Positions 1 to 62,992 are shown, numbered from the whole stretch's first letter. The stretch: 62,992 nt of DNA, filler included, from Asterionella formosa (GCA_002256025.1; 21 parts of 21 records of this genome joined end to end with filler, not necessarily neighbours in it); one strand, 5' to 3'. The notes: a model not told the origin generated them from the sequence alone. A program made the numbers and translations.

Positions 1-246
1 AATCTAAGACACACACCAATGGTCACACTTGAAGACAAATTGAATCGACCGGCCCTTTTCTCTCAAGTTTACATAAAAGCAAAGCAAAAACTGCTCAATC
101 TTCACATGATAAAGCAGATTAATTTTATAATACATTTCTCATTCTTGAGCAGCAAAACAACAATTGAACCCAACCTTTAACAAAAGGTGTTCAAACACAT
201 ACTAAAGGGAGAGAGACCAGCAAATACACACCACCCTCACACAAGT

Positions 247-1769
247 ATGTCGAATCAACCAATGTCCATGGCAGAGTGCCAAGAAGCATCACATTGGGAC
301 GAAGATCACAGGCGTGCCTTGACACATTCTCATCTCCGTACCTTGAATGCACTCGAAGAAGGCGATTCGGATGATGGTTCTGCCATTGTCACTGCCAGAG
401 ATCCACGAGCCACCATACTACCTAGTGTTCCTTCGATTGCACAACAGGAGCAAAGTTCCAGAACCAGAACCTACAGTGGAGGCGATGAGGCCCTTGAATT
501 TGTGAGACCTCCCATTCTTCGAATGCGGGGAAACACTGAGATTCATACGGATGAGGAAGGGACAATGGAAAATGACGGTGAGCGCAAGAGTAATGATGGC
601 GGGTTTGGCAGAAAGAGACTGTGCATGTCCTTGCTTGTGTTGATATTGGCAGTGACAACGATTATCACTGCTTTCGTCGGTCCTTCCACAAGACACTCCA
701 TGACATTGGGCCTTTTTAAAATGCTCAAAGGGGGTGAAGCAATCATGTTGCCAAGCAACCAACAGGAACAGTTTATATTTGGAAACTCGTTGGCTGCCAT
801 ATTGGGCGACAGAGTGAATTTTCAAATCAATCTTGACGGTCTTTACACTCCAAATTACTTTCCTGTTGCAGACACACTACCAGTCCTTTGGTTGGTTCCT
901 CAGTCAGGGAATGACGTTGTCCTTAATGTTCTGCAGTATTGTTTGCGATTTACGACAGCGAGTGGAATGGGGGCCAACGATCAAGCGAGCAATGTAAGTT
1001 GTACATGCACTTTAGGGTTTCAATTCTTGAAACAGCCATAATTTTGGGTAGCTAACATGTCTCTCCTATAATCGTCCATTCTTCCAAATCTTCCATACTG
1101 AAAAAGTCCTTGGCAGTTTTGACACACCCTGACAGAGTTGCTCATTACATCAATGTCGATACAACAACATTGCTTGGCCTGGATCGAGCCGACCGCTTAT
1201 CCATGGTGGAATCAGGTCTTGCAAATGTCATGGCCACACCTCTGTTGGGTCATGCAGCACATTTGTTTGCATCCAAATTGAAAACAGGGCGTGTGTTTTG
1301 CATATTGGAGCATCCAGTGCGACGAGCCGTGGAAGCACAATATGAAAGCATGAGTGAAAACAACCCAACTGTAATGACCCTGGTTCAGTATGCTGAATCA
1401 GAGTTATTGAACGAAAATGTCTTGACCAAGGGTTTGGCCAATGTGACGATGACTGACATGGTTACCTTGGAACATGTTCGGATTGCTAAAGTGATTTTGG
1501 AACAGTATGTTGTCGTTGGATTAGCAGACTATATGGAAGAATCGTTGGAATACTTTATGGAATACTTTGGCTGGGTCCCAAATATCGAAGATTACATGGC
1601 GTGTCAAAATAGCTTTGTGAACAATCGTAAAGTTGCATATATCAATCCTGCGTCCGATGAATATTCTACATTGGCCGATCGCAACTGGGCTGACATGGAA
1701 GTGTATGAGTACGCCAAGACTTTGTTCGAGAATCGTGCCAAGAAAACTCGAATCAATGTGGCCTATTAG
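247..1769 (+). CDS. Membrane-anchored sulfotransferase-like protein, 2 exons (247-993, 1107-1769)
   Basis: GTAAGT donor at 994 and AG acceptor at 1105-1106 join ORFs 187..1041 and 1110..1769 in phase 0. One TM helix (LCMSLLVLILAVTTIITAFV). Degenerate sulfotransferase-type motifs (WLVPQSG, ILEHPVRRAV, VVGLADYMEESL, NWADMEVYEYA). First ATG at 247. Confidence 0.65.
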
Positions 1770-3774
1770 CTTAAGTTTAAGTGAGCTTGTTGAACATAGA
1801 AGCAATGTTGGCGAGGCATATGCTTCCCTTGTTCTCATAGATTTCTATCTATAAATATATATTTATTAATTCAACAGCACATGGTATCATCCTTTGGTGT
1901 GGAGTAGATACTTTTTCGGAGGCAAGAAGTGTACACCCCGGATTGGACTACATAGACTGTCATTCTAGGGTGCTGTTGTAACAATGGTAGAACAGATTTC
2001 CTTCAACTAATGTCATTTGCTTGCATAACGTCAAAGGCAAAAGGGAGATAATGGCCCCTATGTTGAAGCCCATGAGCATCAGTTTTTGTCACCACCCTTC
2101 CATCTCCTCCATGATTATGTGCATGCTGGCTGATTCCTATCATACCGGAGTTCAATTTATAATCTGCCTTTTGCCATGAGATCGATCATATATGAGGCAG
2201 TCCCGTTATTCGGTACCATGCATTTACATTCATATCTTACGAATGATTAGAACATATACTTACAACCTGGTACCCTGGTACCATGTACACGATATGTATG
2301 TAGCATCTTGCTTCCTCAACTTCACTTTGTGTCTGGCAGCCATCGGTGTACATACAGTAGTAGGTTCGCTCGTCATTGTCAGCCATTGATCGACGAATTA
2401 TACTCCTAACTAATACATACCTAAAGTACATACCAGGAGGGTTCTGTTAGTTCACCAAAGTCAGCGTCTGCTTCGCAGCACCAGTGACCCGCAGCAGACC
2501 CACAGACCCTCAAGCCAATGTACCACCAAAACCAAAGCAATGTCAATCTGTCCATCATCAGTGATTACTTACCGGTAGTCCTTTATGTACATACATGGCT
2601 GATATGATCAGCCATGTATTCAGATGCCAGGGCACTTACATAACATTTTTTTACTTGAGATTGTATGCTTATCGGGTCTCATTCCTATCATACAATTTTA
2701 TAATCTGCCTTTTGCCAGCCATGCGATAATTGTCCTCATTGCTCATCCTGCTGGTACCTGGTGCCTCCAAACCCCCAGGCTTGACATTTTACCGGAAGTA
2801 CTGCCTTGCTAGACTATAGTAAAGTGTGTACTGGTAGTCTAATAAAAGTACTACTGGTGTAGAGAAAGGTGCACATGACTCGTTAATAAAGTTGAACTTT
2901 TTTCGAGAAATCGCTAAGCAAATCCTATATAGGCAGTATCATTATTTGGTATCAAGTAACTGAACTTCAAGGTGGTCTGCATGTACATACATATCTTAGA
3001 TATAAATATAACAAATACTTACTATGTAGCATCACCCTCAGCTTTACTTTGTGTCTGGCTGCCAGGATGCATCCCTGAAAATGCTTGCCAGAAATTCTAT
3101 ACTTTTGACAAAGTTACATTTTCATCGAAACCAGCTAACCTACTGCATATGTCATGAATTTCGAAATTTGGGCTATAGTATACTACTGCTATTTATTATG
3201 ATAATCTATAATTTTCTCCTAAATAGATTTAGACACCAGGCTCAATGAAAACTCATAATAGTCGAACGCACCATGGCACTGGCCTTATAGAAAATGTGAG
3301 GTAAAGGGGGAAGGGGGGACTCATAAGCCCTTCACCGGATCTGCTAGTTCGATTGACAAAGTGCCTTTGAAAAAACTTAGTTCCGTGGATCAATGGTTTT
3401 GAGGTGCATACCAGATTAACCAAATTTGGTCAACACAAACACAAATTTTTGGGTTATGAGTACAACGATATTGCGTTGCAATAGACATATACCGGTATAG
3501 AATTTAAAAAATTATTATCATAGTGTATACTACCTGGCATACCCATTATCAGTGCGCGGTGACGGTGGGTACTGGTAGGTACTGTACCTGGTACCTCATT
3601 ATCGATGCATGTATTTCAAACATTCCCTCATGATGAATCATCATGTTCATCAGCCATACAAATCGTAAAGAAATTCGCTCCTGTATATAAATAAATATTT
3701 GATGAATGATAAATCTTCATTTTTGCTGCTCTGCTTTCCTCATTTGTTGCATTGACATGGATACGTACATCCTC

Positions 3775-3812
3775 CAATTCAATTCAATTCAATTCAATTC
3801 TGTTCTGTTCTG
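3775..3812. repeat. (CAATT)n(CTGTT)n microsatellite upstream of the PPR gene
   Basis: Read directly from the sequence. Confidence 0.8.
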
Positions 3813-3846
3813 CTCTATTCATTTATTTTTAAAGTAAGATAGATAA

Positions 3847-6216
3847 ATGTTAAGAGTAGCATCATCAATCTTCCATCAAGGAGGAAGACATGCTGTCATC
3901 TGTCGTTATCCAAAACCATTGCTCTGGTGGCGTTCCATCATGTTATCATCATCAACATCATCTCCTCCTTTGATACCACAACAATTACAACAGCCATTAC
4001 CACCACCACCAACAACAACAACAACAACAACAACATGGAATGCATCGGATTGGGAAACTGCCATTGATACGATACAAAAGTATTGGAAAGGGAATACTGA
4101 TATTGATGCTCCTACTGATAGTTCTCATGGTCAATCTCAACATTCTCAGAATGACAACACGACAAGAATGACAGAAATTTGGACACTAGTTGATCAAGTA
4201 GTACAGAAACAACATGAACAAAGAAATGATATTTTCTTGACAATTCAAGATTTGAATGGAATGGTACTCAAATGGAATCAAGACAAACAACAACAACAAG
4301 AATCATCATTGTCCGCACAAGACATTTTACAAAAAATAAATCATTACACAAGTCTTATCCCGTCATTGTACATTGATACCAACAATTACAACATACTCTT
4401 GAATGAGGCTAAGGATTATGAACTTGCCAAGGAGGTGATTCAAGTATTGTTAGTACATGGTATTGACAACACATCACGACGACCTACTACAGCATTATAC
4501 AATATTGCCATGAATGCCCTCACCAGAATGGATGATAACGGTACCTTTCAAATACATGATGCAGCCCAAAAAGGAGAGGAATTGTTACAAGAAATGAAAG
4601 ACCTGACAACCAAGGGATGGGAACATGTACTACCGAATAATGAAACGTACAGTACTCTTATTCATTTATGGCTCAACAGCAATAACAATAACGATCTGTC
4701 GGATGCTGATAATAGAGCTGTCCAACGTGCTGAGGAACTTTTGAACGAATCCAATGATTTCAGCAATGTTTCCAATTGTGTTGCAGTGATGAATGCATGG
4801 TCTAAGAAAACTGACAACGGAACGTCTGCGGATCGGTGCAACCAACTGCTCCAACATTGGAAAACACGTGCCACTACAGACGAAAAAGACGACAGTACAA
4901 ACCCACATGACACAGTATTATACGGGATAGTCATTGCGGCTTATGCAAAGAGCGGAAAAGTGAAATTGGCACAATCCTTAATGGATGAACTTCTTGACAA
5001 GTATCAGAAAACAAAAGATCCATTTCTTATCCCAGATCAAATACACTTTAGTGCATTGATCGACGGATGGGCCAAGAGTAGAGAGGAAGGAGCTCCTCAA
5101 AAAGCTGAAGCCTTGATCGAAAAAATGTTTTCCTTATCAAAAGAAACAAAGAATAAGAATTTATCGCCCAATGTTATTTCATTTTCAACCGTTATGAACG
5201 CATGGGCCAAATCCAAAGATCCAGCCGCAGCGTCGCGTGTAGAGGCCATCTTGCAAAGAATGAACACCATGGCCAAGAAAGGGTACCCCAACGTGAAACC
5301 TAATTTGAGAACATACAATACTGTGCTTGATTGCCTTGCCAATGCCAGATCCAAGGATGCGGCCGCACGAGCAGAAGCTATCTTGGATATCCTGATTGGC
5401 CGATACCACGCTGGAGAAGAAACTATGAAACCAAACACAATCTCGTTTACAACAGTCATCAAGGCCTATGCAAATAGCAGAGATCCAGATGCAGCATCCA
5501 AGGCCAATGTCATTTTTGATCGGATGAAATTGCTTGGCGTCACACCTGAGAAACGTACATTCTGCTCACTCATGTCAGCATGGGGGTATAGTCGTGATCC
5601 ACGTGCTGCATCTATTGTGGAGGATCACTTTCGTGATATGAAACAACGCTATGAAGCTGGGGATGAAAGTTGTAAGCCAGATACTGTTGCTTTTACATCT
5701 GTCATTCATGCATGGTCCATGAGCAAGGATAGATGGGCCTTGGAACGTGCATTTGACATCTTGAACGAAATGACAAAACTGGAATCGTTAGGACATGCTA
5801 ATTGTGGCCCAAATAGGATCACATACAATTCCGTCTTGAAAATTAATGCAAGAAGAAAAGTAGAGGATAAAGCAGTGGTGGCATGGAATCTTTTGAATGA
5901 AATGAAATATCGATCAATTCAACCAGACGACATGACTTTTGGATACTTACTAATGGCGTGTGCTTTCTCGTACAACTTCGATCAGTCAGTAAGGGAGCGA
6001 GCTTTCCAGATTGCAGCAATGGCCATTCAGCAAGCCCATGCTGTAACCATTGTATCACGATATACGTTTTGTTATTTCTTCCAAGCAGCCGCAGGTTTCG
6101 GTCAGGATTCAATTGTTGAAACTGTTCATAAATGGTGTTGTGAGGCCGGCTTTGAACGTGATGAATCGATACAATTAGCTTTGCAGGAGGTCGCTCCTCA
6201 TCTTGTTAGAACGTAA
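3847..6216 (+). CDS. Pentatricopeptide repeat (PPR) protein, probably mitochondrion-targeted
   Basis: Intronless 789-aa ORF with repeated PPR motifs (PNVISFSTVMNAWAKS, PNLRTYNTVLDCLANA, PNTISFTTVIKAYANS, PDTVAFTSVIHAWS). R/S-rich N-terminus lacking acidic residues. Confidence 0.92.
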   Translation: MLRVASSIFHQGGRHAVICRYPKPLLWWRSIMLSSSTSSPPLIPQQLQQPLPPPPTTTTTTTTWNASDWETAIDTIQKYWKGNTDIDAPTDSSHGQSQHSQNDNTTRMTEIWTLVDQVVQKQHEQRNDIFLTIQDLNGMVLKWNQDKQQQQESSLSAQDILQKINHYTSLIPSLYIDTNNYNILLNEAKDYELAKEVIQVLLVHGIDNTSRRPTTALYNIAMNALTRMDDNGTFQIHDAAQKGEELLQEMKDLTTKGWEHVLPNNETYSTLIHLWLNSNNNNDLSDADNRAVQRAEELLNESNDFSNVSNCVAVMNAWSKKTDNGTSADRCNQLLQHWKTRATTDEKDDSTNPHDTVLYGIVIAAYAKSGKVKLAQSLMDELLDKYQKTKDPFLIPDQIHFSALIDGWAKSREEGAPQKAEALIEKMFSLSKETKNKNLSPNVISFSTVMNAWAKSKDPAAASRVEAILQRMNTMAKKGYPNVKPNLRTYNTVLDCLANARSKDAAARAEAILDILIGRYHAGEETMKPNTISFTTVIKAYANSRDPDAASKANVIFDRMKLLGVTPEKRTFCSLMSAWGYSRDPRAASIVEDHFRDMKQRYEAGDESCKPDTVAFTSVIHAWSMSKDRWALERAFDILNEMTKLESLGHANCGPNRITYNSVLKINARRKVEDKAVVAWNLLNEMKYRSIQPDDMTFGYLLMACAFSYNFDQSVRERAFQIAAMAIQQAHAVTIVSRYTFCYFFQAAAGFGQDSIVETVHKWCCEAGFERDESIQLALQEVAPHLVRT

Positions 6217-7949
6217 AAGAAATAAAAAATATAGAATCTATAACAATTATCAGATGGTGTCAACGAACCAAATAAGAGAGAAGGGATGTATATCCTTTTC
6301 GTTGTTTGATCAACAATCCGCTTCATTCAAATGCAAAATCGGTTAGCCAAAGGCCTGTCTTGCGCTGTCCCTGGAGTCGTGGCCACGGTGCTCAAATGAC
6401 CATAACACCTTCATTTTTATAGATGCCATATTGCCCTGAGATAGATCCATTATTTATAAGAGTACAGCAGTCAGATGAACCACCTTTTTGTTTGACAAGG
6501 ATCCCTGATGGCTGCACAGCTGCGTTTGCGTTTTGTCGTGTTCTGGATATGAAGTTGGCTATCTGCATCTTGATATTAGCGGCGTTGTTCGTCATATTGC
6601 CCTTGTCAGAGATGACTTTCTGAAACTCCCGAAACTCGGTCAAGCTCATTTCTGATACTAATGCCATTGATGGCTGCTCTGTATTTTCGTGTTTTAGAAA
6701 CAAGTTGGTTAGGAGCAACCTAGAACTTCGTTGGAACGTAGGAGATGGGTTATTAGAAGGAATCATTCTATAATGGTAGCAACTTGTGCTGCGTTTCTTT
6801 GCATCAGCAGGACAACGAGAGAGTGATGGAATCAAATGAAACCCTACCGCAATCCTAGGGTATAATTCCATTTTTTACTGTTTATAGCTTTGCCTTTCTT
6901 CGTGCCTGTTTCTTTGTGAATGGGATTTACAAAGGGCCTTAATGAAAGTAATAGACTTTACTGAGTGAATAATCATTTCGGAACATATCTCTAGTAAAAA
7001 AAGTATAATATACATAGCGTTGGACATTTCAACATTGTGTCTTGGTTATCAAAATTCTCGTAACAAGAGTTTTTAAATGCTGCCCCCTTTTTAGGCCCTT
7101 GCTTACCGGTCGGGAAATCGCATTCGGGAAATGATTTACTACATTTTCTTTTTTCATTGGAATTCAAACCCGGCAGTGATTCTCCGACGCCAGCAAAAAA
7201 GGCTGTTTCCTACCGCGTAAGAATTCCATTTTGGGGGTTGTTCGAATCTTTTTGTAAAAAGCCATTCCTTTCCGCACCAGAATTCCATCACTCCTTGCTT
7301 ATTTTGGAAAAATCGACCATAGAAATTACTGGTTGCCAATGTCCGCCTTGACATACTTTTCTTTGACTTTCATTTTGCCAGTTTCTTGCAAATTAACCCA
7401 TTCCCAAGCATATCATTGCTTGTTATCACTGTTTCGCGAGAAAGAGGAGGTATGAAATTGGACAACTGATGAGTGAGATTCTGGTAGGCAAAGATGTGCA
7501 ACAATATCCAGTCTGCTGGTCGTCACTTACTTTTAGGCCTTTCCTGATGCTTGTTTCTTCAGCACCAATGTCTTTTCTTTCCTTTTGAGCGATCCTCAGC
7601 AATCAAGTCCAACACCTCATTGACTACAAAANNNNNNNNNNNNNNNNNNNNNNNNNNNNNNNNNNNNNNNNNNNNNNNNNNNNNNNNNNNNNNNNNNNNN
7701 NNNNNNNNNNNNNNNNNNNNNNNNNNNNNNNNNNNNNNNNNNNNNNNNNNNNNNNNNNNNNNNNNNNNNNNNNNNNNNNNNNNNNNNNNNNNNNNNNNNN
7801 NNNNNNNNNNNNNNNNNNNNNNNNNNNNNNNNNNNNNNNNNNNNNNNNNNNNNNNNNNNNNNNNNNNNNNNNNNNNNNNNNNNNTACAAATGAACAGTTG
7901 GTCAAGTCAATTTTTATCATTAATGCTATTCTATCTTGTGCTTTGGGTG

Positions 7950-8210
7950 TGAAATCAATTTCCCAAACATGACAAAAGTTTCCGACGAAAATCGTCTCCT
8001 TATTACCATGCCAGAAAATAACTCGTCAATCAAATTTTTCCGAAAACCATTCTTGCCCGTTCCTTGCCATGTCGGACACTTGAGTTTTCCTCATTTTGAT
8101 TTCCCAAAACTCAAAATATTTTCAGTAACATCGGAAAAATCGTCGATTTTCCTGATGCAGAGGATGATTTTCTTTGGAAACTTTTAGTCATGTTTGGGAA
8201 ATTGATTTCA
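7950..8210. mobile_element. MITE-like foldback with about 50-bp imperfect inverted repeats
   Basis: tgaaatcaatttcccaaacatgacaaaagtttccgacgaaaatc (from 7950) is nearly the reverse complement of gattttctttggaaacttttagtcatgtttgggaaattgatttca (to 8210). Confidence 0.55.
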
Positions 8211-8654
8211 TTAGAAAACAGTAATAGATTAAAAAGAAAATGTTATTTATGCTCCAACAGGTTTTTTTTGTGTGAATTGACCCAAGAACAGCACTTACCG
8301 GCCATCATTTGTTCACATCAAAGTTTTCCCGCCCCCCGAGCTCACATAATTAGGTATTAAATCACTTGAAGAGAAAGCACGGATTTCGTTATTGTCAACC
8401 CTACAATCGAAGATTCTCACATGTTCCCTTGACATACCATAGCTATCTTCTGTTCACCATTCCTTATTGTTTTCAATGAAGCCGCAAGGTATATCATTGC
8501 TCTGTAGCGTCTAACTCTGATTGCAATGACGTCAACCTCATGATGTCATCAAAACAAGAAGCGTTCACTATCAAACTGGCACGGGCGAACAAAGAAACGG
8601 CCAAAGAATACGCTTTGAAGAAGCAGCACAACCTCATCTCGGCAGAACAACAAC

Positions 8655-9090
8655 AGGATCCAGCATTCAATTCGATGCTAGAGGAGGAAAATCGGGCAAA
8701 ACAATTCATTATACCAAGAGCACATAATGACTTGATGGAATCTACTAAACTGGAGCCGCATGCATCTCAAGCAGCGCACACAACTGGAAGCATGTATACT
8801 TCTCTGAACAAGCAGTGAACAACAACTTTGGCACAAGCACAAGAACCAGCCAGCGCTCGATTCCATTCTCAAGGGCGCTGGATATTGGGCAAAACATTTC
8901 ATTAATTCCAAGCGATTACTATGACTCCATGAAATCCATCAAAATGGAGCCGGCTGCCACTCCAGATGCGAACAAGACAGGAAACATGCAAAAATCTCCG
9001 AATAAGTAGTGAAAAACACTATTGCAGCAAAAAGACCCAGCATTCGATCCCATTCTCAAAGAGGCAAAACGGGCAAAACATGTCAACAAG
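8655..9090 (+). repeat. Degenerate tandem repeat of about 190 bp (about 3 copies) within broken ORFs
   Basis: cagcattc...gggcaaaaca blocks at about 8661, 8851 and 9038. A (c/a)tggagccg block recurs at about 8750 and 8943. Confidence 0.55.
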
Positions 9091-12000
9091 GGACAAAACT
9101 AAACCATTCCAAGCAACACAAATGATTCCATGGATTTCCGCTCAACTGAGCATGACAGCTTCTGGCCAAACAAAGACAGCAGAATCTCCACCAATTTTAT
9201 AGCACAATTCCAAGGCACCTTACGGGAAAGCAGTCAAGAACCCCAGTGTGGCCGCAAACTCCTTTGCGTTCACAAGCTAAGCTTACCACTTTATTCACAA
9301 AACGAAGTTAGAAGATTGGCAAATACACCGCAAAAGCACCAATACGCACTTACCCAACTCTCATTTGCGATAGTGTATCCACCTCCTCTTCCCTGCATAC
9401 AAGCTCCCAGAGTCACCACATTTGTTGGATTGATGCCAGGCGGGTTAAGATCTACATAAGAACCCAGGCTTTGTATGCCAGGAAGCGCCACGCCGGCTCC
9501 CCTATTGACAATAGAGTATCAATAGGGCGCTTAATAATTGCATTTAACACATGGTAGTACTATGTGAAGAATTAATATGATGATGCTTTGGTCGTAGAAC
9601 CTAGTTTTGAGTACATTTTAATCGTAAACTAGATGTCACGAAATCATATGTACGTTTAGCAATGCAAAATAGATTATCATGATGCTAAAGTTGTTAAACA
9701 AAATTTATGTAAAATGATCTTATTCTTAATTGTCCATTGTCATCATTTTAGTGTTTGTATTATCATGGTGTACAGTATTCTATTCTACAAGATGAAATGT
9801 TTCAAGACAAGCACGGTTTCATCTATAAATATCATGTTCACAACTGAACCTTACAACAAGCGCAAATTTTCCTTATACTGTTGATAAAACAACCGCTCTC
9901 AGCTAGCTTTATATTCCCGTAAATTCTGTATTCAATTCTGACAGTAAGAATGACGACGATGATTCAATTGATTCCGATTCAAAAAAGGTTGCTGCTATCC
10001 AGACCACCCATAATATTCACTCTCAGTTTGTTTTCGAAAAACGTTCCAATCTAAGTGACCAAGGGACGTATCAAAGACTTTAATATGAGAAGAAGGGCTC
10101 ACAAGTCTTCATGAAATCCACAACAACCTAGAGCGTCATTGTTACTATGTAAAGTCTTGTCTGACCTGAATCACTACAAAGGGCAACATTCAGCTCAAGT
10201 CTCATCCTTACATGCTTATAATGATTCTTTCGCTTCTGTAGCGATTTCAGCAAAACGCTTCGATTTTAGTGAATATCGATCATTCTGTTAGTTGTTAGTT
10301 ATGTTTTCAAAACCAAGAAATTTTGCTGTGACCACGTAACAAGTGTACCATTATCTTTCATTCTTATTATTGATGTTTTTTAAATAAGTGGATCGCACTC
10401 ATATATATTTTTTGGCAACTCTCAAAAAGGCCATTAAGCAACCAGCCATTTCTGCATGGTTTGTCGAAATTAGAAAAATTACAACAAAATGGAGTTCCAT
10501 TACTACCGGTATCCATGATGGGAAGGCAACAGCAGCATCAGCAGCAGCTGTATACAGTACCAGATATTTGCTTGCAATATACTGTTATATCATTCATGTT
10601 TATTGTATGTTGGTACTGACTACCATGTAGTATTACGCAGATCACTATTATCTATTGTGACATAACAATGATGATGATGATGATGATGATTATCATTATG
10701 ATCATGTATATTGTTGTATGATGTTTTTGTTTTAAGTATGTATTTTGATCTTATACTTCTAAGGTTTTTTCTTTTTTAAACGTTTAAAATAATAGCTAGA
10801 AAGCATTAAATCATATGCTACTTTGATCATATAGATGTAATCAGTGTATCAGATGATTATGATTGTGACAATGTGATGATTATTAGTTGATTATTGTAGT
10901 CATAAAATAGTATGACATTAGTGTTACGATCTGTTTTCGAGTGATAGAACTAAAATAAAGACTAAATATCATTTAAGTATTGACAATCTTTTGATCGTAA
11001 ATGTATCATCAAATTTTTATATTAATGTGATTGTATTTAGATAAAATGAATCATGCAGGAACGACAATTTTCAGTCGTTGCATACCGGTACTATTAGGTA
11101 GTTCTACTCATGAGGCCTCATACATTGTGGGTACTCCCAAAGCACAACAATCTAACATGGCAAACAGAAAATCCCTCCATCACATAGCCAACATCGATAC
11201 AGACTCCAAAATAACACATGATGATGGCAACAACTGAACAGCAACGTCGAAACAGCGATAGCAGTTCTTTCAAATAAATAAGGAATAAGAATATGCTTTT
11301 ACTTAAAGGTTATGAGCAATATAATGACATTCCATAAATGAAGTTACGAATTGATTGATGTTCTAACACTGTTAAATGGTGCGTCTGATCTCAACTAGAT
11401 AAAACGGTTGTGTATGATATGCATGGCATCCGTCTGCTAGATATCAACCGACAGAGTTTGAAATTTATGGCAACCTTTGTTGTCAGGTGGTAAATTATTG
11501 AGGAAATCATCACAGAATTTTTACGAGCACTCCGTACACTCAATACACTCTGGTATGATAATGAGAAAACAATCACAAGATAAAGGCTTGAGCAAAAGTG
11601 CAAGTTGGATGTTATCAGACAAACATTCAAGTCATTGGTGTCGATTTGTAGCTGAATTACCAACTGTGCATGCTATGCGCGGTCAGCGGCACCATTCGCT
11701 TGCTGCATTAATTCTTGGTGGAATCATGATCACCACGCATTGAAACATGATAATGCCACAACAATCACGTCATAAAGGCTTCAGGAACAATACAATCATT
11801 CAAATCGTCGTCATTGCTTGAGTGTTGAAGACAGAGCGAAAACGGAATGAGTGATGATGATAATGATGATGATGAAAAGACCTTTGCTTGTGCATCATTG
11901 TATGAGGAAACTTAACTACAGGAAAAAATAAAGGAAAACAATACATATAATATTTTAAAATGAATATCCGAAAAAGGGGTTTATTTAATTTATGGTATTA

Positions 12001-12938
12001 ATCACACAGAAGCCGAAGTTTAGTACCCAATTTGGACTCAAAATTGGAATTTCGAGATGATAAATTGAAATTATGTGATGATTGTATGATTGTCATTATA
12101 AGATGCATCTCATGAATAAGATGGTTCTATTTGCAGTTATATGCATTTGCTGAACACAGGAAATCCACCTCTCCTAAGAATTTCAATATTTTCTTGTTTG
12201 GTCTGTTTCTGAGGCAATCCTGTAAATTTCTGCAGAACTAATGTAAAATAGCCCTCATTCAATTGTTTCGAAAAGTATTTTATTTGATTTGACTGATGTC
12301 CTGATCTTTGGTTTGCCCTTTATGACAACCAATTCTACTTCGATGCAATTCAATGGGAAGGGTGGATACTCTAAGGTAGTAACAGTTGTCGAAATTCTTG
12401 TCCCCTCAGGGGTTTGCTGCTTTGGTGGCCAAATACAATATTAGCGTTATTGGGAGAATTTACTTCAAAAACATGACTCAGAATGGACCCAAAAAATTTA
12501 CCGAGACAGCCACAAAAGGAGTGTCATTGATTGTGCAACTACTAGAGTCAATTCACAACAATTGTTCAAGTGCAGTGTTGCATTGACTTGTCAGCAGCCA
12601 CTTCCAACACATGTCATCCTTTGGTCAAGCAACTAGAGGTGAGCCATGAAGTGGTTTGGCTTTCCTTGAAAATATTCAATGACTTCAACTAACATGGACA
12701 AAGGCATCAGAAGGAACCATGGCAAAATTATCAAGTGCAATAATGTTCATTATTTGCTGTAACTAAAAAAAACTCCCACAAATCAGGAACTACCAGAGCG
12801 CAAGTCAAAATCTATTTCCATTAATTTAGTTGCACTACTTATTCGTTCTTGAGAATTGTGAGACAACGTCATTTCCTTGCGTCGATTGATATCACAAGCT
12901 TTCCAAATCACATCACTGTAAAGCAGAAACAACATGTT

Positions 12939-15900
12939 TTACTCATTATGAGAATGATGCACATTTCCATCTTCCACAATTCGCCTTGCCAGGGATCCGG
13001 ATTTTGTTAGTCTCTTCCGATTGCGCATCACATTGTACGATTGAGCATAGTGGTAAAAAACATTTATCACTTGTTGCCACAACAATTCACCAGCACCAAA
13101 AGCAATACACAGTCCCCAATAGTTAGCATCAATTCCACCTTCAGCAACGTGAAAGGCAACACCTCCAAATTGGACAATAATTACTTGACAACCTGCAGTT
13201 CCAAACAAAATACCGCAAAAGATCCAATTGTCAAACATGCCAGAAAACACATTGTCTACATAGAGCAACGGAGGAAGGGGCAAGTTATTACCAAATGAAA
13301 ATGGCGAAACAAATCATTTCCATACCAAAACAAAAATTCTGAATACTTACGTTCTCCCTTCAGTTTTCGGCAATTAACTTCATTAAAAAGTTGCATCCAC
13401 ACAAATGAGTTGAAAATAATAGTATAGTGAACAGAATTGTCGCCATTGGCTTCTGCTACATTTCCTGGAGGCAGATCGAGAAGGTCAGGACCAGCGAACA
13501 GGAGTGTCATGACGATAATCAGTTGGTAGGCAGCATGTAAAAGCATGTTGGCCCACATTCGTTTGGTGATCATACTTTCAGTGCGATTCACAGGTGGCTT
13601 CTCCAAGAGGGCATCGACTGGGGGCTCGGTTGCCAAAGCCAAACCGGCTAAGGAATCCATGAGCAAATTGACCCAGAGCAATTGAATGGCTGCAAGAGGT
13701 GCGGATTGGTAAGCAAAGGCACCAGTCAAGGCTGTCACTACGGCGGCAACATTGACGGTCAATTGAAATTGCAAAAACTTTTGAATGGATGCATATACAT
13801 TCCTTCCCCACTTGGCAGCAGTTACGATTGACGCAAAGTTATCATCCAAAAGGATAATATCAGCTGCGTCCTTGGCAATTTGAGTTCCGGAGATACCCAT
13901 CGCAAACCCAATGTCGGATCTCTTGAGAGCAGGAGCATCGTTGGTACCATCACCTGTCATGGCAATGACCTGCCGATCTGGGAATATTACAATATTGTGA
14001 TCCTTCAAAAGTCGCTTGCATGCATCCCTGTCAGCATACAAGGTCGACTGGTTCAACCCGTGAGCCAATGTAAGCTTGTCGTCGGGGGAACTTCTTGCTA
14101 GAACACGCAAATGAGGCCAAATCTTGTCGAAAGCGGTTTGGTCAAATTCATCCTTGCCTGCTTCACCTTTTCGGTATACCTTGGACCTAAAATTTTTGCC
14201 TTCCATCATTACATTTTCCTTCAGATTCTCCGCTACCTTTTCTCCTGTGCCGTATTCCACAAAGTGTTCGTCTCTGAGAATTCCGGCTTGGTAGGCAATG
14301 CTCACAGCTGTGTTTGGGTTATCTCCAGTCACCATGCGGACATCAATACCAGCTCGGTAACATTTCTCAATGGCTGCAGGGACTTCATGACGAAGCGGAT
14401 CCTCAATGCCAACAAGTGCAACTGCCGTCAAATCTGTTTCAGCTTCGAGAGCTTGTGCTCCATCTGAATTCTTGACAGCTGTATGAAGCTGCTCCTAATC
14501 AAAGCCAGGCGGCAAATCGCGATAAGCTAATCCTAAACATCGCATACCACGACGTGAATACGTAATTGCGGCACTCTTATAAAGTTCTGACACAGCTGGT
14601 GTCAAGGGTTCAGTTGTCCCGTCAGGCAACATGTATTGAGTGCACCGATCGAAAATGACTTCTTGAGCACCCTTGGTGTAATGGCGATATCCACCACCGT
14701 CCCTTGGGACTGCCCAACTCATCATTTTCCGGGCGGAATTAAAGCCGAATTGTTTTCCCTCTGACAAAAAATCAGCCAAAGAGCCTTGTTCTGATCGTCC
14801 TCGTGTGGTATCCCGGATGGCCTTGTAGTCCAGTCCAAATTCATGCACCAACATCAAGAGTGCTACTTCGGTAGGATTGCCAATGGACCCTTCCAATTTG
14901 CCCTCCTTGTCCAGATACAAGGCTGTCTCATCCATAGTATTTATGGCAATGAGATTGCAAATTAAATCAATTGCTGCCTTGGATGCATTAAGTGACTTAA
15001 CAAAGTCTCCTAACAGGACGGTTGGGTCTGTCACCAAATAGTTCTTCATACCCATAAAAATAGCCCTTGCGGTCATTTTGTTGGCAGTTAATGTTCCTGT
15101 AGATGTAGAATGTGTGCATGAGTTTCGATAACAAAAACCATAAATCTGAAGCAATTGAACAACAACAATACATACCTGTCTTATCAGTACAAATGGTAGT
15201 TGCACAGCCCATGGTTTCACATGCATCCAAATGCTTGACCAAATTCTGATCCTTCATCATTTTGCTAGAGGAAAAGGCCAATGCCAGCGTAACTGCCAAG
15301 GGCAATCCTTCCGGTACGGCGACAGCCACGACAGTAATGGCAACAGTCAAGTAATTGACAATGTTTGAAATTGGATCTTTATTAATAGCCAATCCAATAA
15401 TGCACGATGCTCCAAAGGCACAAATGGCACACACACTCCCAATCAGTCCAATGATCTTTGCAATTATATCCATCTTGACAAAAAATGGACTATTGACATC
15501 ATCTCCTTGCAAATCATCGTCCTCGGATTCTCTGCTTTGATGAACGCGCGCCCGAATTTTACCACTGACTGAGTTTGGCCCAACTGCAATAACAATCATT
15601 TTGCCACTTCCTTGAATTGCCGATGTGCCACTCAAAACTACATCTCCAGGATGTTTAGCAATTAGCTTACTCTCCCCCGTCAAGGTACTTTCATCCACTT
15701 TCAAATCTGCCATGGGTCCAAGTACGACGCAATCAGCTGGAATGCTGGCCAAGTTATGAGAATTGACCGACACGATATCTCCGACGACAATGTCATCATC
15801 AATGATACTGACAGAAATTCCATTACGCAGCACGACCTTGGTGTTGGTTTCATGTAGGGACTTGGTCAAGGTCAAAAAAGCAAATTGTTTGGCATAATCA

Positions 15901-16585
15901 ATACCTGCTGTGACGAGGAAGACAATGCACACTGACATGAGAATGGCAGCGCCTTCAATCCAACAGGTTCCACATTTTCCCCCTGGATCTGGTCCGTAGG
16001 TCGTTTCTACAACGATGCTGATAAAGCCCAGTACGATCAACATGATAAGGACGAAATCTTGCACAGCTTGCAGAAGCTGTCCAACTTGCGTTCTGCCAAA
16101 GCATTCGTCCCGAAGACTTGTTGGCGATAGGACACTTCGGAGGTTTGAATGCCCGTCTCAGGTGATGACTTGAGAACAAGAGAGGCCAAGGCCGCAGCCA
16201 GAACCTCAGCCGTCTTGTCGTTGGATTCGTCCTCTCGCAGCTCGACGCACAGCTGCAAGACATTCTGAATCATGGTTTGTTCCATAGTGGGCGCTTCTTC
16301 GTCGACTGCCGGAGCGTGCATCCCAGTCAGAGCTCCTTCCATGAGGTCGCACAAGGCAGCACGAGTACGCTCATTGGCCAAGACCGACAGGGGCTGGGGA
16401 TCTTTCAGAGGAAAGGCTGGCTTCCCCGTACCAGTCCCCAAGTCGTCCAGACTGCTGCTGATACTGGCATCGACTTGCGCGGCCAAGCCCCCTTTGCGGG
16501 GAGGCATAAACGAGTTGTTCCGCTCGCAGGCAAAGTCCCCGGGAGGTTGCTCGAACGTTAGGTCGCTTGTAGAGGCGATGGTCAT
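12939..16585 (-). pseudogene. P-type IIB (PMCA-type) Ca2+-ATPase with one frameshift and one in-frame stop; introns 15097-15175 and 13256-13350
   Basis: Motifs LTGES, VPEGLPLAVT, DKTG|TLT (split by the intron), GIEDP, MVTGDN, MTGDGTNDAPALK, QFQLTVNV, LLWVNLLMDS, QLFNEVNCRK. Frame change at about 16060-16068 and TAG at 14495-14497. The lesions may be assembly errors. Confidence 0.85.
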
Positions 16586-17474
16586 TGTGTGCGTGGGAGC
16601 CTTCGGTCAATCGAAGGGATGGACGGATGGATGGAGGAGAGAATGAAGATTGTGATTGAGTGCACCTACTAGTTATGATATTGACGATGATTTTCGGCTG
16701 TTACCGTGGTTTTGAGACAAACATTATCCACTCCAATTCACTCACAGATTAAAGGTTGCGGAGTCGGTATTTTACCAAAAATATTTGCATGAAGTACCTA
16801 AATCCACACACTCACATGAAGCTCTTGTGATGTCCAAATAGGATTCGGATGCCGCGACTAACAACATGTTCTGACCACCAGACTGAAAATTTGTATACTA
16901 ATCCTCTATTATCTCGCCTCCCGACTTTGCTGCTCCGAGAAATTACCTGTAGGGGTATCGTTTTTGGTGCAGCGGACTACCGGTACCTGGTAATAAGCTC
17001 TCGCTAATATCAACAACTTGCAGGTAACCACTTCTGTCACGAATATAAGCCGGAGTCAAAAGGATTGTGGACTCGATTGTAATCGAACGAGTCGAATATT
17101 ACATTGCCATGTCAATCAGCTTTCTATTGAGATCAAAGATTGATGATTTCTATGGAAATTTTAAGTGGAAACTCGAAGAGAGTCTTAGAACCATTTTGCG
17201 GGAAGCAAAGGAAACATTTAGTGTAGCTTATAATTTAATTTGAGTTTAGATTAGTAGTATCAACCGAGGAAACAGTGTGTTAGCTAATTGACAAGAAGGT
17301 CAATTATTCTATCCAGCAGGAAGGCTAGAAGCAGAGACAATAGAGAAAGGAAGTGGTACTAGGTAGTGCTACAATCACGTAAGAGTCTATGTGAAGAGAG
17401 TCCCAGCCCGTGGGAAGGAGTACAGACCATTTCAACTTGCTTTAAAGCGGATAGGATTTGAAAGGGTACTCAAG

Positions 17475-19050
17475 ATGGGAATTGATGACGAATCGTCAGG
17501 AGTGCGGTTGCCAACATTTGATGGTACTGATGCCAAGTGGCATGTTTGGAAAGCAAAGTTTATGGCCTACGCCTGCTACAAAGAAGGCTTTGAAGGAATC
17601 CTAAGTGGCGATGAATTATCACCAGGTGAGAGAGATTCAGCTGGAGTGAAGATTGTCCCGAGCAACAACGATGAGAAGCGTGCAAAACGAAATAATACGG
17701 TTGCCTATGCAAGCTTAATTATGGCATGTTAGAGTGGACCATTTGGATACATAAATGGTGCAAGAAGTGCAGAGTACACAATGGAAATGTGAAGGAAGCG
17801 TCGGACCACAAGTTAGTGTCTACATAGCCTACGAGTCAAGTAATATGGCAAATGTGATTGCCTTGTCAGGTCAGTGGACAAAACGCACGATTAACGAGAA
17901 TGAGAACCCCGACATTTGGTTTGTGGAGTTGGATAGTTATTCGAGAATGATTGAGCTGTACGAGCTCCGCAATTTCGGATGGTGCCTATGTGGCCCATGT
18001 TATCAACAGAAGGCAGTCTACAAGAGTTTGGTGGTTGGAAAATTTGGCCTTGCGAGCTCCAAGCTCACGATCCACAAGTTCAAGAAGAATGCATGCAACT
18101 ATTACTATCTGTATGTGTGCGACGAAACCAAGACGAATAAGAATGGCGAGCAGGCCTTCTTTTCAAAGAGCAAGTTTAAGGGAGACTGCAGGAAGTGTGG
18201 CAAGTATGGTCACAAGGCAGTTGATTGCCGAAGCAAGAGCAATACTACAGAAAAGAGAGAATTAACTCCCAAGCAAAAATGAAATAAGAGAAAGAATGTG
18301 AAGTGTTATAATTGTCAGAAGATGGTCAACAAAATGCAACAATCAAGCAGAAGGGAGAAGGCACCAATACCACTATGCAAGGAATGTTTGTGGTGACCTG
18401 TATTGAGGCAACGTACAACGAGGAGGTAAATCATACGTGCATGCAGAAGGACCATTGGCTACTAGATAGAGGTGCTATGATACACATATGCAATGATGAG
18501 CAATTTACGGAGGACAAGCGCGCAGTGCATGAAACAGTAGCTACTTGTGGGAAACGGTGCAGCAATTGTTGCGACTGTGTCAGGCACAGTGACCCTTATG
18601 ACGACAGACAAAGGAAAAGTGCCAAAACTCAAAAATATTCTCTATCACCGGAGTTCAAGCAGAACATCATCTAGCATTTCGAGAATTATTGACAAGGGAA
18701 ACAAAGTTATGAAACAAAGTTATGTTTGATGATGATAAGTTGACGATCAGAAACAACAACGGATATTTGATCTGCAAACGTGATGAAACAAGGAAGATTG
18801 GCGAAGTGTGCCATGTGCAATGAATGCCTATTCTAAAGGAAACGGTGTTGCAGGTTGAACAAGAAAACGAGGAGCCAACACAACAATCTATCGACTATGA
18901 TAAAGAAGACGAGAGTGAATGGACGAAAGTCGACTAAAAGAAGAAAACGACGAAAGCGATAAGTGAAATGATTGAGAAAAGAAACGCGAACAAAAATGAT
19001 GATGTGATTGCGGAAGTAAATGAAGTGCATGAAATGCTCGGACATGTGCG
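17475..19050 (+). mobile_element. Decayed Ty1/copia LTR retrotransposon: gag, zinc knuckle, protease, start of integrase
   Basis: LPTFDG..WHVWKAKF gag start, CRKCGKYGHKAVDC knuckle, WLLDRGA protease-like motif, HEMLGH near 19030. Many stops and frameshifts. The upstream 17070-17440 region may be an LTR (unconfirmed). Confidence 0.85.
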
Positions 19051-19055
19051 AGAAG

Positions 19056-19221
19056 GTGGGGAATTTTAGGTTAAATTAATTGCCCCTGAGGGTCATTTTA
19101 GGTTATTCCGCACCTAAAATTCAGGAAATGATGGAGAATATTTTCTCGTCCTACAGACAAATGTTGGTACAAGGCTACAGACGAAGTTAAACTTCCTTTT
19201 CAGTTCTTGGAATTTTAGGTG
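19056..19221. repeat. Repeat with inverted CACCTAAAATTC motifs where the copia sequence ends
   Basis: aattttaggt and cacctaaaattc copies at about 19061, 19097, 19111 and 19210. The same motif pair recurs at 21425-21460 on another contig. Confidence 0.45.
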
Positions 19222-19321
19222 NNNNNNNNNNNNNNNNNNNNNNNNNNNNNNNNNNNNNNNNNNNNTTAATTAATTAANNNNNNNNNNNNNNNNNNNNNNN
19301 NNNNNNNNNNNNNNNNNNNNN
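19222..19321. other. Artificial 100-nt contig linker (N44-TTAATTAATTAA-N44); first of 20
   Basis: Equivalent linkers start at 19222, 20511, 21801, 23091, 24381, 25671, 26961, 28251, 29540, 30829, 32118, 51407, 52695, 53983, 55271, 56559, 57846, 59133, 60420 and 61707. The 12-mer places stops in all six frames. Confidence 0.97.
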
Positions 19322-19872
19322 GTGAAAGTCAAAGCGCTGCCCCCCCCCCCTTATTATACCGGAAAAATTTGGTGCATCACCCATTATCGTGCGTTGCAAC
19401 GGCCCGCGACAGGGTGGCTGTGGTTATGGAGCAGGGGGTAGAACGCCACAACATGACGAAGTCCCAAGGATCATGAATGGGAAGAAAACTTTGCTGCATT
19501 CTGGTGGTACCATTGGACTTGGGAAACAGCGAGGAAGGTTGTATCCCGCCGTATCAAACGGTTTCGAATAAGAGGAGTTGGAACGAAGAGATGTGACAAG
19601 AACTGACATGACACTTCTATCCAATTTGGTCGATGGATGTCTCCCGCCAATTTGTGACTTTCTGCGCAACAAAACTTACCACAACGACGAACCAAACGGT
19701 TTCGAATATGAGGAGTGGTTGGAACAAAGAGACTTGTCAAAAACATGACACTTCTTTCCGACTTGGTCAATGGAGCAAAAGAAACGACACCAGCGGTTTT
19801 TGCAAATGGCTGTACTTGATTAAAAACAAATAACCATTTTGTTAGTAACTATTTATGAGTAAATAAAAATTC

Positions 19873-20510
19873 TTACTTCCATCTTTCCCCATAGGAATCA
19901 AGCAAAAACGAAACTAGTGATGGAGGGATACGCTCTGTACCATTTGCTTTTGTGTTAATGGCATTTCCGAATCTTTTGCAAATAGCAACTGAGTTTTGCT
20001 CTGGAGTGGAACCAGGCGACAAATACATGTGAAGTCTCAATGCACCATTGCTTAGGTGATTATCCATAGCACCTGCATGAACTGTATCACCTCGCATTAA
20101 GAAGATGTACTTGAAGGGAATGCGAAGAAGCATCGCATGTTGGTTTACATGTTCCATGGCATGTTGCTTGAATTCCGCTTTACCTGTACCTTTTCGATCT
20201 AAAATGAGGTTAGACTCAAATGACTCGCCATCCCAGACATTTATAGAGAAACCACCAGCACCTAGGGACATATCCAATCCCCAAGGAAGGCACTTTTCGA
20301 AGTCATTGACTACCAGTTCTGCCTGCTGATAGTCAAAATGTGGCTCCTGAGAAACATTTGAGTGATTTACAGCAGTGTGCAACAATGTACAGGTGTGAGG
20401 CATACTCTTCCTGACATATGTTGCGTCACTTACAAGTGATTGCAGCACAGAACCGGGAATGACCATAGACAAAGTTTTCCAAAACATGTCGATATTGTTG
20501 GAAAGTAATG
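19873..20510 (-). CDS. Fe(II)/2-oxoglutarate dioxygenase-like (HxD..H) protein, 5'-truncated by contig end
   Basis: QEPHFDY ... RGDTVHAGA ... RLHMY pattern typical of the double-stranded beta-helix oxygenase fold. Confidence 0.55.
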
Positions 20511-20748
20511 NNNNNNNNNNNNNNNNNNNNNNNNNNNNNNNNNNNNNNNNNNNNTTAATTAATTAANNNNNNNNNNNNNNNNNNNNNNNNNNNNNNNNNN
20601 NNNNNNNNNNGATACGATGCATTTTTAAATACTCATATATGAATATATACATCTACTTATAATACCAGATGCGAATACCGATACCGGTATGTATGATGGT
20701 TGACACGCACATGAACCGACTTGACACCATTTTATTTTTCATGTGTAG

Positions 20749-21205
20749 TTAGTACAAGTACCACCAGGGAAAGTTTAGACGGGTTGTTCCTCCCAACTGG
20801 AAATTCCCAAAATGCGGCCTCCTTGTTGCATACAAACTATGGCACACAAAGGATACAGTGTCGGGGCAGTGTGCCATGAAGTTTTTGAAGCCCATGGATG
20901 TTGATTTTTTGACAGATGGGAGGCGAAGGCTAGAGGAATTCACGCTTCTCATGAGGAGGTTGGATTTGGCTGCACATGAAAAAGGGTTGCTACATCAGGA
21001 AATGTCAGATTTGCATTGTAGGAAAGCATTTGATATTGTGGCTAGTTCATTGGGAGTTCCTACATTTACTCCAAAGGGCCGATGCCGGCATCTAGAGCGC
21101 ACAAAGTGGCCTACCTATCTCAGAATCATGCCTAACAAGGTTCGTGTTGGTGTAAAGCCGCATTTCTTCAGTACCAATCAGATTTCTGACAAGCAATGCC
21201 TTTGA
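20749..21205 (+). CDS. Probable 3' exon of a repeat-associated protein (possibly Crypton-like C-terminal region)
   Basis: Follows an AG acceptor at about 20748. The frame reads WKFPKCGLLVAYKLWH into ORF 20858..21205. Family assignment is tentative. Confidence 0.3.
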
Positions 21206-23190
21206 ACATGGAGTTGGTCAAGAGGTTTAGGTGAATTAATTATCTTAAAAATTCATATAAATGCTATTCAATTATTGAAGTAGACATACCAGTACTATAT
21301 TAGCTATATATTGAAATTTCACGAGGGGAAGCATAATATCAGTGCTTTCTGTATTAGGGTTGTATGGATGGGTGTGGTCTGCCCGAGGTAGAAGTCATTC
21401 TCGTGAGTACATTTTGTACTGACCAATTTTTAGGTGTCGGTTTGACCTAAAATTCAGGGTGTGAATAAGAAGGTCCACTATGATGGCGCTGGCTGGTGGC
21501 AGACAAGGAAAAAAGTAGCCAGCACAAGCAGCGCGAAAACTGCCAGGTATTTATTTCCTCTGTCCAGAATTTCTTGCTGGCACGATTTTCTCCAACTAAA
21601 TGCCTATTGTGAGGCAAGCCCCAAGTTACAGATCCATGCATGATATGTTATAAATATACATGTGGAAAGATCAAAATTGGTAAGTAGCTCTACATTTGAA
21701 GAAACATGTAAGTAGCTCTGCAAAGATTTGAGCATTTTCAGGATTTTTGTATCTTGCCAGAAAGGTAGATACACAAATATGTACTACTACTGTTGATATC
21801 NNNNNNNNNNNNNNNNNNNNNNNNNNNNNNNNNNNNNNNNNNNNTTAATTAATTAANNNNNNNNNNNNNNNNNNNNNNNNNNNNNNNNNNNNNNNNNNNN
21901 TTCACACTATCATTCCTTGGGAAAATTGCAGAACAATTCCTCCCTGCAGTGTCTTCAACTCGGACAGAGTCTGGTGTCACAATATCTCTTCTACTCGATT
22001 GTTGCCCAGAATCAAACACAATTTTTTCGGATAACTTTTGGATCCGTATTACTAGGACGTGGAAACTTTGCCACAGAAGAATGTCTAATAAAAGATTCAT
22101 TCGAAATGGGAGTTCTGTTTGAAGACTATTGGGAAACATTAGAACTTCCATTCTTATCTTCTTCAATATTAACTTTCTTGTTTTTAACAGAAATAATTGA
22201 TATGTTACATTCAATTTCTTTTGCATCAGCTTCAAAATCAAAATCTTTCAAAATATTTATGAACTGAATCATCGCTGTCGTCATGAAATGGATGATTATG
22301 GCCCATTGATTCAAAGATAGGACACATGATTTATTTTTGTCTACTCTCATCCCTAAATGCTGTGTGCAGTTACACTCACCTACAAATAGAAAACATCTAA
22401 TTCGTGTGATGCATCTTATAATGGCGATCATATGATCTTATCAATTCGATTTATCATCTAACATGAATAATATTTATCCTCTGAGAGAATATTACAACTA
22501 TATGTATGTATTTATTTTTACCATCACTGGCTGCAAACCATCAGCAACTGAATTTGAATCATTGGTGTTGCAATAGGACAGTCGTACATGGGTATATGTA
22601 CATATACGTACCTTATTATTGTAGAGAATAGATTTCCATATATTTACATATACATGTACGAGACTCCTTCTGTGTGAGCACTGGCTCTGGTAATGGTATA
22701 TATTGTGTGAGTTTGTTTCATCTATTGTTGTTGTACAGCAGGTACCGAAATGTTGTACAGATATTTTTGCAAGTAAACATACATAGACATTTGATTTGAA
22801 TTTAAATCATGTCCATCGTTGGGATACCTACTGGTACCAGGTACCAGTGCCGTATATAAAGAAAGCGTGCGTACCATATACAATTGATTTGAATTTAAAT
22901 CATGTCAATCACAGGGATAGGGTTAAGCTGAGGGAGTGGCTGAGAGTACCGGTACCAGGTACCTGGTAGTACGCAACTATCAGACGTTCTTCTCGTACAA
23001 ACAAGCAAGGTGATGTTGGTACCGGTACCTGTAGGTGATGTTGAGCATGCAATAACACGTCTCCTACAAACAAGGTGAGATTGGTACCTANNNNNNNNNN
23101 NNNNNNNNNNNNNNNNNNNNNNNNNNNNNNNNNNTTAATTAATTAANNNNNNNNNNNNNNNNNNNNNNNNNNNNNNNNNNNNNNNNNNNN

Positions 23191-23839
23191 TGGAAACAAC
23201 GTTCATCATGTTACCCCCCACCTCCTCCTCTGGATTTTTCTTTTGTTCAAGTAAATAAGAAATATTCGGTATTAACTTGCAAAGCAAATAAGCTTCATCT
23301 CCAAGAGCTTCCTTAATTTTGTTTCTTCGCGACTGGGGACCTTCGGTTAGACTTATGATTTCAGCCAAGTCATTGAACGCGTTAACAATCGCACTAAAGG
23401 GTTCGTCCAGCCTAAGCTGATCATACTTTCCAGCGACGAAGTAACCAGAAGATTCGATCGAAGTCACAGGGCCTCGAAGGGATTCGGCGACTTTGCTCTT
23501 TCCAGCGCCTGCTTCGCCTGAAACAAGGACCACTTCAGAAGATCCAATCCTGACACGTGTGAAAGCATCCAATAGGATACTCACTTCTCTGCTTCGGCCG
23601 TAGAGAAGACCGGTACGGTTGAAGCGCAGCAAGCCTCCATAGTTATATATGTCAGAAGAACCGCCGGAAAACCCCGATAATGAACTAATGTCACTCGTTT
23701 CATCGTTTTTGTCATCATCATCCGCGTTGTCTCTTCCTCCATTTCTTGATTGCGCGAAACTAATGGTTCCATGTTTCGTTCGACTTGGATAATCTGATGC
23801 TGAGTGGAGCAACTGTTCGTTCAACAATTTGGTGTTCAT
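23191..23839 (-). CDS. AAA_16/STAND-like P-loop NTPase (bacterial sensor-kinase-type ATPase domain), 3'-truncated
   Basis: LYGRSREVSILL ... VLVSGEAGAGKS (Walker A) ... FVAGKYDQL ... EPFSAIV. Confidence 0.8.
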
Positions 23840-24480
23840 GGGGCCACTGAGAGTAGATGCTGAATTGGCAATGGTATCGATGATATAATTGATAAGATGC
23901 TATCTGAAGACGAATTGGCCTGTTAGTGCCCTGCTGTAATGGTAGGTCCAACAAGTTGTGACATGAGGCCGTTCCGAATAAATACGCTAGTGTTGTCGGC
24001 AGAACAACTTACATGGTGCACAAGGAAAGAAAGATAAAGGTTGAAAAGATAGACTTAAAGATATATAAACCTACGCCGTTCTAGCGCATTCGCTGCTCCA
24101 AGCTTGCACGCTGTACTATCGCTATAACACTCTAACGACTAGTTAGTCCCCTGTACCGTATGACACGGTACGTTCATCCACGCGCCCACACTGCACTGCA
24201 ATATTCGTTCAGTCCCCTCGAATACATGGGAGGTGAAACCAAACAAATATATCACTAAACATCGACCTGGATTCGGTGCCACACGTCATTGCGTGCCCAG
24301 GAGGTAACCGGTGTCATAGGTTGTGACATCACGATGAACCTTGGCTTCAATCTTCGACCCACTGTGATCCAACAGCCATCNNNNNNNNNNNNNNNNNNNN
24401 NNNNNNNNNNNNNNNNNNNNNNNNTTAATTAATTAANNNNNNNNNNNNNNNNNNNNNNNNNNNNNNNNNNNNNNNNNNNN

Positions 24481-25316
24481 AGTGGAACAAGGAAGTCATT
24501 TGGCTGAGAACATAAATATTCATGGGCATCTATCCACCAGGTACCAGTGTGAAATTCGGATCTGACACTGGTGGGTTGTGGTGCTTTACACGGATTGACG
24601 AAATCAAATGACACATTTTGTGCTGACATTAGTGTGTCATTTGTCAAGAGATTCTTAACCTGAGCCATGAAATCAAAACATACAACATCAATCAGTTTTC
24701 CATCATGCAATATGGCCTGTTTCACCTGGGGAGTTAAATCATTCATGTTAAATCGGTTTTGAAATTCTTTCAGAACAGTGGTCCTCCTGGGAGGACAAGA
24801 TTCAAAAATGAATCCAGCTTCCTGAGCTGTGCTGCAGAAACTCATGATTTGATCATACATATAAAGAGGAGAACGGGTGCCGAGCAAAAGACTAAGCAGT
24901 CGAGACTTCATTACATCGCCAACTGAGAATGGTATACCAGGATCGGCGGAGGAAAACCTAATCCCTGTGGTGCTCAGGACTGGAATAGTATTGGTTTCAT
25001 CCTGTACCACTATTTCGCTTGTATTTTCTTCATCTTCTTTTTGATCAATGTCATATATATTGGTATGATCGCCAAAATGTAGTGTTTGAACATGACAAAT
25101 TTTGGCCCTTTTCTTTAATGACGACGAAAAGTCATCAGCAGCTGATGGTGGAGATTGATGAAATCCATCATATTCTTCCTGACCGTCGTCTGGACCAGTT
25201 GCTGGTTTACGAAACAACTCAGCAGCTGTTTCGCATTCGGGGCTATGTGCGTAATGACGGTGAAGGGAAACAAATGGACCCTTACCACATATCAAACAGC
25301 AATCGTCGTCGTTCAT
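24481..25316 (-). mobile_element. Plavaka/CACTA-like transposase N-terminal part, truncated
   Basis: N-terminal C2-H-C finger (CLICGKG..LHRHYAHSPEC), then FDFMAQVKNLL and SEFHTGTWW..AH...FLVP, resembling the N-terminal region of Plavaka-type transposases. Confidence 0.65.
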
Positions 25317-25770
25317 GGTGATAAAACACGATTAAATAGCGATTATGTACCGATATTTGTTTAATAGAAAGAGACAACGGCCAATATAGATATTTGATTT
25401 ATCATTTGTAAAACCACAAAATAAATTATCTCATTCAATTCGATTTAACACAGCTATACATCCAATGCTACTTTCACTAAGGCCAGCCACTTGCTAGAGA
25501 TATGACTGTTTACTGTTTGAAGTATCTCGGAAATACCTCTCATTTTCGACTGACTACAACGATATTCGATGAACACTAAAATAGTACCGGTATGCGACTC
25601 CTTTTTCTATGGAACTACGGGTGCCAGTATATATAAAACATATCTACCAACGTTTCTTTTGATTTGATTTNNNNNNNNNNNNNNNNNNNNNNNNNNNNNN
25701 NNNNNNNNNNNNNNTTAATTAATTAANNNNNNNNNNNNNNNNNNNNNNNNNNNNNNNNNNNNNNNNNNNN

Positions 25771-25891
25771 CGTATCTTTCTGGACGCGCTTCAGTCCTAC
25801 TATGCCACTGGAAGGCAAGCTCAAGGATGACGAGTTTGACCTATTGAAGGAAGATTTGCAATGGAACGGATCTGACATGGTTGTCATGAAT
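25771..25891 (+). pseudogene. PGRL1: Fragment of PGR5-like 1 (PGRL1) coding sequence with a frameshift
   Basis: Translates RIFLDALQSYYATGRQ / LKDDEFDLLKEDLQWNGSDMVVMN, matching the PGRL1 repeat FLEA..SYY..G...MS.EEFD.LKEEL.WEGS.VV. Confidence 0.7.
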
Positions 25892-26106
25892 GTTTCTTCC
25901 TGTTTGTGATCAATATCCCATCGATCCATTCGTTCTCGCAAATGTTTTACTCGATGCCACCAGTCGAAACGATTGAGGTAATGAGTAGATATTGGCAGGA
26001 CGCGCAGACGTTGGATATATATAGAAATAACAGCCTCTACAAATGCATTGTTTCATAGATACGAAATTAGTTATCATTTACTAACAGCTAGGTAAATGTG
26101 TTACGG

Positions 26107-26960
26107 TTAGATCTCTTCCATTTCTCCTTCAAACTGCATCATATTTCTCCGAACACTACTACCCGTAGTAAGGTAATGTTCATAAGGTAGATGATCCCAA
26201 CTATTTTCTAAGACAAGCAAGGCATATGCTTCATCCGATACAGTCATGATGGAGGCCATATTTTTTTTGTGTTTTTGGCTAGCATAATCACCATACTTCA
26301 CTACCCGAGAAAAAATGTAATTCACTAGAATAATGAAGGGATGCTCTTCAACTTTACCAACATCTGGTGGTTCTGTCCTGGACTGAACAATCGTATTCCG
26401 GGAAAGGAACTGTAACTTTCCATCCTCAACCATTCCTGTTTTTATAATTAAGTATTCTTGTTTGGAACAGGAAGCCAACAGCAAGCACGACACCTCATTT
26501 TGAACTTACTTTTGAAACCCTTTCTGATTGATGTTGAAACAGCATTCCTTTTTTCAGACATATTTTTGTTGATGTCACACTTATATGTGAACCAAAATGA
26601 TTCAAACTCTTCGTCAGTACCATTTCTGAGTGATGGGAAATGATAACGAACAGCACAAGCAATGCTGTCGGGTTCCCTCATTTCCAAATCATAATCACCG
26701 GTGACGAATTTAACTTTTGGAAACAATTCCTCTCTGACCCAGCTAGCCAGAAGGTTTGTCCAATGTTTGCACCGGCCAATTCCACCTACTACTCCAATTG
26801 TTAAACGGTTGTTTTCAGCTGCTAATTCACGTAGGCGCTTGATTTCCTGTGTACTCTCAGACAATAGAATTTGGAGTTTATCTCTTTCTTGTTCTGCCGT
26901 CAACCTCCCATCTCCTTTGACACTCTCTTCCGATTCATTATACTCCTCAAGTTGATAATC
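26107..26960 (-). CDS. Transposon-associated hypothetical protein, 2 exons (intron 26436-26509), 5'-truncated
   Basis: GTAAG/CAG intron joins ORFs 26448..26903 and 26107..26493 in frame. Coiled coil, then LFPKVKFV and TVSDEAYALLVLEN motifs, which I recall from repeat-encoded diatom proteins. Confidence 0.55.
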
Positions 26961-27060
26961 NNNNNNNNNNNNNNNNNNNNNNNNNNNNNNNNNNNNNNNN
27001 NNNNTTAATTAATTAANNNNNNNNNNNNNNNNNNNNNNNNNNNNNNNNNNNNNNNNNNNN

Positions 27061-27570
27061 CCTTTCCTTCTATTTCTATATTGTACTTGCTCGACTTATT
27101 GCTGTAGACTATTTGTAGCTGCTCCGAAACGGAGAAGGCCATTGCGGCACATCTCAATTTTGACTCACTACGGCGACATGCAAGGTTAAAATATGCAACA
27201 GCTGTTTCTGAACGAAATAACGGATTCAATTCCTTATTGTCAGCTACTCAGCATCCTTTCCTTCTTTTTCTATATTGTACTTGCTAGAGTTATCGCTGTA
27301 GACTATTTGTAGCTGCTCCGAAACGGAGAAGGCCATTGCGGCACATCTCAATTTTGACTCACTACGGCGACATCCAAGGTTGAAATATGCAACAGCTGTT
27401 TCTTAACGAAATAACGGATTCAATTCCTTATTGTGAGCTACTCAGCATCCTTTCCTTCTTTTTCTATATTGTACTTGCTCGACTTATTGCTGCAGACTAT
27501 TTGTAGCTGCTCCGAAACGGAGAAGGCCATTGCGGCGCATCTCAATTTTGACTCACTAGCTACGGCGACA
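27061..27570. repeat. Tandem repeat, unit about 194 bp, about 2.6 copies
   Basis: cctttccttct(a/t)tttctatattgtacttgct starts at 27061, 27255 and 27449. Confidence 0.9.
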
Positions 27571-27993
27571 TGCAATGCTAAACGATGCTCAACGAGGACC
27601 AACAGTGCTTTATTTCCAATCTGGCAGGCTATTGTAATCTCTACAATCAACAATGACTTAATTATGTGTCTACAACATCAACTACTACTACTACGTGTGC
27701 TGAATTCTACAGTGTGAATCTTCCTCTTGCATGTGTTATTCTTTGCCAGTTCAGATCAAAGTGATATGTCGGAGCGGAAAAAATAATAAGTGTATCGGAA
27801 TTGGCGACTCTTTCGTTCATTATATGGTGAAAGCAGCATAATATTGCGGCAGAGCAGCATAATTTCGCTTTTAAACTGTTGCGATGGCTAGTTGGTCAAC
27901 ATATATTGTCACGAACACACATAATTATTGGTGTGATCACATAATTATTCGATAAGTGAAATAAATTTTTGTTTAACCCGAATAAATTAGGGA

Positions 27994-28068
27994 AAAAGTA
28001 GCATAATATTTCAAAAAAGTAACATAATATTTTAGAAAAGTAACATAATATTTTAAAAAAGTAGCATA
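27994..28068. repeat. Minisatellite of about 21 bp (aaaagta(g/a)cataatattt) x3.5
   Basis: Read directly from the sequence. Confidence 0.85.
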
Positions 28069-29639
28069 AATACGTCACTTTACACATAAATTCGAAAAAG
28101 TGCCGTAAACGGCGTCTTAGATGTAGGCGCAAGCATTTCATGTGGCTGAATGCATTTGCATGTGATAGTGATATAAATACTGGATGCGAAAATTCTTAAA
28201 AATAATTTTGCGAAAACCAAACAGGGTAATCCGTGATCATAATGGTATATNNNNNNNNNNNNNNNNNNNNNNNNNNNNNNNNNNNNNNNNNNNNTTAATT
28301 AATTAANNNNNNNNNNNNNNNNNNNNNNNNNNNNNNNNNNNNNNNNNNNNAAGCCATACTAGCATTTAGGTACACAACAAGAACACACTCACCATTCAAC
28401 TGTATTGCAGAGTTCTTTTATTTGAGTCGAGGATTCAATTGACATTGCAGCAACCTATGCAGTTACAGAAACAATGAAAAGGAATGATTTGTTAGCTAGT
28501 AGTCATGTTACATTGAAACAACGACACGCAATTCCATCGTATCCTCTTGCTTCACTTACCACAAATCAATGCAACTAAGGATGCATAAGTCTGTAATAGT
28601 AACTTCTCAGTAAATTCTTGAATAAGTAAGTTTCGGGTATCCAATGTTGTCCAAAAGAACTTACTGGCTCATTTTTGTCAGCTTAACTTTGAGAGAAGTT
28701 AAACGTTTTGTTAGTTTTGTTCCAACAGAAGTGAATAGGTCCAACGAGCGACAAGAGCACTTACGCAATTTGGTTTTGTTTTACATTGGTGCTCCCCAAC
28801 AAGCGAAACGAGCTGTTGAATCAACTGAGAAAAAAGGAAATGTGGCTGCGTTTAGTTAACAATTTGTTGTTGTGCTGCCTGCCTCCCGACGATTGTCATC
28901 CAAGTACCACGCACATTGATGGCTTCATTATATTACCTTAAACATTCTCCATCCTTCGAATGCGCAATGTGTCGAAGTCACAATGTTTTTCATTATGTAT
29001 TGCGTAAACTTTCTTTGCTTCTCATGTGCTTTACTACAACGTATCTTTTCATGAAGCAGCAGGCATTGTTTGTTAACATGACAGAACGATTTCAAAAATA
29101 TATATGCCATGCATATAGAAATAAAATTTGTAAAAAAAAAATATATATATATTAAGTGTTATACATTTATAAAATTCAAAGGCGCTCTCGATATGGAACA
29201 TCTGATATGGTTGAGATGGCCATACTTGCATATACATAATTCGAAACTACTCAATCCACTATATGTCCATTGTTTTCCACGACTACGTGTACCGGAATTG
29301 TTTCTGGAATTTGTTTGCATCGATATTTTCTACGTCCGTTGAAACTAATTATTTAGACCGTTAAATAGCCGCCAGGGTTTTAGTAGCAAATTGTTTAAGC
29401 CCCTTTTTTGGTCGGGAGCTCTTCATGTGTACCGGTACATCATATGACAATAACAATATATCATATATATATACAGAGTACCAGTAGCAGGTAGTAAGTG
29501 ATATACTGGGGGTAGTCGGAGTAGTAAACTAGCAAAAGANNNNNNNNNNNNNNNNNNNNNNNNNNNNNNNNNNNNNNNNNNNNTTAATTAATTAANNNNN
29601 NNNNNNNNNNNNNNNNNNNNNNNNNNNNNNNNNNNNNNN

Positions 29640-30530
29640 AGTTTGATACAGTTTCAAAGCAGGGTCATTATCAAGATCCACATGGAGATACAGACGGTCA
29701 TAGCCCCATGACATCGTCACTATGTCCTCAAGACAGTGGACTAGGGCCTTACCAATCTTTCTCCCACGGTACTTTTCGTGGACACAAAGATTACTCAAAT
29801 AAGGTTGCAAGTCTTTGGCAGCTGCTCCCGATCCAAATCCCACCAATGAGGCAATTCTTCTCTCGACTTTATCGATCCATGGATAGCTGAATGGAATCTT
29901 AGCATCGCATGGCTGCAAGCGCAACTCTACGGTCGCAATTACATCAATGTGCCAATCTCTACTGGGTCGAGCAAGAGCCAAAACCAGGGAATGTCGTTGG
30001 GCCTCATCAAGTTTCTCGGCTCGGGAAGCACCACTCAACGGAGGCGGCATCAGGTCAGGATTCTCTATCCGGTCTTTTGTTCGACTGACGAGACCAGAAA
30101 GGACTTCGGCGTAGGCTATCATACCTGAGTAGGCATTCAAAGCCAAAACCGACGGCTGCACCAATGCACGCTCAAAAGCATTCAGTTCCGAACTGAGGGA
30201 AATTGCTTCTGCTCCAAACGAGGCAACGATAAATTTTGATACATCCGGCAAATCCTTGTATTGGACAAGGCAGAGCGTGTAAGTTTCATCGTCGTCGTCG
30301 CCAACTAGCCTGCCTTGGTAATCCAGGCAATATCGAGTGTCGAAGGGATCAGAGACGAAGGACAAGGCAGAAGAAAAACGTGCAAGCGGCACCAAGTTCA
30401 GCTGATGCTGCTGAGCCCTAGCTAATTTCACGGAGTTTCTTACAGCATTCTGCAGCGTTGACTGCAAGAAGGCAGTTGAGTCAGAAAACAAGATCAAACA
30501 TAAGAAAGGAGAAGTAAGACGCCTTTTCAT
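29640..30530 (-). CDS. GNAT acetyltransferase with predicted plastid bipartite leader, 3'-truncated
   Basis: Signal peptide ending STA-F. GNAT motifs YLSNLCVHEKYRGRKIGKAL and LYLHVDLDNDPALKLY. Confidence 0.85.
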
Positions 30531-30971
30531 ATTTAAGTTCATGTATTGTTTTTCGAGTGGTTGGCCTTGTGTGATTTTAAATGTCAAGGGATCACTTTCA
30601 ACGTTGCCACTAATTCAAGACAGGTAACTATTGACTCTAACGGTGTTCGGGACCTGGTACTGGTTGTGTTATCAAATACTGATTGTCGACTCGGTGAAAT
30701 CATAACAATCGTTTTCTTGTTTCTGACACAATGCACAAATATGTCGTCTAACTCTCGGAGTAGTACCCTGGTACCCTGGTACTGGAGTACCAGGTACCAG
30801 ACCTACTCAAGTGGTAGAAGTGTATACCNNNNNNNNNNNNNNNNNNNNNNNNNNNNNNNNNNNNNNNNNNNNTTAATTAATTAANNNNNNNNNNNNNNNN
30901 NNNNNNNNNNNNNNNNNNNNNNNNNNNNTTCCATTCAATAGAACATAAAACAATTGACAATAGACGAATTC

Positions 30972-32052
30972 ATGCTCATCTTCGCTTCTCTCGTTGTGGC
31001 ATTTTGCTGGGCCTGGTCTGCTTCCGCCGCTCCTGCCAACCCTGCTGGTCATGTATACACCCAGCCGGATGGATCTCTTACTCCCACGATCTTCTTGAAC
31101 GGAAACCAGCATTACGCCTGGCTCTCTGACGCCAAGGGATACACAGTTTTAAAGGACGAGCAAGGCTGGTATGTGTATGGAAAGAAGGAACAAGGCGACA
31201 TTGTATCGGCCGGTCTCCGCGTGGGTCACGCAAACCCAAAGAAGCTCGGATTGGTTCCCACGTTACAGCACGACGATGCGCTCCGCCGGGGACTTGTTCA
31301 TGAACACGAAACAGAGCACCGTAAGCTGATCGCTGTCCCCGAGAAGACGCTCTGCAACTTTCAGGGAAGTTCTCAAAATCCTTGCAAGTTGAAGGGTCTG
31401 GTTGTTTTGGTTCGATTCAAGAGTCATGCTAGCCGAGTGTTGCCATCGCCTAGTGAATACGATATCTTGTTCAACAACAAAGGGCCCACACAAGACGCCA
31501 CAGCTCCTACTGGCTCGGTCGCAGATGTGTACTTGGAAAATAGTTACGATACCTTCGTCATGCAGGCCGTCGTTTCTGACTGGATCCCCATATCGAAGAC
31601 AGAAGCAGAAGCTGTCGACGGTAACCTTGGTCTTAACAGGCCCGGGACACAGGCAGCATGGAAAGAAGCGGTGACCATGGCTAAGGCCCAGTTTGGTTCC
31701 TACAAGCAATTTGACGCCGACGGTGATGGTGCATTTGATTTGCTGGTAATAATGCACTCTGGTACAGCGGCGGAATGTGGAGGTATTGACATTGAAACCC
31801 TAGGTGACTACAGTACTCGCATTTGGTCTCATGCTACTTCGACTCCATGGTATTCGGATGCAGATGTCAAAGTCGGACGGTTTTATGTGGCTTCTGGAGT
31901 TTGGGATATCACTACCCTGAGTAAAACGCCGTATACCAAATGGGGAATCGCCCGTATTGCTGTGATTGCTCACGAGTGTGCCCACTTTTTGGGACTTCCT
32001 GATTTGTACGATACAGTTGGAGGAGCTGGTATTGGAACTTGGTGTCTTATGG
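30972..32052 (+). CDS. Secreted M6-family (immune inhibitor A-like) metalloprotease, exon 1, truncated
   Basis: Signal peptide, YTQPDGS pro-region, LVVLVRF, GSVADVYLENSY, FDADGDG, HECAHFLGLPDLYD zinc motif, GIGTWCLMG. GTACGT donor at about 32053. Confidence 0.88.
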
Positions 32053-32680
32053 GTACGTATTGTATTGATTACTTTCGTGAAATGGTTGCAGATGGCAACA
32101 ATTCGTGTGCTAACAAGNNNNNNNNNNNNNNNNNNNNNNNNNNNNNNNNNNNNNNNNNNNNTTAATTAATTAANNNNNNNNNNNNNNNNNNNNNNNNNNN
32201 NNNNNNNNNNNNNNNNNTTTAGTGAATGACTATGAGCGAAAATGCTATTTAAATGTAGAAATGGCACAGTATCTAGTGTCACTAGATAGACTTCGACTTT
32301 TTGGCAGGTTAATGTCGTGTACAGCAGTCATGATTTGCCAAAGGTAATGATATTCCACGTTTTTTTTGCAGTAGTACGATTCCTGGCAATATCCATACGA
32401 GTCATCTGACGGCTGCTGGTATGCTATTTGTTTTAACACTCATCTATTGATGAGGTATATGGCGATACTATCTTGTCATAACACTCATCTATGATGTTAC
32501 TTGATATGTTTTGTGGCGATAGTATTGTTTCATTGCCCCATGTGTATGTATACTTAGGTCGGCGTGAACTAATTGCACAAAGACATGATGTTTACAAATA
32601 ATAGTCTCTTTCTTCTTCCTGCAGTTGCTTCTCATTCCTTCGAGTATCACCAAACACAATTTGTAAGTCGTATGATTGTA

Positions 32681-34795
32681 TTAGTCAACCTTCTTCTCTT
32701 CCCAATTGGCCATCTTGGAGAGATCAGGGTGGCTCTCTCGTCTTGATCCGTTCGTCAGTGTGCACATTGGCCTGCGGCAACAAGCCACATAATGGGGAAT
32801 CGGGACTCCCAACAACTTGCGCTGGAAGCGAGCGACTGTGATACTGTACTTATCAGGAGAAAATACCTTGGAGGTGATAACTTCACGGCTCTTAGCCTCA
32901 ATTCGAACACCGTCCTGTTTGTACCACATGTTGATCAAAACGTCCTTGACAGAGTTGCCGGCCACAGTGTATGTATCAAAATCAGCAACGATCAAGCGGC
33001 CTTCGGTAGACATTAAAACCTTGGCAGATTCCAAGGCTTCTTCCCACTTGGGGATCATACTGAGGGAATAAGAAAAAGTAATCACGTCGAATCCCCGGGT
33101 AAGGTCATTTCGAAGATGAGGGGCCAACAATGCACGAACATTGTGTGAGTTGATGTCGAGACAGACCCAACGGATCTTTTCACATTGGGCAGGAGAAAAA
33201 GTCTTGCGGGCATTCACTTCACCAATGGCTAACAATTCAGGGCAGATATCCAAGACAACAATACGCTCGAACAAGTCAAGTTGCGCTTTCAGGAAATGAA
33301 CGTTGCGGCCTGTTCCGCCGCCGACATCGAGCCATGTGTGGCCTCGCTTGATTGGTCCAAAGGAAGACATCATTTCAGGACGAGCAACAAGCATATTCTC
33401 ACGAACTGCATCGTATCCCTTGGCTTGGGATGCGTAGAAAGAAGACATTTTGTCTCCGTGTGCGCTGACCTTTCCAGCAGTCAAAGGATGCAAGATCATC
33501 TTTGTGGTTGTCTTCAATTTTCGAGCGAACGACGCCTTTTGGCAGGGAGATGGTTCTGGGTCTACCCATGGGAGGGCATCCTTGGGCATGAATGACATAA
33601 AGGTGCCAGGGTACATCTTCACACGGTCCTTTGAGTACCACTGAGGCGACATGTCTTCGATATCAAGGTTGTTAAAAAATGGCTTGTCGTCCATCTTGGT
33701 AAAGGCCGAACGCCATAGAATCTTAGCCCCGGGAACGGTGGCTCGTTGAAGGGCGATCCACTCGTCATGAACAATGCTGTTCGGCATCCAGTCCATGTGA
33801 TCGAGAAGGATAAGCTTGGTGAATGAGTGAGGTTTGACTCTTTCCATGGTTGCTTGTACAGTCGCGTGATGCCATTCGAAGCAGCCAGCGTTGTCCTTGA
33901 GGGCTTGGAAATGTTCCTTCATTAAAGTACGAGGACAGCAACTCTGATCTTTGTACCCCTTCTCGTAGTAAAATCTGTAAAAGTAGTTGTGGGCCCCAAA
34001 CTCAGGGTCAAGGAAAATCTCGCGAAGAATGCCTTCATAAAACTCAACGGTGTAGAACTCCGGTCCAATCTGGTTTTTTGGAACACCTGCAAATGGTGCC
34101 AAAATTCCAGGAAAGAGCACTCTAAACCACCATGCGGATCGCTCAATCATGTGGTAGTTCTTGGTAATGTACTCATGAGAAAAACCGGTCTTGGACCACG
34201 CCTTGATATCAAAGCCAACAACATACATCAACCAAGGAACAAGGAACTTGGCAGCGAATCCAGTAGATCCCGAGTTAGCAAATCCTTTGCGAAAGGTTGG
34301 CTCAATCCTTGGGTCCCACCACTTGCGTGCCTGTCCACTCATGGTATGGCGCATTCGTTTCCAGACCTTGCAGGCCACCGTCGAGTCCGACGATCCCCAA
34401 ATGGCCCACCACTCGTCGTGAGTGAGTTCTGGGTCACGCAACATCCTGATCTTGAGTTCAAAGAGGTACAGCTGGTGCTGGTTCATGTCGCAGACAACAA
34501 TCTTGGCAGGTCCTTCAATGGCATAGTCGAGCACAATATCTCCTGCGGAACAGATGCGGAAGATGACATCGTCCTTGGAAATCTTGAGGATTTCCTTGTC
34601 GACAGCTGGGTCTTCCCAGCAAATGTTGTAAATGTAGGTGCGGTTGCAGATGTGCTCGATCATGTCGAATCCGTTCTTGAGGGTGCGATAGAGAACAAAA
34701 AGCCCCCCAGCTCCAAGAACACACCAAGTAGTAGGCGACTGGAAATCGATGCTAGCAAAAGCCGCAATGGCCCTTTGCTGGATACCTTCGAACAT
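32681..34795 (-). CDS. BTA1: Bifunctional betaine lipid (DGTS) synthase: N-terminal TM, BtaA/DUF3419 domain, C-terminal BtaB-like methyltransferase
   Basis: BtaA motifs YNICWEDPAVD, CSAGD, CDMNQHQLYLFELK, LDHMDW, WRSA, DRVKMY. BtaB motifs FYASQAKGYDAVR, WLDVGGGTG, FDVITFSYSLSMIP, VADF. Intronless, 704 aa. Confidence 0.9.
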   Translation of the reverse strand: MFEGIQQRAIAAFASIDFQSPTTWCVLGAGGLFVLYRTLKNGFDMIEHICNRTYIYNICWEDPAVDKEILKISKDDVIFRICSAGDIVLDYAIEGPAKIVVCDMNQHQLYLFELKIRMLRDPELTHDEWWAIWGSSDSTVACKVWKRMRHTMSGQARKWWDPRIEPTFRKGFANSGSTGFAAKFLVPWLMYVVGFDIKAWSKTGFSHEYITKNYHMIERSAWWFRVLFPGILAPFAGVPKNQIGPEFYTVEFYEGILREIFLDPEFGAHNYFYRFYYEKGYKDQSCCPRTLMKEHFQALKDNAGCFEWHHATVQATMERVKPHSFTKLILLDHMDWMPNSIVHDEWIALQRATVPGAKILWRSAFTKMDDKPFFNNLDIEDMSPQWYSKDRVKMYPGTFMSFMPKDALPWVDPEPSPCQKASFARKLKTTTKMILHPLTAGKVSAHGDKMSSFYASQAKGYDAVRENMLVARPEMMSSFGPIKRGHTWLDVGGGTGRNVHFLKAQLDLFERIVVLDICPELLAIGEVNARKTFSPAQCEKIRWVCLDINSHNVRALLAPHLRNDLTRGFDVITFSYSLSMIPKWEEALESAKVLMSTEGRLIVADFDTYTVAGNSVKDVLINMWYKQDGVRIEAKSREVITSKVFSPDKYSITVARFQRKLLGVPIPHYVACCRRPMCTLTNGSRRESHPDLSKMANWEEKKVD

Positions 34796-35410
34796 GGCGT
34801 CGTCTGTGTGTGCTGGTTCTGTAGTTAGTGTGAAGGAATGAGGGGAGGGGAGGAGTGAGAGAAAGAAGTGAGAGAAGAAAGGCAGGAGAACAATCCGACC
34901 GGAAAAGGTCCACTCGACGAAAAAATGCGTTTTTTGCTACAGCAATGCGGTACGTAAAGCCAGCAGAAGCCTAGTCTTGCTTCTCCGTGGTTGCTTTGGC
35001 TTGAAGCACTCGTAACTCCGAGCCTCCCCGTTGCCATCTGCGCCATGCAATGCTTCCATACGGATCAGGTGCAAGTCCTACTTCCAACAGCAGCGGCATG
35101 GCGTACCTAACAGTGAAAACAATGGAAGCTACAAACAACGAATGGTTCAGCTTGTGGGTGCGATTTTCACGTTTGAACTTTGGCGGTGGAGGCAGGAGGA
35201 GAGAGGGACGAGGGAATGCTACGTGGGTTTGGACCCGCTTGTTTGCCTGACGATCTAAACGAGTACCTGGTACTGGTACAGGGTGGGTCCCAGTATCACG
35301 GTATACCAGGTAGCAAAGTAACAAAGTGAAGGCAGGCGGTGGCTGGGAACCTGTGGTATGCGCTTTACGACAAGGATAGGTTAGCGTACAACTTGCAGAC
35401 GATCAAGTTT

Positions 35411-35441
35411 CGAATCTTTCTCGGCTTGGACAACGAATCTG
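35411..35441. promoter_or_regulatory. Two putative PSR/PHR-type phosphate-starvation boxes (CGAATCTT, CGAATCTG)
   Basis: Exact and near match to the YGAATCTH motif I recall for the diatom Myb factor PSR, about 620 bp upstream of BTA1. Confidence 0.5.
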
Positions 35442-36341
35442 CCTATNNNNNNNNNNNNNNNNNNNNNNNNNNNNNNNNNNNNNNNNNNNNNNNNNNNNNN
35501 NNNNNNNNNNNNNNNNNNNNNNNNNNNNNNNNNNNNNNNNNNNNNNNNNNNNNNNNNNNNNNNNNNNNNNNNNNNNNNNNNNNNNNNNNNNNNNNNNNNN
35601 NNNNNNNNNNNNNNNNNNNNNNNNNNNNNNNNNNNNNNNNNNNNNNNNNNNNNNNNNNNNNNNNNNNNNNNNNNNNNNNNNNNNNNNNNNNNNNNNNNNN
35701 NNNNNNNNNNNNNNNNNNNNNNNNNNNNNNNNNNNNNNNNNNNNNNNNNNNNNNNNNNNNNNNNNNNNNNNNNNNNNNNNNNNNNNNNNNNNNNNNNNNN
35801 NNNNNNNNNNNNNNNNNNNNNNNNNNNNNNNNNNNNNNNNNNNNNNNNNNNNNNNNNNNNNNNNNNNNNNNNNNNNNNNNNNNNNNNCCCAAAGTACGAC
35901 CCTGGTACATGGTGAGTTCCTGCAAGTTGCGGTCATTTTGCTTAGGTAAATAATCAATTTAATATGGGATAAAGATAGCTAACGTTTTAGTTTCAGCACA
36001 ATTACCGGAACTTGCTGGTACTGGTACCAGGTACCCGTACGTAACAGGGTCAAATGGGATGGAAGGAATACATGGTACCGGTACCAGGTTCTCCTTCACA
36101 TGTACCATTGCAAGTGCCAATGGACCTAGTACCCGGCTATTTATGCGGTACCAAGTATGTACTCGTTGCTGTGTTGGTTTTCGATACATCATTGTTAACT
36201 GACAGTACTCCGGAGTGTACGTCGTAATAATACAAAGTCTGTGGAATACGGTATTTTAGTTTCGTAACTGGTAAGTAAGTACCATTGGTAATGAGATGTA
36301 CCCGTATTTGTTTTCTACCACATGCACCAAGGAAAAACTGG

Positions 36342-36387
36342 TAGATTCAGATTCGAGTTCCAATCGAATCTTTCTCGCTTGAATCTG
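36342..36387. promoter_or_regulatory. Four putative PSR/PHR-type boxes in 46 bp (TAGATTCA, CAGATTCG, CGAATCTT, TGAATCTG)
   Basis: Two reverse and two forward GAATCT cores, about 720 bp upstream of the tri-domain gene. Confidence 0.55.
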
Positions 36388-37102
36388 CCTGATAGGTCGT
36401 TCATGCTTGGGAGTGAAGAGTCATCGTAGCACGTACTAAGTAAGCTCCTAAAAATTGTTCAGTAGGAGCCTATGTACCATATCATACCATTCACTACCAA
36501 ATACCAGGTACCAAATGTCGAAGCCGCGACAACACCATCCAAGTCGCTCCGACGTGACCACCTCGTCAATTCTTCCATTCTGCCTGCGTCCTTGCTTCGT
36601 CCTCGCCTGCCTATGTACCGGTACTGGTAGCTGTAATCGGAATGACAGCAAGACGAAGGAGAGTTCATATGTACTGTATGCACTGGTAGTAAGCTAGTTA
36701 TGGTGCGTGGCTGAGCCAGAAGATACCAGGGTAGGTACTAACTTATATGTATGTAGTGTGTAGCATGTGGTACCTGGTACCAGGTACCGGTGCCAACATA
36801 GTGTACCGGTACTGGTACCACGTACTTTTTTCTTCTACCAGGTAATCCACGAGGGTACTGGTACTAACTACCAGGTTCCTGGTGAACTTTTGTACTCACC
36901 TATTCGTAGTACACATGCATTTGTAAGGAGGACAGGCAAATGCGAAGAATGCCCTCGGCGAAATCGACGACTCAGCAAAATTACCGGTACTTGATCAAGC
37001 AACGGCCCAATGATCCACAGATCCTTACTACCACCTTGTGATCAATTGTTGTCATTGCCGTAAATTAGCTACCCGTACGAACCACAGCAACAAGATATCA
37101 AG

Positions 37103-38872
37103 ATGAGCCCCAAGGTGTTGGCGTCGTCTCCGTACTCCCTATCGGGTATCTTCGTGACCAAAGCCGCTTACAAGCAAGTCGCTTCAGAATTTCATCCATT
37201 CCATCGCCATGACCTGAATGCTTTCCTTCACTTGTGGACCACGGGACTCGGCGTTTGGGGTGCTGTTCAGCTTGCCATGCTGTATGATTGCGAATACGCT
37301 GTTTACGCGTATGTTACTATTATTGCTTTGACTTGCCCCCTCCTTACTTCCACCCTGCACACCATGATCATTGCTGCCTTCATCACGGTGCCATCGCTCT
37401 CCTACAAGGCTGTGCCGGTGGAATTCGACTCGTTATACATCTGTCTTGCCGCCATTGTCCTTGGATACGGCCTGCAAGACTTGGCTCACTACGTATGCAT
37501 GGAACCTACCTACATGGGATCCTACATTGGCGCGAAACCGTACATGCTCGTTATCCATTCCATTTGGCTCTTGCCACTCGTTATTGACTCGGTCCTCATC
37601 CGTTATTGCTTCTTGCCAAACCTTGTCACTCGCAACCGAAATGTAGTCACGCAAGTTTCCTCGAAGAAGAACCTAGATGAGCTTCGCACATGGATACATT
37701 CTAATGTTCCGGAATCAAAGGAAACGACGCACATTTGGCCGCACAACCAACCGGGAACATCCACCAATGTAAAGAACCTGGAAGACGACGCTGCCATTTA
37801 CGCGGGCTTTCGAAAAGTTTTCGCAGCCAAGCATTTTGATATCAGGCCCATTCAGGGAATGAATGAAATTTATATTACAGCGGTTGGATCCAAAAAGGAA
37901 ATCAACTCGGATGCTGTTTTTTACACTCCACACGTCGATGGTCCCTACTGGTGGTTACCCGGGGCATCCACCTATCGTTTCCTGGTAGGCGTTACTCCCA
38001 ATGAAATGGTACGCACTCGATTCAACTTGCAACACGAGTCTCAAGATCATGTCTTGTCAATGTATGATGTCATTGGATTTGATTACAACCGAGAACTTCA
38101 TTGGATCGATCATGTTCCTGGCAAGGTCAACAAGGAGCGGCGATCCGTCATCAAGCTACACTACGTGGTCTACCCCAAGGGATGGCATCGTTATGGAGAT
38201 TTGGTAGCTAACTTGAACCAATCGTACAATACTTGGGCTAGAGGAAACTTTCTCAGAACACTTCGTCCAGCTGGCATGTATGAGTATGCAATGGCCTGGT
38301 GGATTTGGTTGACGACCTGGTTCAATGCTGGCTTTGAAGAATACATTGGTTGGTCCAATTTTGTTTATGTGGCTGCTGCGTATTCCCTGGGACCCAAGCC
38401 ATTTTTAATTCTAACATCATTCCGGCACTACATGGTGTACATGACCACCTTTGCCTTTCGCGAACCAATGGTGGCTCATGGATACCTTATGCGGGATGCC
38501 AAGTTGTACAAGACTATTGCACTGGCTCACCTCGGAAAACGTCTTCTGCCTTTGATTGCTCTTCCTCGTGATATTGTGGGAGTTTCCATGGCTGTCCTTG
38601 GATTTTCGATCACCATACTGGCCACCGCCCGTCTTGGATTTGTTCGCACCTATTTTGGATCAGAATTGGGATTCGTGAAGCCCAAGTGGATTGAAGGATT
38701 CCCTTATGGTGTTATTCCTCATCCCATGATCGTTGGGCAGCTGGTGGCCTACTCATCCATTTTGTTTTGGTGGAAGGATGTCATGGCCAAGGAAACTGCC
38801 ATGTTGATTGTGACACACATGACCTTTTACACTGCTCACATGATTCAGGAAATGCTCACGTCCAGCTACTAA
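37103..38872 (+). CDS. Multi-pass membrane protein: Mpo1/DUF962-like domain + HxD..H oxygenase-like domain + PEMT/Opi3-like methyltransferase domain
   Basis: N-terminal FHRHDLNAFLH..LQDLAHYVCMEP (Mpo1 pattern H-x4-N-x3-H..Q-x3-H..E). Central FYTPHVDGP..FDYNRELHWIDH..R..KLHY. C-terminal LGFVRTYFGSELG..GFPYGVIPHPMIVG (PEMT-like). Intronless, 589 aa. Confidence 0.75.
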   Translation: MSPKVLASSPYSLSGIFVTKAAYKQVASEFHPFHRHDLNAFLHLWTTGLGVWGAVQLAMLYDCEYAVYAYVTIIALTCPLLTSTLHTMIIAAFITVPSLSYKAVPVEFDSLYICLAAIVLGYGLQDLAHYVCMEPTYMGSYIGAKPYMLVIHSIWLLPLVIDSVLIRYCFLPNLVTRNRNVVTQVSSKKNLDELRTWIHSNVPESKETTHIWPHNQPGTSTNVKNLEDDAAIYAGFRKVFAAKHFDIRPIQGMNEIYITAVGSKKEINSDAVFYTPHVDGPYWWLPGASTYRFLVGVTPNEMVRTRFNLQHESQDHVLSMYDVIGFDYNRELHWIDHVPGKVNKERRSVIKLHYVVYPKGWHRYGDLVANLNQSYNTWARGNFLRTLRPAGMYEYAMAWWIWLTTWFNAGFEEYIGWSNFVYVAAAYSLGPKPFLILTSFRHYMVYMTTFAFREPMVAHGYLMRDAKLYKTIALAHLGKRLLPLIALPRDIVGVSMAVLGFSITILATARLGFVRTYFGSELGFVKPKWIEGFPYGVIPHPMIVGQLVAYSSILFWWKDVMAKETAMLIVTHMTFYTAHMIQEMLTSSY

Positions 38873-39105
38873 TTAATTATAGAGGAAAACGTAAGAAAAT
38901 ATGAAACCTGGCGATTCACATATCCGAGGTGGAGTGATGATTTTATGGACACGGTACCATGAAATTCATTAAAAGTAATTACACTATAAGAAAATTCTAG
39001 CGTTAAGCAGCTTTTCCGCCCGATCAATGTATAGTCCATAAACTGCAGGAAAATCGGCGACACTGGTGCAGACGTCTAGTGGCAGATGCAGACAACAATT
39101 TAATT

Positions 39106-40290
39106 CTATGAATCCATCATTCGCATATGTGTAAAGACATCTTCCTTCACCATTGGGCTTTTATCGGGCGTGAGAAATGTTTGAACCATCTTTGCTGCGT
39201 CATCCAATATTGCTACTTCCTCCTTGCTCATGGACCATGCCAAGGCTCCATAATTTTGTGTGACTTGATCGATGCTCCGAGCACCGGGAATTGGAATGGT
39301 ATCCTTTGCCCGTGTCCAGTTGATAGCCACTTGCGAAAGGGTTGCACCAGGGTGATGCGAGGCAACAATTTTCATAGTGTCCAATAAATTCTGATAGTCT
39401 GGTGTTGTCAAGAGTTGCTCAAAGATGATCTTGCGAGGACCTGAGGGCATTTTCTCTAGACTGTACTTGCCTGTCAACATACCAAGTGCAAGCGGACTAT
39501 ATGCCAACACTTTAACATTGAGATCCTTGCAGGCTTGGAGCAGTCCATTCTGTTCAGGCCATTGATACAACAATGAGTACTGAATTTGATTTGTAGCCAA
39601 CGGAATGCCTCGTTCGGCCAAAACTCCATGACAGGCTGTCATGGCTTCCACACCGTAGTTGCTCACTCCGACAGCTTTGACAAGCCCCTTCTCATAGCAT
39701 TGTGCAAGTCCATCCCAATACTCGGTGTTGGACCAAGCATTCGGAAAATGAATTTGATACAAATCAATTGGCCGTCCGATTCGTTTCACCGATGCTTCAC
39801 AATGCTTTACGACATCGTCAGCCTTGGTATAAAAGGGAAGAGGCGCAAACTTGCTAGCAATCTGCACCTTGTCGGCACAGTCCTTACTGAATTGGCCTAA
39901 AAGCGATTCACTTCGACCCAGTCCATAGAGTTCCGCTGTGTCAAAAAGTACTTTTTGGGTTTGTTTCTGTTCCACCGCAAAGTCAAAGACGCGGCGAAGC
40001 TCGTCGTCTTCTTTTGGGTTGTAGCCCCAAAAGAAGGAATCTCCCCACGCCCAAGCTCCGAGTCCCATTTCTGGAAGGTCAATGGTTGACGCCACCTGTG
40101 ATGATGCTGCGGCTGCTGCAGGAGGAAGCGCTTGAGTCCAAGGCGACAAAACTACCCCAGCGACGACGGCTGTAGTCAAAAATTCACGACGGCTGTGGAG
40201 TGCTGAGTGACATTTGTCATTTTTATTTTTCAGCGCAGTAAAGGCATTGGCACACGCCAAGAAAGAAGCAGCAAGGACGGTAAATCTCAT
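39106..40290 (-). CDS. Plastid-targeted aldo-keto reductase (pyridoxal reductase-like)
   Basis: MGLGAWAWGD, FDTAELYG, IDLYQIH, AVGVSNY, NQIQYSLL, AYSPLALG, PIPGA. Leader ANA-F then SRREFL plus a hydrophobic stretch. Likely ATG at 40290. Confidence 0.9.
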   Translation of the reverse strand: MRFTVLAASFLACANAFTALKNKNDKCHSALHSRREFLTTAVVAGVVLSPWTQALPPAAAAASSQVASTIDLPEMGLGAWAWGDSFFWGYNPKEDDELRRVFDFAVEQKQTQKVLFDTAELYGLGRSESLLGQFSKDCADKVQIASKFAPLPFYTKADDVVKHCEASVKRIGRPIDLYQIHFPNAWSNTEYWDGLAQCYEKGLVKAVGVSNYGVEAMTACHGVLAERGIPLATNQIQYSLLYQWPEQNGLLQACKDLNVKVLAYSPLALGMLTGKYSLEKMPSGPRKIIFEQLLTTPDYQNLLDTMKIVASHHPGATLSQVAINWTRAKDTIPIPGARSIDQVTQNYGALAWSMSKEEVAILDDAAKMVQTFLTPDKSPMVKEDVFTHMRMMDS

Positions 40291-41822
40291 TATAATCACC
40301 AAGGTGTGCCTGGCAATGGCAAGAGCTGGTGAGGACTTTAGAATCTGATACAATAGAAGACTATCACGTCTAATATCCTCGGTACAATATGACACAGAAA
40401 ATTTGGATGAGGTGTTTTAGCTAATAATGATATACTGAGAGTGATAGGGAAATGAGAAAGAGTATCACTTACCGGTATCTATTATTTTATGTTGACAGTC
40501 AAAAGTCCAATTATCAGCCAGAAAGATCAGGATCGAAGACGAAGAAAAGTACGTCATTGTTACAGAATATATTATTTTGCATGTACCAAGTACATGACAA
40601 TATTACCATTTGGCTGTATTCTGACATATCGGTACCAGGTACTATCTTCAAATACCCGGTACTCCGGAGTGCCTACACGGCAACGCCAACACCAGTTCGC
40701 TCAGAGTACCGGTACATCCACTAGCTAAATGCTGAGAGTCAGTCAGACAGTAACTCGATTTGATGTGAAATTTCTCTATTCTCGTCCACATGAAATTACA
40801 ACACTAATTTGTATCAAGTGTATCATGCTGTAACATGTATCTTCAATGGCAAAAGGTCAGCAAAGATCAAGTGCATTCTCTCCAATCTATTTTGATGGTC
40901 AACCATCAGCAGTATATAATATATAATGTTAACACCCATATCAATCATAGCATGAATCATGTCATCACCCTTCAGAGTAACTTGATGACAGTGACAATGC
41001 TAATATTTAAACAGATGATGACAGCAGTGTTCAGGTTTTCCTCTTTTTCTGTCATGTAGCTGAACATCAGGTATTCTAGTCTTGTTTCATTCTTTTTCTC
41101 CTAGTAGGACAAAAACAGATTTTATAATCTTGAATTCAACTACAACAAAAACGTCTGCCCAGACTCCGCTTCTCCATCAGTCACCTGGTGCTTGGTCTGG
41201 AATCGTGGACTAGGACTTGTGGTTCCTTTTTGATTATTCAGATCATTTCAGCCTAACTCTTGGTTCCTTGAGTATTTGTTTGCGGTTTCTGAGGCAGACG
41301 TTTGTAAAAGTGCTTTTGACTAATGCTGATGCCATAGTGAGAGCTGCTGCACCAGAACCACTTTATTCTTATCCATGATTAATCAGGATTATCCCCTAAA
41401 ATAAAGTGTTGGAGAGCAATGGATGGTCAGAAAGTGACTCTGCTCTGGAATTAAATGCAGCAGGACAACTATAACTATGAGTAACCAAATGTAAAACCAC
41501 TACTATACATGACACGAAATTAATTCAAAAATGAATTGGGAAAGATTAAAAAATGCAAGGTGATGACAAAATTGTGGAAACGAATGATATGCTACATCAT
41601 CCAATCAATGAATCTCAGAAGTTTGTTGTTTCCCACAACTTGAATGCAATTTCTTTTCGTGTTCCATCGACAGGCTACCAATCAATGGATTCTAACATAA
41701 GCCATACCATGGAAGTGTGAAAAACAAGATTAAAAGGTCGTATCAGCCTCCCAACATAGTCTTGCTGAATTGTTACAATAAGTGCATGAAAATCACTTGT
41801 TGTAGCTATGGTATTGGCACCA

Positions 41823-43093
41823 CTAAACAATTTCTGCAACACTCCGCACCATTCGCCCTGGAGCTCCTAACTCTACTCCATCCTCATTTTGATCAAGGCC
41901 ACATGGTCGACAGTATCCAAAAATATCATCCTTAATCGATGCAGGAAAGCATGCCTTGGCAAAGGGGGACAACCAGTCACACCGAAATCTGGTGGAATGA
42001 CCTATTCGTGGCGCCCCAAAGACTTCAGTAACGCCTGGCACTCGGTCGCCGCCCATGTCACCCTTGAGACGATCAATATGTGTGACATTGGACATGACCA
42101 CATCCCACTGATCCACCATCATACAGCTTGTAAAGAGCCCAAATAGCACAGCTTCAATCACCAAACCCATGATAGTTAACAAATGCGAAGGTTGGTCCAA
42201 ACAGTGCATGTGTTTGATAGAAAGACGGGTACCGGGCAACCGATGCATGCACACGACAAACCGAAAAATCACCAAGGACATGGAGTACATGCACGAAAGA
42301 AAGGTGTAAAGGACAAAGAGGAGGAAATACTTGTGGTTCCCAATGCCAACGCAGTTGTTGACCCAAGGACAGTGATGATCCATTTTAATGATGCATCGCT
42401 TGCAAATACTGTAATTATATCGAAACATAGAAGAACTAGGTGAGTGCATCCCACCATGATAAAACACGACTTAGAATCATGCCACCCTTACCTGCAATGA
42501 TGAGCCCGCATGGGCTTGAATGCTTTGCAGCGTCGACAAAGTCGCCTTCCAGTTTGTACAGGCGAAATTAAAATTTGTTCCTCTTGAGACTCGTTGGTAT
42601 TTTTGTCTTCTTCGGCATCTGGCAGGGGACTCGCATCAGGTGGGACAGCACCAGGATCAGTTGTCATGGCGTAAAAGTGCGCGAGACATGCCAGTGCAGC
42701 GATGAGGGTAAACGCAAAGCCATGGAAATGACCCCAGGGAGTCAGATGTCTGCCCGTTTCTCCAGTTTCCGACATCCATGGAGGCAGGAGGACAAAATTG
42801 ACGGCGTAGACGCCGTACAGATGGAGACCCCACGTAAACACGGCGCAAAGCAAACCGCAGCAATCCAGATTCAGCCAATGTTCATCGAACGGCGAGGTTC
42901 CCCATCGATTCCTTTTCACTGTTGCTATTCCGATGCTTGTGTTTGGGGTAACAGGAGCTGATTGAGTCGGCTTTAGTGCAACCTTACGGCGCTGGGTCGT
43001 ATTGGAGGACTGTTGCATTGTTTCTTGAGCACATTTAGAATCGACTACGGGGATTTGATCATATTGATGAAGCAAGCAAAGGAACGACTGCAT
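41823..43093 (-). CDS. DHHC palmitoyl S-acyltransferase, 2 exons (intron 42409-42491)
   Basis: [44 protein letters not shown]. The GTAAG/CAG intron restores the frame. The start may be at 43018. Confidence 0.93.
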
Positions 43094-43802
43094 GTTTTTT
43101 CGTTCGGATTTTCATCGAGCCGGAAGCAGGAATAAGATAACTGCTGCTGTTTGTAATTTCTTCATGCAATTATTATTCTTATTTATAAATGTATACATTT
43201 ATATATATAATAACTCAAACAATAGATATCCATAAATCGTATTGNNNNNNNNNNNNNNNNNNNNNNNNNNNNNNNNNNNNNNNNNNNNNNNNNNNNNNNN
43301 NNNNNNNNNNNNNNNNNNNNNNNNNNNNNNNNNNNNNNNNNNNNNNNNNNNNNNNNNNNNNNNNNNNNNNNNNNNNNNNNNNNNNNNNNNNNNNNNNNNN
43401 NNNNNNNNNNNNNNNNNNNNNNNNNNNNNNNNNNNNNNNNNNNNNNNNNNNNNNNNNNNNNNNNNNNNNNNNNNNNNNNNNNNNNNNNNNNNNNNNNNNN
43501 NNNNNNNNNNNNNNNNNNNNNNNNNNNNNNNNNNNNNNNNNNNNNNNNNNNNNNNNNNNNNNNNNNNNNNNNNNNNNNNNNNNNNNNNNNNNNNNNNNNN
43601 NNNNNNNNNNNNNNNNNNNNNNNAGGCAAAGGAACCACGAGTAATCGGTACCAGGTAGCCTATTGGCCTGGCCTACCTTTGCTTCACGACACGACCACAT
43701 GCTTGCTTGCTTGCTTCTTTTTCTAGATATGACTTGACATGGCACCATGCTGATGACGAGGAACAACTGGTCGACCAAGGTTTGCATGCATGATTTATTG
43801 CC

Positions 43803-44654
43803 ATGACGTGCGCCATTGTTCGTCCCAAGTTTCGATACTTAAGTGCTTGGTTCTGTCCCTTTGCTCACCGTGCCACGTTAGCCTTGGAGCATCATGCAGA
43901 TCGCGTCGATTATGAATGGGTGGAAGCGCTTGGCTGGGAACAACGAGTCGACGAGCACAATGTCACTGGGACAGGGAAGGAGTGGTGGTATCATTGGAAG
44001 GCGGATGAGCTCAAGAGATGCAATCCATCGGCGCTCGTTCCTACTTTGATACCCATGACTGAATCTGGTCAAGTCGATGAATCCAAAGCTGTCTTTGAAT
44101 CACTCGTGACGATTGAGTTCGTGGATCAAATTAGCGGAGCTACTGGAGTCGACAGACTCATTCCAGAGAACCCATTTGACGCTGCCAGATGTCGAATCTG
44201 GGCCGACAAGGTCAATCGGGAGATGTGCAGTCCATATTATGGCGTTTTGGTCAGAACAGAAGTGGCGGAGCAAAAGGAACATTTTCAAAATCTACTGAAG
44301 GGTCTCAGGGCGTTCAACCTTGAACTGCAAAAGACGCAGGGGCCCACATTTTTGCCCAACGCTCAACTGTCCAGTGTAGATATCTCTATCTTCCCCTGGG
44401 CCTATCGGTATTACGTCTTTGAACATTATCGTGGACCAGAGTATGCTATTCCCAGGGCTGGACTGGAGGCCTACCATGACTGGTTTGATTATCTCATCAG
44501 CATTCCCAGCATCAAGCGAACTCTTCCCGACAAGGAGCGATATTTGGAGCACATTGGCAAGTATGCCGATTCAAGTGCACGAAGTAAGGTGGCAAATGCT
44601 GTCCGACGAGGAGTGGCTGCTCATGATTTAGATGATGAAAAGGATGAGTACTAA
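43803..44654 (+). CDS. Glutathione S-transferase, Cys-type (omega/lambda-like)
   Basis: WFCPFAHR active site, NPSALVPTL, VFESLV, LSSVDISIFPW. Confidence 0.88.
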   Translation: MTCAIVRPKFRYLSAWFCPFAHRATLALEHHADRVDYEWVEALGWEQRVDEHNVTGTGKEWWYHWKADELKRCNPSALVPTLIPMTESGQVDESKAVFESLVTIEFVDQISGATGVDRLIPENPFDAARCRIWADKVNREMCSPYYGVLVRTEVAEQKEHFQNLLKGLRAFNLELQKTQGPTFLPNAQLSSVDISIFPWAYRYYVFEHYRGPEYAIPRAGLEAYHDWFDYLISIPSIKRTLPDKERYLEHIGKYADSSARSKVANAVRRGVAAHDLDDEKDEY

Positions 44655-44945
44655 CTTGCGATTTCTTATGATAGTTCAACTTTTGTTTGTTGCTTTATTA
44701 TCTGTCGTTGTATGTACGACGTATAATATTCGCATTTCGACGTGGACTGAGTCCGATGGAAGCAAGCAATTATTGCTGTATGGCAGAGTCACTTTATAGC
44801 AGAGTTCTACCTTGTTGTTGTGCTACATTACTAACTAAAATGCCTCACTCTATAATAGTAGCTCAATTATTTGTACACTTTAATTTATTTCACTATTCCT
44901 TACATGCTCAACCACCTGACCACCTGATCCTCCCCCAATTCATCA

Positions 44946-46043
44946 CTATACATACCACTGAGACATATCCCCGGCTGTAGAGAACATGTTAGTCAAAGGA
45001 CTTGAGTGGACTGGCGCACTCGTACTCAGTCGCTGAAGTTTATTAGCAAATACCTTGCTGCACAAACCTCGCCCCTGTTGTTCAACGCATTCACATTCAC
45101 CAGGCGCTCGGTATGGCTTGCCATGGTCAAACATGATCAATTCACCTCTTTGAAATTCCTTCCAGCCTGGTTCTGACGTTAGCGGTTTTGTGGCAATGAC
45201 AGCTACTCGATCTGATGGTGAAGTAACTTTAGAAAAGTCAATGCTGTACTCCGCGTCAATCAAATCAGCACAGCGAAACGGAGGTTCGCGAACAATGTAG
45301 TAGAGGCCGTTCCACACTTGCGATCCTGGCCGCTGACCTGGCCACGAGAAGGCAAATTGAGTGTAAGGTCCGCAGCCCAATAAGAAGTTAAAAATGGTGG
45401 AATCAGATTCGCCGTGGATGATTTCTTCGCAAAGTCTTCTGATCGTTTCGTGTAAGACTGGCAAAGTGGGGAGAGCATCAAACTCTGCCCTGAGAGCATT
45501 TAAAATTGCGCAAAAGACACCTTCACTGTCAGTGTCACCAACTGGATTATAGAAAATATCGTGGCAAGTAGTGCGGCCCAATGTAGGATGCAACGAGTTT
45601 GGGCAATAGCTACTTGAGAATTTGGGAACTTCGCCGTTATGAGCGAATGACCATTGGATGCCCCACTGTTAAGAAACAAGTCGTTTGTTAGAGCAGCTCT
45701 TGGCAGTTTCAAAAATATACAATATTGTTGTGAATTCTTGAGTACTCACCATCTCTCGCTGAAATGGATGCACATTTTCCAAGCTCACTCCGCCTTGTGT
45801 TGCAAATCGAATGTGCGCCAGCATATTGTATGTCTTGATTGGATAGTTAGCCACTAGCGCAGCCACTGGGCTGGACGAGCAAGGCAGAGTATCTAAAAAC
45901 ATGCGCAATCCACGTCCTTCGTAAATCGCCAGTCCCCAACCATGTGAATGCACATCGGTGACACCACCTCGTTGTGAAAAGCCTCGAAACGAGAACGTAA
46001 AATCCGTCGGAGCCGCGCAGTTCATTCCGAGTAGTTGACACAT
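44946..46043 (-). CDS. YafJ/EgtC/Dug3-like class II glutamine amidotransferase (Ntn hydrolase), 2 exons (intron 45666-45749)
   Basis: N-terminal MCQLLGMN (catalytic Cys2), [46 protein letters not shown]. Confidence 0.9.
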
Positions 46044-47885
46044 TGTTTCAAATTTCGAACTGTTCGTTTATCAGTTGATAAAATAAGTTGTGGAGTAGCC
46101 TCTTGCTTGTTGCTTGTTGTTTGCTGTTTGCTGTTGGCCTACTGCTTGGCTTTCTGTATTGTTGACGTCTTGCTAATGTGAAATGAGTAAGTCAGGGCCA
46201 GTGATGCAGTGAATAATTGTATAATATTTTAGTTTTATGGGCGGTCATGCGAGGAATAATAACAGGAGTTTGGTCGTTCCCGTTTCAGCGATGTGTTTTA
46301 TTGGTGGCGTGTTCTGTTTCAAGTCCGTTTCAATTTTTTCGTCTGGAATGATCTCATGTGCATTCTACCTGGTACCTGGTACCTGGTACCAGGTATCTGG
46401 TACATACCCCTGGCTGGTATCACATCTGGCTTATCATACACGTATGCATACGAAGGTGCGCGTCTGGGATCGAAATGATGACGTTGGTGCAAGTTTTTCG
46501 AAATATTTCAGTGGTATCGCCCATACATAGTAATAAATGCCAGTGTGATGATCCAGAAATACCGGTTTATGTTCGCATCATCCACGATCGAATAAGAACA
46601 GCCAAAAATGATAATGATGTAGGTACCGGGGGTATGTACGAATAAAGCAGGAAGGAGACGACATTTTGTTACTGCTGTACCGGTAGTCGGTCTTTCCTGC
46701 TGGCGTAAATGCTGCTGCTGGCATTTCTTCTTTTATGATTTCTTCCCAACGCACCACCACACCAGCNNNNNNNNNNNNNNNNNNNNNNNNNNNNNNNNNN
46801 NNNNNNNNNNNNNNNNNNNNNNNNNNNNNNNNNNNNNNNNNNNNNNNNNNNNNNNNNNNNNNNNNNNNNNNNNNNNNNNNNNNNNNNNNNNNNNNNNNNN
46901 NNNNNNNNNNNNNNNNNNNNNNNNNNNNNNNNNNNNNNNNNNNNNNNNNNNNNNNNNNNNNNNNNNNNNNNNNNNNNNNNNNNNNNNNNNNNNNNNNNNN
47001 NNNNNNNNNNNNNNNNNNNNNNNNNNNNNNNNNNNNNNNNNNNNNNNNNNNNNNNNNNNNNNNNNNNNNNNNNNNNNNNNNNNNNNNNNNNNNNNNNNNN
47101 NNNNNNNNNNNNNNNNNNNNNNNNNNNNNNNNNNNNNNNNNNNNNNNNNNNNNNNNNNNNNNNNNNNNNNNNNNNNNNNNNNNNNNNNNNNNNNNNNNNN
47201 NNNNNNNNNNNNNNNNNNNNNNNNNNNNNNNNNNNNNNNNNNNNNNNNNNNNNNNNNNNNNNNNNNNNNNNNNNNNNNNNNNNNNNNNNNNNNNNNNNNN
47301 NNNNNNNNNNNNNNNNNNNNNNNNNNNNNNNNNNNNNNNNNNNNNNNNNNNNNNNNNNNNNNNNNNNNNNNNNNNNNNNNNNNNNNNNNNNNNNNNNNNN
47401 NNNNNNNNNNNNNNNNNNNNNNNNNNNNNNNNNNNNNNNNNNNNNNNNNNNNNNNNNNNNNNNNNNNNNNNNNNNNNNNNNNNNNNNNNNNNNNNNNNNN
47501 NNNNNNNNNNNNNNNNNNCTTTAGGGACGCGAATGTAATCTGGATCATGTCACCTAATGGCATACAGAAGAACCTCACCTGAAAGGAACAAAGAGCAATT
47601 CATGTCAGCAACATATTTGAGCTTACATGTTTCAAGCAAACTACTTTCGTTTTGATTTACAGTGAAGCACACAGTTGTCTACCAGTATTAGCTTAGAAAC
47701 TAATTCTAGCCATTTCTACCATATGAGTACCATTGGAATATTGTAGTAGTATCGCAACTTACGTACCGGTATACTAAGTATTGCACAGGATAAAACTATA
47801 AATACGTGGGTGTATCATTGACAGATAACCGGTAAGACTGTTCAATTGAGTCACAATGATTTATCATTCACAATTGGATTTTAAC

Positions 47886-50800
47886 TTATTGCTCTTGCGA
47901 TCTCACGACACGAACAAGCTGCTGGACTTCCTTCTTCTCCATCATCAAAATTTCGGGTCGTCTTCCAGATCCTCCCATAAGTTTGTCTCCTAAACCCATA
48001 CCAACATACTTGTCAAGGATGTTTCCAACCTTGTCAATGCTCAAGAATGGATACTTGCGTCTGCGCTCCGAGGCATTCTCGCGCATAAGCAAACGGGGCA
48101 AGTCACGATCCAATAACGCGGTGGTTAAACACTTCAGTTCGTTGAAACACTCAGACAGCTGTGGTACGCCTGTGCTGTCACAGAATCGTTCAAATTCAGC
48201 AACGTCCAACGCCAAGTTCTTCAATCCAAAAGCGTCAATACGTTGAATGGGAGGCAGACCTTCTTCTCCACTGTTGTCATTGTACGTGTTCACTGGATCA
48301 GTCAATAGCTTCACGAGACGTTCGGCAACATGACCACAGCAAGAGAAATGAAGACCGAAACGAGAACCTGCATCCATTGGCCCTAATGAGCTAAACACTG
48401 TCCGGAGATAGTGGATCAAACCTTCACAGTACGCATTAGGCATATCACGAGCAGCACGACTGACCCATTGAAAGTTCTCCAACGCAAAATTAATGTGAGA
48501 GTCAATCTTGCCTCGGCAAATCTCATACACAAGATTGTACATGGTACCGACTTGGCCGTCGCAAGCCTTGTCAGCGCCTTTCAGGGTTTTTTCTGCATAC
48601 TGAAAAGTTTCATCAAGCTGATCTGCTCGAATCATTCCTACGTGACACATACCCCTCATTGTGGAACCGAAGAGGCGAGGGAGACAGTGTTGAAGAGCTG
48701 CAATGTTGGCCATTGTTTGAACAGCCTTTTCAACCGAAGCTTCATCCAAGATGGATTCCCCGTCTTGCATTCCAACAGCAGTAACGGATACACATTCTTC
48801 TAGACAATCCAGGACATATCCTGCCGATCCACTTCCCCCTTTTTGAGAAAACAATTGACCAAGCTCTTCTTGGCTTAACGCAAAAGCTGCACAAGTAATG
48901 GCGCGTGCGTGAATAGAACGAATCACTTCTGGGACAGACTTGCTAAATGTGTAAAATTCATCCTTTTCTTGTTTGGCAGAGCGTGTCTTTTCGAATTGAA
49001 GAAATGTAGGATCTTCTTCAGCTCCAGCTCTAACCGGTTCCGCTTGCTTTTGCTTTAGATCGTGCAATCCAAATGGAAGCCCAAGCATTTCTTCGTCAGG
49101 AATATTATCTATTTTTCTCTTATGCTTGGACAAGTAATCAGCAGTAGTGACATTCATAGGCTCCTTGCGATCCTCGCTCACAGCCTTCTTCGTCGCCTTG
49201 AGCTGTTCGTCCTGTGCCACCTTCAATGCGGTCATGACGATGTCAACATCAATTGCCAATAGCTCTTTGTCGGAACGACGGGTCGAAGAACTTGGGTGGA
49301 CAATCTTCAATGCACAACGAAATGCCGCCATTAAACAGGACGCTCTAGCTAGCTCCGCTAGACTAGCACCAATTGCACGGCCACGGAGTAAGTTCCCTAA
49401 CTCCGTCACCAAGGCTCGTTCATAACGAGCGGACGATTCTCGGAACCGACTGGATTGAGCACCCTTGCTACTGACGATGGCAGTTCTGTCAATCTTGCCG
49501 TTCTCCTCCTCTTCATCTTCAAAGTTACCCAGTTCCAACGCCGCCTCGACTGCACTAAAGCCAACAACACTGGCACAAAGGTGAGGTAATGACTTGGCGA
49601 AAAATACACGGTCTGTTCCAACACTAACATCGTCTCCTGTTAACGAAGATAGAGATGATCGGGTCTCATTCCTATCGTCCTTGTCGTCACTTGTTTTCGT
49701 GCCACCAATTTTCATGTCTCCAAAGCGATTCTGCTCATAGTATTGGACGAACTCATCAGATCTGCCGAGTAAACTAAAAGCTAATTCTGCGCGACGGACA
49801 GGATGGACAGATTCTGGCAACCCCATTAGCTTGTTGTCGTCTTCCTTGCTACAGATATTGAAGTATTCAACTTTGGTAAGAGTTTGTAAAAAGTATTGTA
49901 AAAAGTGAGCACATATATTTCTACGTACCGGGTCGGTGCGTCCTCAAATAAAATAGATGGCGTCAACAAGGCTCCCCATTGCGAGTGCACCGAATCAACT
50001 TCTGCACCCCCCACAATACTCCCTCTGACTGCATTGTCACGTCTACTTCCAGCAGTCCCACGGACAGATTCTCTTGCACGAAACCCAAGCGTTCGCCCTT
50101 TTTGTCCGTGTCGACTTCCAGTCAATCCGCCATGGCGAGATCCAGCCAGTGATTCTTCTGAAATGGCACTCACATCCACCAGTAACTCGGAATTTTCATC
50201 CCAGCATCGATACCATCCAAAGGCACTCGCAAAAGCCTCAGCCCGTCTGCCCATCCCCGGCATGGTGGATGCCTCCAAGCGTTCTGCTTCCTTGTTCCCG
50301 TCCCGGTCAAACCAATACCCTAATCTAACCGCGCGTGCCACTTTCCCATTTTGATCAATTCTCGCAATCAAATTATCCGCCACCTTGGCTCTCCATAAAT
50401 AAGTGGGAGGCAAATGACCCCCAAGTCCCAGCTGACCGGGCCCAACAGCCGTTGAATGTGCACACTTGCGCAGAACAGCCCGACCCGCCTTGGCCCCATC
50501 TCCCCCAGAACGCAGTGCCAAGAACCACCTGTTGAGCCCACGTCGAGCGCCCATGAGGACTTCATTTTCGATCTTTGGCAGCATAATCATGGCGCGAGAT
50601 CCAAATGGCGTTTCTTCTAGCGCCATGCCCTTTTTGCTCCCGTCGTCTTGCTCTTTGGTATGTTTTGTCCCCAGCATGAGCGAAGTGACGGGAGCCGTCA
50701 GGCAGGTTCTAGCTTCGTCCACGGCATCCAAGGCGGCTCTTGGCCGTCCGAGGGACGCTTGTTTCTTAGCGCGTTCAAGCAATACGGCCACGTTGCGACA

Positions 50801-51325
50801 TGCTGTGACCATGCCCGACAGGGTCCGTGCTCTTGCATTGGACTGCTTTGAATGCTCCAACAGAGCAGCAATTTCCAACATGTGTCCCGCCGTCTTTGTT
50901 TGCAGTTCGTCGTTGGCATCCTTGAGCGAGTCCGCCAGCGCCGACGACGGCCCTCCCAGAGCCACCACTCTCCCCACACTTGCCAAGAATGCGTCGCTGT
51001 GGTCGTGACATACCTGCCCAATGCGCGCCGAATTCTCCTTTGTTTCCTGCACCAACTCGGAGTGCAAGTCCTTGTCCAAGCCCCGCTCCAAGGCAGTTGC
51101 GACGGTGCTGGCGACCAGCCACTCGTGAGACTCGCTCGTGGTAGCGAACGACGTGGGATCTGGTCGACGATGAACGTCGGCGACTAGTCGTCGGACGGCT
51201 TCTTCGCGCCGACGGCGGGCCCGACTCGTCATGGCTTCTTTCGGAGCGCTGTCATTCAGATTTTCATCGACGTCGTCGTCGGAGGAACGATCCTCGACAG
51301 CTACAGTTGTGGCGTTGGGTGCCAT
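47886..51325 (-). CDS. SEC15: Exocyst complex subunit Sec15/EXOC6-like, 2 exons (intron 49849-49928)
   Basis: GTACGT/TAG intron joins ORFs 49826..51370 and 47886..49826 in frame. [25 protein letters not shown] and C-terminal [21 protein letters not shown] resemble Sec15. Confidence 0.75.
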
Positions 51326-51627
51326 TCTTGGTACTCTGTGGTGTGGGTCCCTGGGCGCAGATTGCAGCAACAGAACTGATGTAGTGACAATTGCGAATCA
51401 ATGCAANNNNNNNNNNNNNNNNNNNNNNNNNNNNNNNNNNNNNNNNNNNNTTAATTAATTAANNNNNNNNNNNNNNNNNNNNNNNNNNNNNNNNNNNNNN
51501 NNNNNNAGACTTATTAGAAGCCGTCTCGAACGTAGGAATAGCCATTAACAACGGCAATGATGCCTTCGAGTTGGTTCCTGATAAGACTCCAGTACTTACC
51601 ATGTAATCATAAATAATAGAAAAAAGA

Positions 51628-52694
51628 AGTACCAGTAGGTCTATGGTGGTGCAATGTGGTGCAGCGGCGACATGACGTCACGAAGTCATTTTGAAATATT
51701 ATTGTTGCGCATGTGCACCTTTTCAATATTCATCTCCAACGTTGCATCTTGCACATCACCACACAGAAATGCAAATAAACAGCAAACTCACCAAATGTGA
51801 TGATTGAAAGCGGTCACTGGTTCTTGCTATCGCTAACATGCAATTTCTTTTGTTTTACTAACCAATTTACTCTACAATCAACCTTTGCTACATCCGCAAC
51901 CTTTGGAGAATTTTGAGTGGAGGAACTGGGGATGGAGACTGTGGAAAGTGTCTTTGTTGCTGTCGCAATGATTCAGGAAGCATGCGATGATCGGCTTGAT
52001 GAATTTTACATCAAAGAGTCGCATCCTTTCAGTGACATCTGAGTGGAGGAGACGCTCCATTTTTCTTGCAAGATTCAAGATCAACTCAAGCTTCTCATGA
52101 GAATTTTTCGTTTTTGCAACCTCAAAAATCTCGTCAAATTCTATGGACCCACTTTTCCGGTTTTTCTTTGGTGCTGTGGGCATGGTAGCAGCATCCGTTA
52201 TTCCAATTGCATAAACTGTGTTAGTAGAACCGTTTTCCTTTGTTGAATCTTGATAACTTGTAGTAGCAGCAATAGCATTAGAATACATCCGATTTTCTTC
52301 ATTCTTCATAACTCGTGCATGTACCACAATGTTGATCAGGCTGCGTAATTTTTCTGCACGAGGGGTAGCTAGCTCGTTCAAAAATAACTCGAGCTGTTCA
52401 TTGGCATTCTGCGGCCGTACGTAGCTCATAGCAAGGGTACAGATGTGCGCAGGACTGAAGGAGCTTGGGTGTGACCTTGGGACATTCAATCGATCATGTA
52501 CATACCTTGTAGAAAGCTCCGAAATTTCGCACTGAAAAACCACCGATGGTAGGTTTAATACTAGTGTAGCTGTAGTCACCTTGACAAATATAGACTTGAA
52601 TGTACGCACTTTGTTTAAATGATTGTTGTGTATGTGGGCAATTGCTAGCTGGGCATCTGCATCCTCAACATATAACATTGCAGTCTTGAGTGAC
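51628..52694 (-). repeat. Copy 1 of a 1.07-kb duplicated segment containing ORF 51878..52678 (hypothetical, 5'-truncated)
   Basis: Appears identical to 54204-55270, with identical 266-aa ORF translations. Confidence 0.9.
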
Positions 52695-52794
52695 NNNNNN
52701 NNNNNNNNNNNNNNNNNNNNNNNNNNNNNNNNNNNNNNTTAATTAATTAANNNNNNNNNNNNNNNNNNNNNNNNNNNNNNNNNNNNNNNNNNNN

Positions 52795-53865
52795 TATCCA
52801 GTTCCGGTCTATAATTCCCCTGCAATGGGGTAGTGCACCTCGTTGGAAGCCGCTGACCCGACTCGTCGAGTTTGAACTATACGTTTGCGATGGCTGCCTG
52901 GACATACTGCTCGGAAGTCATTGCCCATCACTCAACTCCGCCGACTATTTTCTGCATTACCTGGGCTCCCAGGTAATTTTCCGGCTTCTCGACTTTATCG
53001 TCCTTCAATTTGAAGGTCGACTGTATCCCGCTCATAGTCGCTCTAGGCTGCGCTGAAATGCAAAGAATGTCATCAACATATACAAGAATCATTTCGTAAT
53101 ACTCAAACCCATCCGGTTTTACTGCCGGTCGAATTCATACATCAGGGTCCCCTTTCGTGGGCAAGTAACCCAAATCATGGAGGGTTTCTGCGAGATGCGC
53201 TCTGAATGCCGCACCGCTAGATTTGAGCCCATACAGCGCTTTCTTCACCACCATGGTAGCTCCCGCTTCCGACCCAAATTCCGGCCCTGCAATTATGTAA
53301 ATTTTCTCTCTGCAATCTGCGGTTAGATAAGCGTTTTGAATATCGCAAGCAAGAAGTTGTAAGTCGTTCAATGAAGCAACCAATAAGGCAATGCGCACTG
53401 AGTCCCTCGACACAACTGACGAATACGTCAGGGCTGCGGGCGTTTCCGTCCGGCTGCCGTCAGCAACTAGTCTCGCCTTACGCCGAAAGTTTTCGCCCAT
53501 TTTGATGTCGAACACGAAATGACACCTTATCTTTTGGTACCCTGGCGGAAGGTCTCCCTCTCGCTTTTCCCACTTTTCAAATGCCGGTCGCACGTTTTTC
53601 GTTTCCTTGCAGATGGCGTCCCGCCATAATGTGTTGCCATTGGCTTTATCAATCGTTAACGCCTCTTCGACGGACTTCGGTATCCGTATACCGTATTTAT
53701 GAGTTCGCTGCCAATACTTAGACTTTACCTTTTCTAGGACTCGGTCCCGTTTCTTTAGAAGAGTCGGCACCCACCATGCGAACGCTGCCTCATCATCAAT
53801 ACGATTAGCAATTGAGTACTCCACCACCTGTATGGGGTACGATTGCTTCATATCCTTAAGTGCTG
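52795..53865 (-). mobile_element. Ty1/copia reverse transcriptase fragment with in-frame stops
   Basis: RTHKYGIRIPKSVEEAL, RKARLVADG, DIQNAYL, ALYGLKSSG, YVDD at about 53070. TGA at 53135-53137 in a Trp position, and another near 52928. Confidence 0.92.
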
Positions 53866-54203
53866 AATGTTTTCCAAAAGTGCTTATGACAATGTTGGAA
53901 GATTGCTTTTTTGAGAGTTTCTGCCTCAAATTCTTAAGTCAAAGTCATGACATCCCCTTGTTCTGATGTGATCTCTGGAACTNNNNNNNNNNNNNNNNNN
54001 NNNNNNNNNNNNNNNNNNNNNNNNNNTTAATTAATTAANNNNNNNNNNNNNNNNNNNNNNNNNNNNNNNNNNNNNNNNNNNNCATTTCGTCGAATCGATT
54101 TTGAGCTCTGATCAGGCATTAAACATCCACGGGAAATAACATTCCTCATCACACAGTAGGTACCGGTACCGATACCTGGTACGGAGTACCTGGTACCAGG
54201 TGG

Positions 54204-55270
54204 AGTACCAGTAGGTCTATGGTGGTGCAATGTGGTGCAGCGGCGACATGACGTCACGAAGTCATTTTGAAATATTATTGTTGCGCATGTGCACCTTTTC
54301 AATATTCATCTCCAACGTTGCATCTTGCACATCACCACACAGAAATGCAAATAAACAGCAAACTCACCAAATGTGATGATTGAAAGCGGTCACTGGTTCT
54401 TGCTATCGCTAACATGCAATTTCTTTTGTTTTACTAACCAATTTACTCTACAATCAACCTTTGCTACATCCGCAACCTTTGGAGAATTTTGAGTGGAGGA
54501 ACTGGGGATGGAGACTGTGGAAAGTGTCTTTGTTGCTGTCGCAATGATTCAGGAAGCATGCGATGATCGGCTTGATGAATTTTACATCAAAGAGTCGCAT
54601 CCTTTCAGTGACATCTGAGTGGAGGAGACGCTCCATTTTTCTTGCAAGATTCAAGATCAACTCAAGCTTCTCATGAGAATTTTTCGTTTTTGCAACCTCA
54701 AAAATCTCGTCAAATTCTATGGACCCACTTTTCCGGTTTTTCTTTGGTGCTGTGGGCATGGTAGCAGCATCCGTTATTCCAATTGCATAAACTGTGTTAG
54801 TAGAACCGTTTTCCTTTGTTGAATCTTGATAACTTGTAGTAGCAGCAATAGCATTAGAATACATCCGATTTTCTTCATTCTTCATAACTCGTGCATGTAC
54901 CACAATGTTGATCAGGCTGCGTAATTTTTCTGCACGAGGGGTAGCTAGCTCGTTCAAAAATAACTCGAGCTGTTCATTGGCATTCTGCGGCCGTACGTAG
55001 CTCATAGCAAGGGTACAGATGTGCGCAGGACTGAAGGAGCTTGGGTGTGACCTTGGGACATTCAATCGATCATGTACATACCTTGTAGAAAGCTCCGAAA
55101 TTTCGCACTGAAAAACCACCGATGGTAGGTTTAATACTAGTGTAGCTGTAGTCACCTTGACAAATATAGACTTGAATGTACGCACTTTGTTTAAATGATT
55201 GTTGTGTATGTGGGCAATTGCTAGCTGGGCATCTGCATCCTCAACATATAACATTGCAGTCTTGAGTGAC
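54204..55270 (-). repeat. Copy 2 of the 1.07-kb duplicated segment (ORF 54454..55254)
   Basis: Appears identical to 51628-52694. Confidence 0.9.
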
Positions 55271-55714
55271 NNNNNNNNNNNNNNNNNNNNNNNNNNNNNN
55301 NNNNNNNNNNNNNNTTAATTAATTAANNNNNNNNNNNNNNNNNNNNNNNNNNNNNNNNNNNNNNNNNNNNTCGCTCACTAACGGTACCATACCACGGTGC
55401 AGACACAACTCCTACCAGGTTACAACACTTCTAAAGTGAGGTCGTGTGCAAACCGTATTTCTATGTAATGCATTATGCATGACGACGACTAATATGTAGT
55501 CAGTCTACCGGTACTTCATCATAGTGCTACTGCGAGTCTACGCATTGCTGATGGGAGCCATGAAGAGAACTGGCTTGCGTTGCGGGTCCCGCTGCTCTTA
55601 GTCTTGATGCACTCACTGTCAGTAACGGCGTTCAGAAACAGAGACAAGCAGTTCCTTGCTGGTCACAGTCACTTCTCGGCATTGCCAATTCCATCAATCA
55701 GCTTCCCCTTCGCC

Positions 55715-56558
55715 ATGATGGAAACAGAAACCCCCAATCACAATAATCACAATGGCCCGAACCCCTTCAAACGTCAGCGCTGCGTTTCCCCAGAGCACGT
55801 CACAATCACAATCACGATCAGCGCCACCAAATACCCACTCACAGGAGACGGAGCGGAGTCCGGTGAGGAGACGCTCGAGCTGGGAGGCGTGGAAGACGCT
55901 CGAGCGGTCGACCCCTACGACACCGACGACGAAGATGCCGCTCTGATGGAAGACGAACAAGTAGACCAAGTTATGGCCCTTCTCGACGACCTGGAGCTGG
56001 ACTCGCTTTCCAAGCAAGCCAAGTTTCGGTCGCGGAAGCAAACGAGGCAGCGGGAGGAAGAGAGGATCAGATTCGCCATTTGCTGGACTTTGGGAATGTG
56101 CATTCAGAGCAAGCTTTGCGGTCGAACCCGCGACGACCGCTTGGATCTGATTCGGCGCGTCCGAGGGCTGCTGCAGGACGCGGACCTGATGAACCTCAGT
56201 CCAGGCCAGCTTCTACACAGACTTGGAGAAGTGCTGCTTTCCAGAAGCAGTTATTTCCCCCCGAGATTCATTACCCTTGACTGGTCTTGTTCTACTGCAG
56301 CTGAAGCAGCTACTGCTGCTGCTGCTACTGGTACTGCCATGGGAGAAGCGGACTGTCAATTTGTGCCCGCTTCGCCTTTGCAGGAACATTCTATAGCTGA
56401 GGATGACTTGGAGTCCCTCAGAGCTGACGTTGTTTCCAATGGCCGTTGCCTTTTGGCGCGTCTCGCCTCCAAGACCCAAGCACTCCTGACGGAGAGAACC
56501 ATACTCCTGTCGGAGAAGGATGGGATTGCCGAAGGCATTTTGGAAGGTCGTATCCAAG
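55715..56558 (+). CDS. Hypothetical protein, 3'-truncated
   Basis: GC-rich open frame running into the linker. No recognisable domain. Confidence 0.45.
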
Positions 56559-57945
56559 NNNNNNNNNNNNNNNNNNNNNNNNNNNNNNNNNNNNNNNNNN
56601 NNTTAATTAATTAANNNNNNNNNNNNNNNNNNNNNNNNNNNNNNNNNNNNNNNNNNNNTCGTCCGAAGGGACTGGGGCATTGGGCACACCGTCAAACGAA
56701 ACTGTGAAGGCTTGGTTGGGAGGCATGGTTCTATGACGGATTGGGAAGGTGAATGGTTTGCAACAGTTACAAAAGAGCAACAGGACCACGAAATATGAGC
56801 ACTTTTGTGTCGAAACGAAACCTTGCCCGCCAAACATTTTGTTGCTACCGTGATGTTCTTTGGCAGAGGCGAAGTGTCAAGGCGACGATGTTGTTGCTTC
56901 CTGGGACCAGGTACCTGGTACCAGTACCTGGTACCTGGTCTACCTGGTACCAGGTACTTCTACCAGGTATTTCACAGCTCTGCCCAAACGTACCAAAACC
57001 GAAATATTGGTCTGCCATGCATGATGTCCGCAAATGATACAACTATGCGGTATATCACACATAAGTACCGGTATGACATTTCACACTTGTGACGTAATAT
57101 AGGCAAAGTTACTTCTTTATGATTGAACCTTGGGCTATACCACTGTGGGTATGCTGTAAAAGTTTACTGGCGCTTATATACCGCAGTCCACATGTCTACC
57201 TACCGGTATATGCATACGCTACTTACTAACTACTGTTGGTAGAACTGACGCTCTACTAGTCCCGGCACAAATAGGCATTTGTTCAGTTCGTCGGCATTCG
57301 GCATCATCGCATGCTACCTCTTTGCCTTACGTAAACGTGTGGATAGGTCATGCGCGCTGGCATCGGGACCACATCAGCATCGAGACGGTCATGCTTTGGA
57401 GTTCAAACGTGCACAAGCCAGATGAGAATATTGAATCTTATGTACCCGGTAGTAGAATGTTAGTAATGGCCGATTGGAATACGACCTGCACCAGTGTACA
57501 TACGCATTCATAGGCAGAACGAACACGATGGTGTGCATAAGATATGTACGATAGCGGTCCTGGTAAGCAGGAAAAGAAAAAACAGAGAACGAACACGATT
57601 GAATGCTGTCAGACTTGATGCCGACCGCGAAGGCACAGCTCACCAGATATGGAGCAGCTGGTGCCACGTGCCAGTGTACTAGGTACCAGGTAACGTTATA
57701 CCATTTGGTATGCATACCGGTATGTACATAGAGCTGCAAAGAACCAGCTGCACGTATGGGAATGGGAATGGAAAGCGGAAACAGCATCACCTAGCAAAGG
57801 CTTCCGTGAAGACGAACACGACATCTTCACGAGTTGCAATTTTAANNNNNNNNNNNNNNNNNNNNNNNNNNNNNNNNNNNNNNNNNNNNTTAATTAATTA
57901 ANNNNNNNNNNNNNNNNNNNNNNNNNNNNNNNNNNNNNNNNNNNN

Positions 57946-58190
57946 ATACATCAAAATGCTTACTTGAATATATCTATATATTATCTGAATACATCACGTT
58001 AATTATTTGATCAGAGTATCATGCATACATTCCTGATCATCACTATATTACGTGATCACCTTCACATAATTATTTGAAATACTTCAGTTAATTCTGCAAT
58101 TTAGTTCACATTGTCTTATAATTTTGTTCACGTAATTCAATAATATAGTTCACGTAAGGTATTAAATTTGTTTACGTAATTTAAAAGTAC
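57946..58190. repeat. AT-rich dispersed repeat with cac(a/g)taatt subrepeats, copy 1
   Basis: Aligns with 59828-60085. Confidence 0.8.
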
Positions 58191-58499
58191 TATCAAATAA
58201 TGTGGATTACTACTAATTCAACTACCGGTATTTCACATTACATGGGAAACAAATCTCGATATGCAATCAAACAAAGCTGCTCTATCAGAATGGAATCTTC
58301 ACTCTTGAGAAGGCATGCATTTTGAGACATCTGAAAGGACATTGCAAGACGAGGAGAAGGCGTTCATTCAGAAGGAGGGAAAAATTATTCACTCTTGAAC
58401 AGGCATCATTGTACGGAGTTGCAACATGAATGCATCACACACGTCTGTGAATAGATTTTCCATTAGATCTAACATTTTACTCAGCATACGTTAAAAAAA

Positions 58500-58870
58500 C
58501 TGATTGATTATTCAAATATTTTGACTTGTTGATGATAATTTTGATATATCAACGGCAGTGTCTGTCTGATCAATCAAATTTGTACGTTAGGTTAGTAGCA
58601 TACACATGTTAGGTTATGCATACATAAGAACTCGTATACATAAGTTACCAAATCTTATCGGTTAACCAAATATGTTGATATATTGATCAAATGTTTTCAT
58701 ATGTTGATGATAATTTTGATATATCAATGACCGTGTCGGTGTGGTCAATCAAATTTGTTTGTCAGATTATTTTCTAAAACACACGTCAGGTTATGTATAG
58801 ATAGAAGTCATATATATTAGTGATCAAAACTAATCTGCTAACCAAATGCTTTGATATATTGATATGTTGT
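58500..58870. repeat. Degenerate tandem duplication, unit about 175 bp
   Basis: tgttgatgataattttgatatatcaa..caatcaaatttgt..aggttatg..aaccaaat occurs at about 58527 and 58702. Confidence 0.7.
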
Positions 58871-59232
58871 TTGATTGATCAATAGCTGTTGTTCTTTGAT
58901 CAATTATTGTTTTAGCGAAAGTTATGACTTTACACAGATCACCTTACGTGCTGTATGTAAACCTTGTACCCGACGATGCTATCAGAATGAATTCTGTGCA
59001 ACAACGGTGCCTTCCTTGTTGCCATTCCGATTTGAATGCTCTACCGGTACATGCTTTGATCCAATTCTTGTACCAGTAGTATTCGTCATTGTCTCTCCAT
59101 TTGCATATCAGTAATCGAATTTCTTACAAGCCNNNNNNNNNNNNNNNNNNNNNNNNNNNNNNNNNNNNNNNNNNNNTTAATTAATTAANNNNNNNNNNNN
59201 NNNNNNNNNNNNNNNNNNNNNNNNNNNNNNNN

Positions 59233-59745
59233 CACACATGTCGATGATTGTGCAATTGCTGGAAAGCCAAATGATATTAAATGATTCAAAAATGAAATCA
59301 AGAAACACTTCACAATTAAGGAGCTTGGCCCTTTGAAGAAGCATTTGGGAGTGTGGCACGATTGGGGCCTAGATAAAGTGGGACGCTACTTGGAGTCGAG
59401 CATGGAGGATTTTGTGCATGTTATGCTCGAAGATTATCATGATATTTTTGGAAAGTATCCAAGAGATGCATCAACCCCAACATTTCCAGGAATTGTTCTC
59501 AGAATGAATCCAGACAAAGTGATTCTCCATAAAGAATATCGTTCAATGGTTGGAAAATTGTTGTATTTTGTGAAGAAAGTTGGACCAATATGCGCGAATG
59601 CATGTCGTGAACTTTCTCAACATTTAGAGAATCCAGGTGATGCCCATTGGAGTGCTGTTGAACGTTTGTTAGGTTTCATTGTAACTGATGAAAGGAACAG
59701 AAAATTAAAAATGAGACCACCACATGAATTACGAGTTCAAGACGT
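59233..59745 (+). mobile_element. Ty1/copia RT C-terminal fragment with an in-frame stop
   Basis: HVDDC at about 59237, TGA at about 59282, KELGPLKKHLG, YRSMVGKLLY, RELSQHLENPGDAHWSAVERLL. Confidence 0.85.
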
Positions 59746-59827
59746 GCATCTAAGCCGCGCATTACGTGAAGTGACCATCACATAAATAAGCCTAGTTGAT
59801 TTTGAATGCATCACATGAATTAGTTGA

Positions 59828-60085
59828 ATACATCAAAATACGTAGTTGAATATATCTATATATTATCTGAATACATCACGTTAAATATTTGATCAAAGTA
59901 TCATGCATGCATTCCTGATCATCACTATATTATGTGATCACCTTCACATAATTATTTGAAATACTTCACATAATTATTTGAAATACTTCACGTAATTATT
60001 TGAAATACTTCACGTAATTCTGTAATTTCGTTCACATAATTCTAGAATAAAGTTCACTTAATATGTTAAATTTGTTTACGTAATT
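59828..60085. repeat. AT-rich dispersed repeat, copy 2, with an expanded 21-bp unit (cacataattatttgaaatactt)
   Basis: Aligns with 57946-58190 and has three tandem units at about 59945-60015. Confidence 0.8.
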
Positions 60086-60729
60086 TTCTGGAGCTCATTC
60101 AACTAAATTGAAGAGTTTCATTAATGAAATAAAGCCTGCTCATTCGGAACGGCATGCGAATGCTCCTGCACTGAAAGGGTTTGCTGCAATGTCAATTGAA
60201 TGTAGAGGAAGATCAGTGTGAGTTATCAGTAGCGTTGCTCATATAGCCGTCAAAATAGCGCAGTAATCTTACCAGAACAACTTCCATTCCGGACCTCATT
60301 GTCCCTGCCTGTTGTCAACAACAATGCGTGAGCTGACAAGCCATACTAGCATTTTTCGCCGACTATTCCGTTGTTTGATTGGTTTTATGGTCCTATGCAG
60401 TTACAGAAACAATGAGAAGNNNNNNNNNNNNNNNNNNNNNNNNNNNNNNNNNNNNNNNNNNNNTTAATTAATTAANNNNNNNNNNNNNNNNNNNNNNNNN
60501 NNNNNNNNNNNNNNNNNNNCATATACCGGTAGTAGAGTACATGATAATCATGAGTGCCTCCCGAAACCCCAAATAGTAGTAACAATTATTAATACTACTA
60601 CTATGGAATTGAATACCTATTTGTTTGCAGTAAATAAATAAAATTATCAAAATATTATAATATATTGGTCCTGGTAGTTAATGTATTTTTTCAATAGATT
60701 CTACTCACCCCGATAAAGAATATCTAACT

Positions 60730-61706
60730 CTAGCCGCACCCAGATAATTTAATACCTATTGTCCTGTTACTTATGTGATCAAGTATGATAAGCGAAGCAT
60801 CAGGATGAAGCGTTGTCATTGGAATCCCTGTAGAAAGAGACAAAATGCCTCCAACTCTGTCTGGATAAGGTTCTCCTGTGCCTTCGTGAAGACACAAAGA
60901 CATGCTAGATGTGTACTCCAGCACTCTCAAATGCCTCCTCCCGTATTCCTTTACATTGTAGATATTGATGACAGGCAGATGCTGCCAGACAACAACTTCT
61001 TTCAAAGTATGCACTTGCTTAATGCGTATTTCATATATCCTTCAATGCGAACAGCCAACCGAATTGTATACATAATCAATGGACCAGACAATGACACCTT
61101 TGTGTACTTCCCAACGTCCATGTCAAGCGCCCTTTCGAACATTTTGATTACACACAATGTTAAAACGTCAGGAGACTTGGCGATCTCATTGAAGAGAGTG
61201 CCATGAGGGGTCGCCACAAGAGCTTTCAGCTTCTCTCGATCCACTACTGGAACTTCTGTTATGATGTCCGTGAAATCAGCGGGTCGCCAATTTCCTGGCT
61301 TAAACAAGCATGCATCAACGATCAGCTGCAAAGACTTGGTTTTCAAGCCAGAAGCCGTCCAGGGTCACCATTTGCAAAGAAGTCTAAAATGAGAGGAATT
61401 AGAATGTAAGGGACAGTTAAGAACTGAAGGAATCGCTCTGTATCTGAGGGTGACATCACGTTTCCAAATGAAGGCAATTCCTCTTTTGTCAAATGAAGGA
61501 CATCATCCTCGTTTTCAACCGGAATAGGCTTGGCTCTTGATTTTTGGAATTTTTCGCCAAAGAAATTGACAACTGTAATCGGGTCTGCAGACGATAATCG
61601 CTGCCGCTCTGTCTTCGATTTTCCGAACAACGACAGGAAACCTTGGAAGGCACCAGGACCGGTTTGGACTGCGGCAGATTTGTCCACAAACTCTTGAGGA
61701 AAACCC
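60730..61706 (-). pseudogene. Frameshifted fragment of a large protein (possibly DUF3638/DUF3645-associated giant protein)
   Basis: Three consecutive ORFs in shifted frames. EDDVLHL..LPSF..FLQFLTVPYILIPLILDFF, LQLIVDAC.F.PG.W, TPHGTLFNE recalled from that family. Assignment is tentative. Confidence 0.5.
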
Positions 61707-62268
61707 NNNNNNNNNNNNNNNNNNNNNNNNNNNNNNNNNNNNNNNNNNNNTTAATTAATTAANNNNNNNNNNNNNNNNNNNNNNNNNNNNNNNNNNNNNN
61801 NNNNNNGCTAGTAATAAAATACCAACATGCTCAGTGTACCTGAGGTAGCCCTTGTATTTAGCTTAGATGTGTAGTGCAGTTGTTGTGAGCAGCTGGAGAA
61901 TCCTGCATCATGCCTTTGCCATTTTTACAATGACGAAAATAACAAATTTCTCCATGGAAAATGAAAAAAATGCTACCAGTATGCTGTTGGGTAAATATAT
62001 ATAACACAACATAAATGATACAACTATAAAAAATAATTGTTATAACACTAAGATTGACAACGGAAATTGAAGTTCTTGCAGATGGCGCATTTCTTCGTCA
62101 TGTAGGTAAGCGATGCACAAATCAAAACAACAAAGTTACAATGGCCAAGATTTAGCGCGCACTTTCACAGCATACAACATGCTACACTGATTTACAATAT
62201 CAATGATAGTCCATTGATATTTTAAAAATAACTCTTTTGTTTATGAGTACAGATCCAGTTGTTGACTA

Positions 62269-62350
62269 CAAATGACTAGAAATTTGCTGACAATGACTAG
62301 AATTTGCTAGTTATTAATAGAATTTGCTGACTACGACTAGAAATTACTGA
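62269..62350. repeat. Minisatellite of about 21 bp (gactagaaatttgctgacaat), degenerate x4
   Basis: Read directly from the sequence. Confidence 0.7.
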
Positions 62351-62992
62351 GCAATTTGTGAACTCTAGAACCAAACCGTCTTCCAGTTCCTGAATACTAT
62401 CACCCGTAGAAGTAGTTGAACATGATTTCGATGCTCAGAAGATGACTTGGATTTAATGAATGATGATTTAACGGCATAGAAAGATACTTAAGAGAGTTTG
62501 GAATGGAAAGTCAGCCTAACCCTTCCGGTAGACATGGGACAAATCATTGGGAGTGAGTCAAAAGTGAAAGAATGCTCATAAAACGTGCAAGAAAAAAAGC
62601 TTAGATTATGCGCATCTTTTGTATACATTTAAAGACTACCGGTATGGATACAACATAGTGAGTACCAGGTATTCCCGGTACCTGCTGGTACACATGGAGC
62701 AGTCCTCCTGACATATGGAAATTTTTGCTCCGGTACATCGTCTACAGACACGTCATGTAGGCCAAAAGGTATTTAAGAAATTTTTCATGGGAATCCCAAC
62801 TTGCTGCTCCAGTCTGCCTCGAAACATGATGATGGATCAAAGATACACCCAAGTCTCCATTGCCAAGATTATTTCCTATTCTAGCCTTCCATATGTCTTC
62901 ATGTTGCACTAATCGCAAAGTGAGCCTACTTCAGAAAGAGGACATACATATCATTAGAGGACATTCCAGCAATGACAGTTGACAATCAACAT

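Follow-up and report, generated by a model that had tools for sequence, protein, structure and literature searches.

A conserved partner of the betaine lipid synthase gene BTA1 in diatoms and bacteria encodes a three-domain candidate head-group-remodelling enzyme

Two genes in the diatom Asterionella formosa diverge from one intergenic region. The window, by which we mean the whole stretch of DNA analysed, is 62,992 nucleotides long, filler included. Its minus strand encodes, at 32681..34795, a BTA1-type betaine lipid synthase of 704 residues with BtaA followed by BtaB, identified by its ORF, Pfam matches, orthologues and RNA-library contigs. The plus strand encodes, at 37103..38872, a predicted three-domain membrane enzyme of 589 residues, here called TRI, which is supported by its ORF, homologues, an AF2 model (pLDDT 86, pTM 0.80) and RNA-library contigs. 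Head to head, the genes flank 2307 bp (34796..37102), a shared divergent promoter region bounded by the ORF ends. RNA-library contigs end at about 35136 on the BTA1 side and begin at about 36995-37115 on the TRI side. A contig of 2313 nt covers 32824-35136 and another of 1840 nt covers 37115-38954; these contigs are colinear with the window and ungapped, which supports both genes as intronless. Contigs of both genes occur in the same four RNA-library runs, and the contigs carry no expression levels. An earlier, sequence-only reading had described two diverging intronless genes, BTA1 and a tri-domain partner, which ORFs, domains and colinear contigs bear out. The assembly gap that it placed between the genes is confirmed as a run of 441 N at 35447..35887, inside the promoter region.

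BTA1 itself is ordinary when set against known DGTS synthases. Its BtaA domain (residues 51-400; 33596..34645, minus strand) matches Pfam DUF3419 with an E-value of 1e-66 over profile positions 7-382 of 385, and the same chain carries a BtaB-like SAM-dependent methyltransferase domain (residues 480-612; 32960..33358, minus strand), matched by Methyltransf_23 (E 7.6e-11), Methyltransf_12, Methyltransf_25, Methyltransf_11 and UbiE-type entries. The gene therefore has both domains found in BtaA and BtaB of Rhodobacter sphaeroides and in fused eukaryotic BTA1, and the order of the two is the one that excerpts of PMC10685587 describe for marine organisms. Orthologues in other diatom contigs are 70-76% identical. 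The excerpted text of PMC6642084 gives a P of 2e-106 for the match of Rhodobacter BtaA to DUF3419 and treats this family as a predictor of DGTS. The window protein would be expected to convert diacylglycerol and S-adenosylmethionine to DGTS, a betaine lipid free of phosphorus, as is known for its family. The novelty lies in its constant partner, TRI.

TRI has 182 homologues at E <= 0.001 and 613 representatives. Its N-terminal helical membrane domain (about residues 20-175; 37160..37627, plus strand; helices spanning 13-174) is probably Mpo1-like, as suggested by weak to moderate matches to PF06127 in 16 of 41 relatives at E <= 0.05 (best E 2.6e-5). The window protein itself gives this assignment little support, with no PF06127 match at E <= 0.1 in Pfam; scores of 18 bits for the cyanobacterial protein and 16.5 bits for that of Shewanella fall under the cut-off of 24. 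Five residues, F30, H34, H43, H129 and E134, do not vary across 41 sequences, and at least 90% of these have H152. Conserved histidines in a helical membrane domain are likewise found in yeast Mpo1 and PF06127 members, and the chemistry of Mpo1 is Fe(II)-dependent alpha-oxidation. The TRI domain differs from yeast Mpo1 in being fused to two more catalytic domains, in the lack of a significant match for the window protein, and in its proposed substrate, a betaine head group rather than a 2-hydroxy fatty acid.

Residues 175-381 (37625..38245, plus strand) form a double-stranded beta-helix domain resembling 2OG/Fe(II) oxygenases. VIA gives Z scores of 11.9-9.3 over about 160-190 residues, and all 50 matches listed are 2OG oxygenases or such folds, including AviO1 (Z 11.9) and ColD, a viral prolyl hydroxylase (11.8). 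Foldseek finds AndA and PHD2 with E-values of about 7e-4 to 3e-3. The residues of the HxD...H iron triad, H277, D279 and H333, are the same in all 41 TRI sequences, those of bacterial type included. R347, K351 and H353 occur in at least 90% of the 41, and R347 and K351 are candidates for the basic residue that would bind the C5 carboxylate of 2OG. Spacing suggests H333 rather than H353 as the distal iron ligand. Fold and triad are common to TRI, the AviO1/EvdO orthoester synthases, prolyl hydroxylases and PhyH. Unlike known 2OG oxygenases, the TRI domain lacks a sequence-family match: no Pfam 2OG family is recognized on the window protein or its 41 relatives, and no PDB sequence matches the TRI family profile at E <= 1. 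The domain sits between two membrane domains, and its cofactor use is putative. By function its nearest counterparts are perhaps the gamma-butyrobetaine and trimethyllysine hydroxylases, which act beside a trimethylammonium group.

The C-terminal helical domain (residues 385-589) contains a PEMT/ICMT-like membrane methyltransferase core at residues 491-579 (38573..38839, plus strand), recognized by PF04191. The match to the window protein is marginal (30.3 bits; cut-off 25), and 41 of 41 family members score above that cut-off. Two motifs, RTYFGxELG and PHPM(I)xG, are invariant, and a conserved HP-containing motif is likewise found in PEMT/Opi3 and ICMT. TRI is not a stand-alone, small PE-methylating orthologue of PEMT/Opi3; it has 589 residues and two extra domains, and the match covers 491-579 only. 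Its genetic context also differs from that of PEMT/Opi3, being betaine-lipid rather than phosphatidylcholine synthesis. The proposed module would follow the same concept as the ornithine-lipid enzymes OlsC, OlsD, OlsE and OlsG, which belong to an unrelated lipid class: once a membrane lipid free of phosphorus has been made, these hydroxylases and a methyltransferase tailor it. The Ols enzymes are separate single-domain proteins, whereas TRI places three predicted activities on one chain.

The sequence-only reading had proposed a check of synteny in other diatoms, and the pair is indeed found there. TRI orthologues were located in 25 metagenome loci, nine of them informative in having at least 1.3 kb upstream. 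BTA1 lies head to head with TRI in six of these nine (L006, L010, L015, L016, L020 and L021). Two of the six, L010 and L021, apparently come from one species, so that five species are represented and five of six other species keep the pair. TRI of these five is 58-76% identical to the window protein. A mis-join across the gap in the window is unlikely, because the same head-to-head order occurs, without a single N, in all five. The remaining loci, L002, L003 and L023, belong to one species by TRI identity and have a PP2C/ankyrin gene upstream of TRI in place of BTA1. Comparison of the 164 six-frame ORFs of at least 80 aa in the window with the diatom loci gave matches only for ORFs overlapping BTA1 or TRI, the sole exception being one 29-aa match in L025.

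The shared promoter region contains clustered copies of the hexamer GAATCT. A motif scan located four GAATCT/AGATTC sites within 36343..36386 (36343 and 36349 on the minus strand, 36366 and 36381 on the plus strand), the only cluster in the 63 kb of the window with at least three sites spaced 100 bp or less. Two further plus-strand sites, at 35412 and 35435 (35412..35440), abut the N gap in a stretch similar to 36360-36392. GAATCT occurs in clusters in all six diatom BTA1-TRI intergenic regions, with 3-6 copies in each. The total of 31, against 5.4 +/- 2.3 expected, was reached in none of 2000 simulations, and the hexamer ranks first among 2080. Clusters also occur 5' of TRI where BTA1 does not adjoin it (L002, L003, L023), and in L024. 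Excerpts of PMC13729311, citing Sharma et al. 2020, report GAATCT as the recognition motif of the phosphate-starvation regulator PtPSR. BTA1 and TRI would be read outward from a common promoter with PtPSR-type sites, and because GAATCT is clustered there, the pair may be switched on together when phosphate is exhausted.

Bacterial TRI genes stand in rows on one strand with the genes for DGTS synthesis. A cyanobacterial MAG (L048) has DUF3419, methyltransferase, TRI and MFS genes separated by 26, 29 and 0 bp; Shewanella surugensis (L053) has DUF3419, methyltransferase, a TRI of permuted domain order and patatin; and a Spirochaetaceae MAG (L049) has DUF3419, methyltransferase and TRI. Such btaA-btaB-TRI rows thus occur in three phyla and at three of five informative bacterial loci, with btaA and btaB as separate genes, unlike the fused BTA1 of the window. 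The Myxococcota MAG and Asanoa have btaA on a different contig from TRI. BtaA (PF11899) is present in five of five TRI-bearing bacterial genomes, against a background of 7 of 301 genomes sampled from the order of the Shewanella genome. TRI turned up once in each of two genome samples, one of 301 and the other of 401. It is dispensable for DGTS synthesis, as six of the seven BtaA-bearing genomes of one sample had no match to the Shewanella TRI query. Protein P0213 (1231 aa) resembles TRI 172-585 over its residues 166-573 (E 1e-49) and BTA1 51-675 over residues 592-1231 (E 1e-37), with Pfam DUF3419 and methyltransferase domains; it fuses TRI to BtaA-BtaB, although as a single predicted protein it could be a merged gene call. 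Judged by these sequence comparisons, the linkage of BTA1 and TRI is not chance and is conserved outside the A. formosa genome. The nomination of the partner as a candidate head-group-remodelling enzyme co-regulated with BTA1 gains support from the synteny, the rows in three phyla, the five-of-five co-occurrence, the fusion and the GAATCT clusters of the shared promoter.

Named TRI homologues come from diatoms, Ectocarpus and chrysophytes, including an MMETSP entry labelled Ochromonas, lineages reported as DGTA makers. Others come from dinoflagellates (Effrenium, Prorocentrum) and Chromera. In dinoflagellates DGCC is dominant rather than DGTA, and the dinoflagellate homologues count against DGTA as the product. 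Choanoflagellates and alveolates, for which the legend to Figure 6 of PMC10685587 records BTA1, also have homologues. The name Phaeodactylum, the standard DGTA producer, is absent among the 120 of 182 matches listed. An alignment-free ESM Atlas look-alike cluster (feature score 0.96) has Chlorophyta as its commonest known phylum, by which DGTS-only green algae could carry a TRI gene. Both observations weigh against the DGTA reading. None of 21 giant-virus TRI-like genes has BtaA within 10 kb, and none of seven giant-virus BTA1 genes has TRI within 8 kb. These viral loci, together with diatom loci L002, L003 and L023 and those of the Myxococcota MAG and Asanoa, lack adjacency and count against the module.

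With moderate confidence, we read BTA1 and TRI as a conserved betaine-lipid module in which TRI would remodel the head group of the lipid made by BTA1, the most likely product being DGTA, the isomer that diatoms accumulate. We infer the substrate, product, mechanism and regulation of TRI from its domains and from the linkage, fusion, co-occurrence and motif clusters. In excerpts of PMC10685587 the DGTA enzyme is unidentified and nothing is known of DGCC synthesis, in agreement with the background on which the earlier reading drew, and our literature search found the TRI enzyme named in no searchable paper. DGTA depends on Bta1 in Cryptococcus according to excerpts of PMC6383925, and published labelling, as paraphrased in other papers, indicates that DGTS becomes DGTA by losing its original carboxyl group and gaining a new one. 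TRI appears to join an Mpo1-like Fe(II) dioxygenase, a 2OG/Fe(II) oxygenase and a PEMT-like SAM methyltransferase; two oxygenase-type domains and a one-carbon transferase would fit a carboxyl replacement and so support DGTA as product. The Mpo1-like family, moreover, takes its name from the oxidative decarboxylation of 2-hydroxy acids. A more specific and tentative proposal, to which we give somewhat less credence, is that TRI is the DGTA synthase, a single membrane enzyme that would remove the original carboxyl of DGTS and build a new one on the adjacent carbon; the new carboxyl might start as a methyl group derived from SAM and be oxidised thereafter. Counting against DGTA is the methyltransferase domain, for which a simple isomerisation offers no obvious task.

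TRI might instead tailor the betaine lipid toward DGCC or toward DGTS bearing a hydroxyl or another modification, or start DGTS turnover, for example by oxidative demethylation or decarboxylation. We regard this as unlikely, if a serious alternative. The linkage ties TRI to BtaA and BtaB and to no single product, and the homologues in dinoflagellates and Chromera would suit it. The elemental make-up of DGCC is that of DGTS plus one oxygen, an addition that would fit an oxygenase, but its choline acetal skeleton is hard to derive from a homoserine chain. Thalassiosira replaces PC with DGCC (PMC5835749), whose synthesis goes unexplained in the excerpts of PMC10685587. A non-DGTA product is opposed by the presence of the family in brown algae and chrysophytes, which are known for DGTA, and a purely catabolic role by the placement of TRI in biosynthetic gene rows.

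It is improbable that TRI is a PE/PC N-methyltransferase or a general fatty-acid or sphingolipid enzyme, tied to BTA1 only through phosphate-stress regulation. The Pfam PEMT match, the source name 'phosphatidyl-N-methylethanolamine N-methyltransferase' of the Seminavis, Chromera and Monosiga proteins, and the 2-hydroxy fatty acid oxidation in the Pfam description of Mpo1 speak for such a role, but the match is a marginal one of 30 bits over 89 of the 589 residues, and the database names are automatic transfers. Same-strand rows with btaA and btaB in three bacterial phyla, the fusion and the five-of-five co-occurrence would be unexpected for an enzyme of PC synthesis, whose induction at phosphate starvation would oppose lipid remodelling. 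Least credible of all is that the adjacency in the window means nothing for function and arose by an accident of descent or an error in scaffolding; the 441-N gap and the loss of the pair in one related diatom favour it, yet the head-to-head order recurs N-free in five other species in which all other neighbours differ, and bacterial rows and a fusion protein exist.

TRI, as partner of BTA1 in the proposed module, is a strong candidate for the long-missing betaine-lipid head-group-remodelling enzyme. Excerpts of PMC4796936 record DGTA in marine bacterial fractions and state that its synthesis 'awaits further characterization'. If TRI is the DGTA synthase, its bacterial versions would account for that DGTA, and DGCC might be the product of the diverged copies that dinoflagellates and centric diatoms carry.

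Two genes diverge from a 2307 bp intergenic region that contains an N run at 35447-35887. The first, BTA1, is encoded on the minus strand at 32681-34795 (704 residues); its partner, TRI, is encoded on the plus strand at 37103-38872 (589 residues). BTA1 residues 51-400 match DUF3419 (PF11899; Pfam, E 1e-66), and residues 480-612, C-terminal to that domain, match SAM-dependent methyltransferase domains (Pfam), which bears out the sequence-only reading of this gene as a BtaA plus BtaB betaine lipid synthase. Rhodobacter BtaA matches DUF3419 with P 2e-106, and DUF3419 is described as predictive of DGTS synthesis, in a passage of PMC6642084; a passage of PMC10685587 gives BtaA-then-BtaB as the domain order of marine organisms. 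Because DUF3419 is the BtaA family and the domain order is that of marine organisms, the gene is predicted to encode an ordinary BTA1-type betaine lipid synthase.

Both genes are covered by contigs of four RNA-library runs from three studies, which show the presence of transcripts and carry no expression level. The contigs are colinear, ungapped and 95-100% identical to the window; those over BTA1 end near 35136, and those over TRI start at about 36995-37115. This layout supports two separate, intron-free transcription units, in line with the two intronless genes of the sequence-only reading. An aldo-keto-reductase-like ORF at 39106-40290 on the minus strand is convergent with the 3' end of TRI (region 38852-39300), and a single RNA-library contig of 3400 nt (record 6 of contig set X1) spans the 3' ends of both. 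Another contig set, X3, has one low-depth joint from 38037 to 39102, with depth 38.7 vs 820. ORFs that flank the region at 29592-30542 (minus) and 30972-32165 (plus) both reach further N gaps, and their translations end in X runs; several scaffold gaps therefore lie near the locus.

A scan of metagenome contigs identified 25 loci with a TRI orthologue, nine of them with at least 1.3 kb of upstream sequence. BTA1 lies upstream of TRI, on the opposite strand and at 70-76% identity (tblastn), in six diatom loci (L006, L010, L015, L016, L020 and L021), with intergenic distances of about 0.9-2.9 kb. L010 and L021 show identical figures and were therefore counted as one species. Three further loci, L002, L003 and L023, are without BTA1 upstream; they carry the same TRI protein (99.5-100% identity) and so represent one species, in which a PP2C/ankyrin gene occupies the upstream side of TRI in place of BTA1. 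The head-to-head pair, whose synteny the sequence-only reading had named as a check, is thus retained in five of the six other diatom species. The species with the pair are, in turn, similar to Seminavis, Fistulifera and Nitzschia; the window TRI is closest to that of the araphid Thalassiothrix. A mis-join at the window gap is disfavoured because the diatom loci compared contain zero N. Among 164 six-frame ORFs of at least 80 residues in the window, only those overlapping BTA1 or TRI have matches in the diatom loci, apart from one 29-residue match in L025; the conserved part is thus the pair alone. L025 itself, a metagenome contig of 1539 nt, matches TRI residues 202-312 at 61% identity, abutting a 29-residue reductase-like piece (93% identical) from the ORF downstream of TRI in the window, and could be either a chimeric contig or a copy that has been rearranged.

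A passage of PMC13729311, citing Sharma et al. 2020, gives GAATCT as the hexamer bound by the Phaeodactylum phosphate-starvation factor PtPSR. GAATCT occurs three to six times in each of six independent BTA1-TRI intergenic regions, 31 times in 9.5 kb, where 5.4 +/- 2.3 are expected and none of 2000 first-order Markov simulations of those regions reaches 31. Of the 2080 strand-collapsed hexamers, GAATCT alone is present three or more times in every one of the six regions. The sole cluster in the 63-kb window of at least three sites spaced by at most 100 bp lies at 36343-36386. Clusters are also found 240-340 bp upstream of TRI in the one species that lost the BTA1 adjacency, and in L024, another of the TRI loci. 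Clustered sites in shared intergenic regions point to a promoter through which phosphate starvation would induce BTA1 and TRI jointly.

The last 40 bases before the N gap, 35406-35446, resemble the GAATCT-bearing stretch 36360-36392, about 950 bp on (tcgaatctttctcg...gaatctgcct), and repeated promoter modules may account for the assembly break at the gap. Short pieces of RNA-library contigs from other loci fit 35919-35942 and 36766-36788. A second hexamer, GGTACC, occurs 51 times in the window where 5.5 are expected, a count that 0 of 100 shuffles attain; most copies belong to closely packed GGTACYGGTACC-like units in non-coding DNA, for example at 2212-2282, 22741-23088, 36023-36819, 46371-46390 and 56910-56951. 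GGTACC appears to be a short motif, dispersed or in tandem, that is found across the genome; we rejected GGTACC-rich repeats as a feature of the BTA1-TRI promoter, the enrichment being window-wide.

The TRI family comprises 613 representatives at E<=0.001, many of them full-length, at 32-47% identity. Scanned with a Myxococcota member as query, prokaryote genomes yielded seven loci. In a Prochloraceae cyanobacterial MAG (L048), DUF3419 (7987-9186), a methyltransferase (9213-9947), TRI (9977-11788) and an MFS transporter (11789-13063) follow one another on one strand, with gaps of 26, 29 and 0 bp. Shewanella surugensis (L053) has DUF3419 (1216-2391), a methyltransferase (2375-3004), TRI (3028-4773) and a patatin-like lipase (4843-6000), again on one strand, and a Spirochaetaceae MAG (L049) has DUF3419, methyltransferase and TRI in the same arrangement. 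Same-strand btaA-btaB-TRI rows thus occur in three bacterial phyla. In the Myxococcota and Asanoa loci btaA is not adjacent to TRI, and two more contigs are too short to judge. Conversion of DGTS to DGTA is said, in a paraphrase in PMC6383925, to involve deacylation and reacylation, which a lipase beside TRI would fit.

Co-occurrence extends the link beyond adjacency. PF11899 is found in all five TRI-bearing bacterial genomes vs 7 of 301 genomes sampled from the order of the Shewanella genome. TRI is rare, occurring in 1 of those 301 genomes and in 1 of 401 from the cyanobacterial phylum, both already-known genomes. With the Shewanella query, no TRI match came from six of the seven sampled genomes that bear BtaA; TRI is accordingly an optional extra in DGTS synthesis. 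A database protein of 1231 residues, P0213, joins the two genes: residues 166-573 align to TRI 172-585 (33% identity, E 1e-49) and, eighteen residues on, residues 592-1231 align to BTA1 51-675 (E 1e-37), with DUF3419 and a methyltransferase recognized by Pfam. P0213 may be a merged gene call rather than a true fusion; even as a merged call it would add a lineage in which the genes are neighbours on the same strand.

The sequence-only reading credited TRI with three lipid-enzyme-like domains, and each finds a counterpart here. Residues 491-579 match a PEMT-type methyltransferase (30.3 bits vs a cut-off of 25), the sole Pfam match in TRI and one found in all 41 family members of an alignment of diatom, other protist and bacterial-type sequences. 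An AlphaFold model built with 28 homologues is confident (pLDDT 86, pTM 0.80): both end domains, the N-terminal one at about 13-174 and the C-terminal one, are helical, and the domain between them is rich in beta structure. The middle domain, 175-381, matches AndA and PHD2 at E about 7e-4 (Foldseek), and in an independent search (VIA) all 50 listed rows, Z 11.9 to 9.3, belong to the 2OG/Fe(II) oxygenase fold class, the fold that this domain is accordingly modelled to have. H277, D279 and H333 are invariant in the alignment, and R347, K351 and H353 occur in at least 90% of its members; the invariant three correspond to the HxD...H pattern of these oxygenases. Neither TRI nor its 41-sequence set matches a Pfam 2OG family, and a PDB sequence search with the TRI family profile gave 0 matches, for which reason the domain is placed, from sequence, in a branch that has diverged. 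Of the three assignments, that of the N-terminal domain is the least secure: 16 of the 41 relatives match Mpo1-like (2-hydroxy-palmitic acid dioxygenase; Pfam, best E 2.6e-5), the window TRI itself is without that Pfam match, and F30, H34, H43, H129 and E134 are invariant. Domain order is permuted in Shewanella surugensis (oxygenase, PEMT, Mpo1-like) and in Asanoa too (tblastn), which shows that the trio stays together even when its order changes.

Textbook producers of DGTA are diatoms such as Phaeodactylum, brown algae and Ochromonas. Homologues of TRI were named from the best 120 matches listed per search, in searches that depend on shared words. Among these matches are diatoms (Seminavis, Nitzschia, Fistulifera, Mayamaea, Thalassiothrix and a divergent Leptocylindrus copy), chrysophytes and synurophytes (Hydrurales CCMP1899, whose entry carries an Ochromonas taxon id, Epipyxis, Mallomonas, Chromulina and Paraphysomonas), the brown alga Ectocarpus fasciculatus, the chlorarachniophytes Norrisiella and Amorphochlora, the dinoflagellates Prorocentrum and Effrenium, Chromera velia, and the choanoflagellates Monosiga and Choanoeca. 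Chlamydomonas, Nannochloropsis and fungi are not named among the best 120 matches listed, which, in searches of this kind, does not imply absence. Dinoflagellates hold mainly DGCC; since they carry TRI homologues, the TRI product may differ between branches of the family. BTA1 is reported from choanoflagellates and alveolates in a passage of PMC10685587. Among ESM Atlas look-alikes, found by feature score and not alignment, Chlorophyta are the commonest known phylum in one cluster (0.96); giant viruses are commonest in a second (0.83), which is a lead only.

TRI-like genes do occur on 21 giant-virus MAG contigs (L026-L046), at 28-34% identity, and many of the encoded proteins match no more than the oxygenase part (about residues 170-430), sometimes together with the methyltransferase part. 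BtaA was not found in the flanks of these 21 genes (tblastn; custom BtaA profile), nor TRI in the flanks of seven viral BTA1 loci; the giant-virus contigs examined show no BTA1-TRI adjacency.

When phosphate is scarce, betaine lipids substitute for phospholipids in phytoplankton and marine bacteria, and so shape the phosphorus need of ocean life. To our knowledge, DGTS is the only one of the three betaine-lipid classes with known genes. The sequence-only reading took the enzymes for DGTS-to-DGTA conversion and for DGCC to be unidentified; a 2023 account agrees, a passage of it describing the DGTA enzyme and mechanism as unknown and DGCC synthesis as wholly uncharted (PMC10685587). Full-text searches on DGTA synthesis, limited to main texts, found no paper naming an enzyme, searches on btaA/btaB operons and DGCC biosynthesis turned up none either, and identifiers of genes beside BTA1 in Phaeodactylum led to no paper. 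The view given in passages of PMC10685587 and PMC6383925, which paraphrase Vogel and Eichenberger 1992, is that DGTA forms from DGTS as the DGTS head group is decarboxylated and recarboxylated. Passages elsewhere state that Cryptococcus DGTA requires Bta1 (PMC6383925), that DGTA of unknown origin occurs in marine bacterial fractions (PMC4796936), and that DGTS and DGTA are isomers poorly separable by mass spectrometry (PMC7074452).

Neighbourhood in diatoms, same-strand rows in three bacterial phyla, the fusion protein and co-occurrence all tie TRI to BtaA/BtaB, and the case is joined by the putative phosphate-starvation promoter that the pair shares. Together with two oxygenase-type domains and a one-carbon transferase, these ties give the profile expected of the missing head-group remodelling enzyme. 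It is very probable that TRI acts in betaine-lipid metabolism; that its product is DGTA we consider roughly an even chance. Speculatively, one TRI domain would remove the old carboxyl group of DGTS, with CO2 or an oxidised SAM methyl group as the source of the new one, the order of steps being equally speculative. The TRI domains are individually of known kinds; their combination and the betaine-lipid link are not described in the literature searched. With a concrete candidate to work on, the question of the missing DGTA enzyme becomes testable. If the proposal is true, TRI would indicate an unusual head-group chemistry and would serve as a genetic marker separating DGTS from DGTA producers in metagenomes.
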